From: an archaeon
GTDB lineage: Archaea > Iainarchaeota > Iainarchaeia > Iainarchaeales > DTGL01
Direction of reading: 5' to 3'
Length of the DNA stretch: 64,000 bases
Assembly (NCBI GenBank): GCA_029258755.1
Contig: JAPDKC010000009.1
Location: forward strand, 46,967 to 110,966
Within the stretch, counting starts at the first letter, position 1, and each line of letters opens with the position of its first letter. Below the pieces are notes generated by a model. It did not search any database. It saw nothing but the letters and a program-made list of their open reading frames with translations, and had not been told where the DNA came from. A program made the translations under genes and the position numbers. Of this stretch, positions 1 to 64,000 are shown one piece after another.

Positions 1-540
1 TATGCCATTTATCGAATTTGCCTCAAGCAAGTTTACATTGCCTATGCTGGGCACGCCTATAAATATAATAAAAAGCAGGCCAGCAACTTCAATTAAGGTT
101 ATAAAAGAAGCTACGCTTGCGGAAAGCTTTATACCAGCAAGCATAACTGTGGTGGAAAGTACGATGATTAGTATTGCTCCGTAAAGCCAGTTTATCCCTA
201 AAAACTTTTCCAAGTAATTCCCGAAACCAATAGCAACAGTTGCTGCTCCAACTATGGAAGCAAATATTACAAGCCAGCCAACAATAAATGCTGCTTTATT
301 TCCAAATGCATGCTTTGCAAAGTCGTATTCTGCTCCTGCTTTAGGATACATAGAGGAGAGCTCAGCATAGCTAAGCCCTGTTGTAGCTGCAATGACAGCT
401 GCTAAAGCAAAAGAAAGCCACAAAGCATTTCCTGCTAAAGCAGCTCCTTTACCAATAATTGCATATATGCCTGCGCCAACGATTATGCCAACTCCGCAAA
501 GCGTTAGTTCAAGCAATGAGAGCTCTCTTTTTAATGGCAT
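1..540 (-). CDS. Amino acid permease (APC family), N-terminal part; C-terminus lies beyond the window start
   Basis: Minus-strand ATG at 538-540 gives MPLKRELSLLELTLCGVGIIVGAGIYAIIGKGAALAG..., a typical APC-transporter N-terminus with multiple TM helices. There is no stop before the window edge. Confidence 0.55.
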   Translation of the reverse strand, partial: MPLKRELSLLELTLCGVGIIVGAGIYAIIGKGAALAGNALWLSFALAAVIAATTGLSYAELSSMYPKAGAEYDFAKHAFGNKAAFIVGWLVIFASIVGAATVAIGFGNYLEKFLGINWLYGAILIIVLSTTVMLAGIKLSASVASFITLIEVAGLLFIIFIGVPSIGNVNLLEANSINGI

Positions 541-602
541 GGTAAAAAATAGAGCATGAGTAAATTTATTTCTTGCGGATATCGCTTAAAAGACAGTTTT
601 GG

Positions 603-821
603 TTATTTATTTCCGGGCTCTTCTGGAACAATTATCCAAGCCGCTAGATAAAGAAGGATACCAGCACCCCAAACCAAGCATCCTAAAACCCAAAGTAATC
701 TGATAATGGAGGAATCGACATCAAGATATTTAGCAATTCCTCCACAAACTCCGCCGAGGATTCTATCATCTCGCGATCGATACAAACGTTTCTTTTTATT
801 ATTTTTCATTTTTAGCACCAC
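603..821 (-). CDS. PspC-domain membrane protein
   Basis: RSRDDRILGGVCGGIAKYLDVDSSIIRLLWVL is the PspC domain signature, followed by a TM helix. Confidence 0.7.
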   Translation of the reverse strand: MVLKMKNNKKKRLYRSRDDRILGGVCGGIAKYLDVDSSIIRLLWVLGCLVWGAGILLYLAAWIIVPEEPGNK

Positions 822-1050
822 GCTACCTCGCTAAGATTCTGCTTAATATTTTTGTGAAAAAACAGTATAAAAAATGTTTGTAGCGTTCTGAGCCTGCAAG
901 CGGGTATAGACACAGAAGAATTAGCACGCCCAGGCCGTGCCAGACCTTTGGAAATCTCCGCCCCAAGCCTTTATTATTCCGGTGCGATTACTAATAGTGC
1001 TAAACTCATATTTAATTCTTTTGTTCTATAAATAATTGTAAATATTAATT

Positions 1051-1671
1051 TTGGTAGTGAGCGAAATGGGAATTTATTCAATTGCTTTTATTCCCAAAGG
1101 TACAAACAGAGCACAGTTTGAAGCTCTTAAAGAGCAAATCACCACGCTTTGCAAAGGAAAGAAAAAGGCAATTCCTGTTCACATTTCAATAAGAGAAACG
1201 TTTGAAACAGAAAAAGTAGATAAGCTCATTCATGAGCTCACCCAGATATGTAAAAAATTCACCCCTTTCAGGATGACTCCAAAAAAGGTTCAAAGGTTGG
1301 GTCCGAACACAATTGCGCTTGTATTTATAAAAACTAAAAAATTGCAGCGATTCCACGAAATCATACTCAAACTTGTAGACAAATACAGAACTGATTACAT
1401 TCAGCCAAAATACTTGAAAAATCTGCAACAACTTCCAAAGAAACAAAAGGGTTATGTGCAACAGCATGGATACCCATACTGCTTAGAATATTATCTGCCT
1501 CATTTAACCCTTGCCTACGAGGCAAAACCTAGCATGATTAAAAAAAATGAAAAAAAACTGAAAAATATGGGAATCAAAAAAAGTTTTATTGTTTCAGAAG
1601 TAGCTGTGCTTGTAAAAAAAGGGGGAAAATGGGAAGTTAAAAAATTTTTAAAATTGAAGGCAAGCAAATAA
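1051..1671 (+). CDS. 2H phosphoesterase (LigT/ThpR-like 2'-5' RNA ligase family)
   Basis: Two H-x-T/S-x motifs (HISI ... HLTL) at the spacing typical of the 2H superfamily. Confidence 0.5.
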   Translation: MVVSEMGIYSIAFIPKGTNRAQFEALKEQITTLCKGKKKAIPVHISIRETFETEKVDKLIHELTQICKKFTPFRMTPKKVQRLGPNTIALVFIKTKKLQRFHEIILKLVDKYRTDYIQPKYLKNLQQLPKKQKGYVQQHGYPYCLEYYLPHLTLAYEAKPSMIKKNEKKLKNMGIKKSFIVSEVAVLVKKGGKWEVKKFLKLKASK

Positions 1672-1676
1672 AGAAT

Positions 1677-3101
1677 TCACTTTCTCAGCATCCGACGAAA
1701 TAACTTATGGCGCAATCTTCCCCCCTGTTTAATTTTGCGCAATTTTTCGATACTTTCTTTCCTATCCATGCCCCATAGGCTCCTATATTTTTTTATTACC
1801 TTCAGAGTTCTTGCAGAGACGTTAGGATTTCGAACAACATATAACCGAATATTTCTCCACTCTTGGCCGCGGTAAAGTTTTTTTAAATGTTCGGGAAGAT
1901 TAGAAGGAGGCACTACAAGTTTATGCAAGGTTTCAGGGGCCGCATTAGGATTTGTGGCCACTCTATACAAAACATACCAATCTCCAGGGTTGTTAGTGGC
2001 AATAAAATCTAACACATTTGGATCTTTAGTTCTTGCTCCACAAAGCATCTTAACAATTTGGTCAGAACTCTTCATGGCTTCAACTTCCACTTCTTTAGTA
2101 ACAGATGTTGAATAATCCAATAACTTTTTGATCAATTTCTTATTTTTATGCCTTGATGTCCTCACTATTTCTGGAATAATAAATTTTTGTTCGACACGCC
2201 CCAAAATAGAAAAAATCCTTTGCCTAGAAAGATTCAAGAGAGTTCTCAAAACCTCTTCCTTTATTTTTTCTCTTTTAGCGATCTCTTTTATTAAAGAAGA
2301 AGTAATTTTTGGGAACGGAGTTTTTTGTATTGTTTGCCCTCTTAACCTAAACCACAAAAGTACATCAGTAGCACGAATAATGTCCAAGCATTCCTTTTTA
2401 CTAATCACCCCTGCCTCAGCTAACTTTTTTGCCGCATCCTCAATTGTTACTAATCTTGGATCGAAGTCAAAGTAGTATTTTGCAAATTGAAACAAAAAGT
2501 GAGAAGCTCTTAAGCCCCCATAAACAAATTTAAAGTCTTTATCTCCCTTCAGAGCCCTCTGAGCTCTCCATTTATTTGTTGTAAAAATCTGAGCTAGTTC
2601 TCTAACATTACCGTATCTATCTAGCGTTATATTGGCTTCTCGTGTTTTGAAAAATTTATCTCGAACTTCTTCATCTCCACAGACAAAATGAGCTAAAGCG
2701 ACTGCTTGTCTATCGATGCCATTGGTTCTTGCAGCCGAGATAAGATTGTCTATATCGTGCCAAACTAGAAGATCAATCTTATTGTGAGGGAGCTGTTTCT
2801 TAATTTCTCTAATAAACTTTTTTAAAGCGGCTTTAAATTTGAGTCGGCCTTTTAGGGACATTTCGTTGAGATTTGTTACAACGATTATATCTAGGTCTGA
2901 CCTTGGACCCATCTCATAGCGACCGGTAGCCCCCCATGCAAACAGAGCTCCTTTAACATCCTTAAAAGATCCCCTAAAAGCTTTAGATAAATGAGATAGT
3001 GCATTTTCTGTCACATTATGAGCTTCTTTGAGGCCATTAAAGTTTCCTTCTTTGAAAATTTCTTTTGCTTGAGTGAAAACTTCGGAAAAGATGCCTCTCA
3101 C
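1677..3101 (-). CDS. Putative nucleotidyltransferase (GlnD/DUF294-like) with C-terminal LRV-type repeats
   Basis: GATGRYEMGPRSDLDIIVV nucleotidyltransferase motif, then a DUF294_C-like helical domain. The C-terminus repeats NPN..P.TL..L (ATNPNAAPETLHKL / VRNPNVSARTLKVI). Confidence 0.45.
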   Translation of the reverse strand: MRGIFSEVFTQAKEIFKEGNFNGLKEAHNVTENALSHLSKAFRGSFKDVKGALFAWGATGRYEMGPRSDLDIIVVTNLNEMSLKGRLKFKAALKKFIREIKKQLPHNKIDLLVWHDIDNLISAARTNGIDRQAVALAHFVCGDEEVRDKFFKTREANITLDRYGNVRELAQIFTTNKWRAQRALKGDKDFKFVYGGLRASHFLFQFAKYYFDFDPRLVTIEDAAKKLAEAGVISKKECLDIIRATDVLLWFRLRGQTIQKTPFPKITSSLIKEIAKREKIKEEVLRTLLNLSRQRIFSILGRVEQKFIIPEIVRTSRHKNKKLIKKLLDYSTSVTKEVEVEAMKSSDQIVKMLCGARTKDPNVLDFIATNNPGDWYVLYRVATNPNAAPETLHKLVVPPSNLPEHLKKLYRGQEWRNIRLYVVRNPNVSARTLKVIKKYRSLWGMDRKESIEKLRKIKQGGRLRHKLFRRMLRK

Positions 3102-3139
3102 CCGATACTTTTATTCTATCCTTTGTTATAATGCGCTAT

Positions 3140-3580
3140 CTATAAATATTTAGCCTCTATTTCCTCAATCTTTTCAAGTTTTCTTGCTGAATGTCCTCCT
3201 TTAAACTCCGCGTCTAGCCAGATATCTAGCAAAGTTTTCGCCAGTTCTGTCCCCACGATAAGCGCCCCCATTGTCATTATTTGGGCGTTATTACTAGCCC
3301 TAGACTTAAAGGCCGAGTAGGGATCATGGCACACTGTTGCCCTTACTCCTCGAACTTTATTTGCAGAAATGGCCATCCCCATACCAGTGCCACAGATAAG
3401 GATTCCCCTTTCACACGTTTTCTTCTTAATAGCGAGTGCTACCTTTATAGCTGCATCTGGATAATCTTCTTCCCCTTCGGGAGTGAAGTCAACTATTTCA
3501 TGGCCTTTCTCCACCAAGTATTTTTTTATAACTTCTTTAAGTTCAATCCCTGCTTTATCACAACCCAATCCAATTTTCAA
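3140..3580 (-). CDS. rpiB: Ribose-5-phosphate isomerase B
   Basis: 146 aa; GLGCDKAG...ICGTGMGMAISANK is the RpiB/LacAB signature. Confidence 0.9.
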   Translation of the reverse strand: MKIGLGCDKAGIELKEVIKKYLVEKGHEIVDFTPEGEEDYPDAAIKVALAIKKKTCERGILICGTGMGMAISANKVRGVRATVCHDPYSAFKSRASNNAQIMTMGALIVGTELAKTLLDIWLDAEFKGGHSARKLEKIEEIEAKYL

Positions 3581-3621
3581 TTAACTCACCCCTAAAAAGT
3601 GGTAGATTATATTTGAGTGTA

Positions 3622-4884
3622 CTACAATAATTCATGTAAAATGTCTGCCTTTTCACTAATTGATACTACCTCATACTCGCCCGCCTTGCCCTTGGGTCTT
3701 ACAATCGCGCTAGGTGCTGGTTTCTCAAATTTTTCGAAGGCTCGGCCAGTTATAATAAAGAAGATTTTGTCCTTCTTACTAATTTTTTTCTCTTTAGCCA
3801 ACTTTACCAATCCGGCGAATCCGATATAAGGAGCTTTTTCAAGTTCATGAGAAAGTTTGATTTTAAATTCCTCTAAAGAATCTTCAAAAACATCCTTGAT
3901 TTCTTCTACCTCTTTCGGACCGGCATCTGTTACAAGGCCCTGCGTAGCATTTAATATCTCTTCAATGAATGGGTAATTTTTGGCTGGATTGGAGCTTTGT
4001 AAAGTAGGCTCAAAGGGGGCTGCTGAACTTTTGCGTTCTGGCTTTGCAGATTTTCCCAAGTTATAAGTTTCCACGAAATAATTATTATCTTGCGATTGAA
4101 CACAAACGATTTTGGGAATATCGGATCTTTTTTCCAAATTATTTTCTACAAGCCTCTGGTGGCCCTTAAAAAAGCCTATTGCCCCGTAACCACTAGACAC
4201 CGTCTGAACATACATTGTTGCATCCGGTAGCTGTTCGAATTGTTCGTAAGCCAAGGTTGTATAAGGTTCAATCTTTTCATGAAATGTTGTAACAAATGTT
4301 AAATTGTTCTTTTTTGCAAAATTTTTTGCTATTGCAGATATCGTAGGAAAAGGCCCATCTACTGCTATAAAATGGTTGTTGCTTGTGATTAAGTCAGGAT
4401 TTATTTTATAAAAAGAATGTTTGGGAATAAAACAAAAAGATTGAATTCCAGCTTCTATAGCGTATGCAGTATAGGCTGCACCAGTATTCCCTGTTGAATG
4501 ATATACCAACCCATTATGCCCCAGTTCTTCATTTCTGCTAATAATTACTGAGCCCTCTCTACTCTTGAATGTCCCGGTTGGATTTTCAGAATCCACCTTA
4601 GCATAAAACTCAGCACCATTAAGATATTCTTCTAAACACTCTATTCTTTCTATCCGGGTAAAACCTTCACCCAAAGAAATAATATTTTCTTCTTTTTCTA
4701 CTGGAAGTAATTCAAAATATCTCCAGATATCTTCTCTATCTCGAAGCAATTTTTCAAAGCTCTCAATTCCTTTGTATATAAATTCCAGTGGACCTCCACA
4801 TTCACAATTGTTAAGCCTTTGGGTGCCTGGGAAAACACGGCCGCATTGTTTGCACCTTTGGAAAAATTTAACTCTTCCACTCAT
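3622..4884 (-). CDS. thrC: Threonine synthase
   Basis: N-terminal Zn-ribbon (CKQCG...CECGG), PLP-lysine motif NPTGTFKSR, and the Gly-rich loop SSGYGAIG of fold-type II PLP enzymes. Confidence 0.8.
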   Translation of the reverse strand: MSGRVKFFQRCKQCGRVFPGTQRLNNCECGGPLEFIYKGIESFEKLLRDREDIWRYFELLPVEKEENIISLGEGFTRIERIECLEEYLNGAEFYAKVDSENPTGTFKSREGSVIISRNEELGHNGLVYHSTGNTGAAYTAYAIEAGIQSFCFIPKHSFYKINPDLITSNNHFIAVDGPFPTISAIAKNFAKKNNLTFVTTFHEKIEPYTTLAYEQFEQLPDATMYVQTVSSGYGAIGFFKGHQRLVENNLEKRSDIPKIVCVQSQDNNYFVETYNLGKSAKPERKSSAAPFEPTLQSSNPAKNYPFIEEILNATQGLVTDAGPKEVEEIKDVFEDSLEEFKIKLSHELEKAPYIGFAGLVKLAKEKKISKKDKIFFIITGRAFEKFEKPAPSAIVRPKGKAGEYEVVSISEKADILHELL

Positions 4885-4921
4885 ACCATCACCTTAAGGA
4901 CCTTTAACGCTTAATCCACCA

Positions 4922-5599
4922 TCAACATATATTATCTGACCTGTGATATAATCTGACTGCTCTTTTGGAAAATTCCTTTAAATATCTCTGGCTTTTAAAT
5001 TTTTTTCTATTTCGCTCAACCACTATTGTTCCAGGAGCAATTGCGTTCACACAGATATTATACTTAGCCAGCTCAAGCGCCATAATCTTAGTTAGCATAT
5101 TTATGCCCCCTTTGGAACATGCATAAGCACATTGCCCCTCTATGGCAAATTCTCCGGAAATGGAACTTATATTGATTATTTTGCCTTTCCGTATTTTTAT
5201 CATTTCCCTTGCAACTCGTTGACCACACAAAAAGTAGCCTTTTAAGTTGGTATTAATGGTTCTATCCCATAGATCTTCAGGATAATCAAGGAACTTATGA
5301 TAAGGAACGATTGCAGCATTATTTATTAACACATCAATACGACCAAACTTTTTCATAACTTCTTTTACACCAACGTCCACTTGTTTTTTCTTCGAAACAT
5401 CTACTTTTCTGATAAAAAACGGCCTCTCTGGAGTTTCTGTTATTTGCCTTTTTATATCTCTCAAACCACGTTCGTCGATATCAAAAACAGCTACCAAATT
5501 ACCCAAATTAAAAAGTTTAAAAGCTAAAGCCCGCCCAATTCCATTTGCGCCACCAGTAATTAAAAAGACTTTTTTGTCTTCATTAAACTTTTCTTCCAT
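4922..5599 (-). CDS. Short-chain dehydrogenase/reductase (SDR); 3' end appears frameshifted
   Basis: TGGANGIGRA Rossmann motif and YACSK catalytic motif. The expected C-terminus ...SDYITGQIIYVDGGLSVKGP is encoded in another frame, ending at 4894. Confidence 0.75.
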   Translation of the reverse strand: MEEKFNEDKKVFLITGGANGIGRALAFKLFNLGNLVAVFDIDERGLRDIKRQITETPERPFFIRKVDVSKKKQVDVGVKEVMKKFGRIDVLINNAAIVPYHKFLDYPEDLWDRTINTNLKGYFLCGQRVAREMIKIRKGKIINISSISGEFAIEGQCAYACSKGGINMLTKIMALELAKYNICVNAIAPGTIVVERNRKKFKSQRYLKEFSKRAVRLYHRSDNIC

Positions 5600-5688
5600 C
5601 TTTCACCATCTTATTTTTTAAATTAAATGATAACTGCTATTTAAATAATTAATGTTTAGTAACGCCGGCGCTACTTGGCTAATTTTCA

Positions 5689-6837
5689 TCAGCAAACCCT
5701 AAAACCCGTGTATTCTCTCCTCTTTTCCGGGATCTCCCTTATGAACTCTTCCAGATACCTTTTAACCTGCAGCGCTTCATCTATGCTCTTTATCTGCTCC
5801 TTCGTTTTGAGGTTTATCAGCTTTGTTTGCTTGCCTCTTCCGATTTTGATCAAGAACTCCTCTTCAGCCTCGCCGTTTCCATTCTCTTCGAACTTCTCGA
5901 GCTTCCTCAACCGCTTCAGCAGTTTCCTCTTCTGCTCCTCCACTTTCTGGGTGAACACCTTAACAGGATCGAGGATGAAGTAGTTTCTCGGCGTTGTGTT
6001 TGAGCATCTTACCAATCCGCAGTTTATGAGCTCCTTCAGAACAGCGTAAACAGTTGCCTTGCAGATGCCGGTTTCGTCCATTATCTGCTTTGCGGTTTTG
6101 ACCTCGCTTGAAAGAAGGTTGCAGCGCTTCAGCTTCCTCATGCAGAGCTCTGCCCTTATGTCCAGCTGATTCAATGCAGTTTCTTTGTCTTTGAATGCTT
6201 TGGTATTGCATGGAACGACGATGTAGAATAGCCTGTTCCTAACAGCGTTTTCCTCAATGAAATCCTGAACGAACCTTTTGAAAGCCTGGAACTGCTCCCA
6301 TAATTTTTTCGACTTTCTCTTCTCAACTTCAAGCCCCAGATCAGCCAGATACTCATTGAGCGAGAGGTTCACGGTTCTCACAACTATCTGAATCGGGAAG
6401 CTCAATGCATTGAGAAAGTCGCGGAAAGCACTTATTACTGCTTTCTGCTCCATTGCGGAGAGCATGGAAAAGCTTATCGGCACCACCTGCAGAACAGCGC
6501 AGGCTTTGCCATCATCGAGGATTATCGCATCCCTTTCAACTCTCGAAACCCCTACAAAACGCCTAGCTTTCTCATCGAAGTAACCTGCTTTTGTGCCTGA
6601 GAGCTTGAACGAAACGATAGCTTTGAGCTTTTCAAAGAGGTTGAAGAATGCAAAGGAAACGCCGAGAGAGATCAAAACAAGGGAAAGCCCGACTTTTAGC
6701 TCAAAAAGCATTGCAGTTTTGAAGAATATTACTGCTGCAATGCCGGTAAATAAGCCTAACCAGAAAAGCTGCGGAAGGCTGAGCCCGAAGAGGATCTTTT
6801 CCTCATACTTAAGCTCTTTTGGAATCTCATAAGCCAT
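5689..6837 (-). CDS. PrgI/VirB3-like 2-TM domain plus VirB4-N-terminal-like domain plus C-terminal winged-HTH; no ATPase domain
   Basis: KELKYEEKILFGLSLPQLFWLGLF matches the PrgI/VirB3 family N-terminus, with two TM helices. The following region (DAIILDDGKACAVLQVVPISFSMLSAMEQKAVISAFRDFLNAL) resembles the VirB4/TrbE N-domain. The C-terminus is a wHTH (ETGICKATVYAVLKELINCGLV) plus coiled coil. No Walker A is present. Confidence 0.4.
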   Translation of the reverse strand: MAYEIPKELKYEEKILFGLSLPQLFWLGLFTGIAAVIFFKTAMLFELKVGLSLVLISLGVSFAFFNLFEKLKAIVSFKLSGTKAGYFDEKARRFVGVSRVERDAIILDDGKACAVLQVVPISFSMLSAMEQKAVISAFRDFLNALSFPIQIVVRTVNLSLNEYLADLGLEVEKRKSKKLWEQFQAFKRFVQDFIEENAVRNRLFYIVVPCNTKAFKDKETALNQLDIRAELCMRKLKRCNLLSSEVKTAKQIMDETGICKATVYAVLKELINCGLVRCSNTTPRNYFILDPVKVFTQKVEEQKRKLLKRLRKLEKFEENGNGEAEEEFLIKIGRGKQTKLINLKTKEQIKSIDEALQVKRYLEEFIREIPEKRREYTGFRVC

Positions 6838-6887
6838 TGCAAGACCTCGCAGAAAGGTTTAAATATTCCTGAAAGATAGTTTTAAGT

Positions 6888-7286
6888 ATGATAAAAAATA
6901 TTGCAAAACCATCAGGGGAAGAATCCAAAGGGAAATTTGACTGGGTTAAAAATTCTGCTTTAGCCGTGATCTTTTCCGCTGTCGCGCTTTGGGTTACTGC
7001 GTTCCCCTTTTTTATTAGAGGATTCTTCAAAGGGGCAAATAGGGAATTATTAGTCTTATTTGTTATTATCACGCAGTCCATTTTGGTTCCAGCTGTGCTT
7101 GTAGTCTCTTTGATAGGGCTAGCTTTGGGGGTTGTGGGGTTGATTTTAGAGCTTAGAAAGGCTGAAAAGGACCGCATCAGGCTGTTGACAGCAGTAATGG
7201 CCATTTGCGGTAATTTATTTGCTTTTATGGGCGCATTTGAAGTAGCGGCGCCGGTTTTTGTTCTTTCGTTTTGGAAGTATTTTTGA
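6888..7286 (+). CDS. Small multi-TM membrane protein (hypothetical); the strand call is uncertain
   Basis: 132 aa with 3-4 clear TM helices. The competing minus-strand ORF 6827..7294 is low-complexity (T/S/K/N-rich), as expected for an antisense reading of a hydrophobic gene. Confidence 0.3.
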   Translation: MIKNIAKPSGEESKGKFDWVKNSALAVIFSAVALWVTAFPFFIRGFFKGANRELLVLFVIITQSILVPAVLVVSLIGLALGVVGLILELRKAEKDRIRLLTAVMAICGNLFAFMGAFEVAAPVFVLSFWKYF

Positions 7287-7293
7287 TAGGCCA

Positions 7294-8256
7294 TTATATC
7301 ACGGCTCCTGTAACAGCTTTTGCAACAACCACAAGCTCGGGGTTCTGAGATGCAACCGAGGATAGGCCTTTCAATATTGCAATAACCAAAATTGCCGCAT
7401 TCACAACAGCCGCAACAATGAAGCCCACAGCAAGCGCGAATGTTCCAAAGTACTCAAGCGATGCAAACTGAGTTGTGAGCATGGAAATGCCTAAAAGCAA
7501 AGCGGCATCGATAACCTGCATGAACACGATTGCACCGAAGAAGTTCAGAATCACAGAATCCCAAGCGCGCAAAGGAATTATGAAGTAGAGGAAAATTCCT
7601 ATTGGGATGAAAATCACACCCAAAATCAAAAAGAGCTGGCGCAGTAAAAGGGTTATTGCAAGCAAGAGTGCTCCAAAAGCGTAAAAAACAATCCAGAGCA
7701 AATTCAGGGCATCGAGCTGAGCTATATCAAACAGCGAATCGAGCTTTTCAGTCCAGATTGTCAGAGCAACAGCAGAGCTGAGCTGGAGCATAAGAGAATA
7801 GAGCAGAAGAGAGGCGTTGACAGCAACCACAATAACAACAGCGTTTTTCAGCCACTCCTTTGCGCTTTTCCTCTGCACAGCATCGTACGAACCAAGAAGA
7901 AACTTCAAACCTGCAAAAACGAACAGCAAAAGGTAAAAGCAAGAGATTACTGAAACAATCACGAGCCACAGATCCTGAAAATCGTAAGGGTTTATGTTGT
8001 TCAGAACCATTGCTTTTATGAAATCGAGGATCGGAGCTACAAAGGAAACAACTGTGCCTTTGAAGGAGTCCAGAATCGCATTTGCAACGTTGCAGGCAGG
8101 TTCGAAACGGAATCCCAGAGGCCTGCGCTCGCGTTTGAGAGCAAAAGCACAAGAAACAAAAGCGGCATTAAGAAACGAGCTCTCACAGCAGACCACCCAG
8201 TACTTTTTTTGCTGCAAAAAGTGTTGCGAAGTAGAGCGAAACAAATATGCTTCCAT
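7294..8256 (-). CDS. Polytopic integral membrane protein (VirB6/CedA-like?)
   Basis: At least 6 TM helices across about 240 aa. It sits in the operon between the pilin-like and VirB3/B4-like genes. The true start may be the internal Met (MVLNNINPYDF...). Confidence 0.4.
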   Translation of the reverse strand: MEAYLFRSTSQHFLQQKKYWVVCCESSFLNAAFVSCAFALKRERRPLGFRFEPACNVANAILDSFKGTVVSFVAPILDFIKAMVLNNINPYDFQDLWLVIVSVISCFYLLLFVFAGLKFLLGSYDAVQRKSAKEWLKNAVVIVVAVNASLLLYSLMLQLSSAVALTIWTEKLDSLFDIAQLDALNLLWIVFYAFGALLLAITLLLRQLFLILGVIFIPIGIFLYFIIPLRAWDSVILNFFGAIVFMQVIDAALLLGISMLTTQFASLEYFGTFALAVGFIVAAVVNAAILVIAILKGLSSVASQNPELVVVAKAVTGAVI

Positions 8257-8443
8257 CGAAAGCGGTTTTTCCAGCTTTTTTGAGAGTAAACGAGAAAGTG
8301 CTTTGCTTTGGTGGTTCGGATATACTCAAAGCAACCGAACTCTGCGCGTATGGACCCTTCAGAATCCGAACTCAGGAATTCGGTTTTCGCTACGCCGTTT
8401 TCATCGGTTAGCGCTTTTATTCTCTGCCTGCCGTTGAAGAAAA

Positions 8444-9646
8444 CTATTTCCTTATTTGCAAGGGTTTTCCGTTTGAGGTGAGAACAGCGGTTGCAAGTAC
8501 ATAATCGTTCTCTGAAAAGCTGCCGGAATTGAGAGAAAGTGAGAGCTCTGCGGGCTTTGCTTCAATTAAACACTTATTGCTCAGATCGAACTCTTCGAAT
8601 GCGGAATAAAGCTTCATTTTGCAGGCAGGGGCTTTCGCAAAGCCAAGCTTAATGAGCTTTCTTTTTGGGCTGAGATTGGAATTAAGATCTATTAAGCCGC
8701 GCGCTGATTTTCCAAGAGCGCTTTTGCGGACCACGAAAAGAACACCGTAAGGCTTGAGTGTTGAAGCAATGTCGAAGTTTTCTTCGGAAAAGGAAAAGCT
8801 GTTCTTGCCAAAAGAAACTGTGAACTCATTTACCGGCATGGTTGATTCAATCATGTAGCGGGCTTCACTTATGCCATCTTTGAGCTCAACAGCGCTCGCG
8901 AGATTGAAGTCAAAGAAATAAGCCTTTGCTCTGAACTCATCGCTCAGCTTTAAGGAATCTGTTCGCTCTGTTGTTTTGTAGTAGTCGCATGAGGTCCAGC
9001 AGTAGATTGTGCATACCTCATTGCAGAACTGCGCGCAATGCGACTGCTTTCGAAAATGCTTTTCAATGAGCTTTGCTTTTATGAACAGCTCTGCTGAAAA
9101 ATTCAGATCTTTTTCTTTGCCTGCCGAGTAGCTTGAAACTTTTTGCGAGCCTATTTTTGAGCCATTGAGGAAAACGCTAAGATTGTCTGCAAGCACTTTG
9201 TAGGAGCGCTCTGTTTTGCAGTCGTGCTCTGCTGTGTCTTTTGGCAATACAATTTCAAAATTGCCTGCCACTAGCACCCTGCCGCTTGGCTCAGCATACC
9301 ATTGGTTGGAATCGAGATCAAAGAAAGATCTATCAATAGCAATTATCTTCAGCCAAGCGTTTTTTATTATGCCTGAGCTGTGCTGCTGCAAGTTAGCGGG
9401 CGCTTCGCTGAAATTGAGCGAGTTGTTCCAATTCCAAATGAAAGCATAATCCGGCAGTACGCCCTGCTTGCTTAGAAGGTTGAGATACAGATCCTCTTTT
9501 TGCTCAACGCTGAGGGATTCATCTGCAAGGATGTTCTCGCACTCTGACTTTTTCCAGCCGTTGAGATGATCGCAGTTGGCTGGCAGTATTGCTGAGTAAG
9601 CCGAGGTAATCAACAGTATGCAAAACAAAGCAACAAAGCCTTTCAT
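8444..9646 (-). CDS. Secreted cysteine-rich protein (signal peptide), hypothetical
   Basis: N-terminal signal MKGFVALFCILLITSAYSA and multiple Cys clusters (CDHLNGWKKSEC; HCAQFCNEVCTIYCWTSCDYY). No recognised domain. Confidence 0.45.
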   Translation of the reverse strand: MKGFVALFCILLITSAYSAILPANCDHLNGWKKSECENILADESLSVEQKEDLYLNLLSKQGVLPDYAFIWNWNNSLNFSEAPANLQQHSSGIIKNAWLKIIAIDRSFFDLDSNQWYAEPSGRVLVAGNFEIVLPKDTAEHDCKTERSYKVLADNLSVFLNGSKIGSQKVSSYSAGKEKDLNFSAELFIKAKLIEKHFRKQSHCAQFCNEVCTIYCWTSCDYYKTTERTDSLKLSDEFRAKAYFFDFNLASAVELKDGISEARYMIESTMPVNEFTVSFGKNSFSFSEENFDIASTLKPYGVLFVVRKSALGKSARGLIDLNSNLSPKRKLIKLGFAKAPACKMKLYSAFEEFDLSNKCLIEAKPAELSLSLNSGSFSENDYVLATAVLTSNGKPLQIRK

Positions 9647-9655
9647 GGAATCTCC

Positions 9656-9979
9656 TTAAGCTGCTGTTAAGAAGTTAACCAAGTATGGAGCGATCCAGAT
9701 TATGAGCAGGCCCATTACTGCATAAGAAAGCATCTGCTTGGCGCTTTCTCTTGCCTGTATGTTCTCGCCGGAAGCCATGAAGCGGAAGCCTGCAAATGTA
9801 ATAACCAAGACAGCAACAATGGAAATTAGTGTTTGCACAACCGTGTATATGCGCTCCAATGGCTCCTTTATTTTTTGCAGGTTCTCATCGCTGGTATCAG
9901 CTGCGTGCACAAAAGGCGCAGCTGAAAGCATAAAGAAAATCAAAGTCGGGACCAAAAGAGGAATTAAAGCTTCTTTCAT
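9656..9979 (-). CDS. VirB2/TrbC-like (CedA1-like) small 2-TM pilin-like protein
   Basis: 107 aa: a signal-like N-terminus ending AAPFVHA, then two hydrophobic helices separated by a short polar loop. An SD-like GGAGGTG lies 5 nt upstream of the ATG. Confidence 0.4.
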   Translation of the reverse strand: MKEALIPLLVPTLIFFMLSAAPFVHAADTSDENLQKIKEPLERIYTVVQTLISIVAVLVITFAGFRFMASGENIQARESAKQMLSYAVMGLLIIWIAPYLVNFLTAA

Positions 9980-10095
9980 AGCAGCACCTCCAAGGTTAAT
10001 TAAGGTGCTGTGCTGAACCGAAAATATATTAAAAAGAAGGGTGAAAAGAGTCTGTGGAAAAGGGCGACTATAAAATAAAAAGAGTGTAAAAAATA

Positions 10096-10923
10096 TTATT
10101 TTTCTAAATAGGCTATTGTTTTTTCTATTAGCTCAGATACTTCCAAAAATCTGCCTACTATAATCTTTTTTCGGAGAGCTTCTTCTGTTTCCTTAAAATC
10201 GGGATAACGTGCACCAACATATTTAACAAGCACCATTGACAGAACACTAAATATGAGCAAAAGAATATACGTCTTTTTCAGTGTTTTGTATAGAAAGTTA
10301 AAATTAAATCTTTTCTTATTAGCTAACTTAGCTTCTTTCAGCAAGCGACTTGAGGAAAATATGGAAGACTGTATCGCTAAAAGTTGAATAGAGTCTATCT
10401 TGGCCATTTTTTTGATACTTTTAATTAATTTAGGATACTCCTCAATCAAGTTTGCAATAGTTTCATCTTCAGAGCTTTTCAAAGAAATTTTATTAAGATT
10501 TAGGCTTTTAAGGTAATTTTTCACCTTTTTGATAGCACTTTTATCACATCCAGCGATTTTTAACGTGTAGCTTTCCAAAGAACTTAAATTGGAAAGCCAT
10601 TTATCCCTAAATGGTTTGAGCATTTTAATTAATTGATCTACCCAGTCATGGCCAAACTCTTTTAAAGAGTTAACTTTGAATTTTTCTAAACCAAATCTAC
10701 GTAAAAGCTCTTCATTCTCGTTTGAAAACACTTCTTGAGGCCATAAAAGGCCTATGTCTACAATCGCTCCTTTGCTGGCTTTCTCTACAGATTGTTGAAG
10801 AGCAAATAATGCCTGTGGGTAATATCTGTGAGCGTAGGCATACTTGGCCATTTCTAAGTCTCTCTTGGCGTACTCATACCATTTTTTTGAATCCAAACAA
10901 AGACAATGTTTAGAGTTCTTCAT
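10096..10923 (-). CDS. HEPN-domain protein with C-terminal TM segment
   Basis: The N-terminus YEYAKRDLEMAKYAYAHRYYPQALFALQQSVEKASKGAI resembles the HEPN fold. A hydrophobic segment (ILLLIFSVLSMVLV) lies near the C-terminus. Confidence 0.35.
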   Translation of the reverse strand: MKNSKHCLCLDSKKWYEYAKRDLEMAKYAYAHRYYPQALFALQQSVEKASKGAIVDIGLLWPQEVFSNENEELLRRFGLEKFKVNSLKEFGHDWVDQLIKMLKPFRDKWLSNLSSLESYTLKIAGCDKSAIKKVKNYLKSLNLNKISLKSSEDETIANLIEEYPKLIKSIKKMAKIDSIQLLAIQSSIFSSSRLLKEAKLANKKRFNFNFLYKTLKKTYILLLIFSVLSMVLVKYVGARYPDFKETEEALRKKIIVGRFLEVSELIEKTIAYLEK

Positions 10924-11061
10924 AAAATTTATTGTTTAAAGTAAAGCAGAAAAAAGGACCCTTGGCGTTATTTATATTAAGAGGGCAATCAATAGGATTT
11001 TATTTTTTATTAATAATAGATGTATTATGGCTAGAAAAAAACTTAGGGAAATGCCTAGACG

Positions 11062-11451
11062 TTGTCAAAAAAAATACTGGGCAGGGAAGAAGTACTACTT
11101 GTCAAAAGCAACACCAACCGTAAAAGTTTCAGGATATGTAAGAAAAAAGATGAGGCTTATAATACAATCATTCTAGACCGCACAATTAAATTTCTTGAGG
11201 CTCGTTTGATTGAAGCAGGCGTAGCACAAATTAGCCCGCAACTATATGTATGTATTAAGGTTATAGAAAAAATTAATGACCTCAAGGAAATTTTTGATGC
11301 AATTGAAAATGGCGAATCTGATAGGGCCCTTGCTCTGCTCGTGGAACGGGGCATATTTGAGAGTATAGAAAGTGCGAGAAGGAAGGAAGATATGTTTAGA
11401 AAAATAGAAACATATTATTGGGAAGAAATAGGGGGAACTTTAAGTGTATAA
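11062..11451 (+). CDS. Hypothetical protein
   Basis: ORF only. Its end overlaps the next ORF by 8 nt, suggesting an operon. Confidence 0.3.
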   Translation: MSKKILGREEVLLVKSNTNRKSFRICKKKDEAYNTIILDRTIKFLEARLIEAGVAQISPQLYVCIKVIEKINDLKEIFDAIENGESDRALALLVERGIFESIESARRKEDMFRKIETYYWEEIGGTLSV

Positions 11452-11746
11452 AGAACCTTTAGATCGTGATGCTCTAATAAAGGCAGTACTAAAATTTTTG
11501 TGTATAGATGATCTGCTGGCCAGCGAAAAGAAAAAGCTTAAAAAGGGAGAATTAGTTGAGTTTCTTAAAGAAGAACCCCAACTAAGAAATCTGCTCAATG
11601 AAGCATTCGAAAAAGGGTGCAAACCGTATTTAAAAAAGGAAATAATAGATAACAAAGAATTGGAACGAATCTACGGAGAGTGTATCTGGAGGATGCACTC
11701 TTACCTTAAACAGCTAGAAGAAGAAAAAGGAAAGATAAAGAAGTAG
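11444..11746 (+). CDS. Hypothetical protein (GTG start)
   Basis: ORF only; overlaps and is probably co-transcribed with 11062..11451. Confidence 0.3.
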   Translation: MYKEPLDRDALIKAVLKFLCIDDLLASEKKKLKKGELVEFLKEEPQLRNLLNEAFEKGCKPYLKKEIIDNKELERIYGECIWRMHSYLKQLEEEKGKIKK

Positions 11747-11750
11747 AATT

Positions 11751-12266
11751 TTAATAATCCTCCGGCTTCATAAATGTACAGCTGCAACCATCAAGCACAA
11801 CCCATATTCTGCCCTTTTCAATCACTCGTAATCTCATATATTCTGTATCTTCTGGATCCGGCTTCTTAAGAAGCTCAATTCCTTTCTTTACAATTTCCTT
11901 GTAATTGTCCTTTACTTCTTCGAATAGGTTCATTGTGAAAACTATTGGCTTTCCATTAGCAAATTCACCTACCTTTACCAGAACACCATCTTCAATCGCC
12001 TGCTCAAGCGGATAGCTGTCAATCACTTCGCCGAAGAATTCTTCTGGAGAAGGAGCGGCCGTTTTCTGGCCACTCCCGTTGTTTCTTATGCGCTTCACTT
12101 CGAACTCAAGGAACTGATTAAGTCTGTTTGTTAATTCCTGCTTTACCTCGAGCATGTCATCGGTTTCTTCAAGCGCAACAGTAGCACCAATGAGTATGCC
12201 TTTGCTTTCATAGTTGCCAAGGTTGATCTTTCTGGAAACGCTTACTGTGAGCTCTTTAAGCTTCAC
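11751..12266 (-). CDS. Hypothetical protein
   Basis: 171-aa ORF with no recognisable motif. Confidence 0.35.
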   Translation of the reverse strand: MKLKELTVSVSRKINLGNYESKGILIGATVALEETDDMLEVKQELTNRLNQFLEFEVKRIRNNGSGQKTAAPSPEEFFGEVIDSYPLEQAIEDGVLVKVGEFANGKPIVFTMNLFEEVKDNYKEIVKKGIELLKKPDPEDTEYMRLRVIEKGRIWVVLDGCSCTFMKPEDY

Positions 12267-12629
12267 CTGCGATCACCTCCTTTGTATTGGTTTCTGCAGC
12301 GCCAGTCAAGCGCTTCAGCCCAGCGAACAGGCTCAGGAAGCAGGTAGTCATAGCTCTGCTTTTCGCTGAGCTTAACCGAATTGAAAAAACTTTTTTGCAA
12401 GCGAGCCACCTCCTAAAAGTTTTTTCTGGAGGCGGTTTGTGGATTTTGGTGGTATTAAATCCTTTCCGAAAGGCGCGGAGCGTGCTTGCTTGCAAGCAAA
12501 AGGTTTAAACCAGCAAAAGCCAGGCCGGAAAGAAAAAACTGGAGGTGGCGAGCGAAAAAGTTGCAGAGAGGTTAAGCGGAAAGCGGCAGAGTACAGATTT
12601 TTCAATGTGGGCGGCCAAAAATAGTAAAA
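12267..12629 (+). ncRNA. Candidate structured ncRNA (possibly SRP/7S RNA); strand tentative
   Basis: This 360-nt intergenic block has much higher GC than its surroundings and only short overlapping ORFs of odd composition. There is long-range complementarity: GCCACCTCC (12405-12413) with GGAGGTGGC (12540-12548), and AGTTTTTT with AAAAAACT. The motif CCAGGCCGGAAAG resembles the SRP RNA helix-8 apex. Confidence 0.35.
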
Positions 12630-13316
12630 TTAACGTCTAGACGGCCATTTTTTCCTGTTTTCGTTAATAAATCTCGCGGGAGAAACTGCAATAATGGGTG
12701 GTTTAATATCCCCAGTACTTTTGCCAAATTTTTCTAATAATTCAGAATCATTAGTGATAAAATACTTACAACCTTGGTAAACTGCTTGGGCAAGCAGATG
12801 AGCATCATTGCATAATAAACCGTGTTCTGAAATAAAAACCCCTGCTATTCCAAATAATTCTTTACTTTCTCTTGCTATTTTTGCATGTTTTTTAAGTTTA
12901 TTAAAGTATTCTTTGTTTTTAAGATAAATATCAAGATAAGTTCCTTTGGGAAATTTTTCTTTTCTTAATCTATAAAACTCTTCAATGGGAATAAAATTTC
13001 TATCCATATATCTTAAAATGTATTTTTCAAAAAGGACACTTAGAACTTCGGTCATGACCAGAGGCGAATAATAAAATTCGAAACCTTTGTTTTCACGGCA
13101 GACAAAGTGTTCAACGAATTCATACGACTGATAAAAAGTTTTTATGTATTTGTTACTATTAGTCCTTTGTTGTTCAATAAAGTCATTCTTTTCTTTTGTT
13201 GTTTGTTTTTGTGCAAGCAACGAATGAAAAATCAGCCAGTTAGCAATTACATTTGAATCAATTAAAGATTTTATCACAATTCTTGCATTTCCTCCAACCT
13301 TTTTTACTGGAGGCAA
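12630..13316 (-). CDS. PIN-domain protein
   Basis: Acidic residues at PIN positions: LIDSNVI ... VMTEV ... ITNDSELL. Confidence 0.4.
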   Translation of the reverse strand: MPPVKKVGGNARIVIKSLIDSNVIANWLIFHSLLAQKQTTKEKNDFIEQQRTNSNKYIKTFYQSYEFVEHFVCRENKGFEFYYSPLVMTEVLSVLFEKYILRYMDRNFIPIEEFYRLRKEKFPKGTYLDIYLKNKEYFNKLKKHAKIARESKELFGIAGVFISEHGLLCNDAHLLAQAVYQGCKYFITNDSELLEKFGKSTGDIKPPIIAVSPARFINENRKKWPSRR

Positions 13317-13962
13317 ATTATTTCCTCCTCCTAATATAGAAAGACACTCTTTTGCCGTCCCTTGTTTTAAAACTAACTTTAATTCTCCTTTTCAGTTTTT
13401 TACTCTTCCTGGTTTTTCTTTTTGTTTTCCCCATTTTACTCTATTTTATAACGACTTTATCTTTATTAATTCTTTTTGTTCCTCGTTGCTGTTAACTTAT
13501 TTGGGATCTCATATCTGTTTGGCTTTTTAATTTAAGAATATGGATGTTTGGTACATGCAAAAGTTCCACATCCCTACTTAGTTAACATTACCTTGTTCCT
13601 CCAAGGCTTAAACGAAATAGAAGTATTTTAAAAGAGAGCTAACAAGAAAATAAGGGGCAAATATGTCCAATTCATCTTTCTTTATTATTTACCGAAATAG
13701 AAGTCTGCAAAATAAACATTAATTTTTCCAACATTGTATTATAAAGCGGGCAAAATTAAAAATAGAATTTTTTAAGGCGAAAAATTCGAAAAAACCCCTA
13801 CTTTAGCTTTAAAGCGAAAAACAAGCTGTTTAGGCGCTTCTTTTACTAGCCATAAAATTTATAAACACTACAAAGCGTATAATTATTATAGTGGGTAAGT
13901 CCAAGCCAGCTCGTGTACCGGATGGTGCACTTTGCCAATAGGCTGGCTTGGGTCCACAATTT

Positions 13963-14589
13963 CTATTTCCATAATATCATGTTTTCTTTGTTCTCAATTT
14001 TCTCTTCAATTATTCTGAAGTAGTGATCATCGCCGGCGTTGAATTTTCTGTTTATGCTCCATGCAACAAAATCCACCACCTGCAGCTCGTTGCTGGCAAA
14101 AGATGGCTTGTGGAATATCTCTATATCCAACTCCTTGCACTTTCTTTTCAGCTTCCTCTTAATATAGCCATTGAAGTCCTCTCTCACAAGAGTGTTTGTA
14201 TGTTTTTTATCTATTGTGATTATCACTTTTCCTTTGTCCAAATTGAGCTCGTTTAGCAGTATGCCACACAGGTAATTGTAAAGCTTGTTCTTCACATCGA
14301 AAAGATAATCTTTAATCTTGTTTTTCTCAACAACTATGGCAAAAATGCGGCAGTCTGTTCTCTTAATTCTTTCTAGCACATATTCTCTTATCCGTTGGTT
14401 AGACTTGTTCGCTTTGATTTCAGGCATTTGCTTTATGGTTTTCTTCAGCTTTATCTGTCTCAGCCTTTTGATTATTCTTGCTAATTTCTTCGGCTCATCA
14501 ACCAAAACAGCAGCAACTGTGAAATACTTTGAGCCGAACTTTCCCAGATCACCGCTCTCATCTATGCAAACATAGTTAAGCCAGCCCAT
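13963..14589 (-). CDS. DUF3800-family protein
   Basis: N-terminal YVCIDESGD motif characteristic of DUF3800. Confidence 0.5.
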   Translation of the reverse strand: MGWLNYVCIDESGDLGKFGSKYFTVAAVLVDEPKKLARIIKRLRQIKLKKTIKQMPEIKANKSNQRIREYVLERIKRTDCRIFAIVVEKNKIKDYLFDVKNKLYNYLCGILLNELNLDKGKVIITIDKKHTNTLVREDFNGYIKRKLKRKCKELDIEIFHKPSFASNELQVVDFVAWSINRKFNAGDDHYFRIIEEKIENKENMILWK

Positions 14590-14720
14590 GGGAAAACCTC
14601 TGGATACGCTTAGCCGTTAAAGAATTCCTGGTACTCTAACTTATTTAAAAGCAATGGTAGAGAATTTCCGCTGACTTTTTTCACCACACGTTTAAATAGC
14701 TGAAAAAGAGGGATTAATTT

Positions 14721-15138
14721 ATGGGGGCTGGTTGTATGCATGCAAAAGAGGACTCTCTATCGGATTCTGAAATAACAGCAAAGCTTCTGGAGTTCATGTT
14801 GAGGAACAGAAAGGAGCTGAAGTTTGTTTTTGAGGAGCTTGAAAAGTACAGAATGTTAAAAGCACGGGGTGGTGGTGTTGGAGTACAAGGATCTGAAGCA
14901 CTTCGAACAGGTGCACGGAAAGCTGTTTGTGTATCTCCTTGAAGAGCTGGATAAATTCATGAGGGGATCTGATGAGGGATCTGAGCCGGAGGAGATTCAA
15001 CTCAAATAATCCGCAGGCAAACTACATAAAAATTCAGGAGAGGATTGACTCTTTGGAGCACAGGTTGAGGGAATTGGACCAGCTTATAATTGAAGGGATG
15101 AGCAGAATAAGCGAGCTGGAGAATAAGTCGAATACGTG
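14721..15138 (+). pseudogene. Coiled-coil hypothetical gene broken into three successive reading frames
   Basis: Frame 1 covers 14721-14942, frame 3 from about 14868 to 15008, and frame 2 from about 14973 to 15138. Each picks up where the previous one stops. The first junction sits at an A4 run. Confidence 0.35.
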
Positions 15139-15193
15139 AAAAAGGTTCGGGTAAACGCCTGTTTTAAATTGCATTGGCACAGTTGGTAATCTT

Positions 15194-16600
15194 TTAAAAC
15201 CCCGGGGGTCTACGATGCTCATAACGTCCTTTGAATAATGTGCTTTTTTGTTTAGTAGATTTCCTTTGCCTCTTGCCTTGAACTTTTTGATAACCTCTCA
15301 CTCTCACGGGTTTTTTAGTCAGATTATTTTCCATTTGATAAAGCTGTTGCCTTGTTTTTATCTTTTTCTTGTATAAGCTTACAAATCTTGGAAGATCTGT
15401 TGCGAGGACAGCGACGGTTTCTTTTATTAAGTTCAAACCTAACATGGAAAAAATTGCAGGGGCTACCCTGTCATCACTGACCTCAGTGCATATTTCACTG
15501 CCGATATCTGGCCGAATTATTTTTAAATTATCTTTAATAATGTCCTCGATAGATTTTATCCAAAACTGCGAAATCCAATCCCCTAACAGGATTTTAAGCA
15601 ACCTAAAAATAAAAATTTTTAAAATTTCTTCATCAATTTTTTCAAGTGTCTCCCTCTTTTCTTCTAAAGACTTCATAAACTTACGTAGTCTATCGTCATG
15701 AATGTTCTCGATTGTTTCCTCCTCAGTTATTCTTCCAGAGAAAGAAAGGGAAGTAGTAATAAGTTGGCTTAAAATTTCAATGTCACTCTTGCTAGGTTCT
15801 TTACCCTCCCTCTCTTTCTGCAAGATACTTGCTGCCTTAAGACCTGCGTAGTAAAAAGCTTTTTTTGAAAGATAGGGGGTAGAATTTGCGCGTAGCTTTT
15901 CAAGCAGGTCTGCTTTAAATTCTTTAGTTGCATAGTTGGGAGCAAGGATTTTTTCAATGAACTTTTTATCCTCAAAGGGCAAGCTTGGGGATACCACGAA
16001 ATCGCCGTTGTTTATATCTTTTGAAAAAACATATACGGCAGATATCTCCGCAAATTTGCCATCTCTGCGCGACAACGTTTTATAGGTCTTGATCCATTTA
16101 GGCTGTAAACTCTCGTCACCGCCATCTTTTACAAAGAAAAATTTTGCCGAATCTCGCCCTTCTTCAAAATACCTCAAACTGAGTGTTATTTTTTCACTTA
16201 CATTTATCTCTAAAAAGACGATATATGGCCCAACTATTCCTTTTTTTGCCCTCCTTAAAGCATCGTACAGGGCATTCCAATCATGTTTCCCAAATTCCCA
16301 ACATAAGGTCTTCAAACCAGACGGTTTCTTATCTATCTTTAGTTCTTCGAGGGAAACGGTTTTAACTTCAACAAAAAATTCAGTGCCATCTAAAATTATC
16401 CTGTAGTCAGGAGTCTTGCTCGTGTGCTCTAAAGAAGGTTCGTATTCAATCTCATCCGCACCTTTATCTATGAAAAAGAACCCAACCTTAACTTCGGGAA
16501 GTGTTTGTCTAGGTCGCCTCTTTAAATTTTCAATCAATTTTTTATTATTTTTTATTGCATAAAGTCGCTCATCATTTAAAAGACTCTCAGTTTCGCTCAT
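15194..16600 (-). CDS. PD-(D/E)xK nuclease-fold protein, 468 aa (hypothetical)
   Basis: Textbook motif PDYRIILDGTEFFVEVKT (PD-x12-E-x-K) in the N-terminal third. A basic tail (KKPVRVRGYQKVQGKRQRK...) follows. Confidence 0.45.
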   Translation of the reverse strand: MSETESLLNDERLYAIKNNKKLIENLKRRPRQTLPEVKVGFFFIDKGADEIEYEPSLEHTSKTPDYRIILDGTEFFVEVKTVSLEELKIDKKPSGLKTLCWEFGKHDWNALYDALRRAKKGIVGPYIVFLEINVSEKITLSLRYFEEGRDSAKFFFVKDGGDESLQPKWIKTYKTLSRRDGKFAEISAVYVFSKDINNGDFVVSPSLPFEDKKFIEKILAPNYATKEFKADLLEKLRANSTPYLSKKAFYYAGLKAASILQKEREGKEPSKSDIEILSQLITTSLSFSGRITEEETIENIHDDRLRKFMKSLEEKRETLEKIDEEILKIFIFRLLKILLGDWISQFWIKSIEDIIKDNLKIIRPDIGSEICTEVSDDRVAPAIFSMLGLNLIKETVAVLATDLPRFVSLYKKKIKTRQQLYQMENNLTKKPVRVRGYQKVQGKRQRKSTKQKSTLFKGRYEHRRPPGF

Positions 16601-16665
16601 AACAATAACGGGCTACCAAAACATTTAATATTTAATTATCTCACACAGAATCCTGCAACAAATCC

Positions 16666-17895
16666 TTAAAGTTCCCTATTTTGCCCATCTAAAAGTAACT
16701 GCTGCTGCATTGAAGCCAAAATCTGCTGAACTCTGTCAGGATTCGCCTTTGAAAGGCTCTTGACCATATCTAACAGCTGAACCAGAACAATTGAGCTTTT
16801 CTCATCCAGATGCTTTATCTCGTCCACTTCGTATTGGGCTGAAGGTTTCAATGGAAGCCAGCACTTCTCGCAGTATTCAAAGGTGACATCGTTTACATGG
16901 CTACAGCGGGGGCACTTCAAAGGCTTCAGAATATCTTCTTTCTTTTCCTCCTTCTTCAGACCGTAGAGTTTCAGGATTGCATCGTCCATCTGCTTGCCGC
17001 TCAAGTGCACATAGCGAGCTGCCATATCCGAATCGCGGACCCATCCAAAGTATTCTTTCATCTGCGCTTCCGTCAAGAACTGCGCCAAGTAGGTTGCTCT
17101 GGAGTGTCTGAAGTTGTGCGGGTTCACAGGTTTTTTCAGGCCTACCCTTCTTGCAATTTTGTGAAGCTGGAGCCTTAGTGCATCATAAGTCATCAAAGAA
17201 ACTTTGTCCACATTTGTGCTGACCCAGAGAGGCGCTTCCGGATCCTCTCTTCTGGGATGGTGGTTTATCCACTCCAGAAGGTAAAGAGCAGCACTAACCA
17301 GGCGGATTCTTCGCATGCCTGTTTTTCCGTTTATTGTGATCTTACAGCCAAATTCATCAAAGGCGACATGCTTTATTTTCATTGTTCCGATTTCGCCAGC
17401 TCTCGCACCGGATTCCCAGAGGACCGCAACAAGCGCTTTGTCCCGTTTGTTCTCGCAGAATTTGAGAAGAAGCTTTACATCCTCTGGTGTGAGCAGCTCC
17501 TCAGGAAGCTTCTTGATTCGGTTTTCCTTGACACGCATCCAAGCAACACATTCTGGGTACTCGTTGTTGCCGTTGAGCCACTTGTGGAACACTTTAAGGA
17601 CCTTGATGTAGGTGTGCACGGTTTCTTGAGATAGCCCCCTTCTCTTGAGCTCTGCTATGAATTTCATGTAATCTTCCTTTGTGGCTTTATCAAAGTCTTT
17701 ACCCAAAGCGATAGCAACAATTTTCAGAATATTTGTTTGTCTTGATATTCTCGCAACACTGAGATCTCTGGCAAAGTTGTAGTCGTGGAATTTGAGAATC
17801 AGCTCTTTGTTGTGCTTCGATATCTTTTTGGATTTTTTAATGGATTCTATTTCCTTATCTAAAAGCTTCTTATAATCGTGGAATTTTTCATACAT
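16666..17895 (-). CDS. Tyrosine-type site-specific integrase/recombinase
   Basis: C-terminal catalytic region contains R (WESGARAGE), HNFRHSRATYL and ARYVH. An N-terminal SAM-like core-binding domain is present. Confidence 0.85.
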   Translation of the reverse strand: MYEKFHDYKKLLDKEIESIKKSKKISKHNKELILKFHDYNFARDLSVARISRQTNILKIVAIALGKDFDKATKEDYMKFIAELKRRGLSQETVHTYIKVLKVFHKWLNGNNEYPECVAWMRVKENRIKKLPEELLTPEDVKLLLKFCENKRDKALVAVLWESGARAGEIGTMKIKHVAFDEFGCKITINGKTGMRRIRLVSAALYLLEWINHHPRREDPEAPLWVSTNVDKVSLMTYDALRLQLHKIARRVGLKKPVNPHNFRHSRATYLAQFLTEAQMKEYFGWVRDSDMAARYVHLSGKQMDDAILKLYGLKKEEKKEDILKPLKCPRCSHVNDVTFEYCEKCWLPLKPSAQYEVDEIKHLDEKSSIVLVQLLDMVKSLSKANPDRVQQILASMQQQLLLDGQNREL

Positions 17896-17955
17896 TTAAC
17901 TACGCCCTCCTGCACCGAAAAATTTAAAAAGGCAAGAGGCGGAGGGCGCCGAACA

Positions 17956-18096
17956 AAAAAGCCAACGCCCAGGCCGGGATTCGAACCCGGATCGCAGCCT
18001 TCCTGCAATTTGCTGAATATTAGCAGCGGGTTGCTGGGGATAATAAGGACCCGCTGGAGGTCCTTATTTCGACAGGGCTGCATCCTAACCCTTAGA
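17956..18096 (-). tRNA. tRNA-Asp(GTC) with a 69-nt intron in the anticodon loop
   Basis: Minus-strand read: acceptor GCCCAGG/CCTGGGC, T-arm CCGGGTTCGAATCCCGG, anticodon stem CAGCC/GGCTG with loop CT-GTC-G...A. The intron forms strong hairpins (AATAAGGACC/GGTCCTTATT). No CCA is encoded. Confidence 0.6.
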
Positions 18097-18156
18097 CTAC
18101 CTGGGCACAGCTTAATAAATTATAAGTTAGGTGCAAGGTTTAAAAAATAATTACTT

Positions 18157-19311
18157 TCAGAGAGGCTCAAGAACATATATCAGGCGCTCGATTTTGTGCC
18201 ATTCTTCTTTGTAAAGAAAAGGAACGCTTACACCTATAGGCAAAGCTTCAGTTGCATTAAAAATTCTAAAACCATGCTTTTTCATTATTTTGTTCATATC
18301 GATTGTAAAAACTCTTGAGCTTTTCGTTCTAAATTGAGGGATAACAATTACAATCTTTCCGTTTTCCTTTAAAACAAACCTTGCCTCATTGAAAAATTTT
18401 TCGTAGAGGGTTTGTAGCTTATTGCATATATATTTTGCTTCTTTTTCCGTAGGTAACGACTTTAGCAGCGGCCCAAGTTCTGGCTCAGTAACGATAGCAT
18501 CGAAGCTTTCTCTTCCAAAATACTTCGAAAGCTTTGTAGCATCGCCTTTCTTTATCTCAAAGCTTTGTTTTATCCCATATTTTTTCTTTACCCATTCTAG
18601 GTTTGCGATGCTTTTTCTTACTCTTGCTTCACTAATCTCTAATCCTTTAACATTAAAACCGCTCAGCATCGCTTCTTGCAAAATAGTGCCTATACCACAA
18701 AAAGGATCCAGCATAGTTGCCTTTGGTCTAACACAACTTAAATTTACTAATATTCTTGCAATTCTTATAGAGCTCATTATTTCTGGCTCTTTAAATGGTC
18801 TGCATTCATCACGCTCCTTGAATTTGTACGGATCTGAACAAGCAATAGTTTTGCCAATCCAATATTTTTGCTCTTTCACTGCAATTATATCTAAGCAGTT
18901 ATGCAATCTTTTAGCCAAAGTATGCGGCGCTAATCTCTTGCGCACGGCTTTCAGTCGATAATCCTTAAATATTTTCTTTAGAGTTCCTCTTATTTCTGCT
19001 TCATTAGTGTTGTAGGTGCTTATAGAGTAAATAAGTTTATTCGAGCTGCTTTCATAGAGCTCTTCCTGAGCGAGTTTTCGTTTTAGCTCTTCAGCTTTGC
19101 ATCTAAATAATACCTTTGCGATTTTGACAGTACCTGCAAGCTCATTTATAACTTCGCTAGCATCTATTGTTTCTACTCTTGCAATAACCCCTTCCCTGAA
19201 CCATATCAATGGCTTGAAGCCCATGTTTCTGGCCTTAAAATAGCTTACTAATTCCAAATAAGAAAGCTTTGGGTTTCTTCCAAATAGAAATATATATTGC
19301 AAGCAGGGCAC
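18157..19311 (-). CDS. THUMP-domain tRNA (guanine-N2)-methyltransferase (Trm14/Trm11 family)
   Basis: An N-terminal THUMP-like region, then class I MTase motif I LDPFCGIGTIL and motif IV AIVTEPELG. Confidence 0.5.
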   Translation of the reverse strand: MPCLQYIFLFGRNPKLSYLELVSYFKARNMGFKPLIWFREGVIARVETIDASEVINELAGTVKIAKVLFRCKAEELKRKLAQEELYESSSNKLIYSISTYNTNEAEIRGTLKKIFKDYRLKAVRKRLAPHTLAKRLHNCLDIIAVKEQKYWIGKTIACSDPYKFKERDECRPFKEPEIMSSIRIARILVNLSCVRPKATMLDPFCGIGTILQEAMLSGFNVKGLEISEARVRKSIANLEWVKKKYGIKQSFEIKKGDATKLSKYFGRESFDAIVTEPELGPLLKSLPTEKEAKYICNKLQTLYEKFFNEARFVLKENGKIVIVIPQFRTKSSRVFTIDMNKIMKKHGFRIFNATEALPIGVSVPFLYKEEWHKIERLIYVLEPL

Positions 19312-19318
19312 CGCTAGC

Positions 19319-21088
19319 TTATTTAAAAGCCTCTATAGCCTTTCTATAGTGCTCAATTATTTTAGCTTGTTCTTCTTTGGAAAGCTTTCTCTCATATTTA
19401 TCATCGCTTAGCTTTTTTCCTGTGCGCTTTTCCCATTCACGGGCAGGAATAGAATATTCGCGCTGTACTGAATCTCTGTAAAGCTCAGGAATAACATTAA
19501 ATGCGCAAAATGGAACTATCTTGCCGTTAGGCATCGCATAATGAATACAGCAGCGCTCAACGCGGTCAACATCATAGTTGTAAGTATCCATGAAGTGCAT
19601 CATACCTATAAAGAGCGAGCGATAATGGAACTCTTTTAAGCCGTCGTAAGAGCCGCTTATAAGCGCCTGCCTAATCATTCTAGCTAAATTGAGCCCTTTA
19701 GGTTGCTTATCTTTGTAGATAAAAGAATCGAGCTTTGCCAAAAGCTTGCCAGCACTTATTATTGTCTTTAGTTTTTTAACTCTGCTGTTTTTTATCTCCA
19801 TAGCAAGTTCCTCTAAGTATTCAAACAAACCCTCAACATCTACAAAGCGTGTTATTGGAACAAAGCGCTTACCATCTAAGAAAATATAAGTAGCAGCACC
19901 GCATGCAAAGTGGGTAGAAAACCTATATTGCGGCCTTCCCTTTATAGCTTCAACAAAATCGCTTATAGCGCTTACGCAAGGAACACAATAGAAATCCTCT
20001 AAAGCAATTTGCCCATCTGTCTGTTCCTCAATACACTTTATAACCTTTGGGATAGTAACTCTTTGCTTTTCCCTTTCCTTTCTTGGCATCATGCCTACCA
20101 AAGAAACTGGCTGGAAGTTCACGCCTCTAACAACGTCAATATTGTAGGCGGCATACCTTATAATATCGCCAAGCTCATGTGTATTGTAGCTGCCTATCAC
20201 TGTTGGCACTAAAACTATGCCTGCTTTGCGCGTTTTTCTTACATTCTCTATGGCTTTTGGGACTTCCCAAAAATTTTTTGGATTCGTTTCCGGTGTAACG
20301 CCATCAAAGCTCATATAGATTACGTTAGCGCCAGCTTCCACAATTCTTTTTACAAGCTCAGGATCCCGGCTAAATCTTATGCCATTCGTGTTAAATTGAA
20401 CGTGCTCAAAGCCTTCTTCGCGGCACATTTTTATAATCTCTACAATATCATCCCTTATTGAAGGTTCCCCTCCTGTAAGCTGAACAGCATTGCATGCTAC
20501 TGGCCTTTCATTTTTAAGCATCCTTAGCATTTCCCTTATTTGCTCCAAACTTGGCTCATATACTGGCTCATCTCTTTTTTGATAGAAGAAGCAGTACCAG
20601 CACGAAAGATCGCAGCGATTGGTTACAACTATGTTTGCCAACGCTGTGTGGCTCTTGTGCTGCTTGCACAAGCCGCAATCATTTGGACAAACAATTTCGT
20701 TTAGCTCTTTTTCCACCTGCGGATTTTCAAGTTCTATACCTGGAGAAGCAAACTTCATCTGCTTGAAGTAATAATTCGCATCTTCCCAGTAGTGATCAAC
20801 CCATAAACCATGCCTCGGGCATTCTTTGCGCAAAGAGATCTTTCCGTCCTTTTCAAATACAAGCGCCGGAATAAGCATTGCTTGCCATCTTTTTTCTTCA
20901 GCACAGGCAGGGCATAAACTCATTATAAGCCTTACCGGCCTCTCTCCTTTGCGAATAAGCTTCTTAATTATTTTTTTGCATTCTTCTTCATTAAGCTTTA
21001 CATTAGCGCTTATAGTAACCGTCCAATCTCTAAAAGCCAGGGTTCTGTCTCCGGAATATATCTTCCGCAAAAGCATACTTTTAGGCAT
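19319..21088 (-). CDS. Radical SAM protein with N-terminal Cys-rich (zinc-ribbon-like) region; function unknown
   Basis: CDLSCWYCF is a CxxxCxxC radical SAM cluster motif. Additional upstream Cys pairs are present (CPACAEE; CPNDCGLC). 589 aa. Confidence 0.6.
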   Translation of the reverse strand: MPKSMLLRKIYSGDRTLAFRDWTVTISANVKLNEEECKKIIKKLIRKGERPVRLIMSLCPACAEEKRWQAMLIPALVFEKDGKISLRKECPRHGLWVDHYWEDANYYFKQMKFASPGIELENPQVEKELNEIVCPNDCGLCKQHKSHTALANIVVTNRCDLSCWYCFFYQKRDEPVYEPSLEQIREMLRMLKNERPVACNAVQLTGGEPSIRDDIVEIIKMCREEGFEHVQFNTNGIRFSRDPELVKRIVEAGANVIYMSFDGVTPETNPKNFWEVPKAIENVRKTRKAGIVLVPTVIGSYNTHELGDIIRYAAYNIDVVRGVNFQPVSLVGMMPRKEREKQRVTIPKVIKCIEEQTDGQIALEDFYCVPCVSAISDFVEAIKGRPQYRFSTHFACGAATYIFLDGKRFVPITRFVDVEGLFEYLEELAMEIKNSRVKKLKTIISAGKLLAKLDSFIYKDKQPKGLNLARMIRQALISGSYDGLKEFHYRSLFIGMMHFMDTYNYDVDRVERCCIHYAMPNGKIVPFCAFNVIPELYRDSVQREYSIPAREWEKRTGKKLSDDKYERKLSKEEQAKIIEHYRKAIEAFK

Positions 21089-21177
21089 TTGTATCCCCAG
21101 ACGCTTATTAAAATAAGTTAGTAAAACATTTAAAATGTTTAATTTTTAAACCTTCTTAGAGGAGTTTTTATATAGCT

Positions 21178-21262
21178 GGTGGGGTGGCCCAGTGGTCCAC
21201 GGCGGCAGCCTGCTAAGCTGCTGGGCGTAATGCCCGCCCGGGTTCGAATCCCGGCCCCACCG
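21178..21262 (+). tRNA. tRNA-Ser(GCT)
   Basis: 85 nt with a type II layout: acceptor GGTGGGG/CCCCACC, a 3-bp D-stem, anticodon loop CT-GCT-AA, a long variable arm (GGGC-GTAAT-GCCC) and T-arm CCGGGTTCGAATCCCGG. Confidence 0.85.
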
Positions 21263-21351
21263 CTTTCGAGTTTTTAATAATAAACCAACTAATTCGCTTT
21301 TTTGACAGAAACGAAAAAAATAAATACAAGCTTACATACATACTTCATACA

Positions 21352-22215
21352 ATGAGAATGCACAAGCGAGGCAAAGAAAGCGATCTTCTTTCAGAGAAAA
21401 ACAAACAAAAGCTAAAGGAGATAGGTTTTACTGAAGCACAGATCGCACGCAGAGCTAAGCAACCTGGCTGGAATGTAATTTTAAGGATTGATTCAAGACA
21501 GTTGGAAGAGATAATTTCGTATGCAAAAAGACATTTGGGCGAAGAAGGAGCTCGTATTCTTCTTGGCAAACTCGCCCATCCAAAATTTCAAAAAGAATAC
21601 AAAGAAAAAAGAGGCAGAGCTGTACCAAAACCAGAAGAACTCGAATCAGCAGTACTACAAGCCGGCGAAGTTGCACGAGAATGGAAACTTCCAGAAGGCC
21701 TAAGAGGGGCTTTTGTGCTAGATAATCTCACTTTTTTCCTATTGCATCGGCTGCCTAAAGCAAAAATTCTTGCTGCAAAAAAACTGCTTGGTAAAAAATA
21801 TGATTTTTTGCGCCAGCATAGTTTTAGAGAGAGTGAAATTCTAACGCTTCTTAGGACACCTAAAGGCTCAGAATGGCTTCGCTTATTAGATGTTCGAAGA
21901 TTTCAAGGATTGAAAGATGTGCTATCTCGTTACAAGCTGGGTTCATTGTTTCCCGTGGTATTAAGAGCTGACTTACACGGGAGGCTTCGCCTAAAAACAG
22001 CGAGGGATCTCAAAGAGAAAATAGGAAGAATCTTCGCTATAGGTGTAAGGTATGGAGTACCTCAAGAGAAGATAAAAGCTTTGCTTAGGAGGAAGCCACA
22101 CCTGCTCATTCACCCATGCAAAACATTCGAAGGTTTTCTACGACTTTCTTTAAAGCTTAGGCCTTCGATAACTGGGCAGAAAAGAGCTAAACGAAGGAGT
22201 CCAAAGCCAAGGTAA
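21352..22215 (+). CDS. Basic (Arg/Lys-rich) hypothetical protein
   Basis: 287-aa ORF between two tRNA genes with no recognisable catalytic motif. Confidence 0.4.
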   Translation: MRMHKRGKESDLLSEKNKQKLKEIGFTEAQIARRAKQPGWNVILRIDSRQLEEIISYAKRHLGEEGARILLGKLAHPKFQKEYKEKRGRAVPKPEELESAVLQAGEVAREWKLPEGLRGAFVLDNLTFFLLHRLPKAKILAAKKLLGKKYDFLRQHSFRESEILTLLRTPKGSEWLRLLDVRRFQGLKDVLSRYKLGSLFPVVLRADLHGRLRLKTARDLKEKIGRIFAIGVRYGVPQEKIKALLRRKPHLLIHPCKTFEGFLRLSLKLRPSITGQKRAKRRSPKPR

Positions 22216-22261
22216 AAGAATTTGATATTTTTTTAATCCTTTTTCAAATAGAAATAAGATT

Positions 22262-22630
22262 ATGGGAATATTGAAATTACTGGAAAGAAAGGAGAAGAAG
22301 CCCCTTGGTGTTTGTATCCCAGAGCATCAAAAAAGAAGAATAGAAGAACTTTCAAAAAAAGAGCCTAAGATAAAAGCGAGCGGTGATGCGAGCTTTGAGG
22401 TCACAGAATACTTCCAAATACATGAGTTTGCAATAATAAAAGGAAACGTCCTTAAAGGGATTGTAACAAATAAGGATAAACTCTTAATTGGCGGCAAGAA
22501 GATTAAGATTGCGGAGCTCTGGATGAACAACAGAAAGGTGTGTATGTTAAACGAGGGCGATTCTGGAGCAATATTCATAAATACCAAAGGTTTGCGCTTG
22601 CAGCCAGGGGAAGTTTTGCAGATAGAATAA
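22262..22630 (+). CDS. Hypothetical protein with beta-barrel (EF-Tu domain-2-like) C-terminal region
   Basis: 122-aa ORF that ends 6 nt before tRNA-Leu. Confidence 0.35.
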   Translation: MGILKLLERKEKKPLGVCIPEHQKRRIEELSKKEPKIKASGDASFEVTEYFQIHEFAIIKGNVLKGIVTNKDKLLIGGKKIKIAELWMNNRKVCMLNEGDSGAIFINTKGLRLQPGEVLQIE

Positions 22631-22636
22631 CCTAAA

Positions 22637-22720
22637 GCAGGGGTACCGAAGCGGCCAAACGGACCAGGCTCAAGACCTGGTGGCTTAGTGCCTTCGGCGG
22701 TTCGAATCCGCCCCCCTGCA
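22637..22720 (+). tRNA. tRNA-Leu(CAA)
   Basis: 84 nt: acceptor GCAGGGG/CCCCTGC, anticodon stem CCAGG/CCTGG with loop CT-CAA-GA, a long variable arm and T-arm GGCGGTTCGAATCCGCC. Confidence 0.85.
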
Positions 22721-22753
22721 TTTAGAAAATGCTGATAAAAATGCAAAAGGAAG

Positions 22754-23056
22754 TTACAATTCAATTCCTAATTTTTTTCTCGCTTCAGCACTTATTCTTT
22801 CTGGCGTCCAAGCAGGCTCAAAAACAAGCTCAACCCTGCATTTTTGCACATCTGGTAGCTTAGAAACAGTCTCTTCAACCTGGGATTTTAAATATCCTTG
22901 GAGAGGACATTGGGGATTTGTCAAAGTCATCTTTACTACGACTTCTGAGCCTTTAATCTTCACTTCATAGATGAGTCCTAAATCCACTACACTGAGACCT
23001 ATCTCAGGATCTGTAACGCTGGCTAAAGCTTTCCATACTGCTTTTTCTTCAATCAT
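22754..23056 (-). CDS. DUF59/MIP18-family Fe-S cluster assembly protein (SufT-like)
   Basis: DPEIGLSVVDLGLIYEV is the DUF59 signature; 100 aa. Confidence 0.8.
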   Translation of the reverse strand: MIEEKAVWKALASVTDPEIGLSVVDLGLIYEVKIKGSEVVVKMTLTNPQCPLQGYLKSQVEETVSKLPDVQKCRVELVFEPAWTPERISAEARKKLGIEL

Positions 23057-23061
23057 AAAAA

Positions 23062-23283
23062 CTACTCTTTAATATGTATACAGTTTACTGGACAATTTCC
23101 TTCAGCTTGCTTTGCGCATTCTTGCTCTTCGGCGGTAAACTCCTTTTCGAGCACCATGTTGCTGCCTTCAGCAGCAGCTCCTTTTAGCTTTGCTTTAGCA
23201 CCTTCCATTTCGAAAAGAGCCGGACATAAAGCTGCGCAAGTGCCACAACCAATGCATTTTTCAACCTCGTGCACAACCTTCAT
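23062..23283 (-). CDS. 4Fe-4S ferredoxin
   Basis: CIGCGTCAALCP plus a distal CPVNC; 73 aa. Confidence 0.8.
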   Translation of the reverse strand: MKVVHEVEKCIGCGTCAALCPALFEMEGAKAKLKGAAAEGSNMVLEKEFTAEEQECAKQAEGNCPVNCIHIKE

Positions 23284-23304
23284 CCCATCACGCTCCGTAG
23301 TTTT

Positions 23305-24438
23305 TTAACATTGCCCGCTTCCAGCCCCTGTTTCGGAGCTCAGCTCCTCAGAGCATTCTTCAGGTGCTTCTTTAAACGCAGAACATATCGCCTTCTTAAA
23401 ACTTTCAGGCGATCTATTGCCTGAATATTCCACATCGTTTATGAAAATTGTTGGCGAACCTCTAACACCATACTTTTCGTTTAGTTCAACCTCCTTTTCA
23501 AGCAAAGCTATTGCTTCATTGTTGAAGCATTCCTCTATTTTTGCAACATCTATGCCCACTGCTTCCGCTTGTTCCTTCCAGCACGTGTCTATATTGTTTA
23601 AATTACAGTTTCCCTGATAGATTTTCTCAACATAGGGCCAAAACTTATCTGGCTCATATTTCCATATGCATAGCTGCCTCACATCTTCGCGTAGCTCAGC
23701 TATGCCGTGCATCGAGCAGTAGTTGGCATTTTCATCTATGCAGTAATCTGGATATGTATAACCATATTTCCCAGAGTATATTACATAGTGGGGCTCGAAA
23801 TCTATCTTATCTCCAAGAAGCTCTACAGCTGGTTTGAGCCCCTTCTCAGCTTGCTGACCAAACGGGCAGAAGCTCATAACAAACATAAGAACTTTAGGCC
23901 TGTCGCTTTTTGGATATTCTTTTGCAGGCTCTTTGGGCTTTTCAAACTTGAGGGGCTCGTTCAGATCGTAAATAGGGCCAAATATTATCTTCTTTCCATC
24001 CTTTGTAGCATATATAGGTGATGAAGGAAGCTTTCCCTGATCAGTAGTTACTTCCGCCTCTATTGAATATAGACAATCATCATATGACTCTACTTTGTTT
24101 ATCTTCAAATCCTTGAGTTCTACATTTATGCTTTTAAGATAGCTATCATAGGTTTCATAGAGGAACTTTCTAACTTTTTCCCTAACCTTGTCTTTACTTA
24201 AAGGTTCCATACAAACCATGCCTGTAGCTTCTCCCGAAGGTTTTATACTTGGTGCTTCAGCAGAGGGTTGTTTCTCACCTACAAGTTGAGTCGGATAGAA
24301 GGAAAGCATTATTATAATTCCCAACATCACGCCAAAGAGGCAGGAAAGCATCAAAAAAAGCGCTGTAAGGACTTTATTTTGAGCAAAATTTATTTTTAGT
24401 GCTTTTTTCTTTGCTTCTTTGTTCTCCTTCTTTGCCAT
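23305..24438 (-). CDS. Membrane-anchored extracytoplasmic protein, hypothetical
   Basis: Lys-rich N-terminus, one TM helix, a Cys-rich extracellular domain, and a C-terminal Gly/Ser tail ending in C. Confidence 0.4.
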   Translation of the reverse strand: MAKKENKEAKKKALKINFAQNKVLTALFLMLSCLFGVMLGIIIMLSFYPTQLVGEKQPSAEAPSIKPSGEATGMVCMEPLSKDKVREKVRKFLYETYDSYLKSINVELKDLKINKVESYDDCLYSIEAEVTTDQGKLPSSPIYATKDGKKIIFGPIYDLNEPLKFEKPKEPAKEYPKSDRPKVLMFVMSFCPFGQQAEKGLKPAVELLGDKIDFEPHYVIYSGKYGYTYPDYCIDENANYCSMHGIAELREDVRQLCIWKYEPDKFWPYVEKIYQGNCNLNNIDTCWKEQAEAVGIDVAKIEECFNNEAIALLEKEVELNEKYGVRGSPTIFINDVEYSGNRSPESFKKAICSAFKEAPEECSEELSSETGAGSGQC

Positions 24439-24628
24439 GAGAAAACACCTTAAGAAATAAAATAAAGGAATGTTTTTAAATGTACTTTAATTGTTCGAAA
24501 AATAAATAAAAGTTTTTAAGTTTGCTTAAAAGGTTTTTTACAAATAAATCAACAAAACGAATTTTAAGGAAAAAAGCAAAAAAGATATTATCGGCTGCTA
24601 AGAGGGTTGGCTGGCTTCTATGCCAGCC

Positions 24629-24976
24629 CTACAAACTTTTTAGCAGTTCTTTCCCTTTCGCTCCAATGCGCTTTGTAACGCGGGCAGCACGTGCTTTTTC
24701 ATAGCCGATAATTTTTGCGAGTTCTTCAAAGCTAAGCTTATCTTCAATAAATTTGTCTAGGGCTTTTTTATCTATATTTCTTTCCTCTATAATTCGATCA
24801 AATGAATCTTTAAGTATTTCGTTTATAAATTCGTCTCTTTTTTTATCTTCCACCTTAGCCGCAACTTCCAATCTTTTAACAAGGTTTTCTTCCAACATTA
24901 TAAAGCATTTCTTCATCTTAGGCATCTTAACCCACCAAATAAAGAAGAGTTTTTCTAATTTAAAGGTTTTGTTCAA
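24629..24976 (-). CDS. Ribbon-helix-helix (CopG-like) small DNA-binding protein, hypothetical
   Basis: KKCFIMLEENLVKRLEVAAKV fits an RHH beta-strand plus helix. The likely true start is an internal Met at 24925 or 24916. Confidence 0.35.
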   Translation of the reverse strand: MNKTFKLEKLFFIWWVKMPKMKKCFIMLEENLVKRLEVAAKVEDKKRDEFINEILKDSFDRIIEERNIDKKALDKFIEDKLSFEELAKIIGYEKARAARVTKRIGAKGKELLKSL

Positions 24977-25004
24977 GTTTTGCCTTTGAAGCCATGCTTT
25001 CTTG

Positions 25005-25775
25005 TTACCTATAAAAACGCATTAAAACCCTGGATTCAAAGAATGTTTTTTCCAACTCTCGTAGAAAACTAAAAGATTCGCTCTCCTTCCCGATTTGGTT
25101 AAGATATTTGTAAAACAGATTTTTGATTTCACTTAGGGTTCTTGGAGCCCTTTTCTCAAGCCATTTCAAAGAAACCCTCCTGTTTTTCAAATCTTTTTCA
25201 ATGAGCTTTTTTTCTTCAGGATATTTTGTTAGAAAAGAAACAAAAAAGTTCAAATTCCGGCCATAATCCAGGTGAAGGTCTCGAATATCATCTGCTATTT
25301 GGGCAGCTAATGCCCAATTACGTAGTGCTTTGCCTGCAAGTTCTGCATCTTTTTCTGAAAGACCATTCAAAAGAGCTATAATATTACCAAAATCTTCAAA
25401 TGCCCTTCCCGTGGTATTTTCCTTCCATGCAATAACTTTTTCTGGAGCTGCAAAATAACCAAGCTTCATTTCCTCTAAATACTCTTTAAATACCGCCCTT
25501 CTCATCTCAGCAAAAATTTTTATAATTCGCTTCTTTGTTTTTTTGTCCAAAGGCATTCTAACAACGAAGGAGGTAAATCTTTCTGCCGCTTGTTTTGCTT
25601 TTTCATTCTCTTTTAGTTGTCTAAGCTTCTCAAGTTTCTTTTCCCTCACAAGCTTCTCAGCTTCATCGTCAAATGCTCGCATCCATGTATAGATAAGGCT
25701 TAGCGCTTTTACAGATTCTTTACGTTTGAATTTGCCCCCCTTCTCGCGTACAAAGTTTTCAAGTATATCAAGCAT
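25005..25775 (-). CDS. Squalene/phytoene synthase family (head-to-head isoprenoid synthase) protein
   Basis: First Asp-rich motif YTWMRAFDDEAE and second motif AAQIADDIRDLHLDYGRN match the SQS/PSY family. Confidence 0.55.
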   Translation of the reverse strand: MLDILENFVREKGGKFKRKESVKALSLIYTWMRAFDDEAEKLVREKKLEKLRQLKENEKAKQAAERFTSFVVRMPLDKKTKKRIIKIFAEMRRAVFKEYLEEMKLGYFAAPEKVIAWKENTTGRAFEDFGNIIALLNGLSEKDAELAGKALRNWALAAQIADDIRDLHLDYGRNLNFFVSFLTKYPEEKKLIEKDLKNRRVSLKWLEKRAPRTLSEIKNLFYKYLNQIGKESESFSFLRELEKTFFESRVLMRFYR

Positions 25776-26048
25776 TAAATAGTAGTGTACCTTTGGTTTT
25801 GTGCCTAAGCGTAAAAGTTCTCTTCGCTCACGGAGATTTAAGAACCTATTAAAAGCTGCTTTTGTGACGGTTCTTGCAACTTTTTTTGTGAAATGCTAAT
25901 CTGGACTTCGACAAGCGCAAAGGCATAAAAACATAGATTGGCTGGCTATTTAAATTGTTTTCGTTTCTTTTACTCTGAAACCTTCTTCTTTATAGTTTTC
26001 TAAACAGACCCTTGCGAAAGTTTTAAATAAATAAAAAACTTTTTTTCT

Positions 26049-26705
26049 GTGATGTCCAGCGTAAAAAGGACTGTCACGTTTCTTTTTTTGTTACTGATTA
26101 TGATGCCTGTTGCTTTTGCAGACCTGATTGGCCCCAACTATTTAATTGATTTTCCCCTGATCACATTCTTTTTTCTCTTTGTAAATTTTGCATGGAACCT
26201 ATTAGTGGTCTTTTCTATCCAGAGAATTTTCCTAAAGGACTTTCTTTCTAAAATGCATTTCTCTGAAATTTTAAACCTTCTTGCAATGATTACCTTCTTC
26301 GGGCTTGTGGGAGACGCCATCTGTGTGCTTGGTGGCTTGAATTTGGAACCAGCATTTTTCTCTTACCTTTTCTGTGCTTTACCTATTGTTATCCTTGAAT
26401 TCAATTATCTGGCAAGAAAAACAACTATAAAAAACGCAGGAATTCTAGCTCTGTCGCTCGGTTTGCTAGCCAATCCCATACTCGGAATAACTGTTTTGGA
26501 ATCCTTGAGTGTGCAGTTTCAGGTGAATATAGCAATGGTTTTGTTTGGCCTACTCATAGTCATTCTAGCAGCAGCAGTTCTTTACCATCTGTGGAAAAAA
26601 GAAAAGCAACCTGAAAAAAGCAAACAGGCCCTTTTGTGGCTTACAATTGCTTTGATTGTGTTTGTGCTCTCAGCAATCTTTTTATTGTTTACCAGCGCGG
26701 GATAA
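26049..26705 (+). CDS. Integral membrane protein, hypothetical
   Basis: 218 aa with about 6 TM helices. Confidence 0.45.
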   Translation: MMSSVKRTVTFLFLLLIMMPVAFADLIGPNYLIDFPLITFFFLFVNFAWNLLVVFSIQRIFLKDFLSKMHFSEILNLLAMITFFGLVGDAICVLGGLNLEPAFFSYLFCALPIVILEFNYLARKTTIKNAGILALSLGLLANPILGITVLESLSVQFQVNIAMVLFGLLIVILAAAVLYHLWKKEKQPEKSKQALLWLTIALIVFVLSAIFLLFTSAG

Positions 26706-27440
26706 GACAAGGGCTAAGGAGCCATAAAATTATCATAGCTGGAATCGACCACTAACTATCATAAAATCAGAAATACTATCCATAACAACATCACCACTAT
26801 ACGGCACTCCAATACTGGCATATATTGCGAATTGGTTGATAACAACAACATCAACTAAAAAGAAAGGGGTAGAGAAGGAAAGGGTTCATCATCATAGATA
26901 GAAGGGGGTTTGATAGAGTAGCCGGGAGCAATGAAAGAATAACGGCTCGTTTCCGAGGGAATTTAAATTTGTATTTTAAGAGAAGATGTTCAAATACAAA
27001 AGTTAGAACAATATTAAAATGACTGAACCAAGAGAAAATAGAATAACAGTCATGAAAAGGGTTGAAATTATGGCCACAACAGGCAGAGAAGCCATTCCTA
27101 TGAATAAATCCATCACTTTTTCTGCTGGAAATTTTTTCAGAAAATTGTGCGGCTTTGCATCAAAATCGCAGCTACTCATAGCTACCTAAATAAGGATTAA
27201 ATATTCGCATAGTTTTAGGGTGGTGAGGTTAGAAAAATAGAACCGAAAATCTGTGCAAAGTTATTTGTAAAGCCTTTGACGCATAAAACTTGCTGGAAGA
27301 AGGCAGGAGGTTCTTGCAAGGATTGTTCTGCACAATTTCATGCAGCTTGTTGTTGCGCATTATGAAAGCAGAGTGAAACTGGAAATTTTGTTAGGAAAAA
27401 TAATTATGACACAAAGCCACACCCATTGCTTTCACGCCAC

Positions 27441-28328
27441 CTATCCAGAAACCTTGCTTAGGATAAATTCCATCATCTTTTTTGGCACGATATTGCCTAA
27501 GAATTTTCTGAAAGGTCCCGGCTGAAAGTTTGCCTCAATAACCGCAAAGCCCTGCTTTGTTAGGTTCGTTTCTATGAAATCTATCGCGCATATATCAAAC
27601 CCTAAAACGCGAGCAGCTTTCACAGCACACTTTTCCATCTTCTCGTTTCCTTCGATTATCTCTGCTTTGCCACCCCTGCTTATGTTTGCACGCCAATCAC
27701 CTGGCTTGCCAGTTCTTCTTACGCTAAGCACCTCATCTCCAAAAACATAGCACCTTATATCGGTATTCCTTCCAGGAACAAAGCGCTGTGCAGCAATATA
27801 ATCCTCGAAAAGATGCACAGTATCGAGAATGGAAAGAAGCTGTTTTTTGTCCCTTACAAGCATCACTCCTTTTCCAGCAAATCCGCTTATAAGCTTTAAC
27901 ACAACCGGGAAGCCGAAAGCTTTTACAATGCTTTCTGTTGCTTGAGGGGATGCGCTAAGCGATGTAAGCAAGCAAGGGATCTTATTTTCAGCGAGCCTTT
28001 TTATGGTATAATACTTATGGTTTGAGATTTGGTAGCCTCTAAGAGAAACTGGTGTATAAATTTTTGCGCTATCCAAAATTCTAAGCACGGCTTCTCCCAT
28101 AAAGAAATCGCTCGAACCAAATCTTGGATAGCAAGCATCAAAATCAAGTATGTTTGTATCTTTGTAGAGTATTTTCGATGAACCGCTTTCATGTACTATG
28201 CGGAGCTTATTTATCGGAACAAAAAGCACTTTATCAAAGAGCTTCTCCGCTTCTTTGAGAAGCAATCTATTGTTTGCCTTATGGTATCGCGTAGCTGCAA
28301 TTATAGCAATACTTGCCATCTCAAGCAC
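27441..28328 (-). CDS. RimK-like ATP-grasp ligase
   Basis: ATP-grasp fold motifs (FPVVLK, GKGV, DIRCYVFGDEV, DFIETN...GFAVIEAN). Confidence 0.7.
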   Translation of the reverse strand: MLEMASIAIIAATRYHKANNRLLLKEAEKLFDKVLFVPINKLRIVHESGSSKILYKDTNILDFDACYPRFGSSDFFMGEAVLRILDSAKIYTPVSLRGYQISNHKYYTIKRLAENKIPCLLTSLSASPQATESIVKAFGFPVVLKLISGFAGKGVMLVRDKKQLLSILDTVHLFEDYIAAQRFVPGRNTDIRCYVFGDEVLSVRRTGKPGDWRANISRGGKAEIIEGNEKMEKCAVKAARVLGFDICAIDFIETNLTKQGFAVIEANFQPGPFRKFLGNIVPKKMMEFILSKVSG

Positions 28329-29160
28329 CAGAGATTTTTTCCTTAAATAGTTCGGCTACCTCCTCAAAAAGGTTCTGCCCAGTTCTTTTCGTGAATGTAA
28401 GCATGTTCACATAGGGCTTTACTTTAAGCACAAATCCTTTGCACATCTTTACCATGGCAATATCGCAGCCGCATACGCTTGCAGCTTGTATAGCTAACTC
28501 TTCCTCCGCTTTAGACAATTTTGCTGGCAAAGCTTTTTTCAATGGCTGCAAGCTGCCGTCTTCTTTGACCAACCTTCTCAAGTTATAAACCTTTTCCCCT
28601 ATAACAGCGCAGTGGTCTACTTCGCCAACTATATAATCCCTTATAAGCGCATTATCAGCTTGTATTCCTTCTGACAGGGAAAGCAATGTTTTTTCATCCT
28701 TTGCTATGAAGCTATGGATCTTTTTCCCTTTAACGTAAAACTTAACAAGCACGGGATAGCTAAACTTTTCAGCAGCTGCTTTAATCTGCTCGGGGCTTCC
28801 TACTATCATTGTTCGCGGTACTTTTATATTGTATTCATTCAATACGCTTATCTGAAGAAGTTCGTTGCTTCCGATATAAAAAGAGCCCTTTTTCAGCTGA
28901 CAGTATATACCGCGCCTTTCGATTTCATCTAACAGGGGCTCAACGAACTGCGTTAGCTCCAGCGGTGTTTCCAGATAGACGGCTTTTGTTTTGGTAAGAG
29001 CCAAGCCCGAATTTTTAATTCTTGAGCCAGACATATCGCTGAAAAGTGTTAGCTCCCTCACATGAATCGTTTTAACATCAAAGCCCCTTTCCTTGAAGGC
29101 ATCCTTCAGCAAACCAAAGCGTTTCTTCTCGCCTTCAACAGCCATTATTAATTTTTCCAT
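28321..29160 (-). CDS. RimK-like ATP-grasp ligase (second copy)
   Basis: Start taken at MEKLIMAVEG (29160) rather than the ORF-track start, to avoid overlapping the convergent protease gene. Motifs YPVLVKF and ATP-grasp C-terminal region. 8-nt overlap with the downstream RimK-like gene. Confidence 0.65.
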   Translation of the reverse strand: MEKLIMAVEGEKKRFGLLKDAFKERGFDVKTIHVRELTLFSDMSGSRIKNSGLALTKTKAVYLETPLELTQFVEPLLDEIERRGIYCQLKKGSFYIGSNELLQISVLNEYNIKVPRTMIVGSPEQIKAAAEKFSYPVLVKFYVKGKKIHSFIAKDEKTLLSLSEGIQADNALIRDYIVGEVDHCAVIGEKVYNLRRLVKEDGSLQPLKKALPAKLSKAEEELAIQAASVCGCDIAMVKMCKGFVLKVKPYVNMLTFTKRTGQNLFEEVAELFKEKISGA

Positions 29161-29209
29161 CCAAACCCCCGATAGGATAATAACATAAGACCTCTTCTTT
29201 AAAAATTTT

Positions 29210-29689
29210 TTGATTTTTCCAACTTTTGTTATGTCGCAAAAAAGGGCCTTACTCAAGGCCCTGCAAGAAAAAAAGATAGTTGGCTTGGTAGAGCCCGTAA
29301 AAATAATCGGAAAGAAACGTACTGTTGAAACCTTGGCTTTATTAGATACTGGAGCAACACGCTCAAGTGTTGATCTGAAAATAGCTGCAAAAGCCGGCTT
29401 AGGCCCCATAACAAGGGTTGCTAGGGTGAAAAGCAAAACAGAGCCAAAGGGCTACACCAGAAGAGCTGTTGTTTTGGGAGAGATAGAGATAGCAGGCATA
29501 AGAAAGAAGGTTCATTTTACGCTTGCTGATCGCTTAGGCATGCGGTATGCGGTGCTTGTTGGCAGGGATGTTTTGCATGATGGCTTTGTTGTGGATATAG
29601 GAAAAACGCACAATGGATTCAAACTTGATGATATAAAGAAGGATGTTTTGCAAAATGTTGAAGATAAAAATAAGAAAAGTAAAAAATGA
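29210..29689 (+). CDS. Retropepsin-like aspartic protease (RimK-associated 'ATP-dependent zinc protease' family, PF05618-like)
   Basis: LALLDTGATRSSVD contains the DTGA aspartyl protease motif. The size and the RimK neighbourhood match the family. Confidence 0.6.
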   Translation: MIFPTFVMSQKRALLKALQEKKIVGLVEPVKIIGKKRTVETLALLDTGATRSSVDLKIAAKAGLGPITRVARVKSKTEPKGYTRRAVVLGEIEIAGIRKKVHFTLADRLGMRYAVLVGRDVLHDGFVVDIGKTHNGFKLDDIKKDVLQNVEDKNKKSKK

Positions 29690-30113
29690 GGATGCAAGCG
29701 CTTTAGCCGCATTATTTCCTCACTGGGACGCAGAGATAACAAAAAAAAGAGTTGAAAGAGCCCCAAAAAGCAAGCGCGAAGCAAGGTACGTTGCAGAGAT
29801 AGAAGACAAAGTTGTAGCGCACCTGCTTGTAAGATTTGGTGCAGGATGGCAGAGCCACATAGCAACTTTTTACTCTTTAGTAGTCCATCCTGATTACAGG
29901 CGCAAGGGCATAGCCACAGAACTTATAAAATACGCAATTAAAAACATGCCCAAGCACATAGAGATCGTTAATGCCCAGGTTCAGCACGATAATAAGGCAT
30001 CTTTAGCCCTTTTTTCCAAGCTCGGCTTTGAGGTTTATGGAAGATTAAAGGACGGTTGGAAGAAAGAAGGCGTATACAAAGACCTAATCCTTCTGATGAA
30101 AAGGATAAGATAG
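29643..30113 (+). CDS. GNAT-family N-acetyltransferase
   Basis: Acetyl-CoA binding motif RRKGIATELI. The likely start is MLKIKIRK at 29655. Confidence 0.7.
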   Translation: MFCKMLKIKIRKVKNEDASALAALFPHWDAEITKKRVERAPKSKREARYVAEIEDKVVAHLLVRFGAGWQSHIATFYSLVVHPDYRRKGIATELIKYAIKNMPKHIEIVNAQVQHDNKASLALFSKLGFEVYGRLKDGWKKEGVYKDLILLMKRIR

Positions 30114-30560
30114 CTAAATTTCTTCTATACCAAGATCTATGGCTAAGCGCTTCTTTATCAAGGAGCTTTTAAACCTTTTAGGCATATATGCTCTTAAGCG
30201 AACCACCTTCGCCTTTACAGAATGCTCCTTAAGAAATCGCTCCAATGTTTTTTTGCTGATATTGTGATCATAGCCCAAAGCGACAATATCGGGCTTATAC
30301 TTAAGAATCACTGCAAGTTTATCCTTCTTCGAGCCAAGAATTGCTTTGTCCACAAATTTTAAGGAGTTTATTATCGCTACTCTTTGCCTTTCATCTTTTA
30401 ATGGCAAGCTCCCCTTTTCCTTCAAAACATTTTCATCCCTTGCAACCACAACCAGAAGCTTATTGCCAAGCGCCTTTGCTTTTTTAAGATAATAGATATG
30501 CCCCAAATGCAATATGTCAAAGCAACCAAAAGCCATCACAAGTTTTTCTCTTTTCATCAC
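30114..30560 (-). CDS. Cytidylyltransferase-like nucleotidyltransferase (possibly FAD synthase RibL)
   Basis: MAFGCFDILHLGHIYYL is the (H/T)xGH motif of the nucleotidylyl transferase superfamily. The 148-aa size is typical of archaeal RibL. Confidence 0.5.
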   Translation of the reverse strand: MMKREKLVMAFGCFDILHLGHIYYLKKAKALGNKLLVVVARDENVLKEKGSLPLKDERQRVAIINSLKFVDKAILGSKKDKLAVILKYKPDIVALGYDHNISKKTLERFLKEHSVKAKVVRLRAYMPKRFKSSLIKKRLAIDLGIEEI

Positions 30561-30622
30561 TTTTTAAATTATAAGAGTTAAGTTTAAATAGATGTAAAGT
30601 TAAAAACTTAATTGGTGAACAC

Positions 30623-31339
30623 ATGCAGATTAATCCATTATTCATATTTGCACACCCGGTGAAAACGCTTCAGGATGCTATAGAAAAACCGGATTTTAAC
30701 AAAGCCTTCTTTATAGTCATGATTCCCACAATCCTTTTTGTATCCTTCAATCTGTTAGCAGGGCTCAAGCTTGATATGTTCACTGTAGCCAGGCATGCTG
30801 GCCTACATTACCTAAGCTGGATTATCGCAAGCTCGGTGTTTTATTTCTTTGCATTTCTTGTTGCTGGAAAAACCATTAAAGGGAAGTTCCTTTCTATAAT
30901 GTGTGCTCTTTCATATCTTTGGATTTTTTTGGCTATAATGATGCTTGTTTCCTTCCTGCTTTTAATGGGTTCGCCCAAATTTATCGAGATTCAGCAAATA
31001 GTTAGGAAAAAGTCGCTTACCGCAGATGAAGTAGAAACCTTGTACAACATCCTCACCAGAAATGACTCAGAGGCCCTAGAAAACTTTGAGAAGGTGCACG
31101 ATATAAGAACGGATCTGAGCAAATATATGCTTACGAAAGAAGAAGTAGCTACCATAAATAATATAAGTGCCTTTGGTTTTATTTCTGGCACAATCCTTCT
31201 ATTTTATATGCTCTTCCTTTATCCATTTATAACCCTTAAACTTTTGGTGAAAAAAGGGTCTGCAGCGGTATTTATTTTATATATCATTGCTGGCACAGTA
31301 ACGCTTTATACTATTTCGGCTCCTTTTAAGCTCTTCTAA
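30623..31339 (+). CDS. Yip1-like multi-TM membrane protein, hypothetical
   Basis: 238 aa with about 5 TM helices. Confidence 0.4.
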   Translation: MQINPLFIFAHPVKTLQDAIEKPDFNKAFFIVMIPTILFVSFNLLAGLKLDMFTVARHAGLHYLSWIIASSVFYFFAFLVAGKTIKGKFLSIMCALSYLWIFLAIMMLVSFLLLMGSPKFIEIQQIVRKKSLTADEVETLYNILTRNDSEALENFEKVHDIRTDLSKYMLTKEEVATINNISAFGFISGTILLFYMLFLYPFITLKLLVKKGSAAVFILYIIAGTVTLYTISAPFKLF

Positions 31340-31800
31340 GGTTTTCTTCGGATTATGGCCAAAATTCCGAAAGCAACTAAGATAATAAAGCTCGGAGGAA
31401 GCTCATCTATATTAACTCCGCTAATATCCCTTGGAACAACAAAGAAGCGTATTAGTCTGCAAGTACCGCTTGGATCGCAGCTTGAAGAAATTTCGGCCAA
31501 AACAGCATATTTTCCAGGAGAAAGGGGCTGCGAAAGAGAGAAACTTTGAATAGTGTTGCAGTGCACATTTATGAGAGAAGAGCCTATCTGGGTCTTTGGC
31601 TCAGTTTCCCAGTCATAGAGAGTTAGATTCACTGTTCCAGAGCTTGGGTTGCCAGAGGCATCATAGCATTCAACATACACTCTAGGCATGCCATTTAGAA
31701 GAGAGATATTCATATCCGTTATGGAATATTGAGCATGCACAGCATACAAAAGCACCAAACAAGCTAGAAGGAATGTTGCAGAGCGAAGCATAAAAACCAT
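31336..31800 (-). CDS. Secreted protein with C-terminal TM anchor plus basic tail (PGF-CTERM-like sorting signal?)
   Basis: Signal peptide MVFMLRSATFLLACLVLLYAVHA. The C-terminus is LPPSFIILVAFGILAIIRRKP. Confidence 0.45.
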   Translation of the reverse strand: MVFMLRSATFLLACLVLLYAVHAQYSITDMNISLLNGMPRVYVECYDASGNPSSGTVNLTLYDWETEPKTQIGSSLINVHCNTIQSFSLSQPLSPGKYAVLAEISSSCDPSGTCRLIRFFVVPRDISGVNIDELPPSFIILVAFGILAIIRRKP

Positions 31801-31824
31801 AATAATGAAAACTAAAAGGTATTA

Positions 31825-32283
31825 TTAAATCTTATCGGTTGTCTCTAGAAGCTCGGTAAATATTTGCATAAGAAGCTTTGGCAACTGCGAGCGTATCATT
31901 TTGCCATCAGATAGGGCACAGCCGATTATCTTTCCTCTAAACTTTAAAGCAACATAGCCAGCTTCCATACTTTTTTCTAAGGGTTTGCCTTTTATTAAAT
32001 CCAAAAGTTCTCTTTCATTTACCGAACATATGCGTTTTTTTATATAAGGTGCAAAAAACTGTAATGCAAAGCTTGTTGGTTTAAGCCCCCACTTTGTAGT
32101 ATGTAAGATTCTTAAGCCGAACGTTTGGATGTTAAATCCCTCTACTTTTTTAAGGTCTTTTGAAACAAGCCATATAGAGCTACCTCTCTCCAAAAACTCA
32201 AAGTGCTTGAAGGCTTTCTTTGGAATGCCGAATTGAGCAAAGTATTCCTCAACCTTTTTTCTTAAGTTTTGCAATAAAGGCAC
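31825..32283 (-). CDS. PUA-like / RsmF-C-terminal-like domain protein (may belong with the upstream Nop2/Sun gene)
   Basis: 152 aa. It overlaps the 3' end of the methyltransferase gene by 35 nt in a different frame. Confidence 0.4.
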   Translation of the reverse strand: MPLLQNLRKKVEEYFAQFGIPKKAFKHFEFLERGSSIWLVSKDLKKVEGFNIQTFGLRILHTTKWGLKPTSFALQFFAPYIKKRICSVNERELLDLIKGKPLEKSMEAGYVALKFRGKIIGCALSDGKMIRSQLPKLLMQIFTELLETTDKI

Positions 32284-33145
32284 CTCCCGAATTTAGGTGA
32301 TGAGGATAAATCCTTATGGCTTTTTTTAGTTCTTCTCCATAGAATTCCTTTCCAAAGCTTTCGAGCCCTTTCTCATGCGGCACGCTAATACCTATTTTTT
32401 CAATCTTTACTTCCTGTTCTTCTAATATAGCAGCAACGACCCTCTCGTTCTCTTCTGGAGCAAACGTGCATGTGCAATAAACTATTGTTCCATTCGGCTT
32501 TGTCAGCTCGCAAGCTTTTTTCAGCAAAGCTTTCTGCAAACTGCTTAGCGTTTCCCTAGTTTCTCTGGGCATTAGTGTTATTTTGTTTTGCAAGTTTCCT
32601 TCAGCCGTGCACGGAGCATCAACAAGCACATAATCAAATCGCTCTGAGGTATCCAACTTGGTTGCATCATTCCAGCTTACAATAACGTTTACGCAAGCTA
32701 AGCGCGAAACGTTAGCAACTAAGCTTTTGAGCCTTGCTATTGCTTTATCGTTAGCAACAACGGTGCCGGTATTTTCCATAAGAGCGCTAAGCTGTGTTGT
32801 TTTCCCACCAGGAGCTGCGCACATGTCCAAAACAAGCGAATGCTTTTTAGGCGCTAAGGCAAGAGCAGCAGCCATCGCTGACTCTTCTTGAATATAATAG
32901 TGGCCTAGAGCATGGTAAAGGGTTTTTCCTGGCTTTTCAACATAACCTAAGCGAAAGCCATCTTTATACCAAGAAATTGATTCAACATGGGCAAAGCATT
33001 CTTTTAGCTCTTCTATAAGCTCCTTTCTAGCTACTTTATGAGGATTCCAACGAACAGTGGTTATGCGCCTGCTTTTTATTGCTTGTAAAAATGTATCAAA
33101 ATCAGGAATAATATCCTTATATCTATACAGCGTTTCTTTGACCAT
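32249..33145 (-). CDS. NOL1/NOP2/Sun family RNA (cytosine-C5)-methyltransferase
   Basis: DMCAAPGGKT (motif I), DAPCT (motif IV Cys) and YCTCT (motif VI Cys). Confidence 0.85.
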   Translation of the reverse strand: MVKETLYRYKDIIPDFDTFLQAIKSRRITTVRWNPHKVARKELIEELKECFAHVESISWYKDGFRLGYVEKPGKTLYHALGHYYIQEESAMAAALALAPKKHSLVLDMCAAPGGKTTQLSALMENTGTVVANDKAIARLKSLVANVSRLACVNVIVSWNDATKLDTSERFDYVLVDAPCTAEGNLQNKITLMPRETRETLSSLQKALLKKACELTKPNGTIVYCTCTFAPEENERVVAAILEEQEVKIEKIGISVPHEKGLESFGKEFYGEELKKAIRIYPHHLNSGGAFIAKLKKKG

Positions 33146-33178
33146 AATCTAAAACTAATGCTGATTTGTTTTAAAACG

Positions 33179-34450
33179 CTATTCGTAGAATGGAAACTGC
33201 TTGCAAAGTTCTTTGATTTCAGCTTTAACCTTTTCTATCACTGCTTTGCTCTTTGGGTTTTCAATTATGCGATTTATGAGATATGCAAGAAATACCATCT
33301 CAGATTCTTTCATGCCTCGTGTTGTCACTGCCGGCGTCCCTAAGCGGATTCCGCTAGGATCCCAGGGCTTTCTCTTATCATAAGGAATCGTGTTTTTATT
33401 GCAATATATTCCTGCCTTTTCCAAAGCTTTTTCTGCTTCAAGCCCCGTTGTCCCTTTGGAAGTAACATCAACAAGCAATAGATGCGTATCCGTGCCGTTG
33501 GAAACTATTCTGTTCCCTAAAGAAGCGAGCTCTTCAGCAAGTACGCGAGCGTTCTTTACAACTTGCTTTGCATAACGCTTAAAGCTTGGTTGCAAAGCTT
33601 CTTTAAAAGCAACTGCTTGTGCAGCGATCACATTTTCGTGCGGGCCACCCTGCAAGAAAGGAAACACAGCTTTATCGATTGCCTCAGCAAATTCCTTCTT
33701 GCACATTATTGCAGCACCTCTCGGGCCGCGAAGCGTTTTGTGTGTTGTGGTTGTGACAACATCGAAGTATGGCACAGGGTTTTCGTGCATGCCGGTACAG
33801 CATAAGCCGGCTATATGTGCTATGTCTGCCATGGCGTAAGCACCGACAGAATCAGCAATTTCCCTAAATCGCTTAAAATCTATTGCTCTAGGGTAAGCGG
33901 TATAGCCAGAAAGAAGCAAGGAGGGCTTTTCCTTTTTAGCAAGCCTTTCGATTGCGTCATAATCCAATAGCTCAGTTTTGGGATCGACACCATAATGCAC
34001 AACTTTGAAAAGCACCCCAGAAAAATTCACTTTGTGGCCATGCGTTAGATGGCCGCCCATATCGAGGCGCATAGCCATAAATTTTTCTCCCGGCTTTAGG
34101 AACGCAAACAAAGCAGCCATGTTTGCTGGCGAACCGCTTAGTGGCTGAACGTTTGCATGTTCTGCCTCAAAAAGCTTTTTTAACCTGTTTATTGCCAACA
34201 ATTCTATTTTATCTATTATTTCATTACCACCATAGTAGCGCTTGCCTGCATAGCCCTCGCTGTATTTATTTGTTGGCACCGTTGCCAAAGCTTCAAGAAC
34301 CGCTTGACTTACAAGATTTTCGCTTGGAATAAGCTCTACACCCTGCATTTGCCTTTCCTTTTCTTGAATTATGAGAGAATAAAGCTTTGGATCAACTTCT
34401 TTTAGAGCTTCAAGATGCATTCGGTGCTTTTTCATACGCATCAAAAACAC
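33179..34450 (-). CDS. glyA: Serine hydroxymethyltransferase
   Basis: SHMT signatures: LIPSEN, YSEGYAGKRYYGG, and PLP-Lys region TTTTHKTLRGPRG. Confidence 0.9.
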   Translation of the reverse strand: MFLMRMKKHRMHLEALKEVDPKLYSLIIQEKERQMQGVELIPSENLVSQAVLEALATVPTNKYSEGYAGKRYYGGNEIIDKIELLAINRLKKLFEAEHANVQPLSGSPANMAALFAFLKPGEKFMAMRLDMGGHLTHGHKVNFSGVLFKVVHYGVDPKTELLDYDAIERLAKKEKPSLLLSGYTAYPRAIDFKRFREIADSVGAYAMADIAHIAGLCCTGMHENPVPYFDVVTTTTHKTLRGPRGAAIMCKKEFAEAIDKAVFPFLQGGPHENVIAAQAVAFKEALQPSFKRYAKQVVKNARVLAEELASLGNRIVSNGTDTHLLLVDVTSKGTTGLEAEKALEKAGIYCNKNTIPYDKRKPWDPSGIRLGTPAVTTRGMKESEMVFLAYLINRIIENPKSKAVIEKVKAEIKELCKQFPFYE

Positions 34451-34546
34451 CTTTCATAGCACAAAAACCGGGAAGAGTTTAAAAAGATAATTCCCAAAGC
34501 AAATCTTTTTTATTTAAAACCGTGCCAAATATTATAAGGGTTAGCA

Positions 34547-35938
34547 ATGGTAGTAATTCACAACACCCTTGGCGATAAGAAGCAAGAATTTGTGCCTGAA
34601 AAAAAAGGCTTAGTGCGCATGTATGTCTGTGGCCCTACTGTATATGGGCCTGCGCATATAGGGCATGCTAGAACTTATATAGCATTTGATGTAATAAGAC
34701 GATACTTCGAGTATAAAGGATTTGAGGTAAAGCTTGTTATAAATATCACAGATGTGCACGATGATATGATAGAAGAAGCAAATAAGCTAAATACAACTAT
34801 TTTTGAATTAGGAGATCGTTATACAAAACGCTTTTTTGAGGATATGAAAGCTTTACGTGTAAAGCCAGCAAGTGCTTACCCAAGGGTAACAAAGGAGATT
34901 GATGCTATAATAGAAACAATAAAGCTTCTTTACGAAAAAGGCTTTGCTTATGAAACCAATGATGGTGTCTACTACGATATAAGCAAATTTCCCGAGTATG
35001 GAAAGCTTTCTGGTATAAAGCCAAACAAAAGCATTACAGGCACTAGAGTTGATACTGATAAGTATGAGAAGAAGAAAGCGCAGGACTTCGCACTTTGGAA
35101 GAAGGCAAAGCCAAATGAACCATATTGGCCTAGTCCCTGGGGCGATGGAAGACCCGGCTGGCATATAGAATGCTCGACAATGAGCACAAAATATTTAGGC
35201 TTGCCTATAGATATACATGGCGGCGCGGTAGATCTTATATTCCCGCATCATGAAAATGAGATAGCTCAAAGCGAAGCTGCATACGGAATTAAACCTTTTG
35301 TGAAGTATTGGATGCATACTGGCTTTCTTACCATTCGCGGTCAGAAGATGAGCAAGTCCTTAGGCAACTTTATAACAGTTCCAGAATTATTGCAAAAGTA
35401 TGATGCCAGAGTGTTCAGATTCTTTATCGTAACTAAACATTACAGAAGCCAAATAGATTTTTCAGAGGAAGCGATGGAGCAAGCGAAAAATAGTTTAAAA
35501 CGCTTGGATGAGTTTATTCAGCGCTTATATGAAGTTGAGCTTCAAGGCAACGCAAGCGTTGTTGAGCCAATTTTAAGCGAAACTAAGGTTTCGTTTGAAA
35601 AAGCCATGGATAACGACTTCAATGCACCTGCGGCTTGGAGCGCAATCTTTAAGCTGGAAACAGAAGTAAACAAACTCATGAACGAAAATAAGATGACTAG
35701 AGAAGCTGCGCAAGCTGTTATAGAATTTTTAAAGAAGATTGATTCCGTCTTTGACGTGCTTTCCTTCAAAAAACCTGAGCAAAAGCTTACCGCTGAACAG
35801 GAGAAGCTTATTAAACTGAGAGAACAATTGCGGAGGGAAAAGAAGTTTGAGGAAGCCGACAAGATAAGAGAGCAACTGGCGCAGCAAGGAATTATCCTTA
35901 TAGATACTCCACAAGGTACTAAATGGCGAAAAGTATGA
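34547..35938 (+). CDS. cysS: Cysteinyl-tRNA synthetase
   Basis: HIGHARTY (HIGH) and KMSKS motifs. Zn-binding Cys residues at CGPT and WHIEC. Confidence 0.95.
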   Translation: MVVIHNTLGDKKQEFVPEKKGLVRMYVCGPTVYGPAHIGHARTYIAFDVIRRYFEYKGFEVKLVINITDVHDDMIEEANKLNTTIFELGDRYTKRFFEDMKALRVKPASAYPRVTKEIDAIIETIKLLYEKGFAYETNDGVYYDISKFPEYGKLSGIKPNKSITGTRVDTDKYEKKKAQDFALWKKAKPNEPYWPSPWGDGRPGWHIECSTMSTKYLGLPIDIHGGAVDLIFPHHENEIAQSEAAYGIKPFVKYWMHTGFLTIRGQKMSKSLGNFITVPELLQKYDARVFRFFIVTKHYRSQIDFSEEAMEQAKNSLKRLDEFIQRLYEVELQGNASVVEPILSETKVSFEKAMDNDFNAPAAWSAIFKLETEVNKLMNENKMTREAAQAVIEFLKKIDSVFDVLSFKKPEQKLTAEQEKLIKLREQLRREKKFEEADKIREQLAQQGIILIDTPQGTKWRKV

Positions 35939-36954
35939 ACGAACAACAAGTACTGCTTTTTCTCATAATATTCGGAATTACTTTATGCTCTATCATGATA
36001 GAGCGCAACACTCTTTACGATTTGCAGCCTTCAAAGAGCTATGTTGAATATGCGATTAGAAAAGGGTTAAATTTCTTGTACCTCAAACAACGTTTTTGGG
36101 GGGAATTTGCCACTTACAGATGCAAGCAAAACTATTGCTATTTTGATAGCTCACCATTTGTTACTACCTTCGTTCTGTACTCTCTTAAAGATATAAACCA
36201 CTATAAAGCAAGGCGTATGATTAGTAAGGGGGTCTCCTTTCTATTAAGCGAAAAAGAGCCTGGTGGAATATGGCGTTATTGGAGCTCGCATAATAGCAAA
36301 ACATTGCCTCCTGATTTAGATGATACTGCAGTTGCATCATTCATTCTAAAACACTATAGACATTATTTTGAAGACAATCTTAATGTTTTTCTGAACAATC
36401 GTGATGAAAAGGGGCTATTTCAAACCTGGTTATGGGCTGATTCTAAAATCCGCTCTAATGATACAGATTGTGTAGTAAACGCCAATGTTTTACTCTATTT
36501 AGGAGATAGGCCAGAAACTGCAGCAGCATGCAAATTCATTAATGATGCCATTAAAAAAGAGCTTGACTGTTCCGTTTATTATCCGAATCGTCTTGTGTTT
36601 TACTATATGGTTTCAAGGGCCTATGCAAATGGGACAACCTGTTTAAAAGAAAGCAAAGAGAAAATAATTAAGGACACGCTTAAGCGTATGAAAAAAGACG
36701 GTTCGTTTGGCGATGAACTCAACACTGCCCTAGCAATTAATATCATATACAATTTGGATTCTAATTATAGAAATCTTGGAGATTCCATTAAATATCTGCT
36801 TAGAACCCAGAAGGCGGATGGCTCATGGGCCAGAGGAGTATTCTTTATAGACCCGGGAAGATATGAATATGGTTCTGAAGAGCTTACAACAGCCCTTGTA
36901 TTGGAAGCTCTGCAAAAATATTTGATGTCAAAAAGCATAACAATTATAAATTAA
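35923..36954 (+). CDS. Prenyltransferase/terpene-cyclase-like (alpha-alpha toroid, QW-type repeats) protein
   Basis: Repeated DGSW / DGSFG motifs (KKDGSFGDE; QKADGSWARG) and PGGIWRYW. Confidence 0.45.
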   Translation: MAKSMNEQQVLLFLIIFGITLCSIMIERNTLYDLQPSKSYVEYAIRKGLNFLYLKQRFWGEFATYRCKQNYCYFDSSPFVTTFVLYSLKDINHYKARRMISKGVSFLLSEKEPGGIWRYWSSHNSKTLPPDLDDTAVASFILKHYRHYFEDNLNVFLNNRDEKGLFQTWLWADSKIRSNDTDCVVNANVLLYLGDRPETAAACKFINDAIKKELDCSVYYPNRLVFYYMVSRAYANGTTCLKESKEKIIKDTLKRMKKDGSFGDELNTALAINIIYNLDSNYRNLGDSIKYLLRTQKADGSWARGVFFIDPGRYEYGSEELTTALVLEALQKYLMSKSITIIN

Positions 36955-36969
36955 AATTTCCTATTCAAT

Positions 36970-38784
36970 TTGAGCTCTATGAGTGTGCTGAACAACATTT
37001 CGTTCAACCTAGTTTGGGAGCTTGGGTTAATTATAGTTGTTGCTGCAATATTCAATTATATTGCAAAAAGATTGAGGCAGCCCACTCTTTTAGCCTATAT
37101 AATCGCGGGCATAGTGATAAGCCCCCACTTTTTGGATTTTCTTTCCACTCAATTCTCAATAGATCTTACCTTTTTGAGTATAGCAAATACGCGTGACATA
37201 GGTTTGCTATCAAACTTAGGCGTAGCTTTCCTCCTCTTTTCTGTTGGCATAGAATCGGATTTTTTGAAGCTTAAGGACTTTGGTAAGCTCGCTGTTTTAG
37301 GCGGCTGCTTGCAAGTAGCCCTTACCGCACTTTTTACCTATGTTCTGTCTTTTTACACAGGAATACTCAACTTTACCGAAGCGATATATCTGTCAGCGAT
37401 ACTTGCCTTTTCCTCCACAATGATTGTCGTTAAGCTTCTTTCAGATAGCTTTACTATAGATACGCTGCACGGCAGAATAATGCTCGGCTTCCTCTTGGTG
37501 CAGGATGTTCTTGTTGTTCTGGTTATGCCTATACTTGCCAAGCTTAGTTTTATATTGGACGTGCATAGCTTGTTGAACTTTGCAGTTGCCGGCGCTTCGC
37601 TTATGATTCTTGCTTTGTTAGCAAGCAGGTTTTTATACCCTAAGATATTTGGCTTTTCAGCAAAAGGTACAGAGATGCTCTTTTTAGGTTCACTTTCAAT
37701 ATGTTTCATCTTTATGTTTTTGGCTGATTATTTAGGTATTTCCATAGCGATAGGTGCATTTATAGCTGGCTTAAGCCTATCTGTTCTGCCCTATAACTTT
37801 GAAATATATGATGAAATTCGTGGCGTGCGCGACTTCTTTGTTACGATATTCTTTGTCACATTAGGAATGCAGCTAAACATATTCCAACTTTCAAACAACT
37901 TTGCACTCTTAGCTATCTCGCTTTTGATAGTTTTCTTCATAAAGCCGCTTATCTTTTACCTCTTATGTTTGCTTGCTGGCTACGGGAGAAATATTTCACT
38001 TATGGTTGCTTTAGGCCTAAGCCAGGTTTCTGAGTTTTCATTTCTTTTGGTTGGTCAGGGCTTAGCTCAGCAGATGGTATCGCAAAACTTTTACTCCACA
38101 GTTATCTTCGTAATAGGCCTTTCTATGGTTGTTACTCCGTACTTTTTCAAGTATAGGGAGGTTTTCCTTGATTTGGGGGAAAGGTTTGCGGCAATGGTTC
38201 CAATAAAGCTGAAGAAAGAGTTCTTCAATAAAAAGGTTAAGCCATTGGAAGAAGTTGCAGAGCAAAAGGGCCATATAGTTATTGTTGGCGGTGGCGTAGT
38301 AGGCGCTTCCATTGCAAGGTTTTTGAAGGGCGAGCCACTTATAATAGTTGACCATGATCCCGATGTTGTTGCCATGCTAAGAAAGGAAGGTTTTAATTCT
38401 GTCTATGGTGAAGCTGAAAATAAGACACTTTGGAGCAAGCTCAATCTGAAGGAAGCAAAGATGCTTGTGTTAGCGATACCTCAGTTTGAAGCAACCATGC
38501 GCTTGCTTAACTATGCAAGGCAGCTTAATCCAAAGCTTGCGATATTTGCAAGAGCGCATACATATGAGGAAGCAAAACAGCTTTATGAAAACGGTGCCGA
38601 TTTTGTATGTATGCCAGAAGCCGCGGGCTCGAATGTTTTGATAAGGGAGATTGCAGAGTATTTAAATACAGGTTCTTTGAGGCATGTTCGCGCACTTAAA
38701 GATGAACTACTCAAACATCTTGAAGAAGCGGCAAAGAAACAGCCAAAGAAGAAGCCCTATAACGCTAAGCACCACTTCATTTAG
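36970..38784 (+). CDS. CPA2 (Kef-type) cation/proton antiporter with C-terminal TrkA-N/RCK domain
   Basis: About 12 TM helices, then the Rossmann motif GHIVIVGGGVVGASIARFL. Confidence 0.8.
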   Translation: MSSMSVLNNISFNLVWELGLIIVVAAIFNYIAKRLRQPTLLAYIIAGIVISPHFLDFLSTQFSIDLTFLSIANTRDIGLLSNLGVAFLLFSVGIESDFLKLKDFGKLAVLGGCLQVALTALFTYVLSFYTGILNFTEAIYLSAILAFSSTMIVVKLLSDSFTIDTLHGRIMLGFLLVQDVLVVLVMPILAKLSFILDVHSLLNFAVAGASLMILALLASRFLYPKIFGFSAKGTEMLFLGSLSICFIFMFLADYLGISIAIGAFIAGLSLSVLPYNFEIYDEIRGVRDFFVTIFFVTLGMQLNIFQLSNNFALLAISLLIVFFIKPLIFYLLCLLAGYGRNISLMVALGLSQVSEFSFLLVGQGLAQQMVSQNFYSTVIFVIGLSMVVTPYFFKYREVFLDLGERFAAMVPIKLKKEFFNKKVKPLEEVAEQKGHIVIVGGGVVGASIARFLKGEPLIIVDHDPDVVAMLRKEGFNSVYGEAENKTLWSKLNLKEAKMLVLAIPQFEATMRLLNYARQLNPKLAIFARAHTYEEAKQLYENGADFVCMPEAAGSNVLIREIAEYLNTGSLRHVRALKDELLKHLEEAAKKQPKKKPYNAKHHFI

Positions 38785-39232
38785 CTTTGCTTTTTTCAAT
38801 GATGAGTTCTAGCACGCCGTTATTGAAGCTTCTTTTCGTCGATTCTGGCTTTACGGTGCATTTTAGAGGAATCTCTTTATAGTACCTAGCATAATCTTCA
38901 TCGGCAGCAATTCTAACCCAATCAGGCCTTACATCAACAATAATGCTTTCTTCCTTTACGCCAGGAAGCATCGCTAAAATATGAACGCAATCCTTTTCGT
39001 ATCTCACCTCATAGAAGGGCTTTACCCCAAAACGAATTCTCTTTCTACAAGGCCTGCTTTTTCTGGGTTTTCTACCAGGTCCAAACTTTATCGTAAAGCC
39101 CATAGCGAATGGCTTTGAATGATGCAAAGCATTCTGTAGCTCAGGCATATCTAGGAAAAATTCATTTATTATATTTGCAAGCTTTCGCTGGAACTTTTCC
39201 ATATTATTTGTTTTCTTCCTTTTGCGATGCAC
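38777..39232 (-). CDS. Hsp20/alpha-crystallin family small heat-shock protein
   Basis: C-terminal NGVLELIIEKS motif and a central beta-sandwich region. The likely start is MEKFQRK. Confidence 0.55.
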   Translation of the reverse strand: MHRKRKKTNNMEKFQRKLANIINEFFLDMPELQNALHHSKPFAMGFTIKFGPGRKPRKSRPCRKRIRFGVKPFYEVRYEKDCVHILAMLPGVKEESIIVDVRPDWVRIAADEDYARYYKEIPLKCTVKPESTKRSFNNGVLELIIEKSKAK

Positions 39233-39897
39233 TAAAAATCACCCAAAGTTTTTTGCAACATCTTATCGAGCGCTTTAATATTTGGCTGCCAGTATATTCT
39301 TGCACATTCTGGCAGTTTTGAATGCTCTGCCACCCATTTTTGCACAAATCTTTGGGTTAGCGGATCGTGCCAATAGCCAGAGCCTAGCTCGCCATATTTT
39401 TTCTTTAGTTTTTCTATCTCTGCATCGCGAGCAACTTTTGCTATAATTGATGCAGCACTTACTATTGCATGCTCTTTATCAGCGAAATGCTGAGCCCTAA
39501 TAATTAGGTTGAAGGGAAGATATTTTTTAATTCTTTGTGCGAAGTTGTTTGCGATAATGTCTGGTGAGTCAACTATAAGCAAAGCTGGCTTTTTTTCGAG
39601 CTTTTGGATAAGCTTAGCTGCTTTCATTGCTTCAATCTCATTTAACGATTTCCTTGGCATAAGTTCGTTTAGCTCGTTCACTTCGATCTTTTCTACAGCG
39701 CACTTTTCGGCAATGTTTTCTATCTCTTTAGCTAAGCGCAAACGTTCCTTTTTGCTCAGCTCCTTTGAATCCTTTACGCCAAGCTCCATTAGCTGTTCTT
39801 CTTGCTCCTTATCTGCTAAAACAGCAGCCATAACCAAAGGGCCTAAAGCGGAGCCCCTGCCGGCTTCATCAATGCCTGCTAAAAATATTTTCTCCAT
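39232..39897 (-). CDS. rnhB: Ribonuclease HII
   Basis: GIDEAGRGSALGPLVMAAV active-site motif and DSK. Confidence 0.9.
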   Translation of the reverse strand: MEKIFLAGIDEAGRGSALGPLVMAAVLADKEQEEQLMELGVKDSKELSKKERLRLAKEIENIAEKCAVEKIEVNELNELMPRKSLNEIEAMKAAKLIQKLEKKPALLIVDSPDIIANNFAQRIKKYLPFNLIIRAQHFADKEHAIVSAASIIAKVARDAEIEKLKKKYGELGSGYWHDPLTQRFVQKWVAEHSKLPECARIYWQPNIKALDKMLQKTLGDF

Positions 39898-39959
39898 CGA
39901 AAAACTTCAATTAGAATAAATTTAAAAATGCTTCATTAAAGAATTATTTTAAACTGCTT

Positions 39960-40229
39960 TTGGTGATTGTTGTGGAAGGGGTTATAAAAAATTATAGAAG
40001 AGGTAGGCATACGCAAAATACGAAGCAAGCGATAATAGAAATCCCCGGCGTTGATAGCAGAGCCAAGGCATTTTCGCTTATAGGAAAAAAAGTACAATAC
40101 AAAACGCCTAGTGGCAAAATAATAACCGGAAAAATAACAGCAGCTCATGGCAATAGTGGTGCTGTGAGGGCACGCTTTTCAAAGGGCTTGCCTGGCCAAG
40201 CCATTGGCTCAAAAGTTCAGATTCTGTGA
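39960..40229 (+). CDS. rpl35ae: Ribosomal protein L35Ae
   Basis: HGNSGAVRARFSKGLPGQAIGSKV closely matches archaeal L35Ae. Confidence 0.85.
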   Translation: MVIVVEGVIKNYRRGRHTQNTKQAIIEIPGVDSRAKAFSLIGKKVQYKTPSGKIITGKITAAHGNSGAVRARFSKGLPGQAIGSKVQIL

Positions 40230-40510
40230 GGAAACGCCCTATTTACTATATCCACTTCCTTATTGCAAGCGTTGCATTTTTGCTTCAGGTCCATGCAAAA
40301 TCTCTTAAGCTCAAGGGCTTTTTTAATATCGCTTGCTTGAGCATTCTTAGCCCTAAGCTCGTTATAAAGGTTTTCATAATGAGCTATTAGCTTTTCTAGA
40401 ATTTCTTGCACCTGGCTTTTTTCATTTCCTTCAAATAGGTCTTTGCGGCCAAAGCAGAGCAAGCATTTACGTTTTGCCTGCATAACCAACTGTTCAGCGA
40501 TATTTTCCAT
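40217..40510 (-). CDS. Hypothetical small protein
   Basis: 97-aa ORF, helical, with several Cys. Confidence 0.3.
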   Translation of the reverse strand: MENIAEQLVMQAKRKCLLCFGRKDLFEGNEKSQVQEILEKLIAHYENLYNELRAKNAQASDIKKALELKRFCMDLKQKCNACNKEVDIVNRAFPHRI

Positions 40511-40550
40511 AAGATTACTTATTAATTAAAAGAATAAAAAGGTAGCAGCT

Positions 40551-41468
40551 TTAAGCTGCTACATCTATACCAAGTTCCTTCTTAAGCTCGCGGTATCTGT
40601 TACGAATTGTTACTTCTGTAACGCCGGCAACATTTGCTACCTCTTTCTGGGTTCTGCGCTCGCCCATAAGCAAGCTAGCTATATAGACAGCCGCTGCAGC
40701 AACACCTGTTGGACCTCTGCCACTTATAAGACCTTTCTTTATTGCCTTCTCTATAATCTCTCTGCCTTTTTCCTGCACCTCGCCGCTCAAGTTAAGCTCG
40801 GTTGCAAACCTTGGAATGTAGTGTATCGGATTTGTAAGCGGCACATCAAGCTTTAGCTCTCTTACCAAGAACCTGTAAGTTCTGCCAATCTCTTTCTTCG
40901 TAAGCCCGGAAGCTTCTGCCATCTCATTGAGGGTTCTAGGCACTTGGTAAGTTCTGCACACGGCATACAGTATTGCGGCTACAACCGCTTCAATAAGCCT
41001 GCCTCTAATAAGGCCTTTCTCAACTGTTTTTCTGTAAAGCAAAGCCGCTGCTTCTACCAGGGACTCAGGAATGTTCAAATAGCTAGCTATTCTGCGCATT
41101 TCCGTAAGCGCTATGCTCAGGTTTCTTTCCATTGAAGAGCTTACAGAGGCTCTCTTATGCCACTTTATAAGCCTGTACATCTGCGCCTTGCCCGTATTTG
41201 AAAGCTTATTTCCGCGCAAGTCACGACCTTTGCGATCTATCATGGTTACTAGGCCTTTGTTAAGCTTTACATACTTCTTAGGTGAACCCGTTCTGGCACG
41301 CTGCTCAAACTGTTCAGAATCAAAAGAGCGCCATTCTTTGCCCAAATCCACCATATCTTCTGTAATTACTAGACCGCATTTTTCACAGACAATCTCACCT
41401 CTAGAAGAATCTTTTCTAAGCTTTTTGGAACCACATTCTGGGCATTTAGCCACATTCATAAAAACCAC
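40551..41468 (-). CDS. tfb: Transcription initiation factor IIB (TFB)
   Basis: N-terminal Zn-ribbon CPECGS...CEKCG, then two cyclin-fold repeats. Confidence 0.95.
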   Translation of the reverse strand: MVFMNVAKCPECGSKKLRKDSSRGEIVCEKCGLVITEDMVDLGKEWRSFDSEQFEQRARTGSPKKYVKLNKGLVTMIDRKGRDLRGNKLSNTGKAQMYRLIKWHKRASVSSSMERNLSIALTEMRRIASYLNIPESLVEAAALLYRKTVEKGLIRGRLIEAVVAAILYAVCRTYQVPRTLNEMAEASGLTKKEIGRTYRFLVRELKLDVPLTNPIHYIPRFATELNLSGEVQEKGREIIEKAIKKGLISGRGPTGVAAAAVYIASLLMGERRTQKEVANVAGVTEVTIRNRYRELKKELGIDVAA

Positions 41469-41744
41469 CCTCCCTAACTAAAAATTTAGATGCAAAGAGC
41501 AAGCCTCTCGCCATTTTTTTGCCTGAGAAAAAAAGATACCTTTATATAATTAACTGTTGCTTTTCTACTATTTAAACCTTTCGGTTAAGCGTTGCTGTCA
41601 AGTTATTAGGGCTTTAAATCTATAATGTTTTAATTTTTAAAAACGACGGCTTTTAGCGTATAAAGAATTCCCTAGCAATAACTTGGCATTGTTCCGAAAA
41701 CGTTAGAATTAAAAAAAGTTTAAACTATTTGTTGTAAGATTCTT

Positions 41745-43175
41745 ATGCCAGCAGATCTTAAACAAGCAATAGTTAATTTAGAGCATTATCTCAACTCATG
41801 GAAAGACTTTGCTCATGGACTCCACACTTACATAATTACACCGCGCTGTATGGAACTTGCCGTAATAGCTCCCGACAGTGTTTCACAGGCAGCGCTTATA
41901 ATGGGTCATCTAAACCTCTATGAGAAAACCTCTAACAATAAGTATTTGGAAGAAGCTATGAAAGAGGCGGAATACCTTGTAAATAACTATTTGTGGGAAG
42001 TAAGTTTCTATCACAACTCCTGCTTTGAGCAAAAGCCAGCAGGCAGAGAAGCGTATACAACGCTATTCGGCAATGCTTATGCAACGCTTGCCCTATTCAG
42101 ATTATGTAGAATTCTTAAAGGAAAAGACATCACTTACACTACCTTCTTTAATGTTGCAAAAAATAACATAGAGCGCTTCATAATGGGAAAGTGCTGGGAC
42201 GATAAGAAAAGCTTTTTAGAATACAGCTATGGAAAGCAGGTTTTTAACCTAAGTTCGGCGAGCTTTGCTATAAGAGCACTAATTGAATATGCAAAGCTCA
42301 TTGAAAACGATTCTTTAATAGAACGCTACTGCAAACCTGCCGCCTACCAAATACTGCGCTTCCAGTACAAAAACGGTTGCTTCACATACGATGAAAGGGA
42401 CGAGATAGCCCCACTATTCCACTGTGCATTGACCATAAGGGGACTTATGGAGTTATATAGAATAACAAAAGATGAAAAACTGTTTGTGAATGCTAGGGAT
42501 GCTGCTGCTTTTATCTCCCGCAAGATGCACCCAAAAGAGAAGCTTTTCTACTATGGCTATCGTGGAGAGCGCTTCTTGAGGTTTCCCCTCTACGTAGCTC
42601 AAAGCGCCGTTATAGCTTCTGTACTTAAAGAGTTCTCGAACTATAAGTCCAAATTTGAGGCAGCTGATGAAGTGTTGAAAAGCGTCCTTTCTTGCCAATA
42701 TTCAAATGGTGCCTTGCCATCATTTAATACATACTATAACATCTTCGAAAAAACTGAGAGTGCTAAAGCCAAAGAGAAACGCTGGCAGGATGTTTTACCA
42801 TGTCCCTGTTGGAATGCCTTAGCATTTGAATATTTGACAGAGCTTATCCCGCAAGGCGCGAAAATGCCCATGGTAAGCGCTCTATTTCCTTGCGAGTATG
42901 AATCAAGCAGGTATACAATAAAAGAACGTGAAGCCACTTTGGTATTTTTTGAGAGGGATGGCTCTCTAGCAGCAAAATGGTTCAAAAAGCAGGACATATG
43001 GCGATTTGGCAAGCTTTATGTGGGCGCTAGGAAAAGAAGAAGTAAAGCTTCTAAGAGAGCAATGCGTAAAGCAGAAAAAATAGAAGTATCAGTAAAAAAA
43101 GAAGAAAAGCCAGTAAAGAAAGCGTTGCCTAAGAAAAAAAAGAAGCCGTTTTTAAGCCTCCTATTTAAGAAGTAG
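41745..43175 (+). CDS. Hypothetical protein (helical repeat / toroid-like) with Lys-rich C-terminal tail
   Basis: 476-aa ORF with no catalytic motif recognised. The C-terminus is KKKKKPFLSLLFKK. Confidence 0.4.
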   Translation: MPADLKQAIVNLEHYLNSWKDFAHGLHTYIITPRCMELAVIAPDSVSQAALIMGHLNLYEKTSNNKYLEEAMKEAEYLVNNYLWEVSFYHNSCFEQKPAGREAYTTLFGNAYATLALFRLCRILKGKDITYTTFFNVAKNNIERFIMGKCWDDKKSFLEYSYGKQVFNLSSASFAIRALIEYAKLIENDSLIERYCKPAAYQILRFQYKNGCFTYDERDEIAPLFHCALTIRGLMELYRITKDEKLFVNARDAAAFISRKMHPKEKLFYYGYRGERFLRFPLYVAQSAVIASVLKEFSNYKSKFEAADEVLKSVLSCQYSNGALPSFNTYYNIFEKTESAKAKEKRWQDVLPCPCWNALAFEYLTELIPQGAKMPMVSALFPCEYESSRYTIKEREATLVFFERDGSLAAKWFKKQDIWRFGKLYVGARKRRSKASKRAMRKAEKIEVSVKKEEKPVKKALPKKKKKPFLSLLFKK

Positions 43176-43208
43176 CGTTTTGAATAATATCTTCTTTAGG
43201 TATCATGG

Positions 43209-43781
43209 ATGGACAGGGTTGAATTTGTCTTAACCAATGCTCGCGGAAAAATCCTCGATGTAGGTTTTAATGCTTGCTCTCTTCACGAAAAGATTTTGAA
43301 GAGGTTTGGGAAGAGCAAGGTTTTTGGCATAGATATAGTGATTGAAAAGCATTATAGAGGAAACTATGTAAAGGCAGATGCACAGGCAATGCCGTTTAAG
43401 AATGAGGCCTTTGATTGCATTGTTGCAGGCGAACTAATAGAGCATCTTGAGAAGCCCGAACTTTTTGTACAGGAAGCCAAACGCGTGCTTAAGGAAGGGG
43501 GTACTCTTATAATCACTACCCCCAACAAAAACAGCTTAATAAATAGGCTCTTTCATTCTTATGAAGCACCTTTGCACTACTCTTTATTTTCCAAGGAAGA
43601 GCTCTTCCAAATGCTAAAAAAGAGTGGATTTAAAGTGGTTAAGTTCGTATGCTTTCCTTATACTGAAGAAAGTAGCTCTGGCTCAAGGCATAAAAAGCTT
43701 TTCTTTTTAAGAAAACTCTTGCATAGGTTTTTACCACAATGCTTGCAAGAAAATATGTGTGTGGTTGCGGTAAAGCAATAG
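43209..43781 (+). CDS. Class I SAM-dependent methyltransferase
   Basis: ILDVGFNACS motif I region and the MT-11 type motif DCIVAGELIEHL. Confidence 0.6.
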   Translation: MDRVEFVLTNARGKILDVGFNACSLHEKILKRFGKSKVFGIDIVIEKHYRGNYVKADAQAMPFKNEAFDCIVAGELIEHLEKPELFVQEAKRVLKEGGTLIITTPNKNSLINRLFHSYEAPLHYSLFSKEELFQMLKKSGFKVVKFVCFPYTEESSSGSRHKKLFFLRKLLHRFLPQCLQENMCVVAVKQ

Positions 43782-43787
43782 CTGTCT

Positions 43788-44190
43788 TTATAATTTCTGT
43801 AAAAATTCCTTCGCAGTTATAATTGGAATTCCTCTAAATTTCTTCAACTTCAGCAGATGCTTATCTCCAGTTATGATAAACTCTGCGCCAGCGGCTATTG
43901 CACATTCTAAAACCTTGTTATCTGCTGGGTCATCTTTAATTATTGTAATTTTTTTCTTTAGGCACAACAACGCGGGTAATTAAACACCAATCTAGTAGAG
44001 CGTTCTCAATCTCCTCTTTTCCAATTTTATTTTGGAATTTTCGCTCAAGAACGAGTTTTAATTCCTTTAATATTTCCATACTTGTATATGCTACAATTTT
44101 TCCCTCTAAAATGTGTCTTAACAACCTGTATTCATTCCCTCTCCAGAACATTGCAGAGATCATAACATTGGTGTCTAAAACGACCTTCAT
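43788..44190 (-). pseudogene. vapC: VapC-like PIN toxin, interrupted by a frameshift
   Basis: N-terminal part MKVVLDTNVMISA (43936..44190) and C-terminal part ...EFIITGDKHLL (43788..43970) are in different frames. They overlap at a T7/A7 homopolymer. Confidence 0.6.
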
Positions 44191-44194
44191 TACA

Positions 44195-44449
44195 TCACTC
44201 TGCTCGAATTTCTGCTATCGCTTTTTCCACATCCTTCCTCGTGAGCCCTGCCTTCTTTACTTTCTTCCTTATTTTAGCAAAATCGGCAAGAATTTTTTCT
44301 TTACTCAATTTTCTCAAAACGATTGTTTCCCTATCAAGAGCCACAACTGTAAAAATACTATCTTCATTTACATTTAGAAACTCGCGTATCCGCTTGGGAA
44401 TCACCACCTGGCCGCGAGTACTCATTTTTGTAGTTTCCACAACCACCAT
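44195..44449 (-). CDS. vapB: AbrB/SpoVT-family antitoxin (VapB-like)
   Basis: MSTRGQVVIPKRIREFL is the SpoVT/AbrB swapped-hairpin signature. It sits 5 nt upstream of vapC. Confidence 0.7.
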   Translation of the reverse strand: MVVVETTKMSTRGQVVIPKRIREFLNVNEDSIFTVVALDRETIVLRKLSKEKILADFAKIRKKVKKAGLTRKDVEKAIAEIRAE

Positions 44450-44515
44450 CGAATCACCTATATGATGCTAAATAGAAAAGTTAATAAGATTTTCTTATTT
44501 GTAAGAAAAGCACAA

Positions 44516-45049
44516 TTATGTCCTTTTAAAAGATTCTTTTTCGAAAAATCCCCTGTGTTTATAAAACATCAGTATGAAAATAAGGGAAAGGGCTAAGTTG
44601 AAGATTGGAAATCCCACTAAAAAATAAAAGATGGGGTTAGCACCCAGTGCAGATTCCAACTCGTTGACCAACCTTATGGCAAAAGGTATCAAAAGCAGCT
44701 TATCTATAAAGACGAATGTACAAAAAGCGATACCAAATTTCCATGCCCAGCTGTGACATCGGTATATTAGGTATAAGAGAATCACCGCAACAGCAATTTG
44801 TATTAAAAATATTAAAACCGCCATTTGGCCAGAAACTATCTGACCTAACACAAAGATAGTGCTTTCAGAACTGAAATCGGATGAATATAATACCCAACCC
44901 AAACTAAACGCAATCCAAAAAAAGCAAAACTTAATTGAAAGGGGCAGTCGGTTAAAGGCTGTATCTTTAGACATAAAAAACCACCGCTTTTTGCTGTATT
45001 GCACAATTATTCCTTTTCCCAGCAGTATCTCCAACCATATTACACTCAT
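44516..45049 (-). CDS. Integral membrane protein, hypothetical
   Basis: 177 aa with about 5 TM helices. Confidence 0.4.
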   Translation of the reverse strand: MSVIWLEILLGKGIIVQYSKKRWFFMSKDTAFNRLPLSIKFCFFWIAFSLGWVLYSSDFSSESTIFVLGQIVSGQMAVLIFLIQIAVAVILLYLIYRCHSWAWKFGIAFCTFVFIDKLLLIPFAIRLVNELESALGANPIFYFLVGFPIFNLALSLIFILMFYKHRGFFEKESFKRT

Positions 45050-45206
45050 TCTTTAAATAAAAAGTTAACGCTCGTGAGAGTTATGCAACACAGCACTGTA
45101 CATTGTAATGTATAAATATTTATAAAGGTTTATACAGCCAGGTGTATAAGTATTTCGCATAGAGGATTGTTCACCAAAAACTCTTCATTTTTAATCATTT
45201 CCTTAA

Positions 45207-46172
45207 ATGGTTTTCTTGATGAAGAAGCTGTTAGCGCTTGTTGGCATAGCTTTGTTTGCACTTATTTTGCTCAGTATAGATTTGAATAAAATGCTAGCGT
45301 TTCTATCGAAAGCGGATCTAACGCTTATTGCTTTTGCAGTATTTATTTTGATCTTAACCATCGCGATCAGATGCGCAAAATGGTTTTTAATACTGAGGCA
45401 ACAGGGCATTGAGCTTAGCTTCTGGAAGGCGTTCAAATATTATTACATTGGGATTGTTTTAGGCACGTTCACGCCTGGGCGCATAGGGGATTTTATAAAA
45501 GCGCTTTACCTGAAAGAGCATGGCTTAGCAAAGGTTTTCGCTTGCGTGCTTGTAGATCGCTTAGCGGATATAGGCGTATTATTTTTTACAGGAATATTTG
45601 CTAGCATGCTTTTCTCCCTTTATTTCGGCATCGAAATCTTTTCCTCTGCAATGCTCCTGCTGCTCATTGTGCTGTTCTGCCTTGCAGCTTACATTTTCCT
45701 CAACGAACCTCTCTTAAAGAAGCTCCTCAAACCGTTCTATAACTACCTAGTTCCTGCAAGATTTAAGGGGCAGTTAAAGCAGGGCTTTGGTTCCTTTATG
45801 GAAACGAGTTATTCGATTCTGAAATCAAAGAGGTTGATAATTGCTGTGGTAGCAATAAGCTTCGCTTCTTGGGCGCTCTCAATCTATGCTGCTTACCTAA
45901 TAGCCCTAGCTCTAAACCTAAATGTTTCTTTAAGCTTTCTCTTCCTTGTAATCCCAGTCGTTATGCTTGTTATATTGATTCCGATAAGTATTTCAGGAAT
46001 AGGCACAAGGGACGCTAGCACAATACTTCTGTTTTCACTTATTGGAATTGCAGCAGAACAAGCGTTAGCGTTCTCGCTACTTTTCTTCTTTTCCTCTCTT
46101 GTTGTAGCTGCTTTAGGAATACCGCTTTTTATGAGCGAAAAAATAGAACTAAATATTTTTGCCTCGACCTAA
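45207..46172 (+). CDS. UPF0104 / lysylphosphatidylglycerol-synthase-TM-like (flippase-like) membrane protein
   Basis: About 8 TM helices and the conserved TPGRIGDF motif. Confidence 0.5.
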   Translation: MVFLMKKLLALVGIALFALILLSIDLNKMLAFLSKADLTLIAFAVFILILTIAIRCAKWFLILRQQGIELSFWKAFKYYYIGIVLGTFTPGRIGDFIKALYLKEHGLAKVFACVLVDRLADIGVLFFTGIFASMLFSLYFGIEIFSSAMLLLLIVLFCLAAYIFLNEPLLKKLLKPFYNYLVPARFKGQLKQGFGSFMETSYSILKSKRLIIAVVAISFASWALSIYAAYLIALALNLNVSLSFLFLVIPVVMLVILIPISISGIGTRDASTILLFSLIGIAAEQALAFSLLFFFSSLVVAALGIPLFMSEKIELNIFAST

Positions 46173-46223
46173 TCAGGAATCTTAACAAGCAATGTATAAA
46201 ATTTTAACCCTCTTGCAATTTAT

Positions 46224-47750
46224 ATGCACGCTATAGCTGTTTTAGATTTTGGGGGCCAGTACGCACATCTCATCGCAAGGAAGATTAGGGAGCTTGGCGT
46301 TTATTCCTTTGTTATAGAAGGGGATTGTAAAAAAGAAAAGCTTGCCGAAATACAAGGGCTCAAAGGGATTGTTCTTTCTGGCGGTCCAGCTTCCGCTAGC
46401 GACAAAAATGCCCCTAAAATCGATAGGGAAATACTAAAATTGCATGTGCCGATTCTTGGCATCTGCTATGGCCACCAATTGTTAGCGAAGCTTTCTGGCG
46501 GAAAGGTAGCTAAAGGGAAAAATGCCGAATATGGGAAAACAGAGCTTAAAGTTCTAAATAAAAGCTTGTTGCTAGCTGGACTTAAAGAAAGAGAGATTGT
46601 TTGGATGAACCATAGAGATACTGTTGTAAAGCTGCCTTCAAGCTTCAATATATTGGCATCAACACAAAACTGCAAAATTGCAGCTTTCGAAAACAGAGAA
46701 AAAGGATTATATGGCTTGCAATTCCATCCGGAGGTAAGCCATACCATCAAAGGTAAAAGGATATTAGCAAACTTCGTTTTCAATATTTGTAAGGCGGAAC
46801 CATCTTACAAAGAAAAGGATATAATAAATAAAATTGTAGAAGAAGCAAAGCAAACAATAGGAAACAAAAAAGCCATAATTGGCTTATCCTCTGGTATAGA
46901 TTCATCCACAGCAGCAATGCTTGTACACAAAGCTATTGGAAAAAATTTGCTTGCTGTTTATATTGACACCGGTCTAATGCGCTATCGCGAAACAGAGCTT
47001 GTGAAAAGAGTGTTTAGCAAGCTTGGGCTAAATTTGCGTATCGTGAACGCAAAAAAACGATTCTTCGCTGCGTTAAAAAATGTGAAAAATCCGGAAAGAA
47101 AAAGGCACATTATAGGAAAGCTTTTCATTAAGATATTTGAGGAAATCGCCAAAAAAGAAAAAGCCGAATTTTTGGTACAAGGCACTATATATTCCGACCG
47201 CATAGAGAGTGGCATAACAAAGTATTCAGCAAGGATAAAGAGCCATCATAACGTTGCTGCTTTACCAAAGCGCATGCGCTTAAAGCTTTATGAACCGTTA
47301 AGAAATCTGTACAAAGATGAGGTAAGGAGGATAGCAAAAAAGCTTGGCCTACCTAAAGAGCTTATAAAAAGGCATGTTTTTCCCGGTCCTGGTTTAGCTA
47401 TTCGTGTAGCTGGTGAAGTAACACCGAAAAAAGTAGCCATAGTGAGAAAAGCAAGCTATATAGTAGAGGAAGAACTCAAAAAAGCAAAGCTTTATGATAA
47501 GGTCTGGATGGGCTTCGCGATTCTTTTGCCCGTTAAAAGCGTTGGTATCCAAGGAGACGCAAGAACTTATAAGTATGCGGTTGTAGTAAGGATTGTTTGC
47601 TCTGAAGATGCTATGACTGCAAACTTCGCCAAGCTTCCTTTCAGCGTGCTAGAAAGAATCTCTACTAGAATTACCAATGAGATAGCTGAAGTGAATCGCG
47701 TACTTTATGATATCACAAATAAGCCGCCAGCTACGATGGAATGGGAATAG
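46224..47750 (+). CDS. guaA: GMP synthase (glutamine-hydrolysing), fused GATase and ATP-PPase domains
   Basis: GICYGHQ (GATase Cys), SGGIDSS (PP-loop) and a C-terminal dimerisation domain. Confidence 0.9.
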   Translation: MHAIAVLDFGGQYAHLIARKIRELGVYSFVIEGDCKKEKLAEIQGLKGIVLSGGPASASDKNAPKIDREILKLHVPILGICYGHQLLAKLSGGKVAKGKNAEYGKTELKVLNKSLLLAGLKEREIVWMNHRDTVVKLPSSFNILASTQNCKIAAFENREKGLYGLQFHPEVSHTIKGKRILANFVFNICKAEPSYKEKDIINKIVEEAKQTIGNKKAIIGLSSGIDSSTAAMLVHKAIGKNLLAVYIDTGLMRYRETELVKRVFSKLGLNLRIVNAKKRFFAALKNVKNPERKRHIIGKLFIKIFEEIAKKEKAEFLVQGTIYSDRIESGITKYSARIKSHHNVAALPKRMRLKLYEPLRNLYKDEVRRIAKKLGLPKELIKRHVFPGPGLAIRVAGEVTPKKVAIVRKASYIVEEELKKAKLYDKVWMGFAILLPVKSVGIQGDARTYKYAVVVRIVCSEDAMTANFAKLPFSVLERISTRITNEIAEVNRVLYDITNKPPATMEWE

Positions 47751-47777
47751 CATTTCTTTTACAAGCTTTTCGAAAAA

Positions 47778-47835
47778 TTTGTAACTAAAATAGTTACAAA
47801 TATTTTTTAAATTTTTTGTAACTAAAATAGTTACA
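47778..47835 (+). promoter_or_regulatory. Two direct copies of a 21-nt element, each an 8-3-8 palindrome (TGTAACTA-aaa-TAGTTACA): putative AbiEi operator
   Basis: TTTGTAACTAAAATAGTTACA sits at 47778-47798 and again at 47815-47835. The second copy overlaps the ATG of the downstream gene. Confidence 0.6.
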
Positions 47836-48464
47836 TGAATAAAAAGTTGAAAATATATGCCTACTTGTGGAAATTGTTTGCAGATGAAGTATTTTCAATA
47901 AGAGAGTTTGAACAGGCATTCTATGCCCCAAATGCGAGAAAAACATTATGTGATTTGTGTAAAGAAGGGTTTGTTATAAGGGTAGGCAGAGGACATTACA
48001 AAGCGGCAAAACCTGTTGAGTTTTTAAACAATTTAATCTGCCAAAAAAACCCATACGATTTGCCAAACAAAAGCAATTTACCATATGCATTTGCTGATAA
48101 GGATGCTGTTGTTATCTGGAGCAATGGCTACTACTGGACAGGTTTTAAAGCAGGTTTTTTGCCAATTATTATTGAGGTAAGGCAAAGGGATTTGAAAAAA
48201 TGGCAGGAATTTTTTAAGAAAAATCGTGCTGAATATTTTGTTGAGGGTGAAAAACCTAAGGAAACATTTGTTGGCACTGTGTATATTTTAAGGCCTGTAA
48301 AAGAGGTTGAAGCGGAAAAAAGAGGGGCTTATTCAGTAATGCCCTTGAAAAAAACTATCGAATTCTGCAAAAGAAACAAGTACTTATTTGAACCAGTGTT
48401 AGAATATTTAAGCAAGAAGTATCGCATGCGTTTAGCAAAGCAATATAGCTATATTAATAGGTGA
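47835..48464 (+). CDS. abiEi: AbiEi-like antitoxin (wHTH transcriptional regulator) of a type IV TA system
   Basis: N-terminal wHTH with RVGRGHY, a 4-nt overlap with the downstream nucleotidyltransferase, and the operator repeats upstream. Confidence 0.5.
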   Translation: MNKKLKIYAYLWKLFADEVFSIREFEQAFYAPNARKTLCDLCKEGFVIRVGRGHYKAAKPVEFLNNLICQKNPYDLPNKSNLPYAFADKDAVVIWSNGYYWTGFKAGFLPIIIEVRQRDLKKWQEFFKKNRAEYFVEGEKPKETFVGTVYILRPVKEVEAEKRGAYSVMPLKKTIEFCKRNKYLFEPVLEYLSKKYRMRLAKQYSYINR

Positions 48465-49165
48465 TGCGTTTGTTTCTGGGGCTTTTGAAAAGAGAAAAAG
48501 AAATAATGAAGCTTTTGAAAGAGATTGTAAAAAGAAAAAGTTTTGTTGTAATTGGTGGCTATGCGGTAAATGCATTCACCCAGCCAAGATTTTCTCTTGA
48601 TCTGGATATCGTTGTCGATAAAGAAGATTCTGCATTTTTTCGAAAGTTTTTGAGAGAGAAGGGTTTTTCAAAAGTAGCGGAGTTTAAGGAACTTCCTTAT
48701 AAAGGAACTTTTGAAAGATTTGAGAAAAAGCTGGAAACTGGCAGCATTTCGGTAGATTTGCTTATCGGAGAGGTAGCAAGCAGGCAAACCGGAGCGAGCT
48801 ATTCTTACGAATATTTGAAAAAATACAGCAGGGTGAGAAACATTATAGGCATGTCTGAACGTGTCAGAGCGCGCGTAGCTGATGCAGAGTTGCTGATCGC
48901 ATTAAAGATAAACTCTGCTAGAAATGTGGATATAAGAGATGTATTTATGTTAGCAGGTACGAAGGTGCGACTGGAGATAATAAAAAAACATTTGGAAAAA
49001 GTGAATAAGAAAAAGCTGAAAGAGAATCTGAAGAAAATAAAAAAGGCAATTAACGAAAAGCGATTCAGAGATTCTTTGCAAGGATGCTTTGGCATTGTTG
49101 ATGATAAAACATTTGAAAGAAACAGGAAAAAGCTCATGAGAATTCTAAACGCGCTCTCCACTTAA
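48461..49165 (+). CDS. abiEii: AbiEii-like nucleotidyltransferase toxin
   Basis: VIGGYAVNAFTQPRFSLDLDIVV matches the AbiEii/DUF1814 motif (GG.A......R.S.DlD). Confidence 0.55.
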   Translation: MMRLFLGLLKREKEIMKLLKEIVKRKSFVVIGGYAVNAFTQPRFSLDLDIVVDKEDSAFFRKFLREKGFSKVAEFKELPYKGTFERFEKKLETGSISVDLLIGEVASRQTGASYSYEYLKKYSRVRNIIGMSERVRARVADAELLIALKINSARNVDIRDVFMLAGTKVRLEIIKKHLEKVNKKKLKENLKKIKKAINEKRFRDSLQGCFGIVDDKTFERNRKKLMRILNALST

Positions 49166-49166
49166 A

Positions 49167-49664
49167 CTATTTTCCTACACTGGACCAAGGATAAACAACC
49201 CAGCCGTCAGCTATTTCAGCATAATAATCGGGCTTAAACTTCGACCATGGTTTATAATGCACTGTCAAAAAGCGAGCTTCCTTTGGCTTAAGCGATTCTA
49301 TGTACTTTTTAACAGCTAAGCCGGTAGCACCGCTATCCGTCACTTCATCCACAACAAGCACGCGCTTACCTTCTATACTTTTATCCAATTTCTGCACAAT
49401 TTTGGGCTTTGCATTCTTTTTCATATCCGCTTTAGCAACATCATCTTTATAGTATTCAACTTTTATCACATACAATTCGTTGTTCTTTAGTGCATGTGAA
49501 ATTATTTGTGCAGGCACTAAGCCGCCCCTACTAACAGCAACAATAACATCCGGCTCAAAGCGATCTTTTTGCAGTTGCTCAACAAGCTTTTTGCAAAGCT
49601 TATCTAGCTTTTCCCAAGAAATAAATAGCTTTTTTTCTAAATTTTGCTTAGCTATTCGAGCCAT
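49167..49664 (-). CDS. Purine phosphoribosyltransferase (hpt/gpt-like)
   Basis: PRPP-binding motif RVLVVDEVTDSGATG. Confidence 0.75.
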   Translation of the reverse strand: MARIAKQNLEKKLFISWEKLDKLCKKLVEQLQKDRFEPDVIVAVSRGGLVPAQIISHALKNNELYVIKVEYYKDDVAKADMKKNAKPKIVQKLDKSIEGKRVLVVDEVTDSGATGLAVKKYIESLKPKEARFLTVHYKPWSKFKPDYYAEIADGWVVYPWSSVGK

Positions 49665-49725
49665 ATAATATCCATTAGAAAAAGTAATAAAAAACTATAA
49701 CACAATTTTAAGAACCAATGCCATG

Positions 49726-51411
49726 CTATCGAATCTTATAGAGCTTTATACTTCCATACTCAAGTACTGGCTTTTCTTTTAACTTAACTGGGAAATATTT
49801 CTCGTCAATTACCACGTATTCTACATTCAAATCATATATGCATTCCACACATTTCGTTTGCAGGATTTTTTCACGTAATTGTTTTTTTCTCAGCACTTCT
49901 TGCCAAGCTGCATTATGCCAAACGATATGCTTAACAGCTGGCAAAAAGAAACCACGAGTAACATCAAATGGAATCTTATTGGAAAATTCTGCTATCTTTG
50001 AAGAGCCTGTCGTAAGGAAAAGCGTTTCCTTAAGAGCTACGTCGTACTCCTTAAATCTAAAAGCAAAGCTAGCCTGCTCTGCTGAAATCTTGCTTCCAAA
50101 TCTAAGTTTAGTGAGATAGCCAGAAGAAAAAAACGCAAGCAAACAAAGAATAACAATAAGTACTTTTACCCACTTCTCAAATTCTTTGGTTTTGAATTGA
50201 ATTTCGGAAAGAGTTAAGCCACCAAACAGGACTGCACCCAAACCAGCAAACTCCATTGGAACATTGGAAGAAGGATACTTCTTTAGGAAAAGGTAGAAAT
50301 AAAGTAGTATAAAAACAATAATTATTGTTAACGCAAACAATTTTTGCTTTGAGTAATTCCTTTTATTAAGCATCCAAAAGAACCCAATAACAACAACAGC
50401 CAGCGGAACCCAACCAAGCCATAAAGCGACAGAAATTAATTCTTTACATAAGAGGGTTAGCGTTACTTCAGCAAGCTTGCTTTGAGCAAAAAGACCTGAA
50501 AAAGAAACAGAATAAACTATCATAAAGGAAGGTACCGCTAACACGAGCGCTGGCAGAGTTTTCAATATTGGAATAAACTTTTCCCTATAGAACAAAATAT
50601 AAATCAGGGAAAAAATTGCAGCATTGAAAAATATGCCTGCATGTACTATAGCGAGCGCTGGCAGGAAAAGCAAACAGAGCTTATTTTTCCTTAAAAAGAA
50701 AATAAAATAAAAGAAAAACAAGGTTGTTGCTAGCAGTCTTGGCCAAATACCAAAAAACATTTCTTGATAAACCATCTTGGTGCCAACAAAGAGCAATGCT
50801 GAATAAAGCCCAGCTTTTTCAGAGGCAAAAAGTTCCCTTGCAAAAAAATAAATTAAAATAACTTGTAGTGATGCGAAGAAAACACCAAAAAACCAAAGCA
50901 CTAAATAATCTGGAACAAAGAAAAATATATCTACAAAAAGCTTTGCAAACAAATGAAAACCAAAATTGTAGGTGAACGATATTCCTGAATACGGCTCAAA
51001 TGTTTGAGGTATTTTCTCGTTCATCTGAAGGACACGCACCATAATTGTGTGAAAAGCATCATTTGAAGCTGGGTAAAAGGGGTGGAGCAAAAGCAAGGGA
51101 TGTGCACAGAGCATTGCAACAATAATTGAAAGCAAAAAAACTTCCCCGCACGGTTTTTCAATTTTGCCTAAAAAGTTTTTAATTAAAAAATAAGAAATAA
51201 CACACGAAGTGATGAGAATTATAGGCGTGTTTAGAAAAAACAGACCTAGCCAAACTGAAGAAACAACAACAACACCAGTAAATACTAAAAACCAGAAAAC
51301 TATTTTTAGTAAAACTTTATCAATATTCCTCAACTTAATAGACATAAATTCCGCCTGCGCAAACGTTTTCTTCCCTAAGCAAAACGAACCTGCCCAAAGG
51401 AGGTATCTCAT
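49726..51411 (-). CDS. Large polytopic membrane protein, GT-C-like glycosyltransferase candidate
   Basis: 561 aa with at least 12 TM helices and a C-terminal soluble domain. Its neighbourhood is glycan-biosynthesis genes. Confidence 0.35.
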
Positions 51412-52558
51412 TAAAGTTTTCTAGCACTAATGCTTTGTCACATTCTATAAGCACTTTGCCAACCTCCGTTTCGTTAAGCGTTTTGGCCTCTTTTTCTATT
51501 ACTCTTAAATCAGCTGAATCTATGCGTTCATAAATGCGCTTTATTTTGCATACTCTTTCCTGGGTTGCACATCTTAAGCAAAGCTCTTTATTAATCTGTA
51601 AAGGCTCTCTGGCAAGCCAAAATATGTTTGCAACAAATTCCTTTTTTATTTCTGGCTTCTTTCCTGAGCAAGCAATTTCGCCTCTAGAAACGCTTGCGTT
51701 AGTTGTTACGCCTATGCTTTCGCCAGCAACTGCTTTGCTTTGCGTTTTACCGAAAACCTCTATAGAAAGTATTTTTGCCTCTATGCCTGAGGGATAAAAT
51801 GTTACTTGTTGACCTGCAAAAATCGTACCTGATTCAACTCTTCCTATAAAAATTTTTTTGCCCGCTCTTTCTAAAACGCCTTGCACAGCATATCTCAAGC
51901 TTTTATCTGCAAGCGTCTCCGAAACTTGCAAAGAATCCAACGCTTCAAGCAAAGTAGGGCCTTCAAACCAAGTCATGTTTTCAGAGGATTTCACTACATT
52001 ATCTCCAAGCTTTGCAGATATTGGAATATAGTAGCTTGCATGCAGCCCCAGCTTTGAAAGTAGGTTTTTAGTTTCCCCTAGTACTTCAACATACTTTTCT
52101 TTTTTGTATGAGACTAAATCCATTTTATTTAGAGCAACTATTATGTTCTTTAGTCCAAGCATCGCTAACATATAAGCGTGCCTTTTTGTTTGTTCCTCAA
52201 CACCTTTACTTACATCTATTATGAGTACTGCCGCTTGCGCTTGCGCAGCGCCTGTAATCATATTGCGGATAAATTCTTTGTGCCCGGGAGCATCGATTAT
52301 AGTATAGCAAGCTTTTGGAGTTTTGAAAAAAAGCTGTGCTGTATCAATAGTCATTTCCTGTTCGCGTTCTTCTTTAAGATGGTCCATCACAAACGCATAC
52401 TCAAAAGTTTTACCAAGCTTTTTGCATGTCTCTTTGATTTCTTCTATCCTTTCTTTCGGTAATGAACCTGTATCATAGAGGAGTCTACCTATAAGCGTGG
52501 ATTTCCCATGATCTACATGGCCTACAATTACTATAGGCATGCTTTTCATTTCAAACAC
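51335..52558 (-). CDS. cysN: Sulfate adenylyltransferase subunit 1 (CysN-type GTPase)
   Basis: [19 protein letters not shown] and NKMDLV. The RRH-like motif and NKMDLV favour CysN over EF-1alpha. It lies directly upstream of cysD. Confidence 0.6.
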
Positions 52559-53389
52559 CTACATATAACCTAAAGAACGCAACTTTTGCATCATATAAGC
52601 TTGTTCTTTATCTTGAGCTCTGCCTGCGCGCTCAGCTTCCTTAGTGTGCTTTAACTCTTCAATAATCTCATCTATTGTGCTAGCATTAGATTCTATTGGC
52701 TTTGTACAAGGCATACAGCCAAGGCTTCTATAACGCTTGCCATTCTTAGCGAAATACATTGGATTCACAGGAATCTGCTCGCGCTTTATATATTCCCATA
52801 TATTGAGCTCTGTCCAATGCAACATTGGATGCACTCTTATATGTGTTTCGCCATCGGCTTGAGTATTAAACTGATCCCAGAGTTCTGCAGGCTGTTCTTT
52901 ATAGTTCCACCTAAAGCTTGCATCCCTAGGGCTGAAATACCTTTCCTTAGCTCTAATGCCATGCTCATCTCTTCTTATACCAAGAAGCAAAGCCTTAAAT
53001 CCATACTTTTTTATTGCTTGCTTAAGCGCTTCTGTTTTTAGTGCTGTACAACAGGCAAGCTTTCCTTTGCTCGGATTCATACCTTGCTTCAGAGCCTCTT
53101 CATTCCTAGCTACAATAAGATTCAGGTTCCACTCTTTCGCTAAGCGATCTCTAAACTCATACATTTCCTTAAATTTAAAGGTTGTATCTATATGAAGAAC
53201 TGGGAAAGGTATTTCGCCATAAAACGCTTTTCTGCAAAGATAAAGCAAGGTTGTTGAATCCTTGCCAACACTCCAAAGCATTGCTATGCGCTTAAATCTT
53301 TCATATGCTTCTCTAATTATATATATGCTCTTGCTTTCCAGCTCATCCAAATAATCCATGCTATCACCTAAGCAAGGATGTTCCATCAA
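52559..53389 (-). CDS. cysD: Sulfate adenylyltransferase subunit 2
   Basis: PP-loop SVGKDSTTLLYL of the PAPS-reductase/CysD family. Confidence 0.8.
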   Translation of the reverse strand: MMEHPCLGDSMDYLDELESKSIYIIREAYERFKRIAMLWSVGKDSTTLLYLCRKAFYGEIPFPVLHIDTTFKFKEMYEFRDRLAKEWNLNLIVARNEEALKQGMNPSKGKLACCTALKTEALKQAIKKYGFKALLLGIRRDEHGIRAKERYFSPRDASFRWNYKEQPAELWDQFNTQADGETHIRVHPMLHWTELNIWEYIKREQIPVNPMYFAKNGKRYRSLGCMPCTKPIESNASTIDEIIEELKHTKEAERAGRAQDKEQAYMMQKLRSLGYM

Positions 53390-55112
53390 GCTGTTCGAAA
53401 GGAATATTAAAGTAATGCAAAGCTGTTGGCGTTAAGTCAAGGATGCTAGCGTTTTTTAGAGCTAGCGGCTCTGAGCAGAATATTATACCAGCGTTATGTT
53501 CAGGCAAAAATGGGCCAATATGGTCAGCGCTCCATTTGTTTTTATTGTCATAAATAATTTCATTTGAAGAAACGCTAGCGATAGCTGTTTCTCTCGATGC
53601 TCTGAAGCCTGGCCTATATATAGGCACTAAATCCGGCATATCTTTATTACCTTCATAAGCTTCCTCGTTGGTTTTCACATCAATAAATGGTTTCATATGA
53701 TCGAAGCTGAATTTCAGTAATGCTTGCTTAATGTCTTCCTTAATGCTTTCCGCATCCTTTTCGCTTACTATGCCGTATCTTTCCCTGCCTTTTAAATTGA
53801 TATAAATGGAACCGAATCCTAAAGCATACGCTTGAGTGCGACTCCAATCGATATCCGCAAAGCTGCCACATTCAGCTTTATCTTTAAATGCTAAAAATCC
53901 TTCCTCAAGCAGTATTTTATTAACCTGTACGCTTTTTCTGTAAGTTTGGAACCCATGATCAGAGATTACAAAAAGCAAAGCATCGCTAAGCAGAGGCATT
54001 AATTCAGCAAGCTTTTCATCAAGCCAAATATATGTTTTTTCAATTAGTTCAGCATAGTCACTTTCTTCATACATCGCATGCTCTTTATCTATAAAACGCC
54101 AAAATAAATGCTGCACGCGATCCACTGGAAAGAAATCTATTGCAAAGTAGTTCCATTTAGTTTTTTGGAGTAGGTGCTTCGCTATCCTAAATCTTGTTTC
54201 GAATGTATAGCGCATATCCTCAAGCCAGGTTTGTTCATCAATAAGCTCTTCTTTCAGCCCATAAACATCCGACTCAAAGCTTAAGCTTTTAAATACACCA
54301 AATTGTTCTGCAAGCTTTTTAGCAAGTGTTTCAGGATAGGCTATGCTAGCTGCCGGGTTAAAAGGAGAATAAGCTATTGGTGAAAGATAAACAGTTAGCT
54401 CGTTTTCATTGTTTTTAAGGATCTTAAATCTGCAAACTCCTTCTACATTAGCAAACTTAACTCTAAACCATTTGCTCCAGCAACCTTCTTTCAGCATATC
54501 TTTCTGTCCTTGTAATTCTATTACAATCTTCTCTCCTTTTCTTTCCAAAACTGCTTGTACTGTTTCATTATCCGGCCCTTCTATTGCCACAACAATTCTT
54601 TCTGCAAGTTCTATTTTCTTAACATCTGCCTTTTGTTCATCGCTTGCGGTTGAATATATTGTAGGCAAGCCTTGCGTGCCCCTCAAATCAGGCGTACCCA
54701 TGCCGCTAAGCACAACCCCCTTTATTTCTTCAGCTGGAAATGTAACTGGGATGAAAAGCGCTAGCGAAAAAAGCTTAGCTTCGCTTAGGTAATGCCAGCA
54801 AGCCTTTCCTTTGATCCTCTTTTCAAAAACTTTTTTGCCGGAAACAATTTTTTCATTAACCATTCCTATATCAAGCTGCATTGTTTCTGGATCACGAACA
54901 ATGAAGTCAAATATGTAATGCTTCGCTGGTGTTAAACCAGTTTGAAAAGAGCTCCAAGCAACAGGGCTTTGCGATACCAAAGTTGTGTTAAGCTTTGAAT
55001 ATGCTCCCTTATCTTTTAGCTCCGCTAACGTTGGCAGATTCCCTTCTTTAAGCAATTTATCCACTATACTTGGCTCTGCGCCATCTATACCAATTACTGC
55101 AAACCTTTTCAT
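53364..55112 (-). CDS. Alkaline-phosphatase-superfamily enzyme (type I phosphodiesterase/nucleotide pyrophosphatase, PF01663-like)
   Basis: ISDHGF metal-binding motif; 582 aa. Confidence 0.6.
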   Translation of the reverse strand: MKRFAVIGIDGAEPSIVDKLLKEGNLPTLAELKDKGAYSKLNTTLVSQSPVAWSSFQTGLTPAKHYIFDFIVRDPETMQLDIGMVNEKIVSGKKVFEKRIKGKACWHYLSEAKLFSLALFIPVTFPAEEIKGVVLSGMGTPDLRGTQGLPTIYSTASDEQKADVKKIELAERIVVAIEGPDNETVQAVLERKGEKIVIELQGQKDMLKEGCWSKWFRVKFANVEGVCRFKILKNNENELTVYLSPIAYSPFNPAASIAYPETLAKKLAEQFGVFKSLSFESDVYGLKEELIDEQTWLEDMRYTFETRFRIAKHLLQKTKWNYFAIDFFPVDRVQHLFWRFIDKEHAMYEESDYAELIEKTYIWLDEKLAELMPLLSDALLFVISDHGFQTYRKSVQVNKILLEEGFLAFKDKAECGSFADIDWSRTQAYALGFGSIYINLKGRERYGIVSEKDAESIKEDIKQALLKFSFDHMKPFIDVKTNEEAYEGNKDMPDLVPIYRPGFRASRETAIASVSSNEIIYDNKNKWSADHIGPFLPEHNAGIIFCSEPLALKNASILDLTPTALHYFNIPFEQLDGTSLLR

Positions 55113-55120
55113 AATAGCAC

Positions 55121-55366
55121 CTACTTCTTGCCAGCTAAATAGGGCAGCGTAACAATAGCTTTGCCTGTTTTTGCACTAGCGATTGCCTGCCTCAAAACAT
55201 ACCGTATCCATTCGCTAGGGCTTGAAAAGCCCGTTCCTTTTATTTCCTCCTTTATCTGCTCATAAAGCTCTTTTGGAATAGTAATAGTTACCTTTTCCTT
55301 TACCATAAGAGGAATTAAATGCAAACACTTTAAATAACTTATGTTTGAATTGCAATAACAATGCAA
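55121..55366 (-). CDS. Ribbon-helix-helix DNA-binding protein
   Basis: KVTITIPKELYEQIKEEI ... SEWIRYVLRQ. The likely start is MVKEK. Confidence 0.45.
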   Translation of the reverse strand: MHCYCNSNISYLKCLHLIPLMVKEKVTITIPKELYEQIKEEIKGTGFSSPSEWIRYVLRQAIASAKTGKAIVTLPYLAGKK

Positions 55367-56608
55367 TTATAATGAATATGCGGTTTTATTCTTTTTCTCG
55401 CACATTGCGAGTATCTCTTTTACTCCGAAAACCTTCATGTTTTTTGGCTTTTCTGGAACGATTTTCTTGTCTGGTACAATGAGCACTTTTTCGCACCTCT
55501 TAAAATTCGCCATTTTCTCCTCAATTGCATACAGCTCCTTCTTTCCCAATTTATTTTTCCATTTCACCTCAGCAACCAAAGTAAGCTTTTTGAAATCTCC
55601 AAGTGCAATATCAACCTCCAAATGCGGTTTATTTATAATAAAACATCTTTTTTTGTATAGCTTGGATAAAAGCTCTCTAAAAAAGTTTTCGATATGGAAA
55701 GGCAGTTTTTCAAAAAAGTATTTCTCATCCAATTCACTTTCAGAAAAGTTATATTTTTCATCTAGGTAGTAGTACAGATCAATCATAGGAGATGATACAA
55801 AATAGGAGTATCTTCTGCTTCCGTATTCTGGGATTCTCTTTATTAAACCCATGTCCAAAAGAGTTTTGATATAAGGGGTTATCTTTCCGTGCTCGCTTGT
55901 TTTAATGATGTTTTTGGAGTGTAAAAAATCAGCTATTTTCCCTATATGCCGCTTTCCCACGGCAATGGCTCTAATAATACCCTCATACTTTTCGCTCAGA
56001 GTTCTCTCTTCTTCTTCAAATATTTCCCCAACCAAGCTCGGAACAGTCAGCTTAAATTCGTTAATTATATTTGCCAAGTTTCTGCCCAAAAAACCTAGCA
56101 AAATCGGCTCTCTGAGATAAACGGAATATTCGACAAGCTTTTTTGGGTCTTTTATATATTTGCTTAAATTTACTAAAATATCCCTTTCATCAATGGGATT
56201 TATTCTGAGTTCATGTACGAGGCCAAGAATAGGTGATTTTCGTCCCATTATTTTTTTTGCAAGATGAAGTGTAGAGGTAACCAAAATAATCTTCTCCGGG
56301 CTCCTGTAATGGAGAAAATCTAAAAACTCATCTGGCAATCTGTGGAATTCATCCACCACAACAATTCTTTTTTCTTCTATGAGTCTATCCAGAATTGCGA
56401 TGAAAACATCATAATCCAGGCTTTTTTTAGCATTCTCATAGAATACGCCACCGCCTCTTTTTACAAAAAAATAATGGGCTTTTTTGAAATAATTTTTAAC
56501 CAAAAAAGTCTTCCCCGTTTTCCTTCGCCCATATATGAGAATCCTCCTAGGAAGCTCGGATAGTTTGCGTATTTCCGTGTTTCTAATTATGATAATTTTA
56601 TTTATCAT
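55367..56608 (-). CDS. Archaeal ATPase (PF01637-type AAA plus DUF234)
   Basis: Walker A GRRKTGKT, Walker B VVVDEF, and a DUF234-like C-terminus. Confidence 0.7.
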   Translation of the reverse strand: MINKIIIIRNTEIRKLSELPRRILIYGRRKTGKTFLVKNYFKKAHYFFVKRGGGVFYENAKKSLDYDVFIAILDRLIEEKRIVVVDEFHRLPDEFLDFLHYRSPEKIILVTSTLHLAKKIMGRKSPILGLVHELRINPIDERDILVNLSKYIKDPKKLVEYSVYLREPILLGFLGRNLANIINEFKLTVPSLVGEIFEEEERTLSEKYEGIIRAIAVGKRHIGKIADFLHSKNIIKTSEHGKITPYIKTLLDMGLIKRIPEYGSRRYSYFVSSPMIDLYYYLDEKYNFSESELDEKYFFEKLPFHIENFFRELLSKLYKKRCFIINKPHLEVDIALGDFKKLTLVAEVKWKNKLGKKELYAIEEKMANFKRCEKVLIVPDKKIVPEKPKNMKVFGVKEILAMCEKKNKTAYSL

Positions 56609-56634
56609 AACTTAAATTATCAAATACAATATTT

Positions 56635-58020
56635 TTAATATTTTCCGCCCCTAGAACAAACCCCTAACACAATTCTCTTCACAGCTCTCTTAAAAACAGA
56701 GGCAAAAAATCGCAAATCCTTAAAGCGCGGAATTATTTCTATTTGTAAGCCAACACTTCTCTGTTTAAAGTAGAGGAAGGCTCCAGCAAGCAAATTGGTT
56801 ATTACGCGCACTATAAGCAAGCCATAAATGGAATAATTTGCTATCAAAAAATAACCAAACGAAAGTGTAACAAAAAACGTTAGAAATAAACTTTTTGCAA
56901 TCATGTCAGCTCTATTAATGCTTCTGTATGCGTTATTTAAGAACTGAATACTAGAGCTAAGGAAAAGGACTATGAATAAAGGAAGTAAGGGATAGGCGTT
57001 AATAAAATTTGGGAAAAGAACGATCAACAATATTTTTCCAATAACCAAAATTACCAAGCCCAAAAGCAAACCCAATATAAGCGAGAATTTAATGCTCAGT
57101 GAAACAAGCCTACTTAAAGCTTTTTTATTGCTTGCTTTCTCGCTTGCAAAAGGAAGCATAGTTTCGCTTAGAGCGGCGATAGGCATCTCCACAGCATATG
57201 AAACAATACGCTCAGCAATATAATACAGACCTATTAGCACATTAGAAACAAAAAGAGCCATATAGAAGAGAAGCACCTGCATATTAAGCTTCTTCAGCAA
57301 GCTAACCACAAATATGTTTTTCACATATTTCTTCACTTCTTTGCCAGCAACTTTTTTATCCTCAAACGCGCAGCTATGGAAAAAATAATAAAGGTAGAGC
57401 AAAGAAGCTAGCGCTAGTGAAAACACTTTGGCAATTATTAAAGCTTCCACTCCTTGATGCAATATAAGAACAAAAAATGACGCTAAGCTCAAATTTGCAA
57501 AACTTTCAACAAGTGAAACTTTGAGCACTTTACCGAAGCTTTTTAATCCTTTAAAAAGGGCTTCGAAGAGTAAAAACAGGGGAAATACAAGGAACAAAAA
57601 AGCAGCATACCTAAAAATAGCCAGATTTCCTTTTTTAAGCAATAAAAAAATCCATTGGGGAAAGAAAAAGAACAGCGCAAAAAGGATGAAAAAAAGTCCT
57701 AACAGAATCTTTATAAATTTAACAAAAAGCTTCTTTGCTCTATACTTAGGAACAAAAACGATTAAGGTATTTCCTAAAGGCTCCGTACCAAAAAGGTAAA
57801 CAAGATTGCCTACAAACGCCAGCACAAACATAGCTAAGCCATATTTTGCAGGTCCTAGAGCATTAGCAACTATATATGTGTAAAGAAAACCAAATATAAG
57901 CAGAGCTAGCCTTTTACTATAAGAGTACACACTACTTTTAAAAAATAACCAGGAAGTCTCCGCTAGCATGAGATCACTCAATAAAAAGACACTTCCAGTA
58001 TTAAAAACATGTTGGTGCAA
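56635..58020 (-). CDS. Polysaccharide biosynthesis flippase (Wzx/MOP family)
   Basis: 461 aa with 12-14 TM helices and the typical flippase size, in a glycosyltransferase cluster. Confidence 0.5.
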   Translation of the reverse strand: MHQHVFNTGSVFLLSDLMLAETSWLFFKSSVYSYSKRLALLIFGFLYTYIVANALGPAKYGLAMFVLAFVGNLVYLFGTEPLGNTLIVFVPKYRAKKLFVKFIKILLGLFFILFALFFFFPQWIFLLLKKGNLAIFRYAAFLFLVFPLFLLFEALFKGLKSFGKVLKVSLVESFANLSLASFFVLILHQGVEALIIAKVFSLALASLLYLYYFFHSCAFEDKKVAGKEVKKYVKNIFVVSLLKKLNMQVLLFYMALFVSNVLIGLYYIAERIVSYAVEMPIAALSETMLPFASEKASNKKALSRLVSLSIKFSLILGLLLGLVILVIGKILLIVLFPNFINAYPLLPLFIVLFLSSSIQFLNNAYRSINRADMIAKSLFLTFFVTLSFGYFLIANYSIYGLLIVRVITNLLAGAFLYFKQRSVGLQIEIIPRFKDLRFFASVFKRAVKRIVLGVCSRGGKY

Positions 58021-58035
58021 AGTTCTTCTAGTTTT

Positions 58036-58629
58036 TTATTTACGAGCAATCACAAATAGTTCTGGGGCAAAATCCAAGTTAGTGAAGTAGGAAATAAATT
58101 TTTTGAATATATTAAACTTACTTGGCGAAATTCTTAGGACATCAATCTTCTTAAAGCCAGAGAGCTTTAGTAACGCATATAATGTTCTTGGTGTATACGC
58201 TTGCTTATGCGTAACATCATCAAAAAAGAATCCTATCGGGAAAAAGGGGTTATTTGTTGTAAGAATAAAGTTGTTTGTTATGGTGGCGATTTTTTTAAAA
58301 TAGCTCAGCGCTTCATCCAAAGATAAATGCTCAATCACTGCAAACATAACAACCCAATCAAATTTTTCATTTATTTTGTGTATATCATAATAATCATGCT
58401 TATATGTTTTGTCTACGTCCATAGATTTATAAACGCATTTTTTAGCCTTTAACTCTTTTCCAAACCAGCGATTTCCAGCACCAATATCCAAAACTTTAGC
58501 CTTTTCTGGAATTATTTCTAAAGCCAATTCAAGCGATTTTTTGTTTGTAAGGGGGACTTTTCGGAAATCAAGCCAATCCAAGACTTCTTGCCTATACTTA
58601 TTATACTCCGCCCATTTCATTAACACCAC
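58036..58629 (-). CDS. Class I SAM-dependent methyltransferase
   Basis: VLDIGAGNRWFG motif I and MFAVIEHL motif. Confidence 0.6.
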   Translation of the reverse strand: MVLMKWAEYNKYRQEVLDWLDFRKVPLTNKKSLELALEIIPEKAKVLDIGAGNRWFGKELKAKKCVYKSMDVDKTYKHDYYDIHKINEKFDWVVMFAVIEHLSLDEALSYFKKIATITNNFILTTNNPFFPIGFFFDDVTHKQAYTPRTLYALLKLSGFKKIDVLRISPSKFNIFKKFISYFTNLDFAPELFVIARK

Positions 58630-59746
58630 CCAAACCCTTTATTAATTTAAGCGCTCTTTTTAGAAGCAAGTTCCTTTCATATCTTCTCTTTATAAACTCT
58701 TGTCTCATTTTACGACTTTTCCTTAGCTTTTTAATGTTTTGTATGCTGTGCGCTAAAATACGTTGAAATTTATACCAACTATAAGCATAAGCCCCTATAA
58801 AAGAATTCTTTCTATAAAACTCCCTTAACGCTCCTTTTCTAGGCCCTTTTATAAGTACCCAAAGTCCACAAGCCAAATAATCAAAAATCTTTACGGGCAA
58901 ACTTGTATAATATTTTTCAGGCCAAGGAACAATGCCTATATCGCCTGCGGAAAGATAGCGATACATCCTATTATAAGGAACATTTTTAACAACCCGTATT
59001 CTTTCGCGCTTCTTTGCTTTTTTTAACATTTCTTCTAACTGCCATTCGTTTGCTTTCTCAATAGAAATCACTAGCAAAAGGAAAACATCTTTTTTATTGA
59101 GCTTATCAAAAGCTTTAATCAGTTTGTCTATTTCTTCATCTCCAACGCTACCAGCATATATAAGCACGGTTGCATTTGCTGGAATGCCCAATTCTTTTCT
59201 CGTTTCTTTTCTCGCTTTTTCAGAGTAATAAATGATATTTGAGTCAGAACCATTTGGAACTAAAATACATTTTTTCGGATTCAGATTATAACGTTTTATT
59301 TCTAACTTTCTATCCCACTCAGTCAAGAAAAAAAGTAAATCGGCATGCTTATATGTGAATGCCCTCAGCAAAAAATAAATTCTTCTTTTTATTCCTTTTA
59401 TTGAGAATAGGCTTGGCAAAGGTTCGAATACAAAAGGGTCATCCTTTGCGTCCAAAACAAATCTTTTACCTGAAAGCTTACATGCAACGAGAACAAAGAA
59501 ATTATGGGTCAATGGTGGTGATGTGCCTAAAACAACATCGAAATTACCAGCGAAAATGCGCTTTATTAGCTCAAATATACTACCGTACCGGTAAATCCCT
59601 TTTACTTTTTTAACTCCTGCCCGCTTAGGAGCAAAAATTTTTACCTTACAGCCCTTTTCTTCAAAATAATCTCTAAATGCATTTACTCTTATTACTGCTG
59701 CTCCCCTTTCGGGATCGGCATAAGGCGTTACTATTGCGATCTTCAT
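58601..59746 (-). CDS. Glycosyltransferase (GT4-like)
   Basis: The C-terminal half has a GT-B fold with an EX7E-like region. Confidence 0.5.
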   Translation of the reverse strand: MKIAIVTPYADPERGAAVIRVNAFRDYFEEKGCKVKIFAPKRAGVKKVKGIYRYGSIFELIKRIFAGNFDVVLGTSPPLTHNFFVLVACKLSGKRFVLDAKDDPFVFEPLPSLFSIKGIKRRIYFLLRAFTYKHADLLFFLTEWDRKLEIKRYNLNPKKCILVPNGSDSNIIYYSEKARKETRKELGIPANATVLIYAGSVGDEEIDKLIKAFDKLNKKDVFLLLVISIEKANEWQLEEMLKKAKKRERIRVVKNVPYNRMYRYLSAGDIGIVPWPEKYYTSLPVKIFDYLACGLWVLIKGPRKGALREFYRKNSFIGAYAYSWYKFQRILAHSIQNIKKLRKSRKMRQEFIKRRYERNLLLKRALKLIKGLGGVNEMGGV

Positions 59747-60696
59747 TTTTGATCCTGTCTGTTTTTCTTATACCACTCAATAAACTGCTTTATTCCTTCC
59801 TCGATACTTACTTTTGGTTCCCAACCAAGCAGGCGTTTAGCTTTGCTTATATCTGCATACGTAATTGGCACATCCCCTTTTGGAACAGGCTTTTCAATAA
59901 TCTTTGCTTTCTTGCCAAGATTCTGCTCAATGAGCTCTATAAGCTTATTTAACTGAACTGGCCTGCTGTTGCCAAGATTTATTATCTCAAAATCTAAAGG
60001 CCTTTCTAGCGCAAGCATTATCCCTTCTACTATATCATCAACATAGGTGAAATCTCTTTGCATATTGCCTTTTCCATAGCGTTCGATCGCTAAACCTTTT
60101 GCAATTTTGTCTGTAAATTTGTAAACAGCCATATCTGGTCTGCCACGAGGCCCATAAACAGTAAAAAGCCTCAAGCAAGTAGTTGGTATAGCATAATTGC
60201 AAGCATAAACTTGGCATAATAGTTCTGCAGAGCGCTTTGAAGCAGCGTAAGGGGAAATAATATTAGCTATTGCTTGCTCCTCGCTAAAAGGCGGTTTATT
60301 TAAGCCATATACGCTAGAAGAAGAAGTAAAAACAAACTGTTCAACATTATGTGCTTTAGCTAGCGCGAGCAGATTAAGCGTGCCTAAAACATTTACGTCA
60401 AAATAAAGTTCTGCTTGTTCAAATGAGGCTCGAACGCCTGCACGTGCAGCTAAATGAACAATTTTCTCTACATTGTATTCTTCAAAAATTTTTTTCATCT
60501 CCTTTTTATCTCTTATATCAGCCTCTATAAGAGTAAACCGCTCATCTTTAAGTGCCTGTGAAATATTTTCTCTCTTTATTGCAGGATCATAATAATCGTT
60601 AAAATCATCCACGCCAATAACTTCATGACCGTTAGCTAATAAGCGTTCGGTTAGGTGCGAACCTATAAAGCCTGCACAGCCGGTAACAAGAATCAT
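59743..60696 (-). CDS. NAD-dependent epimerase/dehydratase (UDP-sugar 4-epimerase/decarboxylase family)
   Basis: ILVTGCAGFIGSHL Rossmann motif and YAASK catalytic motif. Confidence 0.85.
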   Translation of the reverse strand: MILVTGCAGFIGSHLTERLLANGHEVIGVDDFNDYYDPAIKRENISQALKDERFTLIEADIRDKKEMKKIFEEYNVEKIVHLAARAGVRASFEQAELYFDVNVLGTLNLLALAKAHNVEQFVFTSSSSVYGLNKPPFSEEQAIANIISPYAASKRSAELLCQVYACNYAIPTTCLRLFTVYGPRGRPDMAVYKFTDKIAKGLAIERYGKGNMQRDFTYVDDIVEGIMLALERPLDFEIINLGNSRPVQLNKLIELIEQNLGKKAKIIEKPVPKGDVPITYADISKAKRLLGWEPKVSIEEGIKQFIEWYKKNRQDQK

Positions 60697-60706
60697 GCTA
60701 AAAACC

Positions 60707-61831
60707 TCATTTAATTAATTCATTATATATCTTTAAAACCTTCTCTGCGCTTCTTTTCCAGCAGAGCTGTTTAGCTTTTAGCTTTGCATTTTTACTAAAT
60801 CTTGCTCTTAGCTTTCTATCCTTTAGTTTTCCCAGAGCTTCTTTTAGCTCTTTAACACTTCTTTTCCTCACCAAAAACCCATTGAAACCATTTTCAATTA
60901 TTTCCTCTGCTCCAGTTCCTTTGCACGCAATACAGGGCAAGCCAAAGCAGCAGGCTTCCGCATATACTAAACCAAAACCCTCATAAAGGGAAGGCACACA
61001 TAATATATCTGCCATACTATAGTATTTTGTCAGTTTATGTCTATTAAGATAACCTGTAAACATAACTCTATTGGGAAGTTTTGCAAGCGTTTCAGTTTGT
61101 GTATTTAAACCCACTACAATTAATTTTGCTTCAGGTAACTTGCATAACGCCTCAGTTAAATAGCTCAAACCTTTTAGCCAAGCAGAGTTGCCAACCCAAA
61201 GCACAATAAAATCGCTCGCGTTAAAGCCGAGCTGTTTCCTTACTGCAATTTTATTAAACTTTTTGAATTCCTTGCAATCAACAGCATTTGGTACTACTAC
61301 AGCATCAATGCCATAAAACTTTTTGGCTTCTTTTTTAACGGTCTTTGAAACGCATGTAAAGGTATCAGCCAGCTTTATAGCAAACCAATTCTTAAAGATT
61401 GAAGCTTTAAGATAAAGGAATGTAGTGAGGCTAAAGCTTGTTCTTTTTAACTTTAGCTCTTTCTTCCATTCTTCATAGATCGCTTTATCTAGGCCGTGTA
61501 AGTGCACTACTATCTTGTATTTTTTGCGCAATAATAGACGAGCTATCACAGCATCAAAAGCTGCTTCTGGTGTATGCGAATGCACAATATCATAATCCTT
61601 ATCTTTGATAAAATTGGCGAAAAACAAAGCTGTTAATGGTGTGTGATGTAAAAAATGCAACGTGCCTTTTAAAGGCTGGAGATAATTAAACATCGCTTGC
61701 GGCGCATCATAGCCAAAAGCATAATCTACTTGCACACCTTTTTCTTCAAGAGCTTTGCCTAAGGAGAGCACAACTCTGCTTACGCCAGCACTTTTAGAAT
61801 AAGCACCATTGTAATGCATAAGAACGCGCAT
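60707..61831 (-). CDS. Glycosyltransferase family 4 (GT-B)
   Basis: C-terminal PSLYEGFGLVYAEACCFGLPCIA is the GT4 EX7E motif region. Confidence 0.8.
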   Translation of the reverse strand: MRVLMHYNGAYSKSAGVSRVVLSLGKALEEKGVQVDYAFGYDAPQAMFNYLQPLKGTLHFLHHTPLTALFFANFIKDKDYDIVHSHTPEAAFDAVIARLLLRKKYKIVVHLHGLDKAIYEEWKKELKLKRTSFSLTTFLYLKASIFKNWFAIKLADTFTCVSKTVKKEAKKFYGIDAVVVPNAVDCKEFKKFNKIAVRKQLGFNASDFIVLWVGNSAWLKGLSYLTEALCKLPEAKLIVVGLNTQTETLAKLPNRVMFTGYLNRHKLTKYYSMADILCVPSLYEGFGLVYAEACCFGLPCIACKGTGAEEIIENGFNGFLVRKRSVKELKEALGKLKDRKLRARFSKNAKLKAKQLCWKRSAEKVLKIYNELIK

Positions 61832-61877
61832 AATAATCTATTCTAACCGCGATTTAAAAAACGGTTTGGTACAAGAC

Positions 61878-63092
61878 TCAGGTTTTATGTAGGAGCCATT
61901 TCCATAGAGGAATAACTTTTATTATTCTTCCATCATCTCTAATTGTTTCTTCTGTATCCCAAGTAACAATGGTTGGTGTTCTAATTTTAAATCTTTTCAT
62001 CGCCTCTCGCAAGGTTTTTTTCTTTTCTTCCGTATCTTCATACGTAACTTCAAGCAGATGTTTTTCACCATTTTTAGATGCTAAAAAATCTATCTCATTC
62101 CCTTTCTTATCCATATAATAATTTACCTTAAATCCTCTGCGCAGAAGCTCGATGAATACTATATTTTCCATTTTTCTACCTATATCAAGGGTTTTTTCAA
62201 ATAGATGAGCAAAACATGTATCAATTAAATATATCTTTTTTGGGGAAACCATTCTCTCTTTCACCGAATAAGAAAACTTCTCTACAACAAAAGCTAAGAA
62301 CGAGCTTTCGATAGCACGAATATATTTTATAATAGTTTTGGTATCGATGTTCACCCCTAAAGAGCTAAATGTTCTTTTTAGAGAATTATAGGTCATTCTG
62401 TTTGAATAGTTTGCCAAAACAAAATAGAAAACCTCCTGCAAGTCCTCTAGGCCTTTGACTCTGAATTTCTCGGCGATATCCCTGTAAAACACAGTTTCCA
62501 AAATAGATACAATTTTTTCCCTAGATTTATAAAGCCACACCTCTGGAAAACCTCCCCAACGCAAATACTTCTCTAAAAGATTGAACATCTTGCCCCTCTC
62601 TCTGAAAGTTTTCAACTCAAAATTAATAATTTCTCCAAAGGATATGGGAAGAACGAGCTTGGAAAGATATCTCCCCCTTAACCTATAAGGAATCTCTGAG
62701 GAATATAACGCAGAAGAAGAACCTGAAACAAAAATATAAAAATCTTTAACATCGTGCAACCATCTGAGGTTGGCATCCCAATCTTTCCATTCTTGCACTT
62801 CATCAAGGAAAAGATTTATTCTTCCTTCAGGGTATGCTTTTTTCGCTAGTTCAGCAAGTTTTCTTGCTTTAACCTCTCTAAACCCGGGTTCATCAAAAGA
62901 TATATAAAGAGCTTGCTTCCGATTTTCCAGAAGGGTTTTAACTTTTTTGAGCATTAAAAAAGTTTTTCCCACGCGCCTTGGCCCTAAAAGAGCCACAATA
63001 TCCGGTGCTTGTCTTAAGGAGATTTCTCTTTTTATTTCTTTTACATATTTTAAAGCACCTATATATTCTTCTGTAATCTCTTTTAGATCCAT
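61878..63092 (-). CDS. AAA ATPase (PF13173) with DUF4143 domain
   Basis: Walker A LLGPRRVGKTF, Walker B LFLDEVQ, and a DUF4143-like C-terminus. Confidence 0.7.
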   Translation of the reverse strand: MDLKEITEEYIGALKYVKEIKREISLRQAPDIVALLGPRRVGKTFLMLKKVKTLLENRKQALYISFDEPGFREVKARKLAELAKKAYPEGRINLFLDEVQEWKDWDANLRWLHDVKDFYIFVSGSSSALYSSEIPYRLRGRYLSKLVLPISFGEIINFELKTFRERGKMFNLLEKYLRWGGFPEVWLYKSREKIVSILETVFYRDIAEKFRVKGLEDLQEVFYFVLANYSNRMTYNSLKRTFSSLGVNIDTKTIIKYIRAIESSFLAFVVEKFSYSVKERMVSPKKIYLIDTCFAHLFEKTLDIGRKMENIVFIELLRRGFKVNYYMDKKGNEIDFLASKNGEKHLLEVTYEDTEEKKKTLREAMKRFKIRTPTIVTWDTEETIRDDGRIIKVIPLWKWLLHKT

Positions 63093-63118
63093 TTATGGAT
63101 TTGTAATCCACAAGTTAG

Positions 63119-64000
63119 TTAAACAAGCAAATGCTTGTTTCCTATCTCAACGTTTTCTAAGCCGGCTTTTTTGCATACCTGCAGGCACTTTAATGCGAAT
63201 TCTTTTGATGTAAAACCCATATCGCTGAACTTATACTCTGGATGAAACGCCAACAGTATGTAAGGAATTGATTCATCTAAGCTTGCTATAAAGCTGGCGA
63301 TATTCTTTATCTCTTCCAAGGTTACATAGTGTGGCACTAGCAAGGTTGATGCATACAGAAAGTAAGGCTCCCTTCTTTCTTTATGAAACTCTGCAAGCAT
63401 CTCGAAGTTTTTATAGCTTACCTTATTTGATATGCCAGTTATCGCAATGTTTAGCCTTTCATCCCAAAACTTTAGATCTATCTTTATGCAACCTCCACTC
63501 TGCATGCTTAACTCAGCAAATCTTTTTAGAAGTGCTGGATTAGCGTTCCCATTGCTTTCCATACAAATCCTTAAAACAGGTTTTTTAAGCTCTATCATAA
63601 GCTCGCTTGCCTTAATTGCATGCATTATTTGCACATCCGGCGTGCCACCAAAGAAGCATACACAATTTACATCGCTTCTCATGGCGGCTTCTGCAAGTGA
63701 GCTAGCAGAAACTAAAGGCCCAAGCTTTTTTGTGAGATTCTTAAAGAACCAGTTCTGGCAGAACAAACAATTGAAGTTGCATGCGCCATAGAAAACAGCC
63801 AGGTTATAACCTCTCTCAGAGCTCGCTGGGCAGAAGTGGCTGGCTACGCAATTGGTGGGCAGTGGATCATAATAGTATTCAAGCAGTCCTTTTTCAGGTG
63901 TTCCTGCAAGCCTAATTAGTTTGTTGTTTGAATTCTTTACCAAACCACAATAGCCAAATGAATTTTTAGGTATTTTACATTCGTTTCCACAAGTATTGCA
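63119..64000 (-). CDS. Radical SAM activase-like protein (PflA / AmmeMemoRadiSam-type); N-terminus runs past the window end
   Basis: CNFNCLFCQN is the CxxxCxxC motif. The ORF-track start at 63943 is a TTG. The reading frame stays open to position 64000, encoding an N-terminal Cys-rich stretch (...CGNECKIPKNSFGYCGLV). Confidence 0.55.
   Translation of the reverse strand, partial: CNTCGNECKIPKNSFGYCGLVKNSNNKLIRLAGTPEKGLLEYYYDPLPTNCVASHFCPASSERGYNLAVFYGACNFNCLFCQNWFFKNLTKKLGPLVSASSLAEAAMRSDVNCVCFFGGTPDVQIMHAIKASELMIELKKPVLRICMESNGNANPALLKRFAELSMQSGGCIKIDLKFWDERLNIAITGISNKVSYKNFEMLAEFHKERREPYFLYASTLLVPHYVTLEEIKNIASFIASLDESIPYILLAFHPEYKFSDMGFTSKEFALKCLQVCKKAGLENVEIGNKHLLV

Follow-up and report, generated by a model that had tools for sequence, protein, structure and literature searches.

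The window, i.e., the whole 64,000-nt stretch of DNA that was analyzed, probably derives from an Iainarchaeota (DPANN) archaeon and carries a tRNA-Asp(GUC) gene, next to which lie a tyrosine integrase gene on the same strand and an array of further genes and noncoding features extending into the first kilobase of the window (Table 1). The tRNA gene, described in an earlier note (made from the sequence letters alone) as intron-containing, is real, as it is recovered by the Rfam tRNA model as well as by ARAGORN when introns are allowed (option -i; gtc i(38,69), i.e., an intron of 69 nt after position 37/38), while ARAGORN at its default settings overlooks it. The end coordinate proposed earlier (18096), however, leaves out 10 nt of the gene, and the tRNA-to-integrase gap is 70 nt rather than 60 nt. 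An intron is also seen in the tRNA-Asp genes of the integrase-free relatives L082, L085 and L087. A relevance of the intron to integration was considered and rejected, since it occurs in integrase-free relatives and introns are not enriched in tRNAs adjacent to integrases (23/43 vs. 17/41, p = 0.28); it is incidental.

Table 1. Features of the tRNA-Asp locus (positions are those of the 64,000-nt window).
Feature	Position	Strand	Evidence or remark
tRNA-Asp(GUC) gene, integration target	17966-18106	-	Rfam RF00005, 48.9 bits
tRNA-Asp parts: 5' exon; intron; 3' exon	18106-18070; 18069-18001; 18000-17966	-	
attL core CGGCCTGGGCGT	17965-17976	-	Final 11 nt of tRNA-Asp + 1 nt
Tyrosine integrase, 409 aa, intact	16666-17895	-	Pfam PF00589 (Phage_integrase), 9e-19
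468-aa near-orphan protein	15194-16600	-	3 homologue clusters
Overlapping small ORF pair (14869-15009, 14972-15139)	14869-15139	+	Opposite to integrase
DUF3800 protein	13963-14589	-	Pfam, 6e-15
Structured motif at DUF3800 3' end	13868-13972	-	Paired core 13891-13957
AT-rich ORF-free spacer, upstream of PIN gene	13317-13867	.	Includes CGAAATAGAAGT pair
PIN-domain protein	12630-13316	-	Pfam PF01850, 2e-5
171-aa ORF (o171)	11751-12266	-	tblastn
HEPN-domain protein	10096-10923	-	Pfam PF05168, 3e-10
Type IV secretion (MPF-FATA-like) remnant	6119-9979	-	GC 44.5%
TrbC/VirB2 pilin	9656-9979	-	Pfam TrbC, 2e-11
400-aa protein of secretion module	8444-9646	-	
VirB6-like protein	7294-8256	-	34% identity to L010 protein in matching position
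155-aa ORF of secretion module	6827-7294	-	
PrgI/VirB3-like, truncated near residue 240	6119-6837	-	Pfam PrgI, 2e-7
TrmB-like regulator gene, 3' part	5689-6118	-	In-frame fusion to truncated PrgI gene
Metabolic-looking genes	1051-5599	.	Pfam + NCBIfam
SDR	4922-5599	-	
Threonine-synthase-like PLP enzyme	3622-4884	-	
RpiB	3140-3580	-	
GlnD-like nucleotidyltransferase	1677-3101	-	
LigT-like	1051-1671	+	
attR core, second CGGCCTGGGCGT copy	926-937	-	PspC, permease beyond

The integrase, which had rightly been recognized as a complete tyrosine recombinase, combines a catalytic domain, in which the R-K-H-R-[H/W]-Y catalytic residue set of tyrosine recombinases is complete, with a C-terminal zinc ribbon (CPxC...CxxC) and a helical tail; R165, K191, H260, R263, W285, Y295 and C328/C342 do not vary among 32 homologues, and C331/C345 hardly do. 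The family to which it belongs yields more than 3,000 matches, at ~50% identity, from DPANN, Thermoplasmatota, Methanoperedens and Bathyarchaeia. In 43 of the 77 homologous loci that could be judged, the integrase is preceded, at a distance of 42-156 nt (median 69), by the end of a same-strand tRNA; 13 amino acids are represented among these tRNAs, and in one further case ARAGORN called a stop anticodon. A constant layout emerges, namely a tRNA, ~70 nt, a zinc-ribbon integrase and an 11-15-bp core at the extreme tRNA end. The placement of the window integrase at the attL end beside the tRNA holds in the light of these many different tRNAs adjoined by its homologues and of its absence from the same locus in relatives. 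An SSV-type (type I, "suicidal") integrase was considered as well and discarded, the ORF being intact and no integrase fragment occurring elsewhere in the window; the ATG lies 70 nt downstream of the att core, and the att site is thus outside the full-length ORF.

That the recombinase might instead be a conserved chromosomal Xer-type resolvase, found beside a tRNA by chance, is brought to mind by the fact that both the closest curated family (NCBIfam NF040815) and the closest solved structure (P. abyssi 4a8e) for its catalytic domain are archaeal XerA, yet we regard the probability of this as negligible. The window integrase reaches only 109.9 bits against the XerA equivalog cut-off of 220, is ~120 aa longer, bears the zinc ribbon as an extra C-terminal domain, is adjacent to a tRNA (as other family members are to tRNAs for 13 different amino acids), and varies in its presence among relatives, three of which lack it at the same locus. 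Moreover, a 97% identical integrase is encoded in L002, the backbone of which is only ~75% identical to that of the window, which marks the integrase as horizontally moved; the gene is that of a mobile, tRNA-targeting recombinase and not of an Xer-like one.

For the 468-aa protein encoded next to the integrase, 1.8 billion representatives yield just three homologue clusters, there is no Pfam, PHROG, PADLOC or NCBIfam match, and the single-sequence AlphaFold model is unusable (pLDDT 31). It may nevertheless be a PD-(D/E)xK nuclease, as previously suggested, because a P-[DE]...E-V-K (P-[DE]-x-E-V-K) motif is conserved in its N-terminal domain. Cargo past the integrase stop codon differs among the window, L001 and L081, and the 468-aa protein, not being common to the latter two, whose integrases are 96-98% identical, is specific to the element of the window. 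What had been taken for a three-frame broken coiled-coil gene is a pair of overlapping small plus-strand ORFs, the two-frame layout of which recurs in L007 and L013, with tblastx relatives at eight other integrase loci (L003, L005, L007, L010, L011, L013, L014 and L038); the pair is probably not broken, and is a module common to these loci and a regulator candidate. The DUF3800 gene was called correctly by the earlier note, and its product retains intact DE and QxxD motifs (D10, E11, Q170 and D173 are invariant); an RNase H-like fold has been predicted for DUF3800 (PMC10910872, PMC7736814). The notion of a defence-related cargo, on the other hand, found no significant match among the PADLOC-DB 2.0 models run on the cargo proteins (the best being PDC-M04A for DUF3800, E = 0.0016, and nothing else below 0.003), with the caveat that close DUF3800 homologues are frequently found within type I restriction-modification operons.

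At the 3' end of the DUF3800 gene lies a structured motif of three stacked helices, i.e., P1 (GYGG/CCRC), a covarying P2 and an invariant P3 hairpin (GUGCACC-AUCC-GGUACAC), with a conserved ACUUAC internal loop. Its model R1 also matches at L014, L093, L095-104, L105-114 and L216-224, and in seven out of eight archaeal lineages compared the motif starts no more than 15 nt from the DUF3800 stop codon. It does so in the window, L010, where the match is weak, L095, L216, L219 and L224; in L105 it lies inside an extended ORF, and in L014 it lies 580 nt downstream. Pairing is maintained in 93.5% of cells vs. 26-44% in slid controls, and compensatory changes affect 9 of the 20 pairs, the observed values being reached by none of 500 shuffles; RNAalifold, run on a separate alignment made independently, recovered the same fold, in which compensatory changes affect 11 of 21 pairs. 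Rfam holds no match to the window copy at E <= 10, nor to the copies of L105, L095 and L093 at E <= 1. Covariation is strong. The DUF3800 transcript most likely carries the motif at its 3' end as a structured RNA that acts jointly with the predicted RNase H-like protein. We give about an even chance to the further proposal that the motif represents an undescribed RNA class of archaeal DUF3800 3' ends, found in integrase modules and type I restriction-modification operons alike, and that it would be an obligatory RNA partner, which might, e.g., guide the protein, mimic its substrate or inhibit it in the manner of an antitoxin.

As for the borders of the island, CGGCCTGGGCGT is a 12-nt exact direct repeat with only two copies in the 64 kb, one mismatch allowed (0.04 expected), and a search for an attR repeat of the tRNA 3' end, which the earlier note had named as a check, returned the copy at 926-937 as the single second one. 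Next to it are PspC (603-821) and permease (139-551) genes, both of which are syntenic with the integrase-free L082, the similarity of which to the window ends exactly at the tRNA end (17964) and comes back at 551-139 (81% identical). Because CGGCCTGGGCGT recurs only once, with the L082-syntenic PspC and permease genes there, the island would span ~938-17964 and measure about 17 kb instead of the 4.8 kb outlined earlier. Trinucleotide composition is atypical over ~1-18 kb; right of 18 kb it is again that of the backbone. The attR flank, TAATTCTTCT, resembles the native post-tRNA flank of L082, TAATCCTTCT, a weak similarity (p ~0.02 anchored, 0.17 unanchored). Comparison with other tRNA-Asp loci, likewise named as a check, yielded three relatives (L082, L085 and L087-89) that keep the radical-SAM - Trm11-like methyltransferase - tRNA-Asp order with no integrase, none of them being a perfectly clean empty site (in L082, 2.4 kb of genes peculiar to it separate the tRNA from the permease gene). 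Comparison demonstrates the presence/absence polymorphism, and likewise the att repeat and the tRNA targeting of the family.

Admittedly, the att repeat, at 12 nt, is short and was chosen after the search (our own estimate is p ~0.01, given the tRNA end and the right strand and side), an unrestricted BLAST search gives it E ~1, most family loci have no repeat within the 10 kb of sequence per locus, and the region shows several signs of decay, all of which would fit a chance repeat, with the true attR lost or the integrase being a stranded remnant in a patchwork of unrelated insertions. We nonetheless deem such a coincidence rather improbable: the 12-mer is GC-rich against a genome of ~38% GC, sits on the correct strand and side, within ~100 nt of where synteny with L082 returns, and ends at the tRNA terminus, just as at four other family loci, in which 11-15-nt same-strand repeats found 6-10 kb downstream end exactly at the tRNA 3' end, no repeat of that kind being seen in a threefold larger amount of control sequence. 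For archaea, att sites of 8-13 bp are, moreover, on record (PMC8371274).

The earlier note had instead outlined a 4.8-kb element (13317-18096), the far end of which would be the AT-rich inverted-repeat region at 13317-13962. The description of that region was accurate, as it contains no ORF of at least 40 aa (GC 0.316 over 13001-14000), the inverted repeat is real and forms a strong hairpin (RNA fold z = -3.5), and CGAAATAGAAGT is indeed present twice (13613 and 13693), although at least two matches also occur in 14 of 100 shuffles. As a boundary, however, the region is wrong, and we consider the shorter element highly improbable: 13317-13962 contains no tRNA-derived repeat, genes beyond it (TrbC pilin, VirB6-like, PrgI and o171, the last with partial tblastn matches at three other integrase loci, L016, L014 and L011) recur downstream of related integrases, and synteny with L082 is back only below ~680. 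The hairpin, tried as an att site, was rejected since it is the DUF3800-linked motif, which is found as well where DUF3800 is part of a type I restriction-modification operon and no integrase lies in the vicinity. The spacer at 13317-13867, for which tblastx returned no relative, is not a boundary.

Further towards the far end, the type IV secretion remnant is the strongest compositional outlier of the window (z = 5.6-5.9). The gene order of L010 (tRNA-Cys, integrase, DUF3800, TrbC, VirB6-like, PrgI, a 742-aa ATPase with a P-loop_TraG match at 1e-27, TrmB) is the same as that of the window, among the ORFs of at least 90 aa of which no VirB4-family ATPase was found in 1-18000; the comparison of the two loci thus demonstrates, by alignment, a shared gene order and the loss of the secretion ATPase. 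The TrmB-like fragment is 91.5% identical to L001 4175-4573, which falls within a stand-alone 171-aa TrmB gene, and the PrgI::TrmB fusion is, on this comparison, a deletion or recombination scar. By its gene content, the island is accordingly to be read as a decayed integrative-conjugative element.

The genes at 1051-5599 are absent from the L082 locus and of atypical composition (z ~2.5); they may be cargo of metabolic look, or else a separate or older insertion, because they look like housekeeping genes (RpiB, threonine-synthase-like) and are found beside no other integrase of the family. A composite island is conceivable, in which the integrase element proper ends at ~5690-6118 (at the PrgI::TrmB scar or the TrmB stop) and 938-5689 is an older island at the same tRNA, or moved chromosomal DNA, the copy at 926-937 then stemming from an earlier integration. 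The elements delimited in relatives measure just 6-10 kb, and the scar at 6118/6119 attests to a rearrangement having happened here, both of which would suit a composite origin; no intermediate att-core copy, however, lies between the two ends even with two mismatches, and the 1-5 kb part is itself compositionally atypical and missing from L082, which makes us regard a composite island as unlikely.

What we consider quite probable is a single ~17.0-kb element (~938-17964) of decayed integrative-conjugative origin, inserted at the 3' end of the tRNA-Asp(GUC) gene. Its tyrosine integrase would have recombined a short core of the element, lying ~70 bp upstream of the integrase gene, with the identical 12 bases at the tRNA 3' end, leaving the integrase gene intact (the lambda or pNOB8 "type II" arrangement), remaking the tRNA at attL (17965-17976) and displacing the original 12-base tRNA end to attR (926-937). 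The integrase, the small-ORF pair, DUF3800 together with the RNA motif, and a secretion module of VirB2/VirB6/VirB3 type would stem from this origin. The element has decayed by losing the secretion ATPase and by truncation of the PrgI gene and its fusion to a fragment of the regulator gene, and it bears lineage-specific cargo. The exact crossover position, the present ability of the element to excise and its past conjugative transfer are things that we infer.

Such a tRNA-targeted element in decay is, per se, routine biology. The constant layout and core of the integrase family could, however, be used for delimiting mobile elements in archaeal metagenome-assembled genomes. Type IV secretion genes are common in DPANN genomes, and the pilin/VirB6/VirB3/ATPase modules that ride small integrative elements in these DPANN archaea bear on which secretion genes are cellular and which are mobile. 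The DUF3800 3' motif, in turn, adds from archaea a well-supported example, constant in its position, of the unexplained link between DUF3800 and structured RNAs; were the RNA-partner proposal true, this fixed gene-then-RNA layout would offer a route into an association that has been unexplained since 2017.

Several known systems invite comparison. The DUF3800-I to DUF3800-XI RNA motifs, of unexplained function, adjoin DUF3800 genes (Weinberg et al. 2017, PMC5737381), and the window motif is like them in being a conserved structured RNA candidate recurrently adjoining DUF3800, but differs in its fixed place no more than 15 nt from the stop codon, on the sense strand and in archaea; the distinction was drawn using Rfam only, which holds DUF3800-I and DUF3800-IX (PMC11701678), and the motif may be identical to one of II-XI absent from Rfam. 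With the type II (pNOB8-type, lambda-like) elements (PMC8371274), the island shares an intact integrase gene, a tRNA 3' target, direct att repeats, mosaic cargo and the swapping of integrase modules between elements, whereas its integrase family is distinguished by ~110 C-terminal aa that form a zinc ribbon and helical tail (zinc is unmentioned in PMC8371274), a core of 11-15 bp at the extreme tRNA 3' end vs. 40-50 bp in pNOB8, and hosts that include, by the loci retrieved, DPANN, Thermoplasmatota, Methanoperedens, Bathyarchaeia and others vs. Sulfolobales. The SNJ2-type integrases of haloarchaeal pleolipoviruses (PMC5861418) also have a short att core (13 bp; PMC8371274), but SNJ2 is a virus, and no virion genes were recognized in the window. 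The thaumarchaeal integrative-conjugative and cryptic integrated elements (Krupovic et al. 2019, PMC6563490) likewise target tRNAs, some of them intron-containing, with att sites down to 8 bp, and carry VirB4/VirB6/VirB3/pilin modules, the cryptic ones keeping VirB6 with the remaining conjugation genes lost. Those elements, however, have a median size of 64 kb vs. 17 kb for the window island and ~10 kb for L010, and the island, in which no TFIIB, ParB or VirD4 was seen, belongs to another host phylum and is set apart by its DUF3800-plus-RNA module.

The recombinase and its tRNA are as the earlier note had described them, i.e., a complete tyrosine recombinase just 3' of an intron-containing tRNA-Asp on the same strand (by Rfam and ARAGORN for the tRNA, by Pfam for the recombinase), with the correction that the gap claimed to be 60 nt measures 70 nt to the ATG. 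An exact-sequence look-up of the integrase returned no record, and its homologues number more than 3,000, are ~50% identical and span Iainarchaeota/Diapherotrites, Micrarchaeota, Thermoplasmatota and others; when 32 homologues were aligned, R165, K191, H260, R263, W285, Y295 and zinc-ribbon cysteines C328 and C342 were found invariant, with C331 and C345 kept in at least 90%. As such conservation raises the possibility of a chromosomal Xer resolvase, this was tested in four ways. The family targets tRNAs: among 80 integrase loci from species-representative genomes, scanned for tRNAs with introns allowed, 77 could be judged, and in 43 of these the integrase is preceded at 42–156 nt (median 69) by the end of a same-strand tRNA; 13 amino-acid identities are represented, and one further tRNA was assigned a stop anticodon by ARAGORN. 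Against NCBIfam XerA, the window integrase scores 110 bits, the cut-off being 220. Relatives of the same locus, retrieved via the neighbouring Trm11-like methyltransferase, keep the radical-SAM, methyltransferase, tRNA-Asp order and have no integrase at it (L082, L085, L087-89), so that the comparison with relatives proposed in the earlier note did reveal a tRNA-Asp at which the integrase is present in some and absent from others. Finally, the tRNA-plus-integrase block is 97% identical between the window and integrase locus L002, while the backbone is only ~75% identical. The tRNA neighbourhoods, XerA score, absence in relatives and the horizontal movement indicated by L002 together exclude the Xer reading, and the window recombinase is, on these comparisons, to be regarded as an integrase of mobile elements.

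Features discussed, with their coordinates in the window or in the locus named
Feature	Location	Strand	Remarks
tRNA-Asp(GUC)	window 17966-18106	-	Rfam 48.9 bits; ARAGORN with introns allowed
Tyrosine recombinase, 409 aa	window 16666-17895	- (tRNA strand)	Pfam Phage_integrase 9e-19; C-terminal zinc ribbon
Small-ORF pair	window 14869-15139	+	strand opposite to integrase
Small-ORF pair	L007 11244-11526		strand opposite to integrase
Small-ORF pair	L013 12909-13293		strand opposite to integrase
DUF3800	window 13963-14589		6e-15
Pilin	window 9656-9979		secretion remnant
VirB6-like protein	window 7294-8256		secretion remnant
RNA motif	window 13868-13972	-	
RNA motif	L014 13126-13232		
RNA motif	L093 1069-1184		
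RNA motif	L095 3814-3910		
RNA motif	L105 5891-5988		
RNA motif	L216 4502-4617		
RNA motif	L219 8624-8723		
RNA motif	L224 8688-8789		

A metagenome scan with the tRNA-Asp 3' exon recovered only one further occupied site (L081). The contig of integrase locus L001 ends just upstream of tRNA-Asp and that of L002 inside the integrase gene, and the L001 integrase is disrupted by a ~56-nt duplication; the assembly breaks and the duplication both fit strain heterogeneity or repeated copies of the module in those communities. Integrase homologues of 41–48% identity also lie on ten contigs binned as bacterial (L024, L029, L032, L041, L044, L052, L054, L055, L059 and L069; Thermotogaceae, Elusimicrobia, Zixiibacteriota, Phycisphaerae and others), none with an adjacent tRNA by ARAGORN, and these could represent archaeal or free elements assigned to the wrong bin, or else a branch that uses another target. 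In the window itself, tRNA-Ser(GCU) (21178-21263, +) and tRNA-Leu(CAA) (22637-22720, +) lie 3–5 kb from tRNA-Asp, in positions kept in L002, L082 and L087, and neither adjoins an integrase, though the family is most often found next to Ser and Leu tRNAs.

As to the extent of the element, its distal boundary had previously been sought at 13317-13962, where an AT-rich stretch free of ORFs is indeed present, as are the inverted repeat and two CGAAATAGAAGT copies; neither tRNA-like sequence nor any tRNA-derived repeat is found there, the lone second copy of the tRNA end lying at 926-937. It was recovered by the relaxed-matching search for an attR repeat of the tRNA 3' end that the earlier note had suggested, and consists of the 12-nt CGGCCTGGGCGT (the tRNA's terminal 11 nt and one more), on the tRNA's strand and on the integrase side, so that a 12-bp terminal repeat brackets 17 kb. 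Just two copies exist in 64 kb at one mismatch or fewer (0.04 expected), with no more at two mismatches on the tRNA's own strand; the repeat was selected post-search, and the estimated p for a tRNA-terminus repeat on the correct strand and side is ~0.01. No att repeats longer than 12 nt emerged from a repeat search, or when the tRNA with its flanking sequence was compared with the window by word-7 BLAST; lengths down to 8–13 bp have been published for archaeal att sites (PMC8371274). Same-strand repeats of 11–15 nt ending exactly at the tRNA 3' end recur 6–10 kb downstream in four family loci (L005, L017, L023 and L066), with none of the kind in three times as much control sequence. The similarity of L082 to the window stops at 17964, the tRNA end, and restarts at 551-139 (an amino-acid permease, 81% identity), therefore the insertion relative to L082 spans the whole interval; a PspC remnant in L082 matches window 606-677. 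Bases following the 926-937 copy (GC-TAATTCTTCT) weakly resemble the native post-tRNA flank of L082 (TAATCCTTCT), shuffle tests giving p = 0.018 when anchored and 0.17 when unanchored. Because of the att repeat, the family repeats, the synteny with L082 and the short published att sites, the island is placed at about 938-17964 (17.0 kb); from the 12-bp core, the predicted empty-site junction would be ...GGGTTCGAATCCCGGCCTGGGCGT joined to GCTAATTCTTCTGTGTC, and the predicted excised-circle junction GGCGGAGATTTCCAAAGGTCTGGCA-CGGCCTGGGCGT-TGGCTTTTTTGTTCGGCGCC. An alternative boundary based on the SDR following tRNA-Asp in L085 was rejected, as this protein shares only 27% identity with the SDR of the window and hence is not its orthologue. 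The contig of a close strain (L083), 99.2% identical over the methyltransferase gene, diverges wholly just past that gene (L083 1391-1944 versus window 18167): a flavin-reductase-like ORF lies there on the other strand, and the 550 nt contain no tRNA-Asp. A rearrangement, a further insertion or a chimeric assembly could each account for this.

The tRNA-Asp intron (69 nt, after position 37/38) is called by ARAGORN with introns allowed; the default run had passed over this tRNA. Introns of 74–84 nt occur in 3/3 integrase-free relatives, 60 of the 69 window positions are matched by that of integrase-free L082, and the similarity break between the window and L082 coincides exactly with the tRNA end. 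An origin of the intron, or of the entire tRNA, from the element is rejected, L082 having a similar intron and upstream region, and so is the idea that introns attract or repel the integrase, given that across the family loci they are predicted in 23/43 integrase-adjacent and 17/41 other tRNAs (Fisher p = 0.28). By this comparison, the intron is to be seen as a lineage trait of the tRNA, incidental to the element. When the introns of the window (18001-18069), L001, L002, L081 and L082 were compared, the 5' half (AAAUAAGGACCUCCAGCGGGUCCUUAYUAUCCCC) was seen to be kept even in L082, the backbone of which is ~75% identical, and splicing may not be the only constraint on the intron; a 31-nt segment flanked by CCAGCAACC repeats is found in L001 and L002 and is absent from the window.

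Island proteins were run by tblastn against the integrase loci, and the contents match those of an integrative-conjugative element minus its ATPase. Locus L010 has the order seen in the window (tRNA-Cys, integrase, DUF3800, TrbC pilin, VirB6-like, PrgI), and additionally encodes a TrmB regulator and an ATPase of the VirB4/TraG type (742 aa), whereas no secretion ATPase is found in the window island; DUF3800, pilin or a 171-aa ORF are common to L014, L011, L016 and the window. PrgI of the window breaks off near residue 240 and continues in frame into the 3'-terminal 430 nt of a TrmB-like gene (5689-6118); in L001 the counterpart of this fragment, at 91.5% identity, belongs to a stand-alone gene located 2.6 kb from the integrase. 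The 6118/6119 fusion reads as a scar left by recombination or deletion, through which two elements that otherwise differ are connected. No part of the window deviates more in composition than the secretion block (GC 44.5%, z = 5.6–5.9), while 1–5 kb and 14–18 kb are mildly atypical and the backbone value is regained right of 18 kb. Genes at 1051-5599 (LigT-like, GlnD-like nucleotidyltransferase, RpiB, threonine-synthase-like enzyme and SDR) recur in no other locus of the family; a composite origin of this part of the island is a less probable alternative. Between the 171-aa ORF and a PIN gene, window 12267-12629 is relatively GC-rich, has only short overlapping ORFs on both strands and no tblastx relatives, and could be either the remains of a gene or a non-coding element.

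Directly after the integrase, the cargo is wholly different in the window, L001 and L081, the integrases of which are 96–98% identical, which is normal mosaicism; a function common to the post-integrase genes of the window and L001 was rejected, as they share no similarity (a PDDEXK_1 nuclease in L001, a gene without a family in the window). This 468-aa window protein matched no profile in any library searched and has three homologue clusters among 1.8 billion representatives, all sharing a P-[DE]...E-V-K motif, and may be a PD-(D/E)xK nuclease; the single-sequence AlphaFold model of its N-terminal domain was unusable (pLDDT 31). What had been taken for a “broken coiled-coil gene” is an overlapping pair of small ORFs (motif A LKHFE..HGK.FVY.LE, motif B MRD.....FNSN.P..NY...ERI..L) with an identical two-frame layout in L007 and L013, and tblastx relatives in eight integrase loci (L003, L005, L007, L010, L011, L013, L014 and L038); the pair is probably a module common to integrase loci, not a pseudogene, and may act as a regulator or directionality factor. 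As for the supposed defence-related cargo, the PADLOC check yielded no significant model match in the island.

The main unexpected result, one that merits separate follow-up, is a structured RNA motif 3' of the DUF3800 gene. The DUF3800 call itself was confirmed, with roughly 170 homologues recovered, and an RNase H-like fold is predicted for the protein (PMC10910872, PMC7736814). Only 2/80 integrase loci contain DUF3800, and it was rejected as core to the family. Its close archaeal homologues (51–65% identical) sit mostly inside type I restriction-modification operons, overlapping the hsdM end and preceding hsdS, accompanied in some cases by HEPN genes. The first relative of the motif, retrieved with the ORF-free region as query, was a copy in L014, 77% identical with compensating outer-stem changes, and a covariance model made from three copies finds the motif (three helices, an invariant GUGCACC-AUCC-GGUACAC hairpin and an ACUUAC loop) beside every DUF3800 homologue family fetched. 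It starts within 15 nt of the DUF3800 stop codon in the window, L095-104, L216-218, L219-223 and L224 (and, as a weak match, L010), lies inside a read-through ORF extension of DUF3800 in L105-114, and is 580 nt downstream in L014. DUF3800 directly follows hsdM in type I operons of L105-114, L216-218 and L219-223, and adjoins a divergently oriented one in L224, while L095-104 have tRNA-Thr, integrase, DUF3800 (overlapping the integrase gene end) and then the motif. Scans of IMG/VR gave one true match, in viral contig L093, where tblastn over 3.5 kb found no homologue of DUF3800; of ~100 pattern matches, none of the 79 loci listed and searched had a covariance-model match. A model match in L069 was dismissed as antisense within a helicase ORF.

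Among 13 distinct motif sequences, 93.5% of cells pair, versus 26–44% with partners slid by 1–3 columns, 9 of 20 pairs have changed on both sides, and the covariation score was reached by 0/500 shuffles; independently, MAFFT and RNAalifold gave the same three helices, with 11/21 pairs compensatory. G-U pairs occur, and the reverse strand scores much lower (15 versus 53 bits), both being indications of an RNA in the sense orientation of DUF3800. The inverted repeat suspected of being a boundary signal is tied to DUF3800 3' ends instead, and this hairpin adds to the candidate RNAs associated with DUF3800 rather than marking where the element ends. Eleven unrelated structured motifs of no known function have been reported beside DUF3800 genes (PMC5737381), of which DUF3800-I and DUF3800-IX are included in Rfam (PMC11701678); no Rfam family matches ours, which may yet coincide with a published motif of II-XI that Rfam lacks.

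Mechanistically, the integrase would have recombined a core that lay ~70 bp upstream of the integrase gene with the tRNA-Asp end of the same sequence, regenerating the tRNA at attL and displacing the original end to attR, and the element would formerly have moved between cells via its secretion module, being now unable to do so; with an intact integrase and two intact cores, the element may have kept the capacity to excise. Among the closest known systems are the type II (pNOB8-type) archaeal integrases, as well as the integrative-conjugative and cryptic elements of Thaumarchaeota (PMC6563490), to which the element can be likened.

Follow-up and report, generated by a model that had tools for sequence, protein, structure and literature searches.

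The minimal PD-(D/E)xK nucleases of the YraN/UPF0102 and archaeal Hjc/Hje types possess a short D-x12-E-V-[KR] hairpin, whose spacing is also seen in the archaeal protein described here. For SfsA and YraN an 'ID-EVK' signature has been reported, and the group sharing it is related to the archaeal Holliday-junction resolvases (PMC1189080). SfsA itself is designated as 'DNA/RNA nuclease SfsA' (PF03749), and its structures from E. coli (PDB 4DAP) and Pyrococcus furiosus (PDB 4DA2) are available. The PD-(D/E)xK fold also exists outside a nuclease context and in forms that are inactive, such as RecC, and a basic helix alpha2 and a hydrophobic strand beta4 are described in the same account (PMC3424549).

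The window analysed here, viz. the whole stretch of 64,000 nucleotides of archaeal DNA, contains a complete open reading frame of 468 aa (15194..16600, minus strand), which begins with an ATG, ends in a stop codon and is the founding member of a four-member orphan family. The original prediction considered this protein to be unannotatable, placed its gene between an integrase and a DUF3800 gene, and called attention to a textbook PD-x12-ExK nuclease motif in it. The reading frame is as it was described, the gene is located between a XerA-like tyrosine integrase (16666-17895, minus strand) and a DUF3800 protein (13963-14589, minus strand), and the motif PDYRIILDGTEFFVEVKT is present at aa 64-81 (nt 16358-16411). 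Further, the 468-aa protein has 0 matches in Pfam, NCBIfam, PADLOC, PHROGs and the PDB sequences, 0 families of the PADLOC-DB v2 protein models are matched by it at E<=1, and its N-terminal module, in both phmmer and profile searches, also lacks annotation in Pfam, NCBIfam, PADLOC, PHROGs and the PDB sequences. The explanation that we favour, to which we give about an even chance of being correct, is that the gene represents a stand-alone, divalent-metal-dependent PD-(D/E)xK nuclease family, which is carried as mobile-element cargo and would cut foreign nucleic acid.

A rare protein family with a conserved N-terminal module

Homologues were sought by a word-indexed search of 5.8 billion cluster representatives (~15 billion proteins), an exhaustive HMMER profile search of 1.84 billion representatives, pattern and tblastn scans of GTDB genomes, IMG/VR and JGI metagenome contigs, and tblastn searches of phage and plasmid collections. 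Three relatives of the query protein were found, viz. P0001 (415 aa, 46-49% identity to the query), P0002 (230 aa, 96-97% identity) and P0003 (225 aa, 44-45% identity), and beyond these no family member was detected in the protein, genome, metagenome, viral, phage or plasmid searches. The family (n=4 including the query) is thus extremely rare, and its members, instead of being ordinary housekeeping proteins, are all found in variable contexts. The start MSE(T/I)E is retained in P0001 and P0002. The family is previously undescribed, and it probably constitutes a new branch of the PD-(D/E)xK superfamily.

The 330 aa remaining outside the motif region had been regarded as helical, with no recognisable domain. 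A helical half and the lack of a domain match are both borne out, but this part of the protein is not one featureless block, as the motif is followed first by the remainder of a conserved ~225-aa module at the N-terminus, then by an optional helical module of ~200 aa and finally by a non-conserved basic tail. The N-terminal module (aa 1-225; 15926..16600, minus strand), which is the predicted PD-(D/E)xK-type nuclease domain, contains 72 positions that are invariant among the 4 members, and it also exists as a natural stand-alone protein in the form of P0003, which ends at the module boundary with a genuine stop codon and is followed by unrelated ORFs. The all-alpha C-terminal module (aa 226-427; 15320..15925, minus strand) is common only to the query and P0001 (~38-40% identity) and is missing from P0002 and P0003. 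Comparisons of this module with Pfam and PDB yielded nothing beyond helical-bundle noise (GST_C_7, interferon-gamma, cytochrome b562), and in the AF2 model it consists of helices at pLDDT 50-65. The K/R-rich tail (aa 428-468; 15197..15319, minus strand) is seen only in the query copy, P0001 being without it, and it is as highly basic as had been noted (15/41, or 37%, of the last 41 aa are K or R).

The shorter P0002 is encoded by a near-identical metagenomic copy of the element carrying the query gene (L002). In a blastn comparison, positions 1-812 of this copy correspond to 16729-15918 of the window (98.3% identity) and positions 813-1435 to 15261-14638 (93.3%), and a 656-bp segment inside the gene (15262..15917) is missing from it. 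Due to this deletion and the accompanying frame shift, the gene product is cut to 230 aa; the tail DNA is still present, out of frame with the truncated gene. The 14 differences between the two genes (9 nonsynonymous and 5 synonymous) all occur in codons 155-223, and this clustering points to a mosaic boundary, so that the differences should not be interpreted as a usable dN/dS measure of selection.

The candidate active site and its likeness to SfsA

All 4 members retain P64, E74, E78 and K80, as well as E36, E50, E52 and E54, without substitution, and R116, K119 and K120 are likewise invariant (4/4). Position 65 is [D/E], the Asp of the 'PD' being replaced by Glu in 2/3 homologues (P0001 and P0003), and D71 is not conserved among the family members. 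At the level of sequence, an acidic residue at the start of the predicted strand beta2 and a (D/E)-x-K in the predicted strand beta3 are conserved in 4/4 members, and the hydrophobic strand context around the family motif is present. The motif P64-D65-x12-E78-V-K80-T81 (16358..16411, minus strand) is read as a predicted beta2-turn-beta3 hairpin with the candidate catalytic residues D/E, E and K. Ahead of it lies an invariant acidic strand, E50-I-E52-Y-E54 (16439..16453, minus strand; predicted beta1), whose E54 is a candidate fourth active-site residue, and behind it are a basic helix, F103-G-K-H-D107...R116-x-x-K119-K120-G121, and a hydrophobic strand, Y126-IVFLEIN133 (together 16207..16293, minus strand; predicted alpha2-beta4), which contain invariant residues and agree with the account of a basic alpha2 and a hydrophobic beta4 in PMC3424549.

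The description of the motif as a textbook one is justified only in part. The residues are present, but the bare pattern P[DE]-x8-25-[DE]xK is not significant alone, because on shuffling this K/E-rich 468-aa protein with its composition preserved the pattern arises in 53% of cases. If the hydrophobic context hh[DE]hK is included, then 3% of the shuffles show the pattern, and with the full two-strand context, which was defined post hoc, the fraction is 5e-5.

Among the 24,736 Pfam models that were scanned, SfsA (PF03749) is the sole family matched by more than one member (viz. the query and P0001, E 0.04-0.19), the match being always to the ExK strand; however, the scores are 12-14 bits and the best of them (14.2 bits) is below the gathering threshold of 22.8. 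In hhalign, the N-terminal module aligned with the SfsA profile with a score of 29.4 (P=0.0014) and a probability of only 17%, and D65/E78/K80 were superposed on D121/E135/K137 of SfsA. This score was reached by 0/200 column shuffles (maximum 24.3), and 15 unrelated control proteins scored 11-19.6; a single SfsA sequence gave 20.9, which is barely above the best control (19.6). As SfsA was picked for hhalign after the Pfam hint, the two signals are not independent, and the hhalign signal comes largely from ~17 residues around EVK. In the extended alignment E54 falls on the invariant E110 of SfsA at an equal distance of 11 residues from the D, at low confidence outside residues 65-120, whereas in an alternative single-sequence alignment E36, instead of E54, is placed at that site. 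The basic helix (aa 103-121) is aligned with the helix that follows ExK in SfsA. Structure prediction by AF2 from 4-sequence alignments gave unusable models (pLDDT 38 for the full length and 34 for the N-terminal module), and Foldseek searches of the PDB with both of them returned only noise. The order of elements in both of these poor models, viz. helix 3-27, strands ~36-42, 65-70 and 73-78, helix 105-119 and strand 127-132, is, at this low confidence, compatible with a PD-(D/E)xK fold.

The foremost alternative is that the protein is not a nuclease, in which case the conserved beta-hairpin will belong to some other alpha/beta fold or to an inactivated nuclease-like scaffold, and the protein would act on the element in a structural, regulatory or binding capacity. 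Such an interpretation, which we consider rather improbable, accords with the poor AF2 models (38/34) and the Foldseek noise, with the hhalign probability of 17% and the SfsA scores of 12-14 bits vs 22.8, with the occurrence of the bare motif in 53% of shuffles and the change of Asp to Glu in P0001 and P0003, and with the known existence of the fold in non-nuclease or inactive forms such as RecC (PMC3424549). However, if the protein were an inactivated scaffold, then it should have lost its catalytic residues, and among members that are only 44-49% identical all 3-4 of the candidate catalytic residues are either unchanged or replaced conservatively. Further, the single above-noise match among the 24,736 Pfam models is to a PD-(D/E)xK family and is aligned on the catalytic residues, and the full two-strand hydrophobic context is rare by chance (5e-5). 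With the conserved motif and the SfsA signal, the nuclease-fold reading is the best available one, short of a proof of the fold, and a PD-(D/E)xK fold of the N-terminal module is in our view likely.

Integration at a tRNA gene and the neighbouring genes

The gene is part of an element that is integrated at an intron-containing tRNA-Asp gene in a Candidatus Iainarchaeum-like DPANN archaeon. This tRNA-Asp(GTC) gene with a 69-nt intron (17965..18107, minus strand; Rfam tRNA 48.9 bits, aragorn -i) serves as the integration site and forms one boundary of the integrated DNA, and synteny with the related genomes stops at its 3' end. The integrase (Pfam Phage_integrase 9e-19; PHROG integrase 5.5e-34; NCBIfam XerA_Arch 1.5e-31, below cutoff) has a counterpart of 97.7% aa identity in another MAG of Iainarchaeum (L006), for whose host genes the identity is 62-82%, and the element is 94% nt identical between the species vs ~70-75% for the host genes. 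For the far boundary, a search for an att direct repeat of the tRNA 3' end gave nothing convincing, and the 12-nt match seen at 926-937 (E=0.17) is probably due to chance. An empty site was not recovered, because the sequences of the related genomes stop at the tRNA or close to it.

The cargo beside the query gene includes HEPN, PIN-like and DUF3800 genes, the last of these being separated from it by ~600 nt with small ORFs. A co-occurrence of the family with DUF3800 or with integrases, as envisaged in the original prediction, was not found across independent loci. In L002, despite its near-identity to the window element, the position of DUF3800 is occupied by other genes, and an all-against-all BLASTP of the ORFs from the window, L001, L002, L003 and L006 revealed no shared neighbour genes. 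In the locus of P0001 (L001), the neighbours are PDC-S01 (3e-103), a type II methylase, a RecD/PIF1-WYL helicase, AbiEi (1e-46) and a NucS/YhcG-like nuclease, and judged by these genes it is a clear defence island; the context of P0003 (L003) is uninformative on a defence role. The suggestion that the protein is a standalone defence nuclease is made plausible, though not proved, by the island around P0001 and the HEPN, PIN-like and DUF3800 cargo of the query element, and a role in defence, which comes from guilt by association in essentially two independent contexts, is proposed tentatively, at somewhat less than an even chance.

If the nuclease served the element itself, either as a junction-resolving or structure-specific enzyme or as an accessory for integration, excision or replication that is co-expressed with the integrase, then its function will not be in defence. 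The gene follows the integrase 65 nt downstream on the same strand, L002 retains the integrase 3' end and the intergenic spacer, the closest signature is the SfsA/YraN 'ID-EVK' of a group related to the archaeal Holliday-junction resolvases (PMC1189080), and the helix after ExK is co-linear, at a low score, with that of Hjc. However, we consider a role of this kind unlikely, as the L001 and L003 homologues are without an integrase within the available sequence, the truncated and frameshifted gene in the L002 copy speaks against its being essential to the element, Hjc is not aligned on the catalytic motif, and L001 resembles a defence island and not a replication/recombination module. Further, an A/T-rich box, ATAATTAAATATTAAAT (16623..16639, minus strand), which was read by eye ~25-40 nt upstream of the ATG, is possibly an archaeal TATA element, which suggests that the nuclease-candidate gene has its own promoter; a scan for bacterial promoter and terminator consensus sequences is uninformative here, the host being an archaeon.

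On the other side of the gene, one of the small ORFs towards DUF3800, a 55-aa coiled-coil ORF (14972..15139, plus strand), is convergent with it and lies 55 nt from its stop codon. Relative to L002, this ORF shows 11 nt differences and 1 aa change, with 8/11 of the differences in third codon positions and 0 in second positions, and by this pattern it looks real and under purifying selection. That its product is a partner or regulator of the nuclease candidate is speculative, and no relatives of it were found beside P0001 or P0003. The further alternative that the 468-aa protein acts as the toxin in a toxin-antitoxin or abortive-infection pair, in which this ORF is the antidote or regulator, is very unlikely, as the apparent strong purifying selection on the ORF, its closeness to the gene and the nearby HEPN and PIN-like cargo, which is typical of toxin-antitoxin modules, are to be set against the lack of its relatives beside P0001 and P0003, its intact state in L002 although the nuclease candidate is truncated there, a convergent orientation that is atypical of toxin-antitoxin operons, and a similarity of the 55-aa protein that is only of the generic coiled-coil type.

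Proposed mode of action and comparison with known nucleases

In the explanation that we favour, viz. a stand-alone nuclease carried as element cargo, catalysis would be carried out by the N-terminal ~225 aa, with a predicted layout of a long N-terminal helix, beta1 (E50/E52/E54), beta2 from P64-D/E65, beta3 (E78-V-K80), a basic helix (R116, K119, K120) and a hydrophobic beta4 (aa 126-133). Residues E54, D65 and E78 would bind the metal, and K80 would activate or position the water, similar to the SfsA/YraN-type 'ID...EVK' enzymes. The all-alpha C-terminal ~200 aa would then be a separable accessory module, whose candidate roles are target recognition, oligomerisation or regulation, and the basic tail of the query copy may provide extra non-specific nucleic-acid binding. 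As variable cargo of the tRNA-Asp-integrated element in the Candidatus Iainarchaeum-like host, the gene would most likely function in the cleavage of foreign nucleic acid in conflicts with mobile elements or viruses, in a restriction-like manner without a cognate methylase. A more far-reaching interpretation, which must be regarded as doubtful, is that the family represents a new single-protein immune or conflict system on the mobile elements of DPANN and other uncultured archaea, consisting of an SfsA-like effector with the C-terminal module, a helical domain without precedent, as its novel sensor or regulator; in that case operon partners would replace this module in the stand-alone form (L003), and it would be a module that can be swapped or lost (L002).

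If the prediction is true, the PD-(D/E)xK superfamily will gain a further family, very rare and highly diverged, and there will be a first guess at the function of a cargo gene from a DPANN integrative element that moves between Iainarchaeum species. New PD-(D/E)xK families turn up routinely, this family is tiny, and current understanding is not challenged by it. As little is known about mobile elements and defence repertoires in DPANN archaea, a stand-alone nuclease that bears an accessory domain may reasonably be entered in experimental defence screens.

Of the known systems, SfsA shares with the query family the arrangement E-x10-D-x12/13-E-V-K, followed by [ST]-V-[ST]-L-x-E and then by a helix and a hydrophobic strand, and it is the only above-noise profile match, with the catalytic residues superposed, although below the Pfam gathering threshold. 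However, the query does not belong to the SfsA family by the PF03749 threshold (14.2 vs 22.8 bits), and PF17746, the N-terminal OB-fold domain of SfsA, has no match in the query, whose N-terminus is a predicted long helix. The family further differs from SfsA in that, besides this helix, an extra strand (aa 38-44) precedes the aligned beta1, the connection between beta3 and alpha2 is longer, and two members carry an unrelated C-terminal module of helices. Whereas SfsA is a widespread chromosomal gene, the 4 members of the query family are all found in variable or mobile contexts.

In the hhalign comparison with Hjc, only a G-K-[HR]-D...RR..G helix after the ExK strand was aligned, which is co-linear at a low score. 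An identity with Hjc/Hje was rejected, as a small Hjc alignment scored 14.7 in hhalign (P=0.18) with the catalytic motif not aligned, and a single Hjc (reference sequence checked against PDB 1GEF) also gave no alignment on the motif. The YraN/UPF0102 and Hjc/Hje proteins are, in addition, 120-140 aa in length, whereas the N-terminal module of the query has ~225 aa. For the NucS/YhcG-like nuclease of L001, hhalign likewise gave no alignment on the motif.

A type II restriction-modification system was also rejected, as an adjacent conserved methyltransferase is lacking. The nearest methyltransferase (18157-19311) lies beyond the tRNA and outside the element, and it is a host gene that is syntenic in the related genomes L004-L006. 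The type II methylase of L001 is two genes from P0001 and is convergently paired with another ORF, and L002 and L003 contain no methyltransferase except for a weak DrmMII-like fragment in L002 (E 1.6e-4). Compared with the restriction-like nucleases, the query is without a known modified-base reader domain, a PADLOC match or a methyltransferase in its element; however, with the type II/IV restriction endonucleases and the NucS/YhcG-like enzymes it shares the combination of a predicted PD-(D/E)xK domain with an accessory domain, and with the restriction-like nucleases of defence islands it shares the setting as variable cargo or in a defence island and the fast turnover of the gene neighbourhood.

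The protein and its relatives

The gene is an ORF with an ATG start (15194..16600, - strand; 468 aa), located as in the original prediction between a XerA-like tyrosine integrase (16666-17895, -), co-oriented with it and 65 nt upstream, and a DUF3800 protein (13963-14589, -) about 600 nt downstream. The protein was correctly described as unannotatable, since it has no matches in Pfam, NCBIfam, PADLOC, PHROGs or PDB sequences, and also as having a highly basic C-terminal tail (Lys and Arg constitute 37% of the final 41 residues). The string regarded as a near-ideal nuclease motif (PDYRIILDGTEFFVEVKT) is present at residues 64-81; in a protein so rich in K and E, however, the motif by itself lacks significance, the pattern P[DE]-x8-25-[DE]xK being carried by 53% of its shuffles. 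With hydrophobic context included, this proportion is 3%, and with the full two-strand hydrophobic context, a pattern defined post hoc, it is 5e-5.

Only three relatives were recovered by three types of search: one word-indexed, over 5.8 billion protein clusters; one with an HMMER profile, run exhaustively against 1.84 billion representatives (~15 billion proteins represented); and one with the N-terminal half alone. These are P0001 (415 aa; 46-49% identity; full length, basic tail absent), P0002 (230 aa; 96-97% identity) and P0003 (225 aa; 44-45% identity). No further members were found in GTDB genomes, IMG/VR and JGI metagenome contigs, or phage and plasmid collections. Based on these relatives, the architecture is redefined as an N-terminal module of ~225 aa, which is conserved in all four members with 72 invariant positions, a separable all-alpha module of ~200 aa common only to the 468-aa protein and P0001 (~38-40% identity), and a basic tail found solely in the 468-aa copy. 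The remaining 330 aa, described earlier as helical and lacking a recognisable domain, accordingly comprise the rest of the N-terminal module, the optional helical module and the non-conserved basic tail.

P0003 is a genuine stand-alone N-terminal module, the ORFs downstream of it being unrelated. P0002 derives from L002, a metagenomic near-identical copy of the window's element, in which the gene lacks 656 bp (window 15262-15917), leading to a frame shift and truncation; at the deletion junction (L002:812/813) there is a short, imperfect repeat (AAAGAA / AAAGGAA). In view of these two cases, the C-terminal half can be separated from the rest and, at least as far as the element's persistence is concerned, dispensed with. 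Further, codons 1-154 and 129 nt upstream are identical between the window and L002, whereas the 14 differences left in the N-terminal module are all within codons 155-223, a distribution that suggests a recombination boundary within the gene.

The candidate active site

Among the four members, P64, [D/E]65, E74, E78 and K80 are invariant or conservatively substituted, and an alternating acidic strand (E50-x-E52-x-E54) is invariant, as are R116, K119 and K120 of a basic helix that precedes a hydrophobic strand (126-133). D71 is not conserved (N in P0003), and the canonical Asp at position 65 is Glu in two members. At permissive thresholds, the sole Pfam family matched by more than one member (the 468-aa protein and P0001) is the SfsA restriction-endonuclease-like domain, always at the ExK strand and with E-values (0.04-0.19) that fall short of the curated cutoff. 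When the family was compared using hhalign with an SfsA profile, whose sequences had been checked against PDB 4DAP and 4DA2, a score of 29.4 (P=0.0014; probability 17%) was obtained, with D65 paired with D121 of SfsA, E78-V-K80 with E135-V-K137, and the helix that follows also aligned. This score was reached by 0/200 column-shuffled queries (mean 13.7, max 24.3), the reversed query scored 12.3, and 15 unrelated window proteins used as controls scored 11-19.6. Under relaxed settings the co-linear match grows to ~140 columns and places invariant E54 on invariant E110 of SfsA, the spacing to the Asp being 11 residues in both.

However, the low hhalign probability, the choice of SfsA after the Pfam hint had been seen, the score of only 20.9 for a single SfsA sequence, and the failure of Hjc and a NucS/YhcG-like nuclease to align on the motif in hhalign all count against the assignment. 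The nuclease reading is supported in part, and we consider a predicted PD-(D/E)xK fold with a candidate E54/D65/E78/K80 active site to be likely. That the protein is no nuclease at all is allowed by the structure test, where AF2 models from four-sequence alignments were unusable (pLDDT 38 for the full length and 34 for the N-terminal module) and Foldseek on both gave only noise, but it is rather unlikely, since every candidate catalytic residue is invariant or conservatively substituted.

The mobile element and the neighbouring genes

The element resides in a DPANN archaeon closely related to Candidatus Iainarchaeum: a neighbouring radical-SAM protein is 81-84% identical to its counterparts in three Iainarchaeum MAGs, and the synteny is conserved. 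Synteny with the related genomes ends at the 3' end of a tRNA-Asp(GTC) with a 69-nt intron (17965-18107, -; found by Rfam and aragorn -i but missed by default ARAGORN), which abuts the integrase and is the integration site of the element. The same tRNA-plus-integrase segment is present in L006 (L006:14220-15471), a related Candidatus Iainarchaeum MAG (AUK092), with 94% nucleotide identity (integrase, 97.7% aa), whereas the host proteins show only 62-82% identity, which indicates, judging from these identities, a recent movement of the mobile element between species. Between the host methyltransferase and tRNA-Asp, L006 also contains ~1.3 kb of extra unmatched DNA (L006:12923-14220) that is absent from the window. 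The far boundary of the element was not found; 12 nt of the tRNA-Asp 3' end (ACGCCCAGGCCG) recur exactly at 926-937 (+), 17 kb from the tRNA, and could mark the far att site, although a chance match would also explain them (E 0.17). The genes between the two are metabolic (SDR, PALP enzyme, RpiB).

The cargo, from the integrase to ~10100, comprises the 468-aa gene, a 55-aa coiled-coil ORF convergent with it (14972-15139, +), the DUF3800 protein, which has a weak PADLOC PDC-M04A match (E 0.0016), a PIN-like protein (228 aa; 12630-13316, -) and a HEPN-domain protein (275 aa; 10096-10923, -). Also in this region, a 171-aa protein (11751-12266, -) is weakly similar to part of the SWI2/SNF2, type I restriction and Dnd restriction enzymes and may be a fragment. 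A block at 5689-9979 (-), possibly part of the element, has G+C of 0.44-0.45 vs 0.33-0.41 in the flanks. It carries type IV secretion or Ced/Ted-like components of a DPANN archaeon, namely a TrbC/VirB2-like pilin (9656-9979, -) and a protein in which a PrgI/VirB3-like domain is joined to a TrmB-type HTH (5689-6837, -), together with three unknown proteins; a VirB4-like ATPase was not seen near the block.

In L002, the DNA diverges from the window just past the small ORFs and two unrelated genes occupy the place of DUF3800. Around P0001 a dense defence island is evident (L001:1-11427), containing a PDC-S01 AAA_14/DUF4143 ATPase (3e-103), a NucS_C/YhcG-like nuclease, a type II N6/N4 methylase whose gene overlaps convergently a 342-aa ORF lacking annotation (candidate restriction enzyme), a RecD/PIF1 helicase that carries a WYL domain, and AbiEi (1e-46). 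P0003 closes a compact run of four genes in one direction (L003:826-3458, +). The other three encode a Cys-rich protein of 392 aa and two further proteins of 162 and 101 aa, with no Pfam match (nor, for the 392-aa protein, a PADLOC match), and the cluster may represent the system in multi-gene form. No neighbour common to independent loci was found, and the proposed co-occurrence with DUF3800 or integrases is not borne out.

A nuclease serving the element's own recombination or replication would fit the adjacency to the integrase, but it is improbable given that no integrase is present in the available stretches of the P0001 and P0003 loci and that a truncated copy occurs in an otherwise intact element. 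The 55-aa ORF is under purifying selection, differing from its L002 counterpart by 11 nt (8/11 at third codon positions) but only 1 aa, and it is thus probably a real small gene; however, its relatives were not found beside other family members, and a toxin paired with it is very unlikely.

Proposed role and comparison with known nucleases

The original observation is confirmed. The best overall reading, for which we see roughly even chances, is a stand-alone metal-dependent nuclease carried as exchangeable cargo of archaeal mobile elements. Its catalytic N-terminal module would resemble SfsA/YraN-type 'ID...EVK' enzymes, the optional helical module and, in the window copy, the basic tail would modulate target binding or regulation, and its action would most likely be against competing foreign nucleic acids. 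It is doubtful that it represents an immune system of DPANN mobile elements that is new, consists of a single protein and has an unprecedented sensor domain, which if true would be moderately interesting.

The PD-(D/E)xK superfamily is known for extreme divergence (PMC3424549, PMC1189080), and an 'ID-EVK' signature is common to SfsA and YraN (PMC1189080). Membership of a type II restriction-modification pair is ruled out because the nearby methyltransferase is a host gene, syntenic in related genomes. The protein matches none of the PADLOC models and is best placed in a known superfamily as a family of its own, new and very small, such new families being routine there; it appears to work like the minimal PD-(D/E)xK nucleases of the SfsA/YraN type, of which it is probably a distant relative.

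Follow-up and report, generated by a model that had tools for sequence, protein, structure and literature searches.

Four adjacent genes of a small archaeon belonging to the Iainarchaeota (DPANN) seem, on balance, to form a lineage-wide Iainarchaeota module that adds an acidic tail, most likely alpha-glutamyl, to a protein or peptide in an ATP-dependent manner and trims it by proteolysis. The genes lie in a 64-kb stretch of DNA, all of which was analysed and which is called the window here. The initial annotation of this DNA had rightly taken the host for an archaeon. The following features were distinguished:

27441..28319, minus strand: gene A, a RimK-family ATP-grasp ligase, catalytically complete by its residues; 292 amino acids from the ATG, with an alternative GTG start at 28328
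28321..29160, minus strand: gene B, a degenerate ATP-grasp paralogue of 279 amino acids, the predicted non-catalytic partner of A
29161..29230, intergenic: the shared divergent promoter region, with start codons read directly in the sequence
29231..29689, plus strand: the protease, a RimB/PF05618-type retropepsin-like aspartic peptidase of 152 amino acids, no signal peptide
29643..30113, plus strand: the GNAT acetyltransferase (PF00583), 156 amino acids, with an alternative ATG at 29655
30623..31339, plus strand: 'c2mem', a conserved multi-pass membrane protein that belongs to no Pfam family; a possible accessory of uncertain membership

The B-A pair (minus strand, from 29160 to 27441) and the protease-GNAT pair (plus strand, from 29231 to 30113) are divergent, head-to-head, and have a 70-bp intergenic region in common. 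The two pairs had been described as convergent, which does not agree with the start codons read from the sequence, as the ATG of B is at 29160 and that of the protease at 29231. A mechanical listing gave B as an ORF of 371 amino acids (28321..29436). This was rejected as an over-extension into the protease gene, the homologues and gene calls being about 272-279 amino acids long. The ligase genes had been described as overlapping. From the ATG of A, however, they abut (the stop codon of B occupies 28323-28321 and the ATG of A 28319-28317), and an overlap of 8 nt exists only if A starts at the GTG at 28328. As called, gene A begins at the ATG, and a protein of 292 amino acids exists that is 100% identical to it. 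On the other strand, the GNAT gene begins 35-47 nt before the protease gene ends. Inside the B/protease intergenic region, at 29198-29217, lies an AT-rich near-palindrome, TTTAAAAATTTTTTGATTTT. In six loci with diverging flanking bases this motif was constant except for one T/G position, and it is probably a TATA-type element. The ORF-free stretch of 736 bp at 26706-27440 was also considered as a decayed purA, which was ruled out on checking.

The catalytic set of an ATP-grasp enzyme consists of the ATP lysine, the glycine-rich loop, D-x-R, R-x-N-x-x-R-G-G and the D/E/N Mg ligands. At each of the 17 positions for ATP, Mg and catalysis A has the residue of E. coli RimK, and the orthologues of A keep the 17 positions in 49/49 cases. 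The initial annotation had recognized A and B as two adjacent RimK-family ATP-grasp ORFs on the minus strand, and this was borne out by PF08443 (104.7 bits for A and 42.2 bits for B, cut-off 21). A also matched Rimk_N (36 bits) and exceeded the curated cut-off of the RimK family model TIGR00768 (149.5 against 143.4 bits). Among solved structures the RimK proteins of E. coli and Pseudomonas came closest to A (E about 3e-30), and the matches to solved ArgX/LysX were weaker (E 3e-17 to 1e-11). With the equivalog models A scored 112.9 bits for RimK (NF007764, cut-off 331), 104.2 bits for LysX/ArgX (TIGR02144, cut-off 275.6), 101.9 bits for MptN (NF040720, cut-off 350) and 50.4 bits for CofF (TIGR04443, cut-off 300). 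None of the proteins of the module reaches the cut-off of a characterized equivalog, i.e. RimK, LysX, MptN, CofF or RimB. Judged by its residues, A is the catalytic RimK-type ligase of the module, and the amino acid that it adds is presumably glutamate.

B passes the Pfam domain model only. It failed TIGR00768 (50.3 bits, cut-off 143.4), and its equivalog scores were 23.3 (NF007764), 27.6 (TIGR02144), 18.5 (NF040720) and 16.3 bits (TIGR04443). The glycine-rich loop and the R-x-N-x-x-R-G-G motif are absent, and in the window all three Mg ligands (D247, E262 and N264) are replaced by lysines. Across 49 loci G151 is changed to Q in 42, and R189, R210, N212 and N264 are gone in essentially all. 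The ATP-binding lysine is retained in 47/49 loci and R202 in 45/49, and the Mg ligands D and E are kept in 28/49 and 18/49, often outside the clade of the window. For these counts A and B were told apart by gene position and catalytic columns; iterated HMMs merged into one ATP-grasp profile. The AlphaFold model of B (pLDDT 89.9) gave RimK as the best Foldseek matches (TM 0.85, 20% identity). Because B has lost the loop, the motif and the Mg ligands, A and B are predicted to be an enzyme and a pseudoenzyme, the latter keeping the RimK fold with a destroyed active site that is degenerate in all 49 genomes examined. The two-step ligation by two ligases that had been proposed earlier is therefore unlikely. 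B is located 5' of A in 48/53 loci, the remaining five being cut by contig ends. An overlap of 4 nt between the stop of B and the start of A is the commonest junction (19/32 loci), and most others fall within about 8 nt. This indicates that B and A are translationally coupled. In this respect the pair resembles the enzyme-pseudoenzyme pairs of ATP-grasp and other ligase families, where the active enzyme is expressed together with a paralogue that keeps the fold but not the catalytic residues. No described example from the RimK family was found in the searched literature, which is absence of evidence only.

The plus-strand genes were identified in agreement with the initial annotation, which had named a DTGA protease of the PF05618 type and an acetyltransferase. 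The protease scored 36.3 bits with PF05618 (cut-off 27) and 28.2 bits with Asp_protease_2. Its best NCBIfam match, RloA3 (39.2 bits, cut-off 210), and the RimB equivalog NF052261 (25.3 bits, cut-off 200) were both below cut-off, and among solved chains 9g58, of the PF05618 type, came nearest. The catalytic motif reads LLDTGATRS in the window, and the orthologues have D[TS]GA in 53/53 cases. The N-terminus, MSQKRALLKALQEKK, was read directly and has no hydrophobic signal sequence, as expected of a cytoplasmic protein. The GNAT scored 61.8 bits with PF00583 (cut-off 20.7) and contains the acetyl-CoA motif RRKGIA (pattern R/Q-x-x-G-x-G/A). Its RimI-like matches are weak (RimI equivalog 41.7 bits, cut-off 86.4), and its nearest solved relatives are the protein N-terminal acetyltransferases 6wqb and SSO0209/Ard1.

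The arrangement recurs in 53 species-level Iainarchaeota genomes, with identities of 44-88% for A, and because of this recurrence it is not a matter of chance. The core of protease and B-A was present in 46/46 Iainarchaeota genomes with enough flank, and wherever at least 600 bp of flank was available (46/46 loci) the protease gene pointed away from B-A. The GNAT gene was found 3' of the protease in 35/45 loci. The core is conserved although both of its flanks vary, PurA, MATCAP or other genes being present downstream and a RibL insertion upstream. Inherited synteny could account for some of the shared gene order. Of 43 loci with enough flank, 42 have the c2mem gene beside the module, and in 28 of the 42 it is directly 5' of a gene for a LysW-like protein with an acidic tail, which is missing in the window.

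This LysW-like zinc-ribbon protein, a MATCAP/TMCP-type carboxypeptidase and an M29 aminopeptidase are added to the arrays of most relatives. The LysW-like gene lies within the array in 28/43 related loci with enough flank, and in one locus (L016) it adjoins MATCAP after a rearrangement. The tail of the protein comprises about 25 residues, mostly Asp/Glu, and ends in [DE][DE][YF]-x(0-5). Its C-termini are variable (...EDYDSD, ...YEYDED, ...DEYFDD), mostly ...DYDSD. The last residue is D in 16/20, E in 3/20 and S in 1/20 sequences, and an aromatic residue is found within the final seven in 18/20. The C-terminal EDWGE with a terminal Glu, known as invariant in the LysW family, is missing from the LysW-like proteins of the relatives. 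The model of the LysW/ArgW carrier, NF041070, was the best NCBIfam match for all four sequences tested (E 3e-7 to 7e-4), at 19-30 bits against a cut-off of 75. With PF21344 17-19 bits were obtained (cut-off 27), and the next-nearest sequences in a set of 5.8 billion proteins were PF21344 LysW proteins. When the profile was compared with solved structures, CSL/Dph3 zinc fingers matched better than LysW; the best match of the fold model was LysW. The MATCAP homologue scored 153.2 bits with PF08014 (cut-off 27), HExxxH was present in 39/39 homologues, and the representative also shows an EEG motif. Besides, six loci contain a third ATP-grasp gene, and only there was a faint match to TTL seen.

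No candidate substrate was found among the genes of the 64-kb window. A search for a LysW-like gene (HMM to E 100, zinc-ribbon regex and acidic-tail scan) gave no credible match in it, the ORF-free stretch at 26706-27440 contained no small LysW-like ORF, and an acidic C-terminus was found in none of the window ORFs of at least 50 amino acids. A MATCAP homologue was also absent from the window, and throughout its sub-lineage no LysW-like, MATCAP or M29 genes occur near the module. This implies that the core works without them nearby, or on something else.

The LysW-like, MATCAP-type and M29 genes in the same arrays of the relatives point to an acidic tail that is built up and cut back on a protein. 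To our knowledge, archaea do not have the ribosomal protein bS6, which is specific to bacteria. As the host is an archaeon, bS6 is not to be expected as the substrate. In the mechanism that we propose A would catalyse the ligation of the tail in the RimK manner, and B would be made in step with it by translational coupling. Together they may form a RimK-like hetero-oligomer in which B is a scaffold or a substrate-docking subunit; RimK is a tetramer, and that of E. coli holds two subunit conformations (PMC10092738). The three lysines at the former Mg site of B in this lineage would suit the binding of an acidic tail. The RimB-like retropepsin would shorten the tail and might also stimulate the ligase. 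In bacteria, RimB acts on polyglutamylated RpsF, from which it strips Glu, and on internal poly-Glu, which it cleaves; it also stimulates RimK (PMC11957791). The co-transcribed GNAT is similar to N-terminal acetyltransferases and may modify the substrate too, or else one of the enzymes. The small LysW-like protein with its acidic tail is the leading candidate substrate in the relatives.

A more far-reaching version, which is put forward tentatively and is less probable than the module function itself, is an 'acidic-tail code' on the LysW-like zinc-ribbon protein. A and the pseudoenzyme B, in some genomes with the third ligase, would lengthen the tail; the retropepsin-like endopeptidase, the MATCAP-type carboxypeptidase and the M29 aminopeptidase would shorten it, and the GNAT would add an acetyl mark. 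In the lineage of the window the four core genes would remain, and the gene for the substrate would lie elsewhere.

Like the Pseudomonas RimK-RimB system (RimABK), in which bS6 (RpsF) is polyglutamylated and trimmed, the module genetically couples a RimK-family ligase, with every RimK catalytic residue and RimK as its closest solved relative, to a cytoplasmic PF05618 retropepsin-like peptidase with D-T-G-A. It differs in that its host is an archaeon, expected to have no bS6, that A and the protease are far below the equivalog cut-offs, and that a RimA phosphodiesterase is absent. Ligase and protease are moreover transcribed divergently instead of from a single operon, and the module has in addition a GNAT and a second, degenerate ATP-grasp subunit that is obligatory. 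The study of RimB makes no mention of archaea (PMC11957791). A likeness to the editing of eukaryotic tubulin tails (TTL/TTLL versus MATCAP/TMCP and CCP) is seen in the relatives, which encode an ATP-grasp ligase and a PF08014 MATCAP-type HExxxH carboxypeptidase side by side, and beside them a protein whose Glu/Asp-rich tail has an aromatic residue near its end. The MATCAP family trims acidic tails and removes polyglutamylation (PMC10499314). The ligase of the module, however, is of the RimK and not of the TTL type, there is no tubulin, the window has no MATCAP gene, and the functional link in the relatives is deduced from gene order only. Literature searched on RimK or LysW in Diapherotrites/Iainarchaeum, and on MATCAP with ATP-grasp or archaea, contained no paper describing the module.

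The product might also be a free polymer. In that case A, with the help of B, would synthesize poly- or oligo-alpha-glutamate that serves as osmolyte or as a reserve of carbon/nitrogen. N-acetylation by the GNAT may cap the chains, and their degradation would fall to the protease and, in the relatives, also to the MATCAP-type and M29 peptidases. On a small scale this would resemble the formation and breakdown of cyanophycin, or the synthesis of N-acetyl-Asp-Glu or NAGGN. E. coli RimK makes poly-alpha-glutamate in vitro and is stimulated by RimB (PMC11957791; also PDB titles), the window encodes no substrate protein, and the endo-, carboxy- and aminopeptidase of the relatives together would degrade a polymer fully. 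GNAT and ATP-grasp are, besides, the domain pair of N-acetylglutaminylglutamine synthetase, to which A and the GNAT have weak matches. However, this leaves unexplained both a conserved, translationally coupled, inactive ligase subunit and the acidic-tailed zinc-ribbon protein in the arrays of most relatives, and the closest solved relatives of the GNAT act on protein N-termini. We regard a free polymer as rather unlikely.

Less likely still is a LysW-type carrier, on whose C-terminal carboxylate the LysX/ArgX-like A would load an amino acid for on-carrier chemistry, a peptidase releasing the product. As in the LysX/ArgX-LysW systems of Thermus, Sulfolobus and Thermococcus, a RimK-family ligase is accompanied by a small zinc-ribbon protein with an acidic C-terminal tail, in the related genomes only; the LysW/ArgW model is the best NCBIfam match of this protein, PF21344 LysW proteins are its next-nearest sequences, and with the LysX model A reaches 104 bits. 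Compared with that of LysW, however, the tail is much longer and has variable ends instead of EDWGE, every LysW and LysX cut-off was missed, and A is closer to RimK than to ArgX/LysX. LysZ/Y/J/K types (amino-acid kinase, semialdehyde dehydrogenase, class-III aminotransferase, M20 hydrolase) were found neither in the scanned window ORFs nor among the conserved neighbours, and the partners are peptidases. The LysW-like carrier suggested in the initial annotation is supported in part, by the LysW-like gene in the arrays of 28/43 relatives, with neither a copy in the window nor the accompanying pathway. The finding that this annotation had named as fatal to its own proposal, ligases of the LysX/ArgX clade with the alpha-aminoadipate (AAA) pathway nearby, was not made: TIGR02144 gave 104.2 bits against 275.6, and pathway genes were absent.

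The tails of F420 or methanopterin, likewise suggested at the outset, can hardly be the product. Addition of glutamate to a pterin, F420 or furan-type coenzyme by A, with or without B, in the manner of MptN, CofF or the methylofuran ligases, could be argued from the MptN score of A, about equal to those for RimK or LysX, and from an SHMT gene 3 kb from the module. The MptN and CofF scores are nevertheless far under the cut-offs, the genes that invariably accompany the ligase encode peptidases and a GNAT of the protein type, and the conserved neighbours include no cofactor-pathway genes. A radical-SAM gene at 19319-21088 with an 'HMPTM' zinc ribbon was considered as a hint of methanopterin synthesis (MptN-like) and rejected, since NCBIfam identifies it as the tetraether lipid synthase Tes and not as a pterin methylase. 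Equally improbable is catalysis of two successive, different ligations by A and B, for which the tandem RimK-family genes and the residues retained by B might be cited, but which is contradicted by the loss of the loop and of R189, R210, N212 and N264 from B in essentially all 49 loci and of its three Mg ligands in the window.

If the module serves to add and trim an acidic tail on a protein or peptide, its significance lies in the contrast with RimK and RimB, which are understood only as a means of tuning the bacterial ribosome via protein S6. RimK/RimB chemistry would here be kept in archaea without S6, together with a built-in pseudoenzyme subunit and an acetyltransferase, and therefore protein-tail glutamylation in prokaryotes may have other targets. 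The LysW-like acidic-tailed protein and the MATCAP-type deglutamylase beside the module in sister genomes provide a concrete candidate substrate. As the proteins of the module are small and soluble, these questions can be answered with recombinant proteins. The module may link three systems that have been treated separately, namely RimK, the LysX/LysW carriers and the enzymes of the eukaryotic tubulin tail. If the 'acidic-tail code' is true, it would parallel in prokaryotes the editing of tubulin tails and stand as a living intermediate between the polyglutamylation of proteins of the RimK type and the carrier chemistry of LysX/LysW.

The evidence leans towards a RimK/RimB-like system that would add an acidic tail to a protein or peptide and trim it, with a non-catalytic ligase paralogue, B, as its built-in partner and a target that would not be bS6, the bacterial ribosomal protein S6 on which RimK acts. 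The four genes in 27441-30113 are real:

27441..28319, minus strand, RimK-family ATP-grasp ligase A, 292 aa
28321..29160, minus strand, RimK-family ATP-grasp paralogue B, 279 aa, upstream of A
29231..29689, plus strand, aspartic peptidase (protease), 152 aa, start ATG at 29231
29643..30113, plus strand, GNAT acetyltransferase, 156 aa

The 3' end of the protease gene is overlapped by the GNAT gene over 35-47 nt. B starts at the ATG at 29160, the protein beginning MEKLIMAVEG; a 371-aa ORF reaching 29436 was rejected as B, being over-extended relative to homologues and gene calls of about 272-279 aa. With these starts of B and the protease, the two gene pairs stand head-to-head across a 70-bp spacer (29161-29230), and not convergently as described in the initial annotation. 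The spacer contains an invariant AT-rich near-palindrome, TTTAAAAA[T/G]TTTTTGATTTT (29198-29217), which was kept in six loci despite divergent neighbouring bases and from which we infer a shared TATA-type element.

A pattern scan with one genome per species yielded 53 Iainarchaeota loci, across which the identities of A were 44-88%; conservation counts were restricted to loci with enough flanking DNA. B and A were both present in 48 of the 53, the remainder being cut by contig ends, and the protease was divergent from B in 46/46. The GNAT was found in 35/45 loci and an unannotated membrane protein (30623..31339 in the window) in 42/43. The flanks vary by clade, with PurA, MATCAP (a PF08014 carboxypeptidase) or other genes downstream and a RibL-like gene inserted upstream. 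Because they differ between clades, inherited synteny alone does not account for the cohesion of the core of protease, B and A. The RibL-like cytidylyl/adenylyltransferase gene (30114-30560, minus strand) separates the GNAT gene from that of the conserved membrane protein. This placement is confined to the window's clade and its sisters, and the gene seems to have entered the ancestral array by insertion and not to belong to the module.

The close relatives of A all came from 'Candidatus Diapherotrites / Iainarchaeum / Forterrea' MAGs, which belong to the DPANN archaea, and other genes of the window (TFB, aEF1-alpha and the tetraether lipid synthase Tes) fit an archaeal host. The Tes gene (19319-21088, minus strand; 714 bits, cut-off 450) is notable for a small-genome DPANN archaeon; a pterin enzyme, indicated here by a Pfam 'HMPTM zinc ribbon' match, was rejected for tetraether (GDGT) lipid synthase.

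The protease scored above the PF05618 cut-off (36.3 bits against 27) and under the RimB equivalog cut-off (25.3 against 200). Its motif is LLDTGATRS in the window, and D[TS]GA was present in 53/53 orthologues. It has no signal peptide, in which it resembles cytoplasmic RimB and differs from the secreted RloA enzymes (PMC12239564). RimB, in a study confined to bacteria, strips glutamates from polyglutamylated RpsF (the Pseudomonas name of bS6), cleaves internal poly-Glu and boosts poly-alpha-glutamate synthesis by RimK (PMC11957791). Metabolism of free poly- or oligo-glutamate, with which this boost would be compatible, is rather unlikely; the closest solved relatives of the GNAT, which carries the acetyl-CoA motif RRKGIA, are protein N-terminal acetyltransferases (6wqb, Sulfolobus SSO0209/Ard1).

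In most genomes the array runs, in this order, through CysRS, W, the membrane protein, GNAT and protease and then, beyond the head-to-head spacer, through B, A, MATCAP, where present a further MATCAP or third ATP-grasp, and the aminopeptidase M29. MATCAP was found in 27/43 and M29 in 15/36 loci with enough flank. W is a zinc-ribbon protein of 65-80 aa with four invariant Cys, 9-16 Asp/Glu among its final 25 residues and usually an aromatic residue in the last 7 (...EEDYDSD, ...YEYDED, ...DEYFDD). In NCBIfam its top match was in every case the LysW/ArgW carrier model, with 19-30 bits and under the cut-off of 75; beyond the roughly 95 clusters of its own family, PF21344 LysW proteins came next. 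A solved-structure profile search preferred CSL/Dph3 zinc fingers (E 3e-5) to LysW (E about 2), and the LysW-type EDWGE end was absent from the W sequences. The LysW-like carrier suggested in the initial annotation had a possible counterpart in the array of relatives (28/43 loci with enough flank), but the 64-kb window contained no W-like ORF. A LysW-type carrier pathway is improbable; a check for lysine or arginine biosynthesis genes, as had been proposed, revealed none of the carrier-pathway type among the window ORFs scanned. For the acidic-tail system, the LysW-like, acidic-tailed W is the leading candidate substrate in the relatives.

Peptidases of the MATCAP family take C-terminal Tyr and Glu off acidic tubulin tails and remove polyglutamylation (PMC10499314). 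The homologues in relatives (PF08014, 153 bits; HExxxH in 39/39) lie directly downstream of A in most Iainarchaeota, often duplicated and then followed by M29. In the rearranged locus L016, MATCAP is directly downstream of W, which is an independent adjacency. In six loci a third ATP-grasp separates MATCAP from M29; it kept most catalytic residues and gave a faint match to the tubulin-tyrosine-ligase family (PF03133, E 1.3e-3).

L024:7894-9015, plus strand, MATCAP/TMCP-type carboxypeptidase (PF08014, HExxxH), also in 34 other related loci
L016:1-888, minus strand, MATCAP/TMCP-type carboxypeptidase, adjoining W, the small acidic protein
L042:9269-10255, plus strand, third ATP-grasp paralogue
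L041:9172-10311 and L021:8032-9048, third ATP-grasp paralogue, also in L045, L054 and L035

In the sub-lineage of the window (with L005-L014 and L057), the core is accompanied by the membrane protein; within reach of the module no W, MATCAP or M29 was found, and the expected W slot, from the membrane protein to CysRS, is occupied by four other genes. The whole 64-kb window was likewise devoid of MATCAP, M29 and any ORF with an acidic C-terminus. Downstream of A, 736 bp (26706-27440) are without an ORF of 60 aa or more and without a detectable purA remnant, although sister genomes have purA there; a hydrophobic 58-aa ORF is located at 27003..27179 (minus strand), and L005 and L006 have nothing corresponding to 26049-27441. 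Three ORFs around the module matched no Pfam or NCBIfam family:

25005-25775, minus strand, 256-aa soluble protein, shared with L006
26049-26705, plus strand, 218-aa multi-pass membrane protein
31336-31800, minus strand, 154-aa protein, N-terminus signal-like, hydrophobic anchor at the C-terminus

Further away, 5689-18106 is a probable integrated mobile element. Right next to its tyrosine integrase (16666-17895) is a 141-nt tRNA match (17966-18106, minus strand), which was called by Rfam and not by ARAGORN and may therefore contain an intron. Genes of the PrgI/TrmB-like, HEPN and DUF3800 types lie upstream, along with several ORFs without a family; the GC content is about 0.38 elsewhere but rises to 0.44-0.45 at 6-10 kb.

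With 149.5 bits, ligase A exceeded the cut-off of 143.4 for the RimK-family subfamily model, and its closest solved structures are E. coli and Pseudomonas RimK (E about 3e-30), followed by ArgX (3e-17) and LysX (1e-11 to 5e-13). It is identical to E. coli RimK at 17 ATP/Mg-binding and catalytic positions (ATP lysine, glycine loop, D-x-R, R202, R-x-N-x-x-R-G-G, and the D/E/N Mg ligands), all retained in 49/49 orthologues. Judged by its sequence, A is a complete RimK-type enzyme. It fell far under all equivalog cut-offs: RimK 112.9/331, LysX 104.2/275.6, MptN 101.9/350 and CofF 50.4/300. Glutamylation of a cofactor, which the initial annotation had raised as F420/methanopterin tails and which MptN and CofF carry out, is very improbable.

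B, named 'hypothetical protein' in public records, scored 42 bits with PF08443 and 50 bits with TIGR00768. In an alignment with A and RimK it has neither the glycine-rich loop nor the R-x-N-x-x-R-G-G motif, and none of the three Mg ligands, whose positions are K/K/K in the window (VKMC...LKVKP). Among 49 loci, G151 was replaced by Q in 42, and R189, R210, N212 and N264 were essentially never retained; position 247 was D in 28 and K in 19, position 262 E in 18 and K in 15. The AlphaFold model was confident (pLDDT 89.9, pTM 0.87), with RimK crystal structures as best structural matches (TM 0.85, 20% identity). The B profile, run against 1.84 billion representatives, reached E of 1e-30 or better with only 36 clusters; weaker matches grade into general ATP-grasp proteins. 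B is a predicted pseudoenzyme that has kept the RimK fold, and the two-step ligation by two ligases that had been proposed is therefore unlikely; that both ligases are active is hardly credible.

In the window 1 nt separates the B stop codon (28323-28321) from the A ATG (28319-28317); the two overlap by 4 nt in 19/32 evaluable loci and lie within about 8 nt in most others. Translationally coupled subunits typically show such stop/start overlap. RimK is a tetramer, which in E. coli has two subunit conformations (PMC10092738), so that an A/B hetero-oligomer would be a natural inference.

The component families are known and the module is not categorically new. It was without description in the literature searched, a search that left the survey of Iyer et al. 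(2009) outside. Relative to that literature, what is new is that the module occurs in archaea, where bS6 is lacking, that it has an obligatory pseudo-ligase subunit, that it is coupled to a GNAT and that, in relatives, it is paired with both a LysW-like protein and a MATCAP-type peptidase.

Follow-up and report, generated by a model that had tools for sequence, protein, structure and literature searches.

The gene pair ORF1–ORF2 probably constitutes a bicistronic AbiE/DUF1814-type (MenAT-like) toxin–antitoxin module of an archaeon, autoregulated through a promoter in which a TATA box, an operator, and a leaderless ATG follow one another. The module represents a known system in a divergent archaeal form and is unsurprising. 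It was analyzed within a DNA stretch of 64 kb, the whole of which is referred to as the window. The evidence consists of the sequence features of the two genes, the family membership of ORF2, the predicted fold of ORF1, the pairing of the genes across genomes, and the geometry of TATA box, operator, and ATG. Coordinates are collected in Table 1.

Table 1. Features of the module and its upstream region (positions in the window)
Feature	Coordinates	Strand	Remarks
Distal operator (candidate)	47778..47800	.	21-mer 47778-47798; core palindrome TGTAACTAAAATAGTTACA 47780-47798, -55..-37 from ATG
Candidate archaeal TATA box TTTAAATT	47806..47813	+	-29..-22 from A of ATG; 7/8 positions of TTTAWATA
Proximal operator (candidate)	47815..47835	.	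21-mer 47815-47835; core palindrome 47817-47835, -18..+1
ORF1, 209 aa	47835..48464	+	AbiEi-like, predicted repressor and antitoxin; winged helix ~1-58, alpha/beta C-terminal domain ~84-195
ORF2, 234 aa from GTG	48461..49165	+	DUF1814/AbiEii-family nucleotidyltransferase, predicted toxin; Pfam AbiEii

The gene pair, its families, and its host

Of the HMM support anticipated in the original prediction, that for ORF2 was obtained directly and that for ORF1 through its relatives. ORF2 was matched by Pfam AbiEii (PF08843) over model positions 10-229 of 238 with 25.5 bits at a cut-off of 22.5, and the same model matched 26 of 27 ORF2 relatives (best E 2.8e-8). The score of ORF2 itself lies above the cut-off by a margin of 3 bits. 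ORF1 was without a match in Pfam (E ≤ 1) and NCBIfam, but Pfam AbiEi_4 (PF13338) matched 9 of its 28 relatives (best E 1.8e-6). The AbiEi models of PADLOC gave a weak match to the N-terminus of ORF1 (residues 7-58, E 4e-5), and across the ORF1 family nearly all PADLOC matches were to AbiEi models. Searching the sequences in the PDB with a profile of the ORF1 family yielded generic winged helices only, at E values of 0.058 or higher.

The ATG at 47835 is the sole usable start of ORF1; it is preceded at a distance of 9 nt by an in-frame stop, and relatives have kept the N-terminus (MNK+LKIYAYLW). The RVGRGHY motif, by which a winged helix–turn–helix protein had been recognized, was located in the wing (residues 49-55). 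The structure of ORF1 was predicted by AlphaFold2 from 26 sequences, resulting in a confident model in which a winged helix is combined, as it is in AbiEi, with a C-terminal domain resembling nucleotidyltransferases. When the full-length model was searched with Foldseek, AbiEi (6Y8Q) was ranked second at a non-significant level (E 5.8e-3, TM ~0.25); the low TM-score may partly reflect domain orientation. As described by Beck et al. (PMC7319586), the structural neighbors of the AbiEi crystal structure are of the same kind as those of ORF1, namely Rv2827c, then antibiotic adenylyltransferases, then 5UVD. Judged by the model, ORF1 appears to share the architecture and the fold class of AbiEi, and the C-terminal domains of the two proteins are likely homologous.

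Both parts of the AbiEii motif that had been named for the second gene are present in ORF2, GGYA at residues 32-35 and RFSLDLDIVV at residues 43-52 (numbered from the GTG). Motifs I and II read I31-G32-G33, 13 residues, and D47-L-D49, with R43 four residues before the first Asp. In the family alignment G32, G33, R43, S45, D47, D49, K149, R154, D157, R159, and D160 are invariant. The R-x-S-x-D-x-D of ORF2 reproduces R63-x-T65-x-D67-x-D69 of AbiEii, of which the Arg and both Asp are required for toxicity (PMC3985639), while T65 is phosphorylated when the antitoxin is present, with MenT1 T39 and MenT3 S78 as equivalents (10.64898/2026.01.19.700257). Following a profile search with the ORF2 family, the MenT1 structure 8AN4 was found (E 2e-7), GGYA...PRFSxDxD being placed over GGFA...PRFTRDVD; S45, invariant in 27 sequences, is thereby aligned with the Thr of PRFTRDVD. 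Motifs III and IV were compared with the published patterns (III: Lys in a hydrophobic context, then Arg; IV: +DxxD). In ORF2 they are approximate, consisting of ALKINSARNVDIRD with K-x4-R spacing and an acidic D-x-R-D unlike the published patterns.

ORF1 and ORF2 overlap by 4 nt, as had been predicted (GTGA, 48461-48464). An in-frame ATG at 48464 would cut the overlap to 1 nt; the longer overlap is favored because an 85%-identical orthologue has GTG alone in frame there. To survey the pairing, the nucleotidyltransferase alignment was scanned against one genome per species, giving 233 relatives, and 80 of these loci were retrieved. In nearly all 80, the gene immediately upstream, in the same orientation, encodes an ORF1 homologue. 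The start of the second gene overlaps ORF1 in 50 of 59 related loci, 20 and 4 nt being the commonest overlaps. Haloarchaeal ORF1 homologues can be solitary.

An exhaustive profile search with ORF1 gave 98 clusters (50% identity), and 392 proteins were retrieved from an indexed protein database with a profile of the ORF1 family. A tiny ORF1 family of 3 clusters, suggested by a word-indexed search, was rejected as an artefact of the word index, the exhaustive profile and neighbor scans having revealed a broad family. The closest relatives of the module occur in Woesearchaeota, Nanoarchaeota, Micrarchaeota, and other archaea. Viral contigs scanned with the nucleotidyltransferase profile contained no relative, and a metagenome scan with ORF1 gave a single contig, one already covered by the analysis.

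In a near-identical strain, the contig also carries genes for TFIIB and L35Ae, which mark the host as archaeal. Rfam returned a tRNA of 141 nt (17966-18106), a length that implies an intron. The archaeal host probably belongs to a DPANN-type lineage. The module is flanked by guaA and a phosphoribosyltransferase gene, both housekeeping, and the composition profile at the module displayed no anomaly and no island signature. Given these neighbors, the normal composition, and the lack of relatives on the viral contigs scanned, a role in defense or in a mobile element is without support here.

Palindromes and promoter layout upstream of ORF1

The exact 21-mer TTTGTAACTAAAATAGTTACA occurs twice with a 37-nt period upstream of ORF1, and each copy contains the 8-3-8 inverted repeat that had been described, a perfect palindrome of the form TGTAACTA-AAA-TAGTTACA. 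No match to TTTGTAACTAAAATAGTTACA was obtained in any of 100 shuffles of the sequence, and none is expected by chance. In the first copy the palindrome extends to 10-3-10 (47778-47800). The second copy had been said to cover the ATG (47835-47837); it does overlap the codon, but by one base only, the A at 47835.

As the host is archaeal, the promoter is to be read by TATA/BRE logic and not as −35/−10 elements, and the two copies of the 21-mer then flank the TATA box. The distal operator is situated just upstream of the box, in the BRE region. The gap between TATA box and start codon is filled by the proximal operator, which thereby lies over the presumed start of transcription. A scan of the intergenic region for sigma-70 promoters and intrinsic terminators, which uses a bacterial model for an archaeal host, returned nothing.

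Related upstream regions were examined in 68 non-redundant loci (346 kb). Following alignment at the ORF1 start, a common order was seen: a TATA box, a few bases, and a 19-bp palindrome ending at the ATG. The usual forms of the operator are AGTTACC-TAWTA-GGTAACT and AATTACC-ATAAT-GGTAATT. The general pattern RTWAC-N7-GTWAY occurs 79 times in the 346 kb, 71 of these within −150..+40 of an ORF1 start, and at least one copy is present upstream of ORF1 in 65 of the 68 loci. An in-frame start codon follows the core after 0-4 nt in 58 loci (exactly 1 nt in 46). Similarly, the best TTTAWATA-like 8-mer starts at −32..−29 in 53 of 60 related loci; a score of at least 7/8 was reached in 45 of the 60, versus ~7% of random windows.

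An archaeal TATA box centered near −26, that is about 26-27 nt upstream, would make the start codon the point where transcription begins. A box starting near −30, together with a gap filled by the palindrome, therefore predicts a leaderless transcript with repression at the start site. The leaderless transcript proposed in the original prediction is consistent with the position of the TATA-like box both in the window and in the relatives. On the same sequence evidence, the order TATA box, operator, and leaderless ATG appears to be common to about 60 related archaeal loci. For the genome at large, leaderlessness is unsupported, since a window-wide histogram of TATA positions gave a weak peak at −32..−29 (6 of 51 genes) and SD-like 4-mers precede 18 of the 51 genes.

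The duplication is less general. Two operators flanking the TATA box were found in 6 of the 68 loci, belonging to different subclades, with spacings of 27-45 bp, and in two loci (L045 and L088) the palindrome lies solely upstream of the TATA box. The proximal copy is the conserved one, and the duplication a minority feature of the family. Most relatives manage with a single operator. The distal operator is retained in the 85%- and 55%-identical orthologues, the half-sites being kept while center and spacing are altered. A half-site that stays constant while the center varies is the pattern expected of a protein-binding site, and since the half-site centers are ~12 bp apart, one dimer per palindrome is probable. 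The 37-bp spacing of the two operators corresponds to ~3.5 helical turns. Such a phase, and the fact that related loci vary in spacing from 27 to 45 bp, speak against the two sites being held in a fixed cooperative arrangement.

In the window lineage the half-site sits where it does elsewhere in the family (+4 to +8 from the palindrome center), with the middle base swapped, giving GTAAC and not GTTAC; the swap is symmetric within each palindrome and present in each of the two copies. The 55%-identical relative (locus L001) has kept both GTAAC...GTTAC palindromes, whereas the central 7 nt, the sequence between the operators, and the spacing (45 bp) are changed. Residues 33-36 in the predicted recognition helix are NARK in the three proteins of the GTAAC class. 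The corresponding motif is Q[PA][TSA]K in the ATTAC class and SMKKK or PQ[AG]KK in the GTTAC classes. This apparent co-variation of half-site and recognition helix is a lead, all three GTAAC proteins being from one clade.

A joint reading of these observations is put forward tentatively, as somewhat more doubtful than not. The module would belong to an archaea-specific AbiE/MenAT-like clade, the members of which would mostly be annotated as hypothetical proteins and score weakly with the models of Pfam and PADLOC. The clade would have a fixed promoter design of TATA box, 19-bp dimer-type palindrome, and leaderless ATG. In the window lineage, the symmetric swap from GTTAC to GTAAC would have re-programmed operator recognition, and in a few lineages a second operator would add exclusion of TFB/TBP to exclusion of RNA polymerase.

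Proposed mechanism and alternatives

The toxicity and target of ORF2, its neutralization, and DNA binding and repression by ORF1 are proposed as follows. By analogy with MenT and AbiEii, ORF2, a polymerase-beta-type nucleotidyltransferase, would stop translation through nucleotide addition to tRNA 3′ ends. ORF1 would neutralize ORF2 by binding it through the C-terminal nucleotidyltransferase-like domain, and might induce auto-phosphorylation of the invariant Ser45 in ORF2. The winged helix of ORF1 is expected to recognize the GTAAC-N7-GTTAC palindromes, with one ORF1 dimer probably occupying each. At the proximal operator, binding would block recruitment of RNA polymerase and initiation; at the distal operator, which abuts the BRE/TATA, it would hinder binding of TFB and TBP. 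Both operators together could provide tight negative autoregulation, and translation of the overlapping ORF1 and ORF2 is probably coupled.

Comparable modes of repression exist in archaea. With repressors that bind at the TATA box or downstream of it, such as MDR1, Phr, LrpA, and TrmB-type regulators, an operator between TATA box and start blocks the recruitment of RNA polymerase, and an archaeal operator over the BRE/TATA blocks binding of TFB and TBP. These repressors differ from ORF1 in belonging to unrelated families outside toxin–antitoxin modules; the likeness is in mechanism only.

The same genes could be read without a toxin, as a winged-helix regulator accompanied by a benign nucleotidyltransferase (for example an enzyme that modifies small molecules or antibiotics, or one involved in RNA maturation), with the palindromes serving as an ordinary autoregulated operator. 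We consider this unlikely. AbiEii is the best family for 26 of the 27 ORF2 relatives, the best solved relative is the MenT1 toxin, and motif II of ORF2 carries the AbiEii-specific arginine together with the phospho-acceptor Ser/Thr (PMC3985639). Toxin–antitoxin operons typically show such strict pairing and gene overlap, and the genomic context changes between close relatives, with guaA in the window and a tRNA-Ser gene in L001.

For the palindromes, a role at the level of RNA was weighed, in which the hairpins would terminate guaA or sequester the ORF1 start codon within a leader initiated further upstream. The region does fold as two strong hairpins (−17.6 kcal/mol, z −4.07), with T-runs after the first and with the A of the ATG taken into the second. 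The conserved TATA box at ~−30, however, puts the start at the ATG, so that the mRNA of the operon would not include the palindromes, and the element accompanies ORF1 whatever lies upstream. Moreover, the GTWAC half-site is kept across 65 loci while the center varies, no pairing is kept via compensatory changes, and the window lineage has altered both half-sites symmetrically, as expected of a dimeric protein site. Such a role is thus very improbable. Termination in archaea needs oligo-T runs only. T-runs at 47803-47808 and 47812-47817 flank the TATA box, and these could act as an oligo-T terminator for guaA.

Finally, the palindromes might be a dispersed genomic repeat, or the end of a mobile element, that came to lie beside the operon by chance; a widespread repeat unrelated to the operon had been named in the original prediction as the observation that would count against it. 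Nothing beyond the duplication itself points in this direction. The window holds no further copy of TTTGTAACTAAAATAGTTACA, even when up to 3 mismatches are allowed, and the exact core GTAAC-N7-GTTAC is limited to the same two sites. Outside the window, the element is tied to the operon in 65 of 68 related loci, and many archaeal phyla have kept its position relative to ORF1. The dispersed-repeat reading was rejected as next to impossible, the 21-mer and the looser core both being confined to two sites in the window.

Relation to known systems and significance

The toxin–antitoxin module proposed here resembles AbiEi–AbiEii of S. agalactiae (COG5340 and DUF1814/COG2253) in being bicistronic with the antitoxin gene first (PMC3985639, PMC7319586). 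Both antitoxins have an N-terminal winged helix and a C-terminal domain with adenylyltransferases as structural neighbors, by prediction in the case of ORF1, and both nucleotidyltransferases carry the pol-beta motifs hGG...R-x-T/S-x-D-x-D. In both systems, inverted repeats in the promoter lie over the transcription start, presumed in the window, with negative autoregulation established for S. agalactiae and predicted here. The differences are considerable. The sequence identity between the two pairs is very low, the Pfam AbiEi models miss ORF1, and motifs III and IV of ORF2 are approximate. The G-to-D spacing is 15 residues in AbiEii versus 13 in ORF2. The S. agalactiae promoter has −35/−10 elements and a ribosome-binding site, whereas an archaeal TATA box and no leader are predicted in the window. 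As for the type IV label of the original prediction, AbiE was reclassified from type IV to type VII in a 2026 preprint (10.64898/2026.01.19.700257).

The upstream repeats had also been likened to the two-inverted-repeat operator of AbiEi. The likeness holds for inverted repeats over the presumed start site but not for the geometry. In S. agalactiae, IR1 and IR2 are 23-bp arms, 3 bp apart (23-3-23), to each of which one monomer binds in a positively cooperative manner (PMC7319586); in the window, a short 19-bp palindrome with a 3-bp center and arms of 8 bp, or up to 10 bp with the extension (19-23 bp in all), occurs twice in direct orientation at a distance of 37 bp. A nearer analogue to the window layout is offered by Rv2827c–Rv2826c of M. 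tuberculosis, where two such pairs are arranged in tandem with the proximal pair over the start site (PMC7319586). That promoter nevertheless differs: its four repeats of 23 bp form two pairs with 13-bp gaps, and binding to them is negatively cooperative. The antitoxin Rv2827c is also larger than ORF1 (295 aa versus 209 aa), and the winged helix alone aligns structurally with ORF1. In later nomenclature, Rv2827c–Rv2826c is MenA4–MenT4. On the side of the toxin, MenT1 (Rv0078A, PDB 8AN4) is the closest solved relative of ORF2, sharing GG...PRF(T/S)xDxD including the phospho-acceptor position, with an alignment limited to the N-terminal half. MenA1, the antitoxin of MenT1, is small and is not known to carry a winged helix.

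To our knowledge, no archaeal example of AbiE/DUF1814 has been characterized to date; a literature search likewise returned no characterized archaeal AbiE example and no paper on archaeal AbiE promoter wiring. The presence of AbiE systems in archaea is already known from surveys (PMC12988326, PMC3985639), with AbiE/DUF1814 systems enriched in DPANN archaea (PMC12988326). Current antitoxin models recognize the clade described here poorly, and survey counts of archaeal AbiE may in consequence be too low.

The module is otherwise an ordinary toxin–antitoxin operon and leaves current understanding unchallenged. The family represents a clean and easily tested case, with a 19-bp operator set between TATA box and a presumably leaderless start codon in ~60 loci from many phyla; natural half-site variants and the minority with a second operator add to its testability. 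If the re-programmed specificity of the window lineage is real, cross-talk between co-resident or incoming modules could be prevented by the half-site change.

Predicted operator layouts and the 3′ end of the operon

Upstream of ORF1, the gene for the predicted antitoxin, the related loci L045 and L088 carry the palindrome GGTTACC-N5-GGTAACC, which adjoins the TATA box on its upstream side, with the start codon 31 nt beyond the palindrome core. Judged from these sequences, both loci have a putative distal-only operator layout. In L083 and L086 the usual operator position upstream of ORF1, past the TATA box and ahead of the ATG, holds a different palindrome, TTATCATTATAATGATAA, which would be a fourth operator class.

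At the other end of the module, a single nucleotide separates the stop codon of ORF2, encoding the predicted toxin, from that of the convergent phosphoribosyltransferase gene (both stops within window 49163-49169), leaving no room there for a separate terminator.

Coordinates of features in the window and in related loci
Feature	Locus	Position	Strand	Remark
Phosphoribosyltransferase gene	Window	49167-49664	-	Convergent with ORF2
tRNA gene	Window	17966-18106	-	141 nt; Rfam match, 48.9 bits
AbrB/MazE-like gene	Window	44195-44449	-	First of pair; contains STRGQVVIPK
PIN-domain gene	Window	43936-44190	-	Second of pair, after AbrB/MazE-like gene
ORF1 homologue, haloarchaeal	L091	3001-3675		Halobacterium salinarum CP038631
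Second ORF2-like nucleotidyltransferase frame	L066	999-1721		Partly degraded; just upstream of intact module
Second ORF2-like nucleotidyltransferase frame	L077	1000-1663		Partly degraded; just upstream of intact module

Other features of the window

Another toxin–antitoxin pair was found approximately 3.4 kb upstream of the module (window 43788-44449, minus strand). Its Pfam labels, PIN_3 and MazE, were taken from the near-identical strain L006. The C-terminal part of PIN apparently carries on in another frame (window 43788-43970), a possible sign of a frameshift. The tRNA gene matched by Rfam was absent from the ARAGORN output; its length implies an archaeal tRNA with an intron.

Gene copies and genomic context in relatives

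Many 224-aa homologues of ORF1, labelled ‘HTH domain-containing’ or ‘MarR family’, occur in haloarchaea. In the single haloarchaeal case inspected, L091, the homologue was without a nucleotidyltransferase partner and adjoined a ParA-like gene and transposases. The degraded ORF2-like frames preceding intact modules in L066 and L077 suggest tandem or decayed copies.

In L006, guaA (8391-9916; window 46224-47750) was called as two pieces of 70 and 434 aa, and an additional 256-aa gene lies between the LPG-synthase-like gene and guaA; both are strain-level differences adjoining the module. In the 55%-identical relative L001 (region 348-501), a tRNA-Ser(GCT) gene directly precedes the module, the putative distal operator beginning 2 nt past its 3′ end, whereas in the window this position is taken by guaA rather than a tRNA gene. 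tRNA genes are typical integration sites. These differing contexts suggest that the module is mobile.
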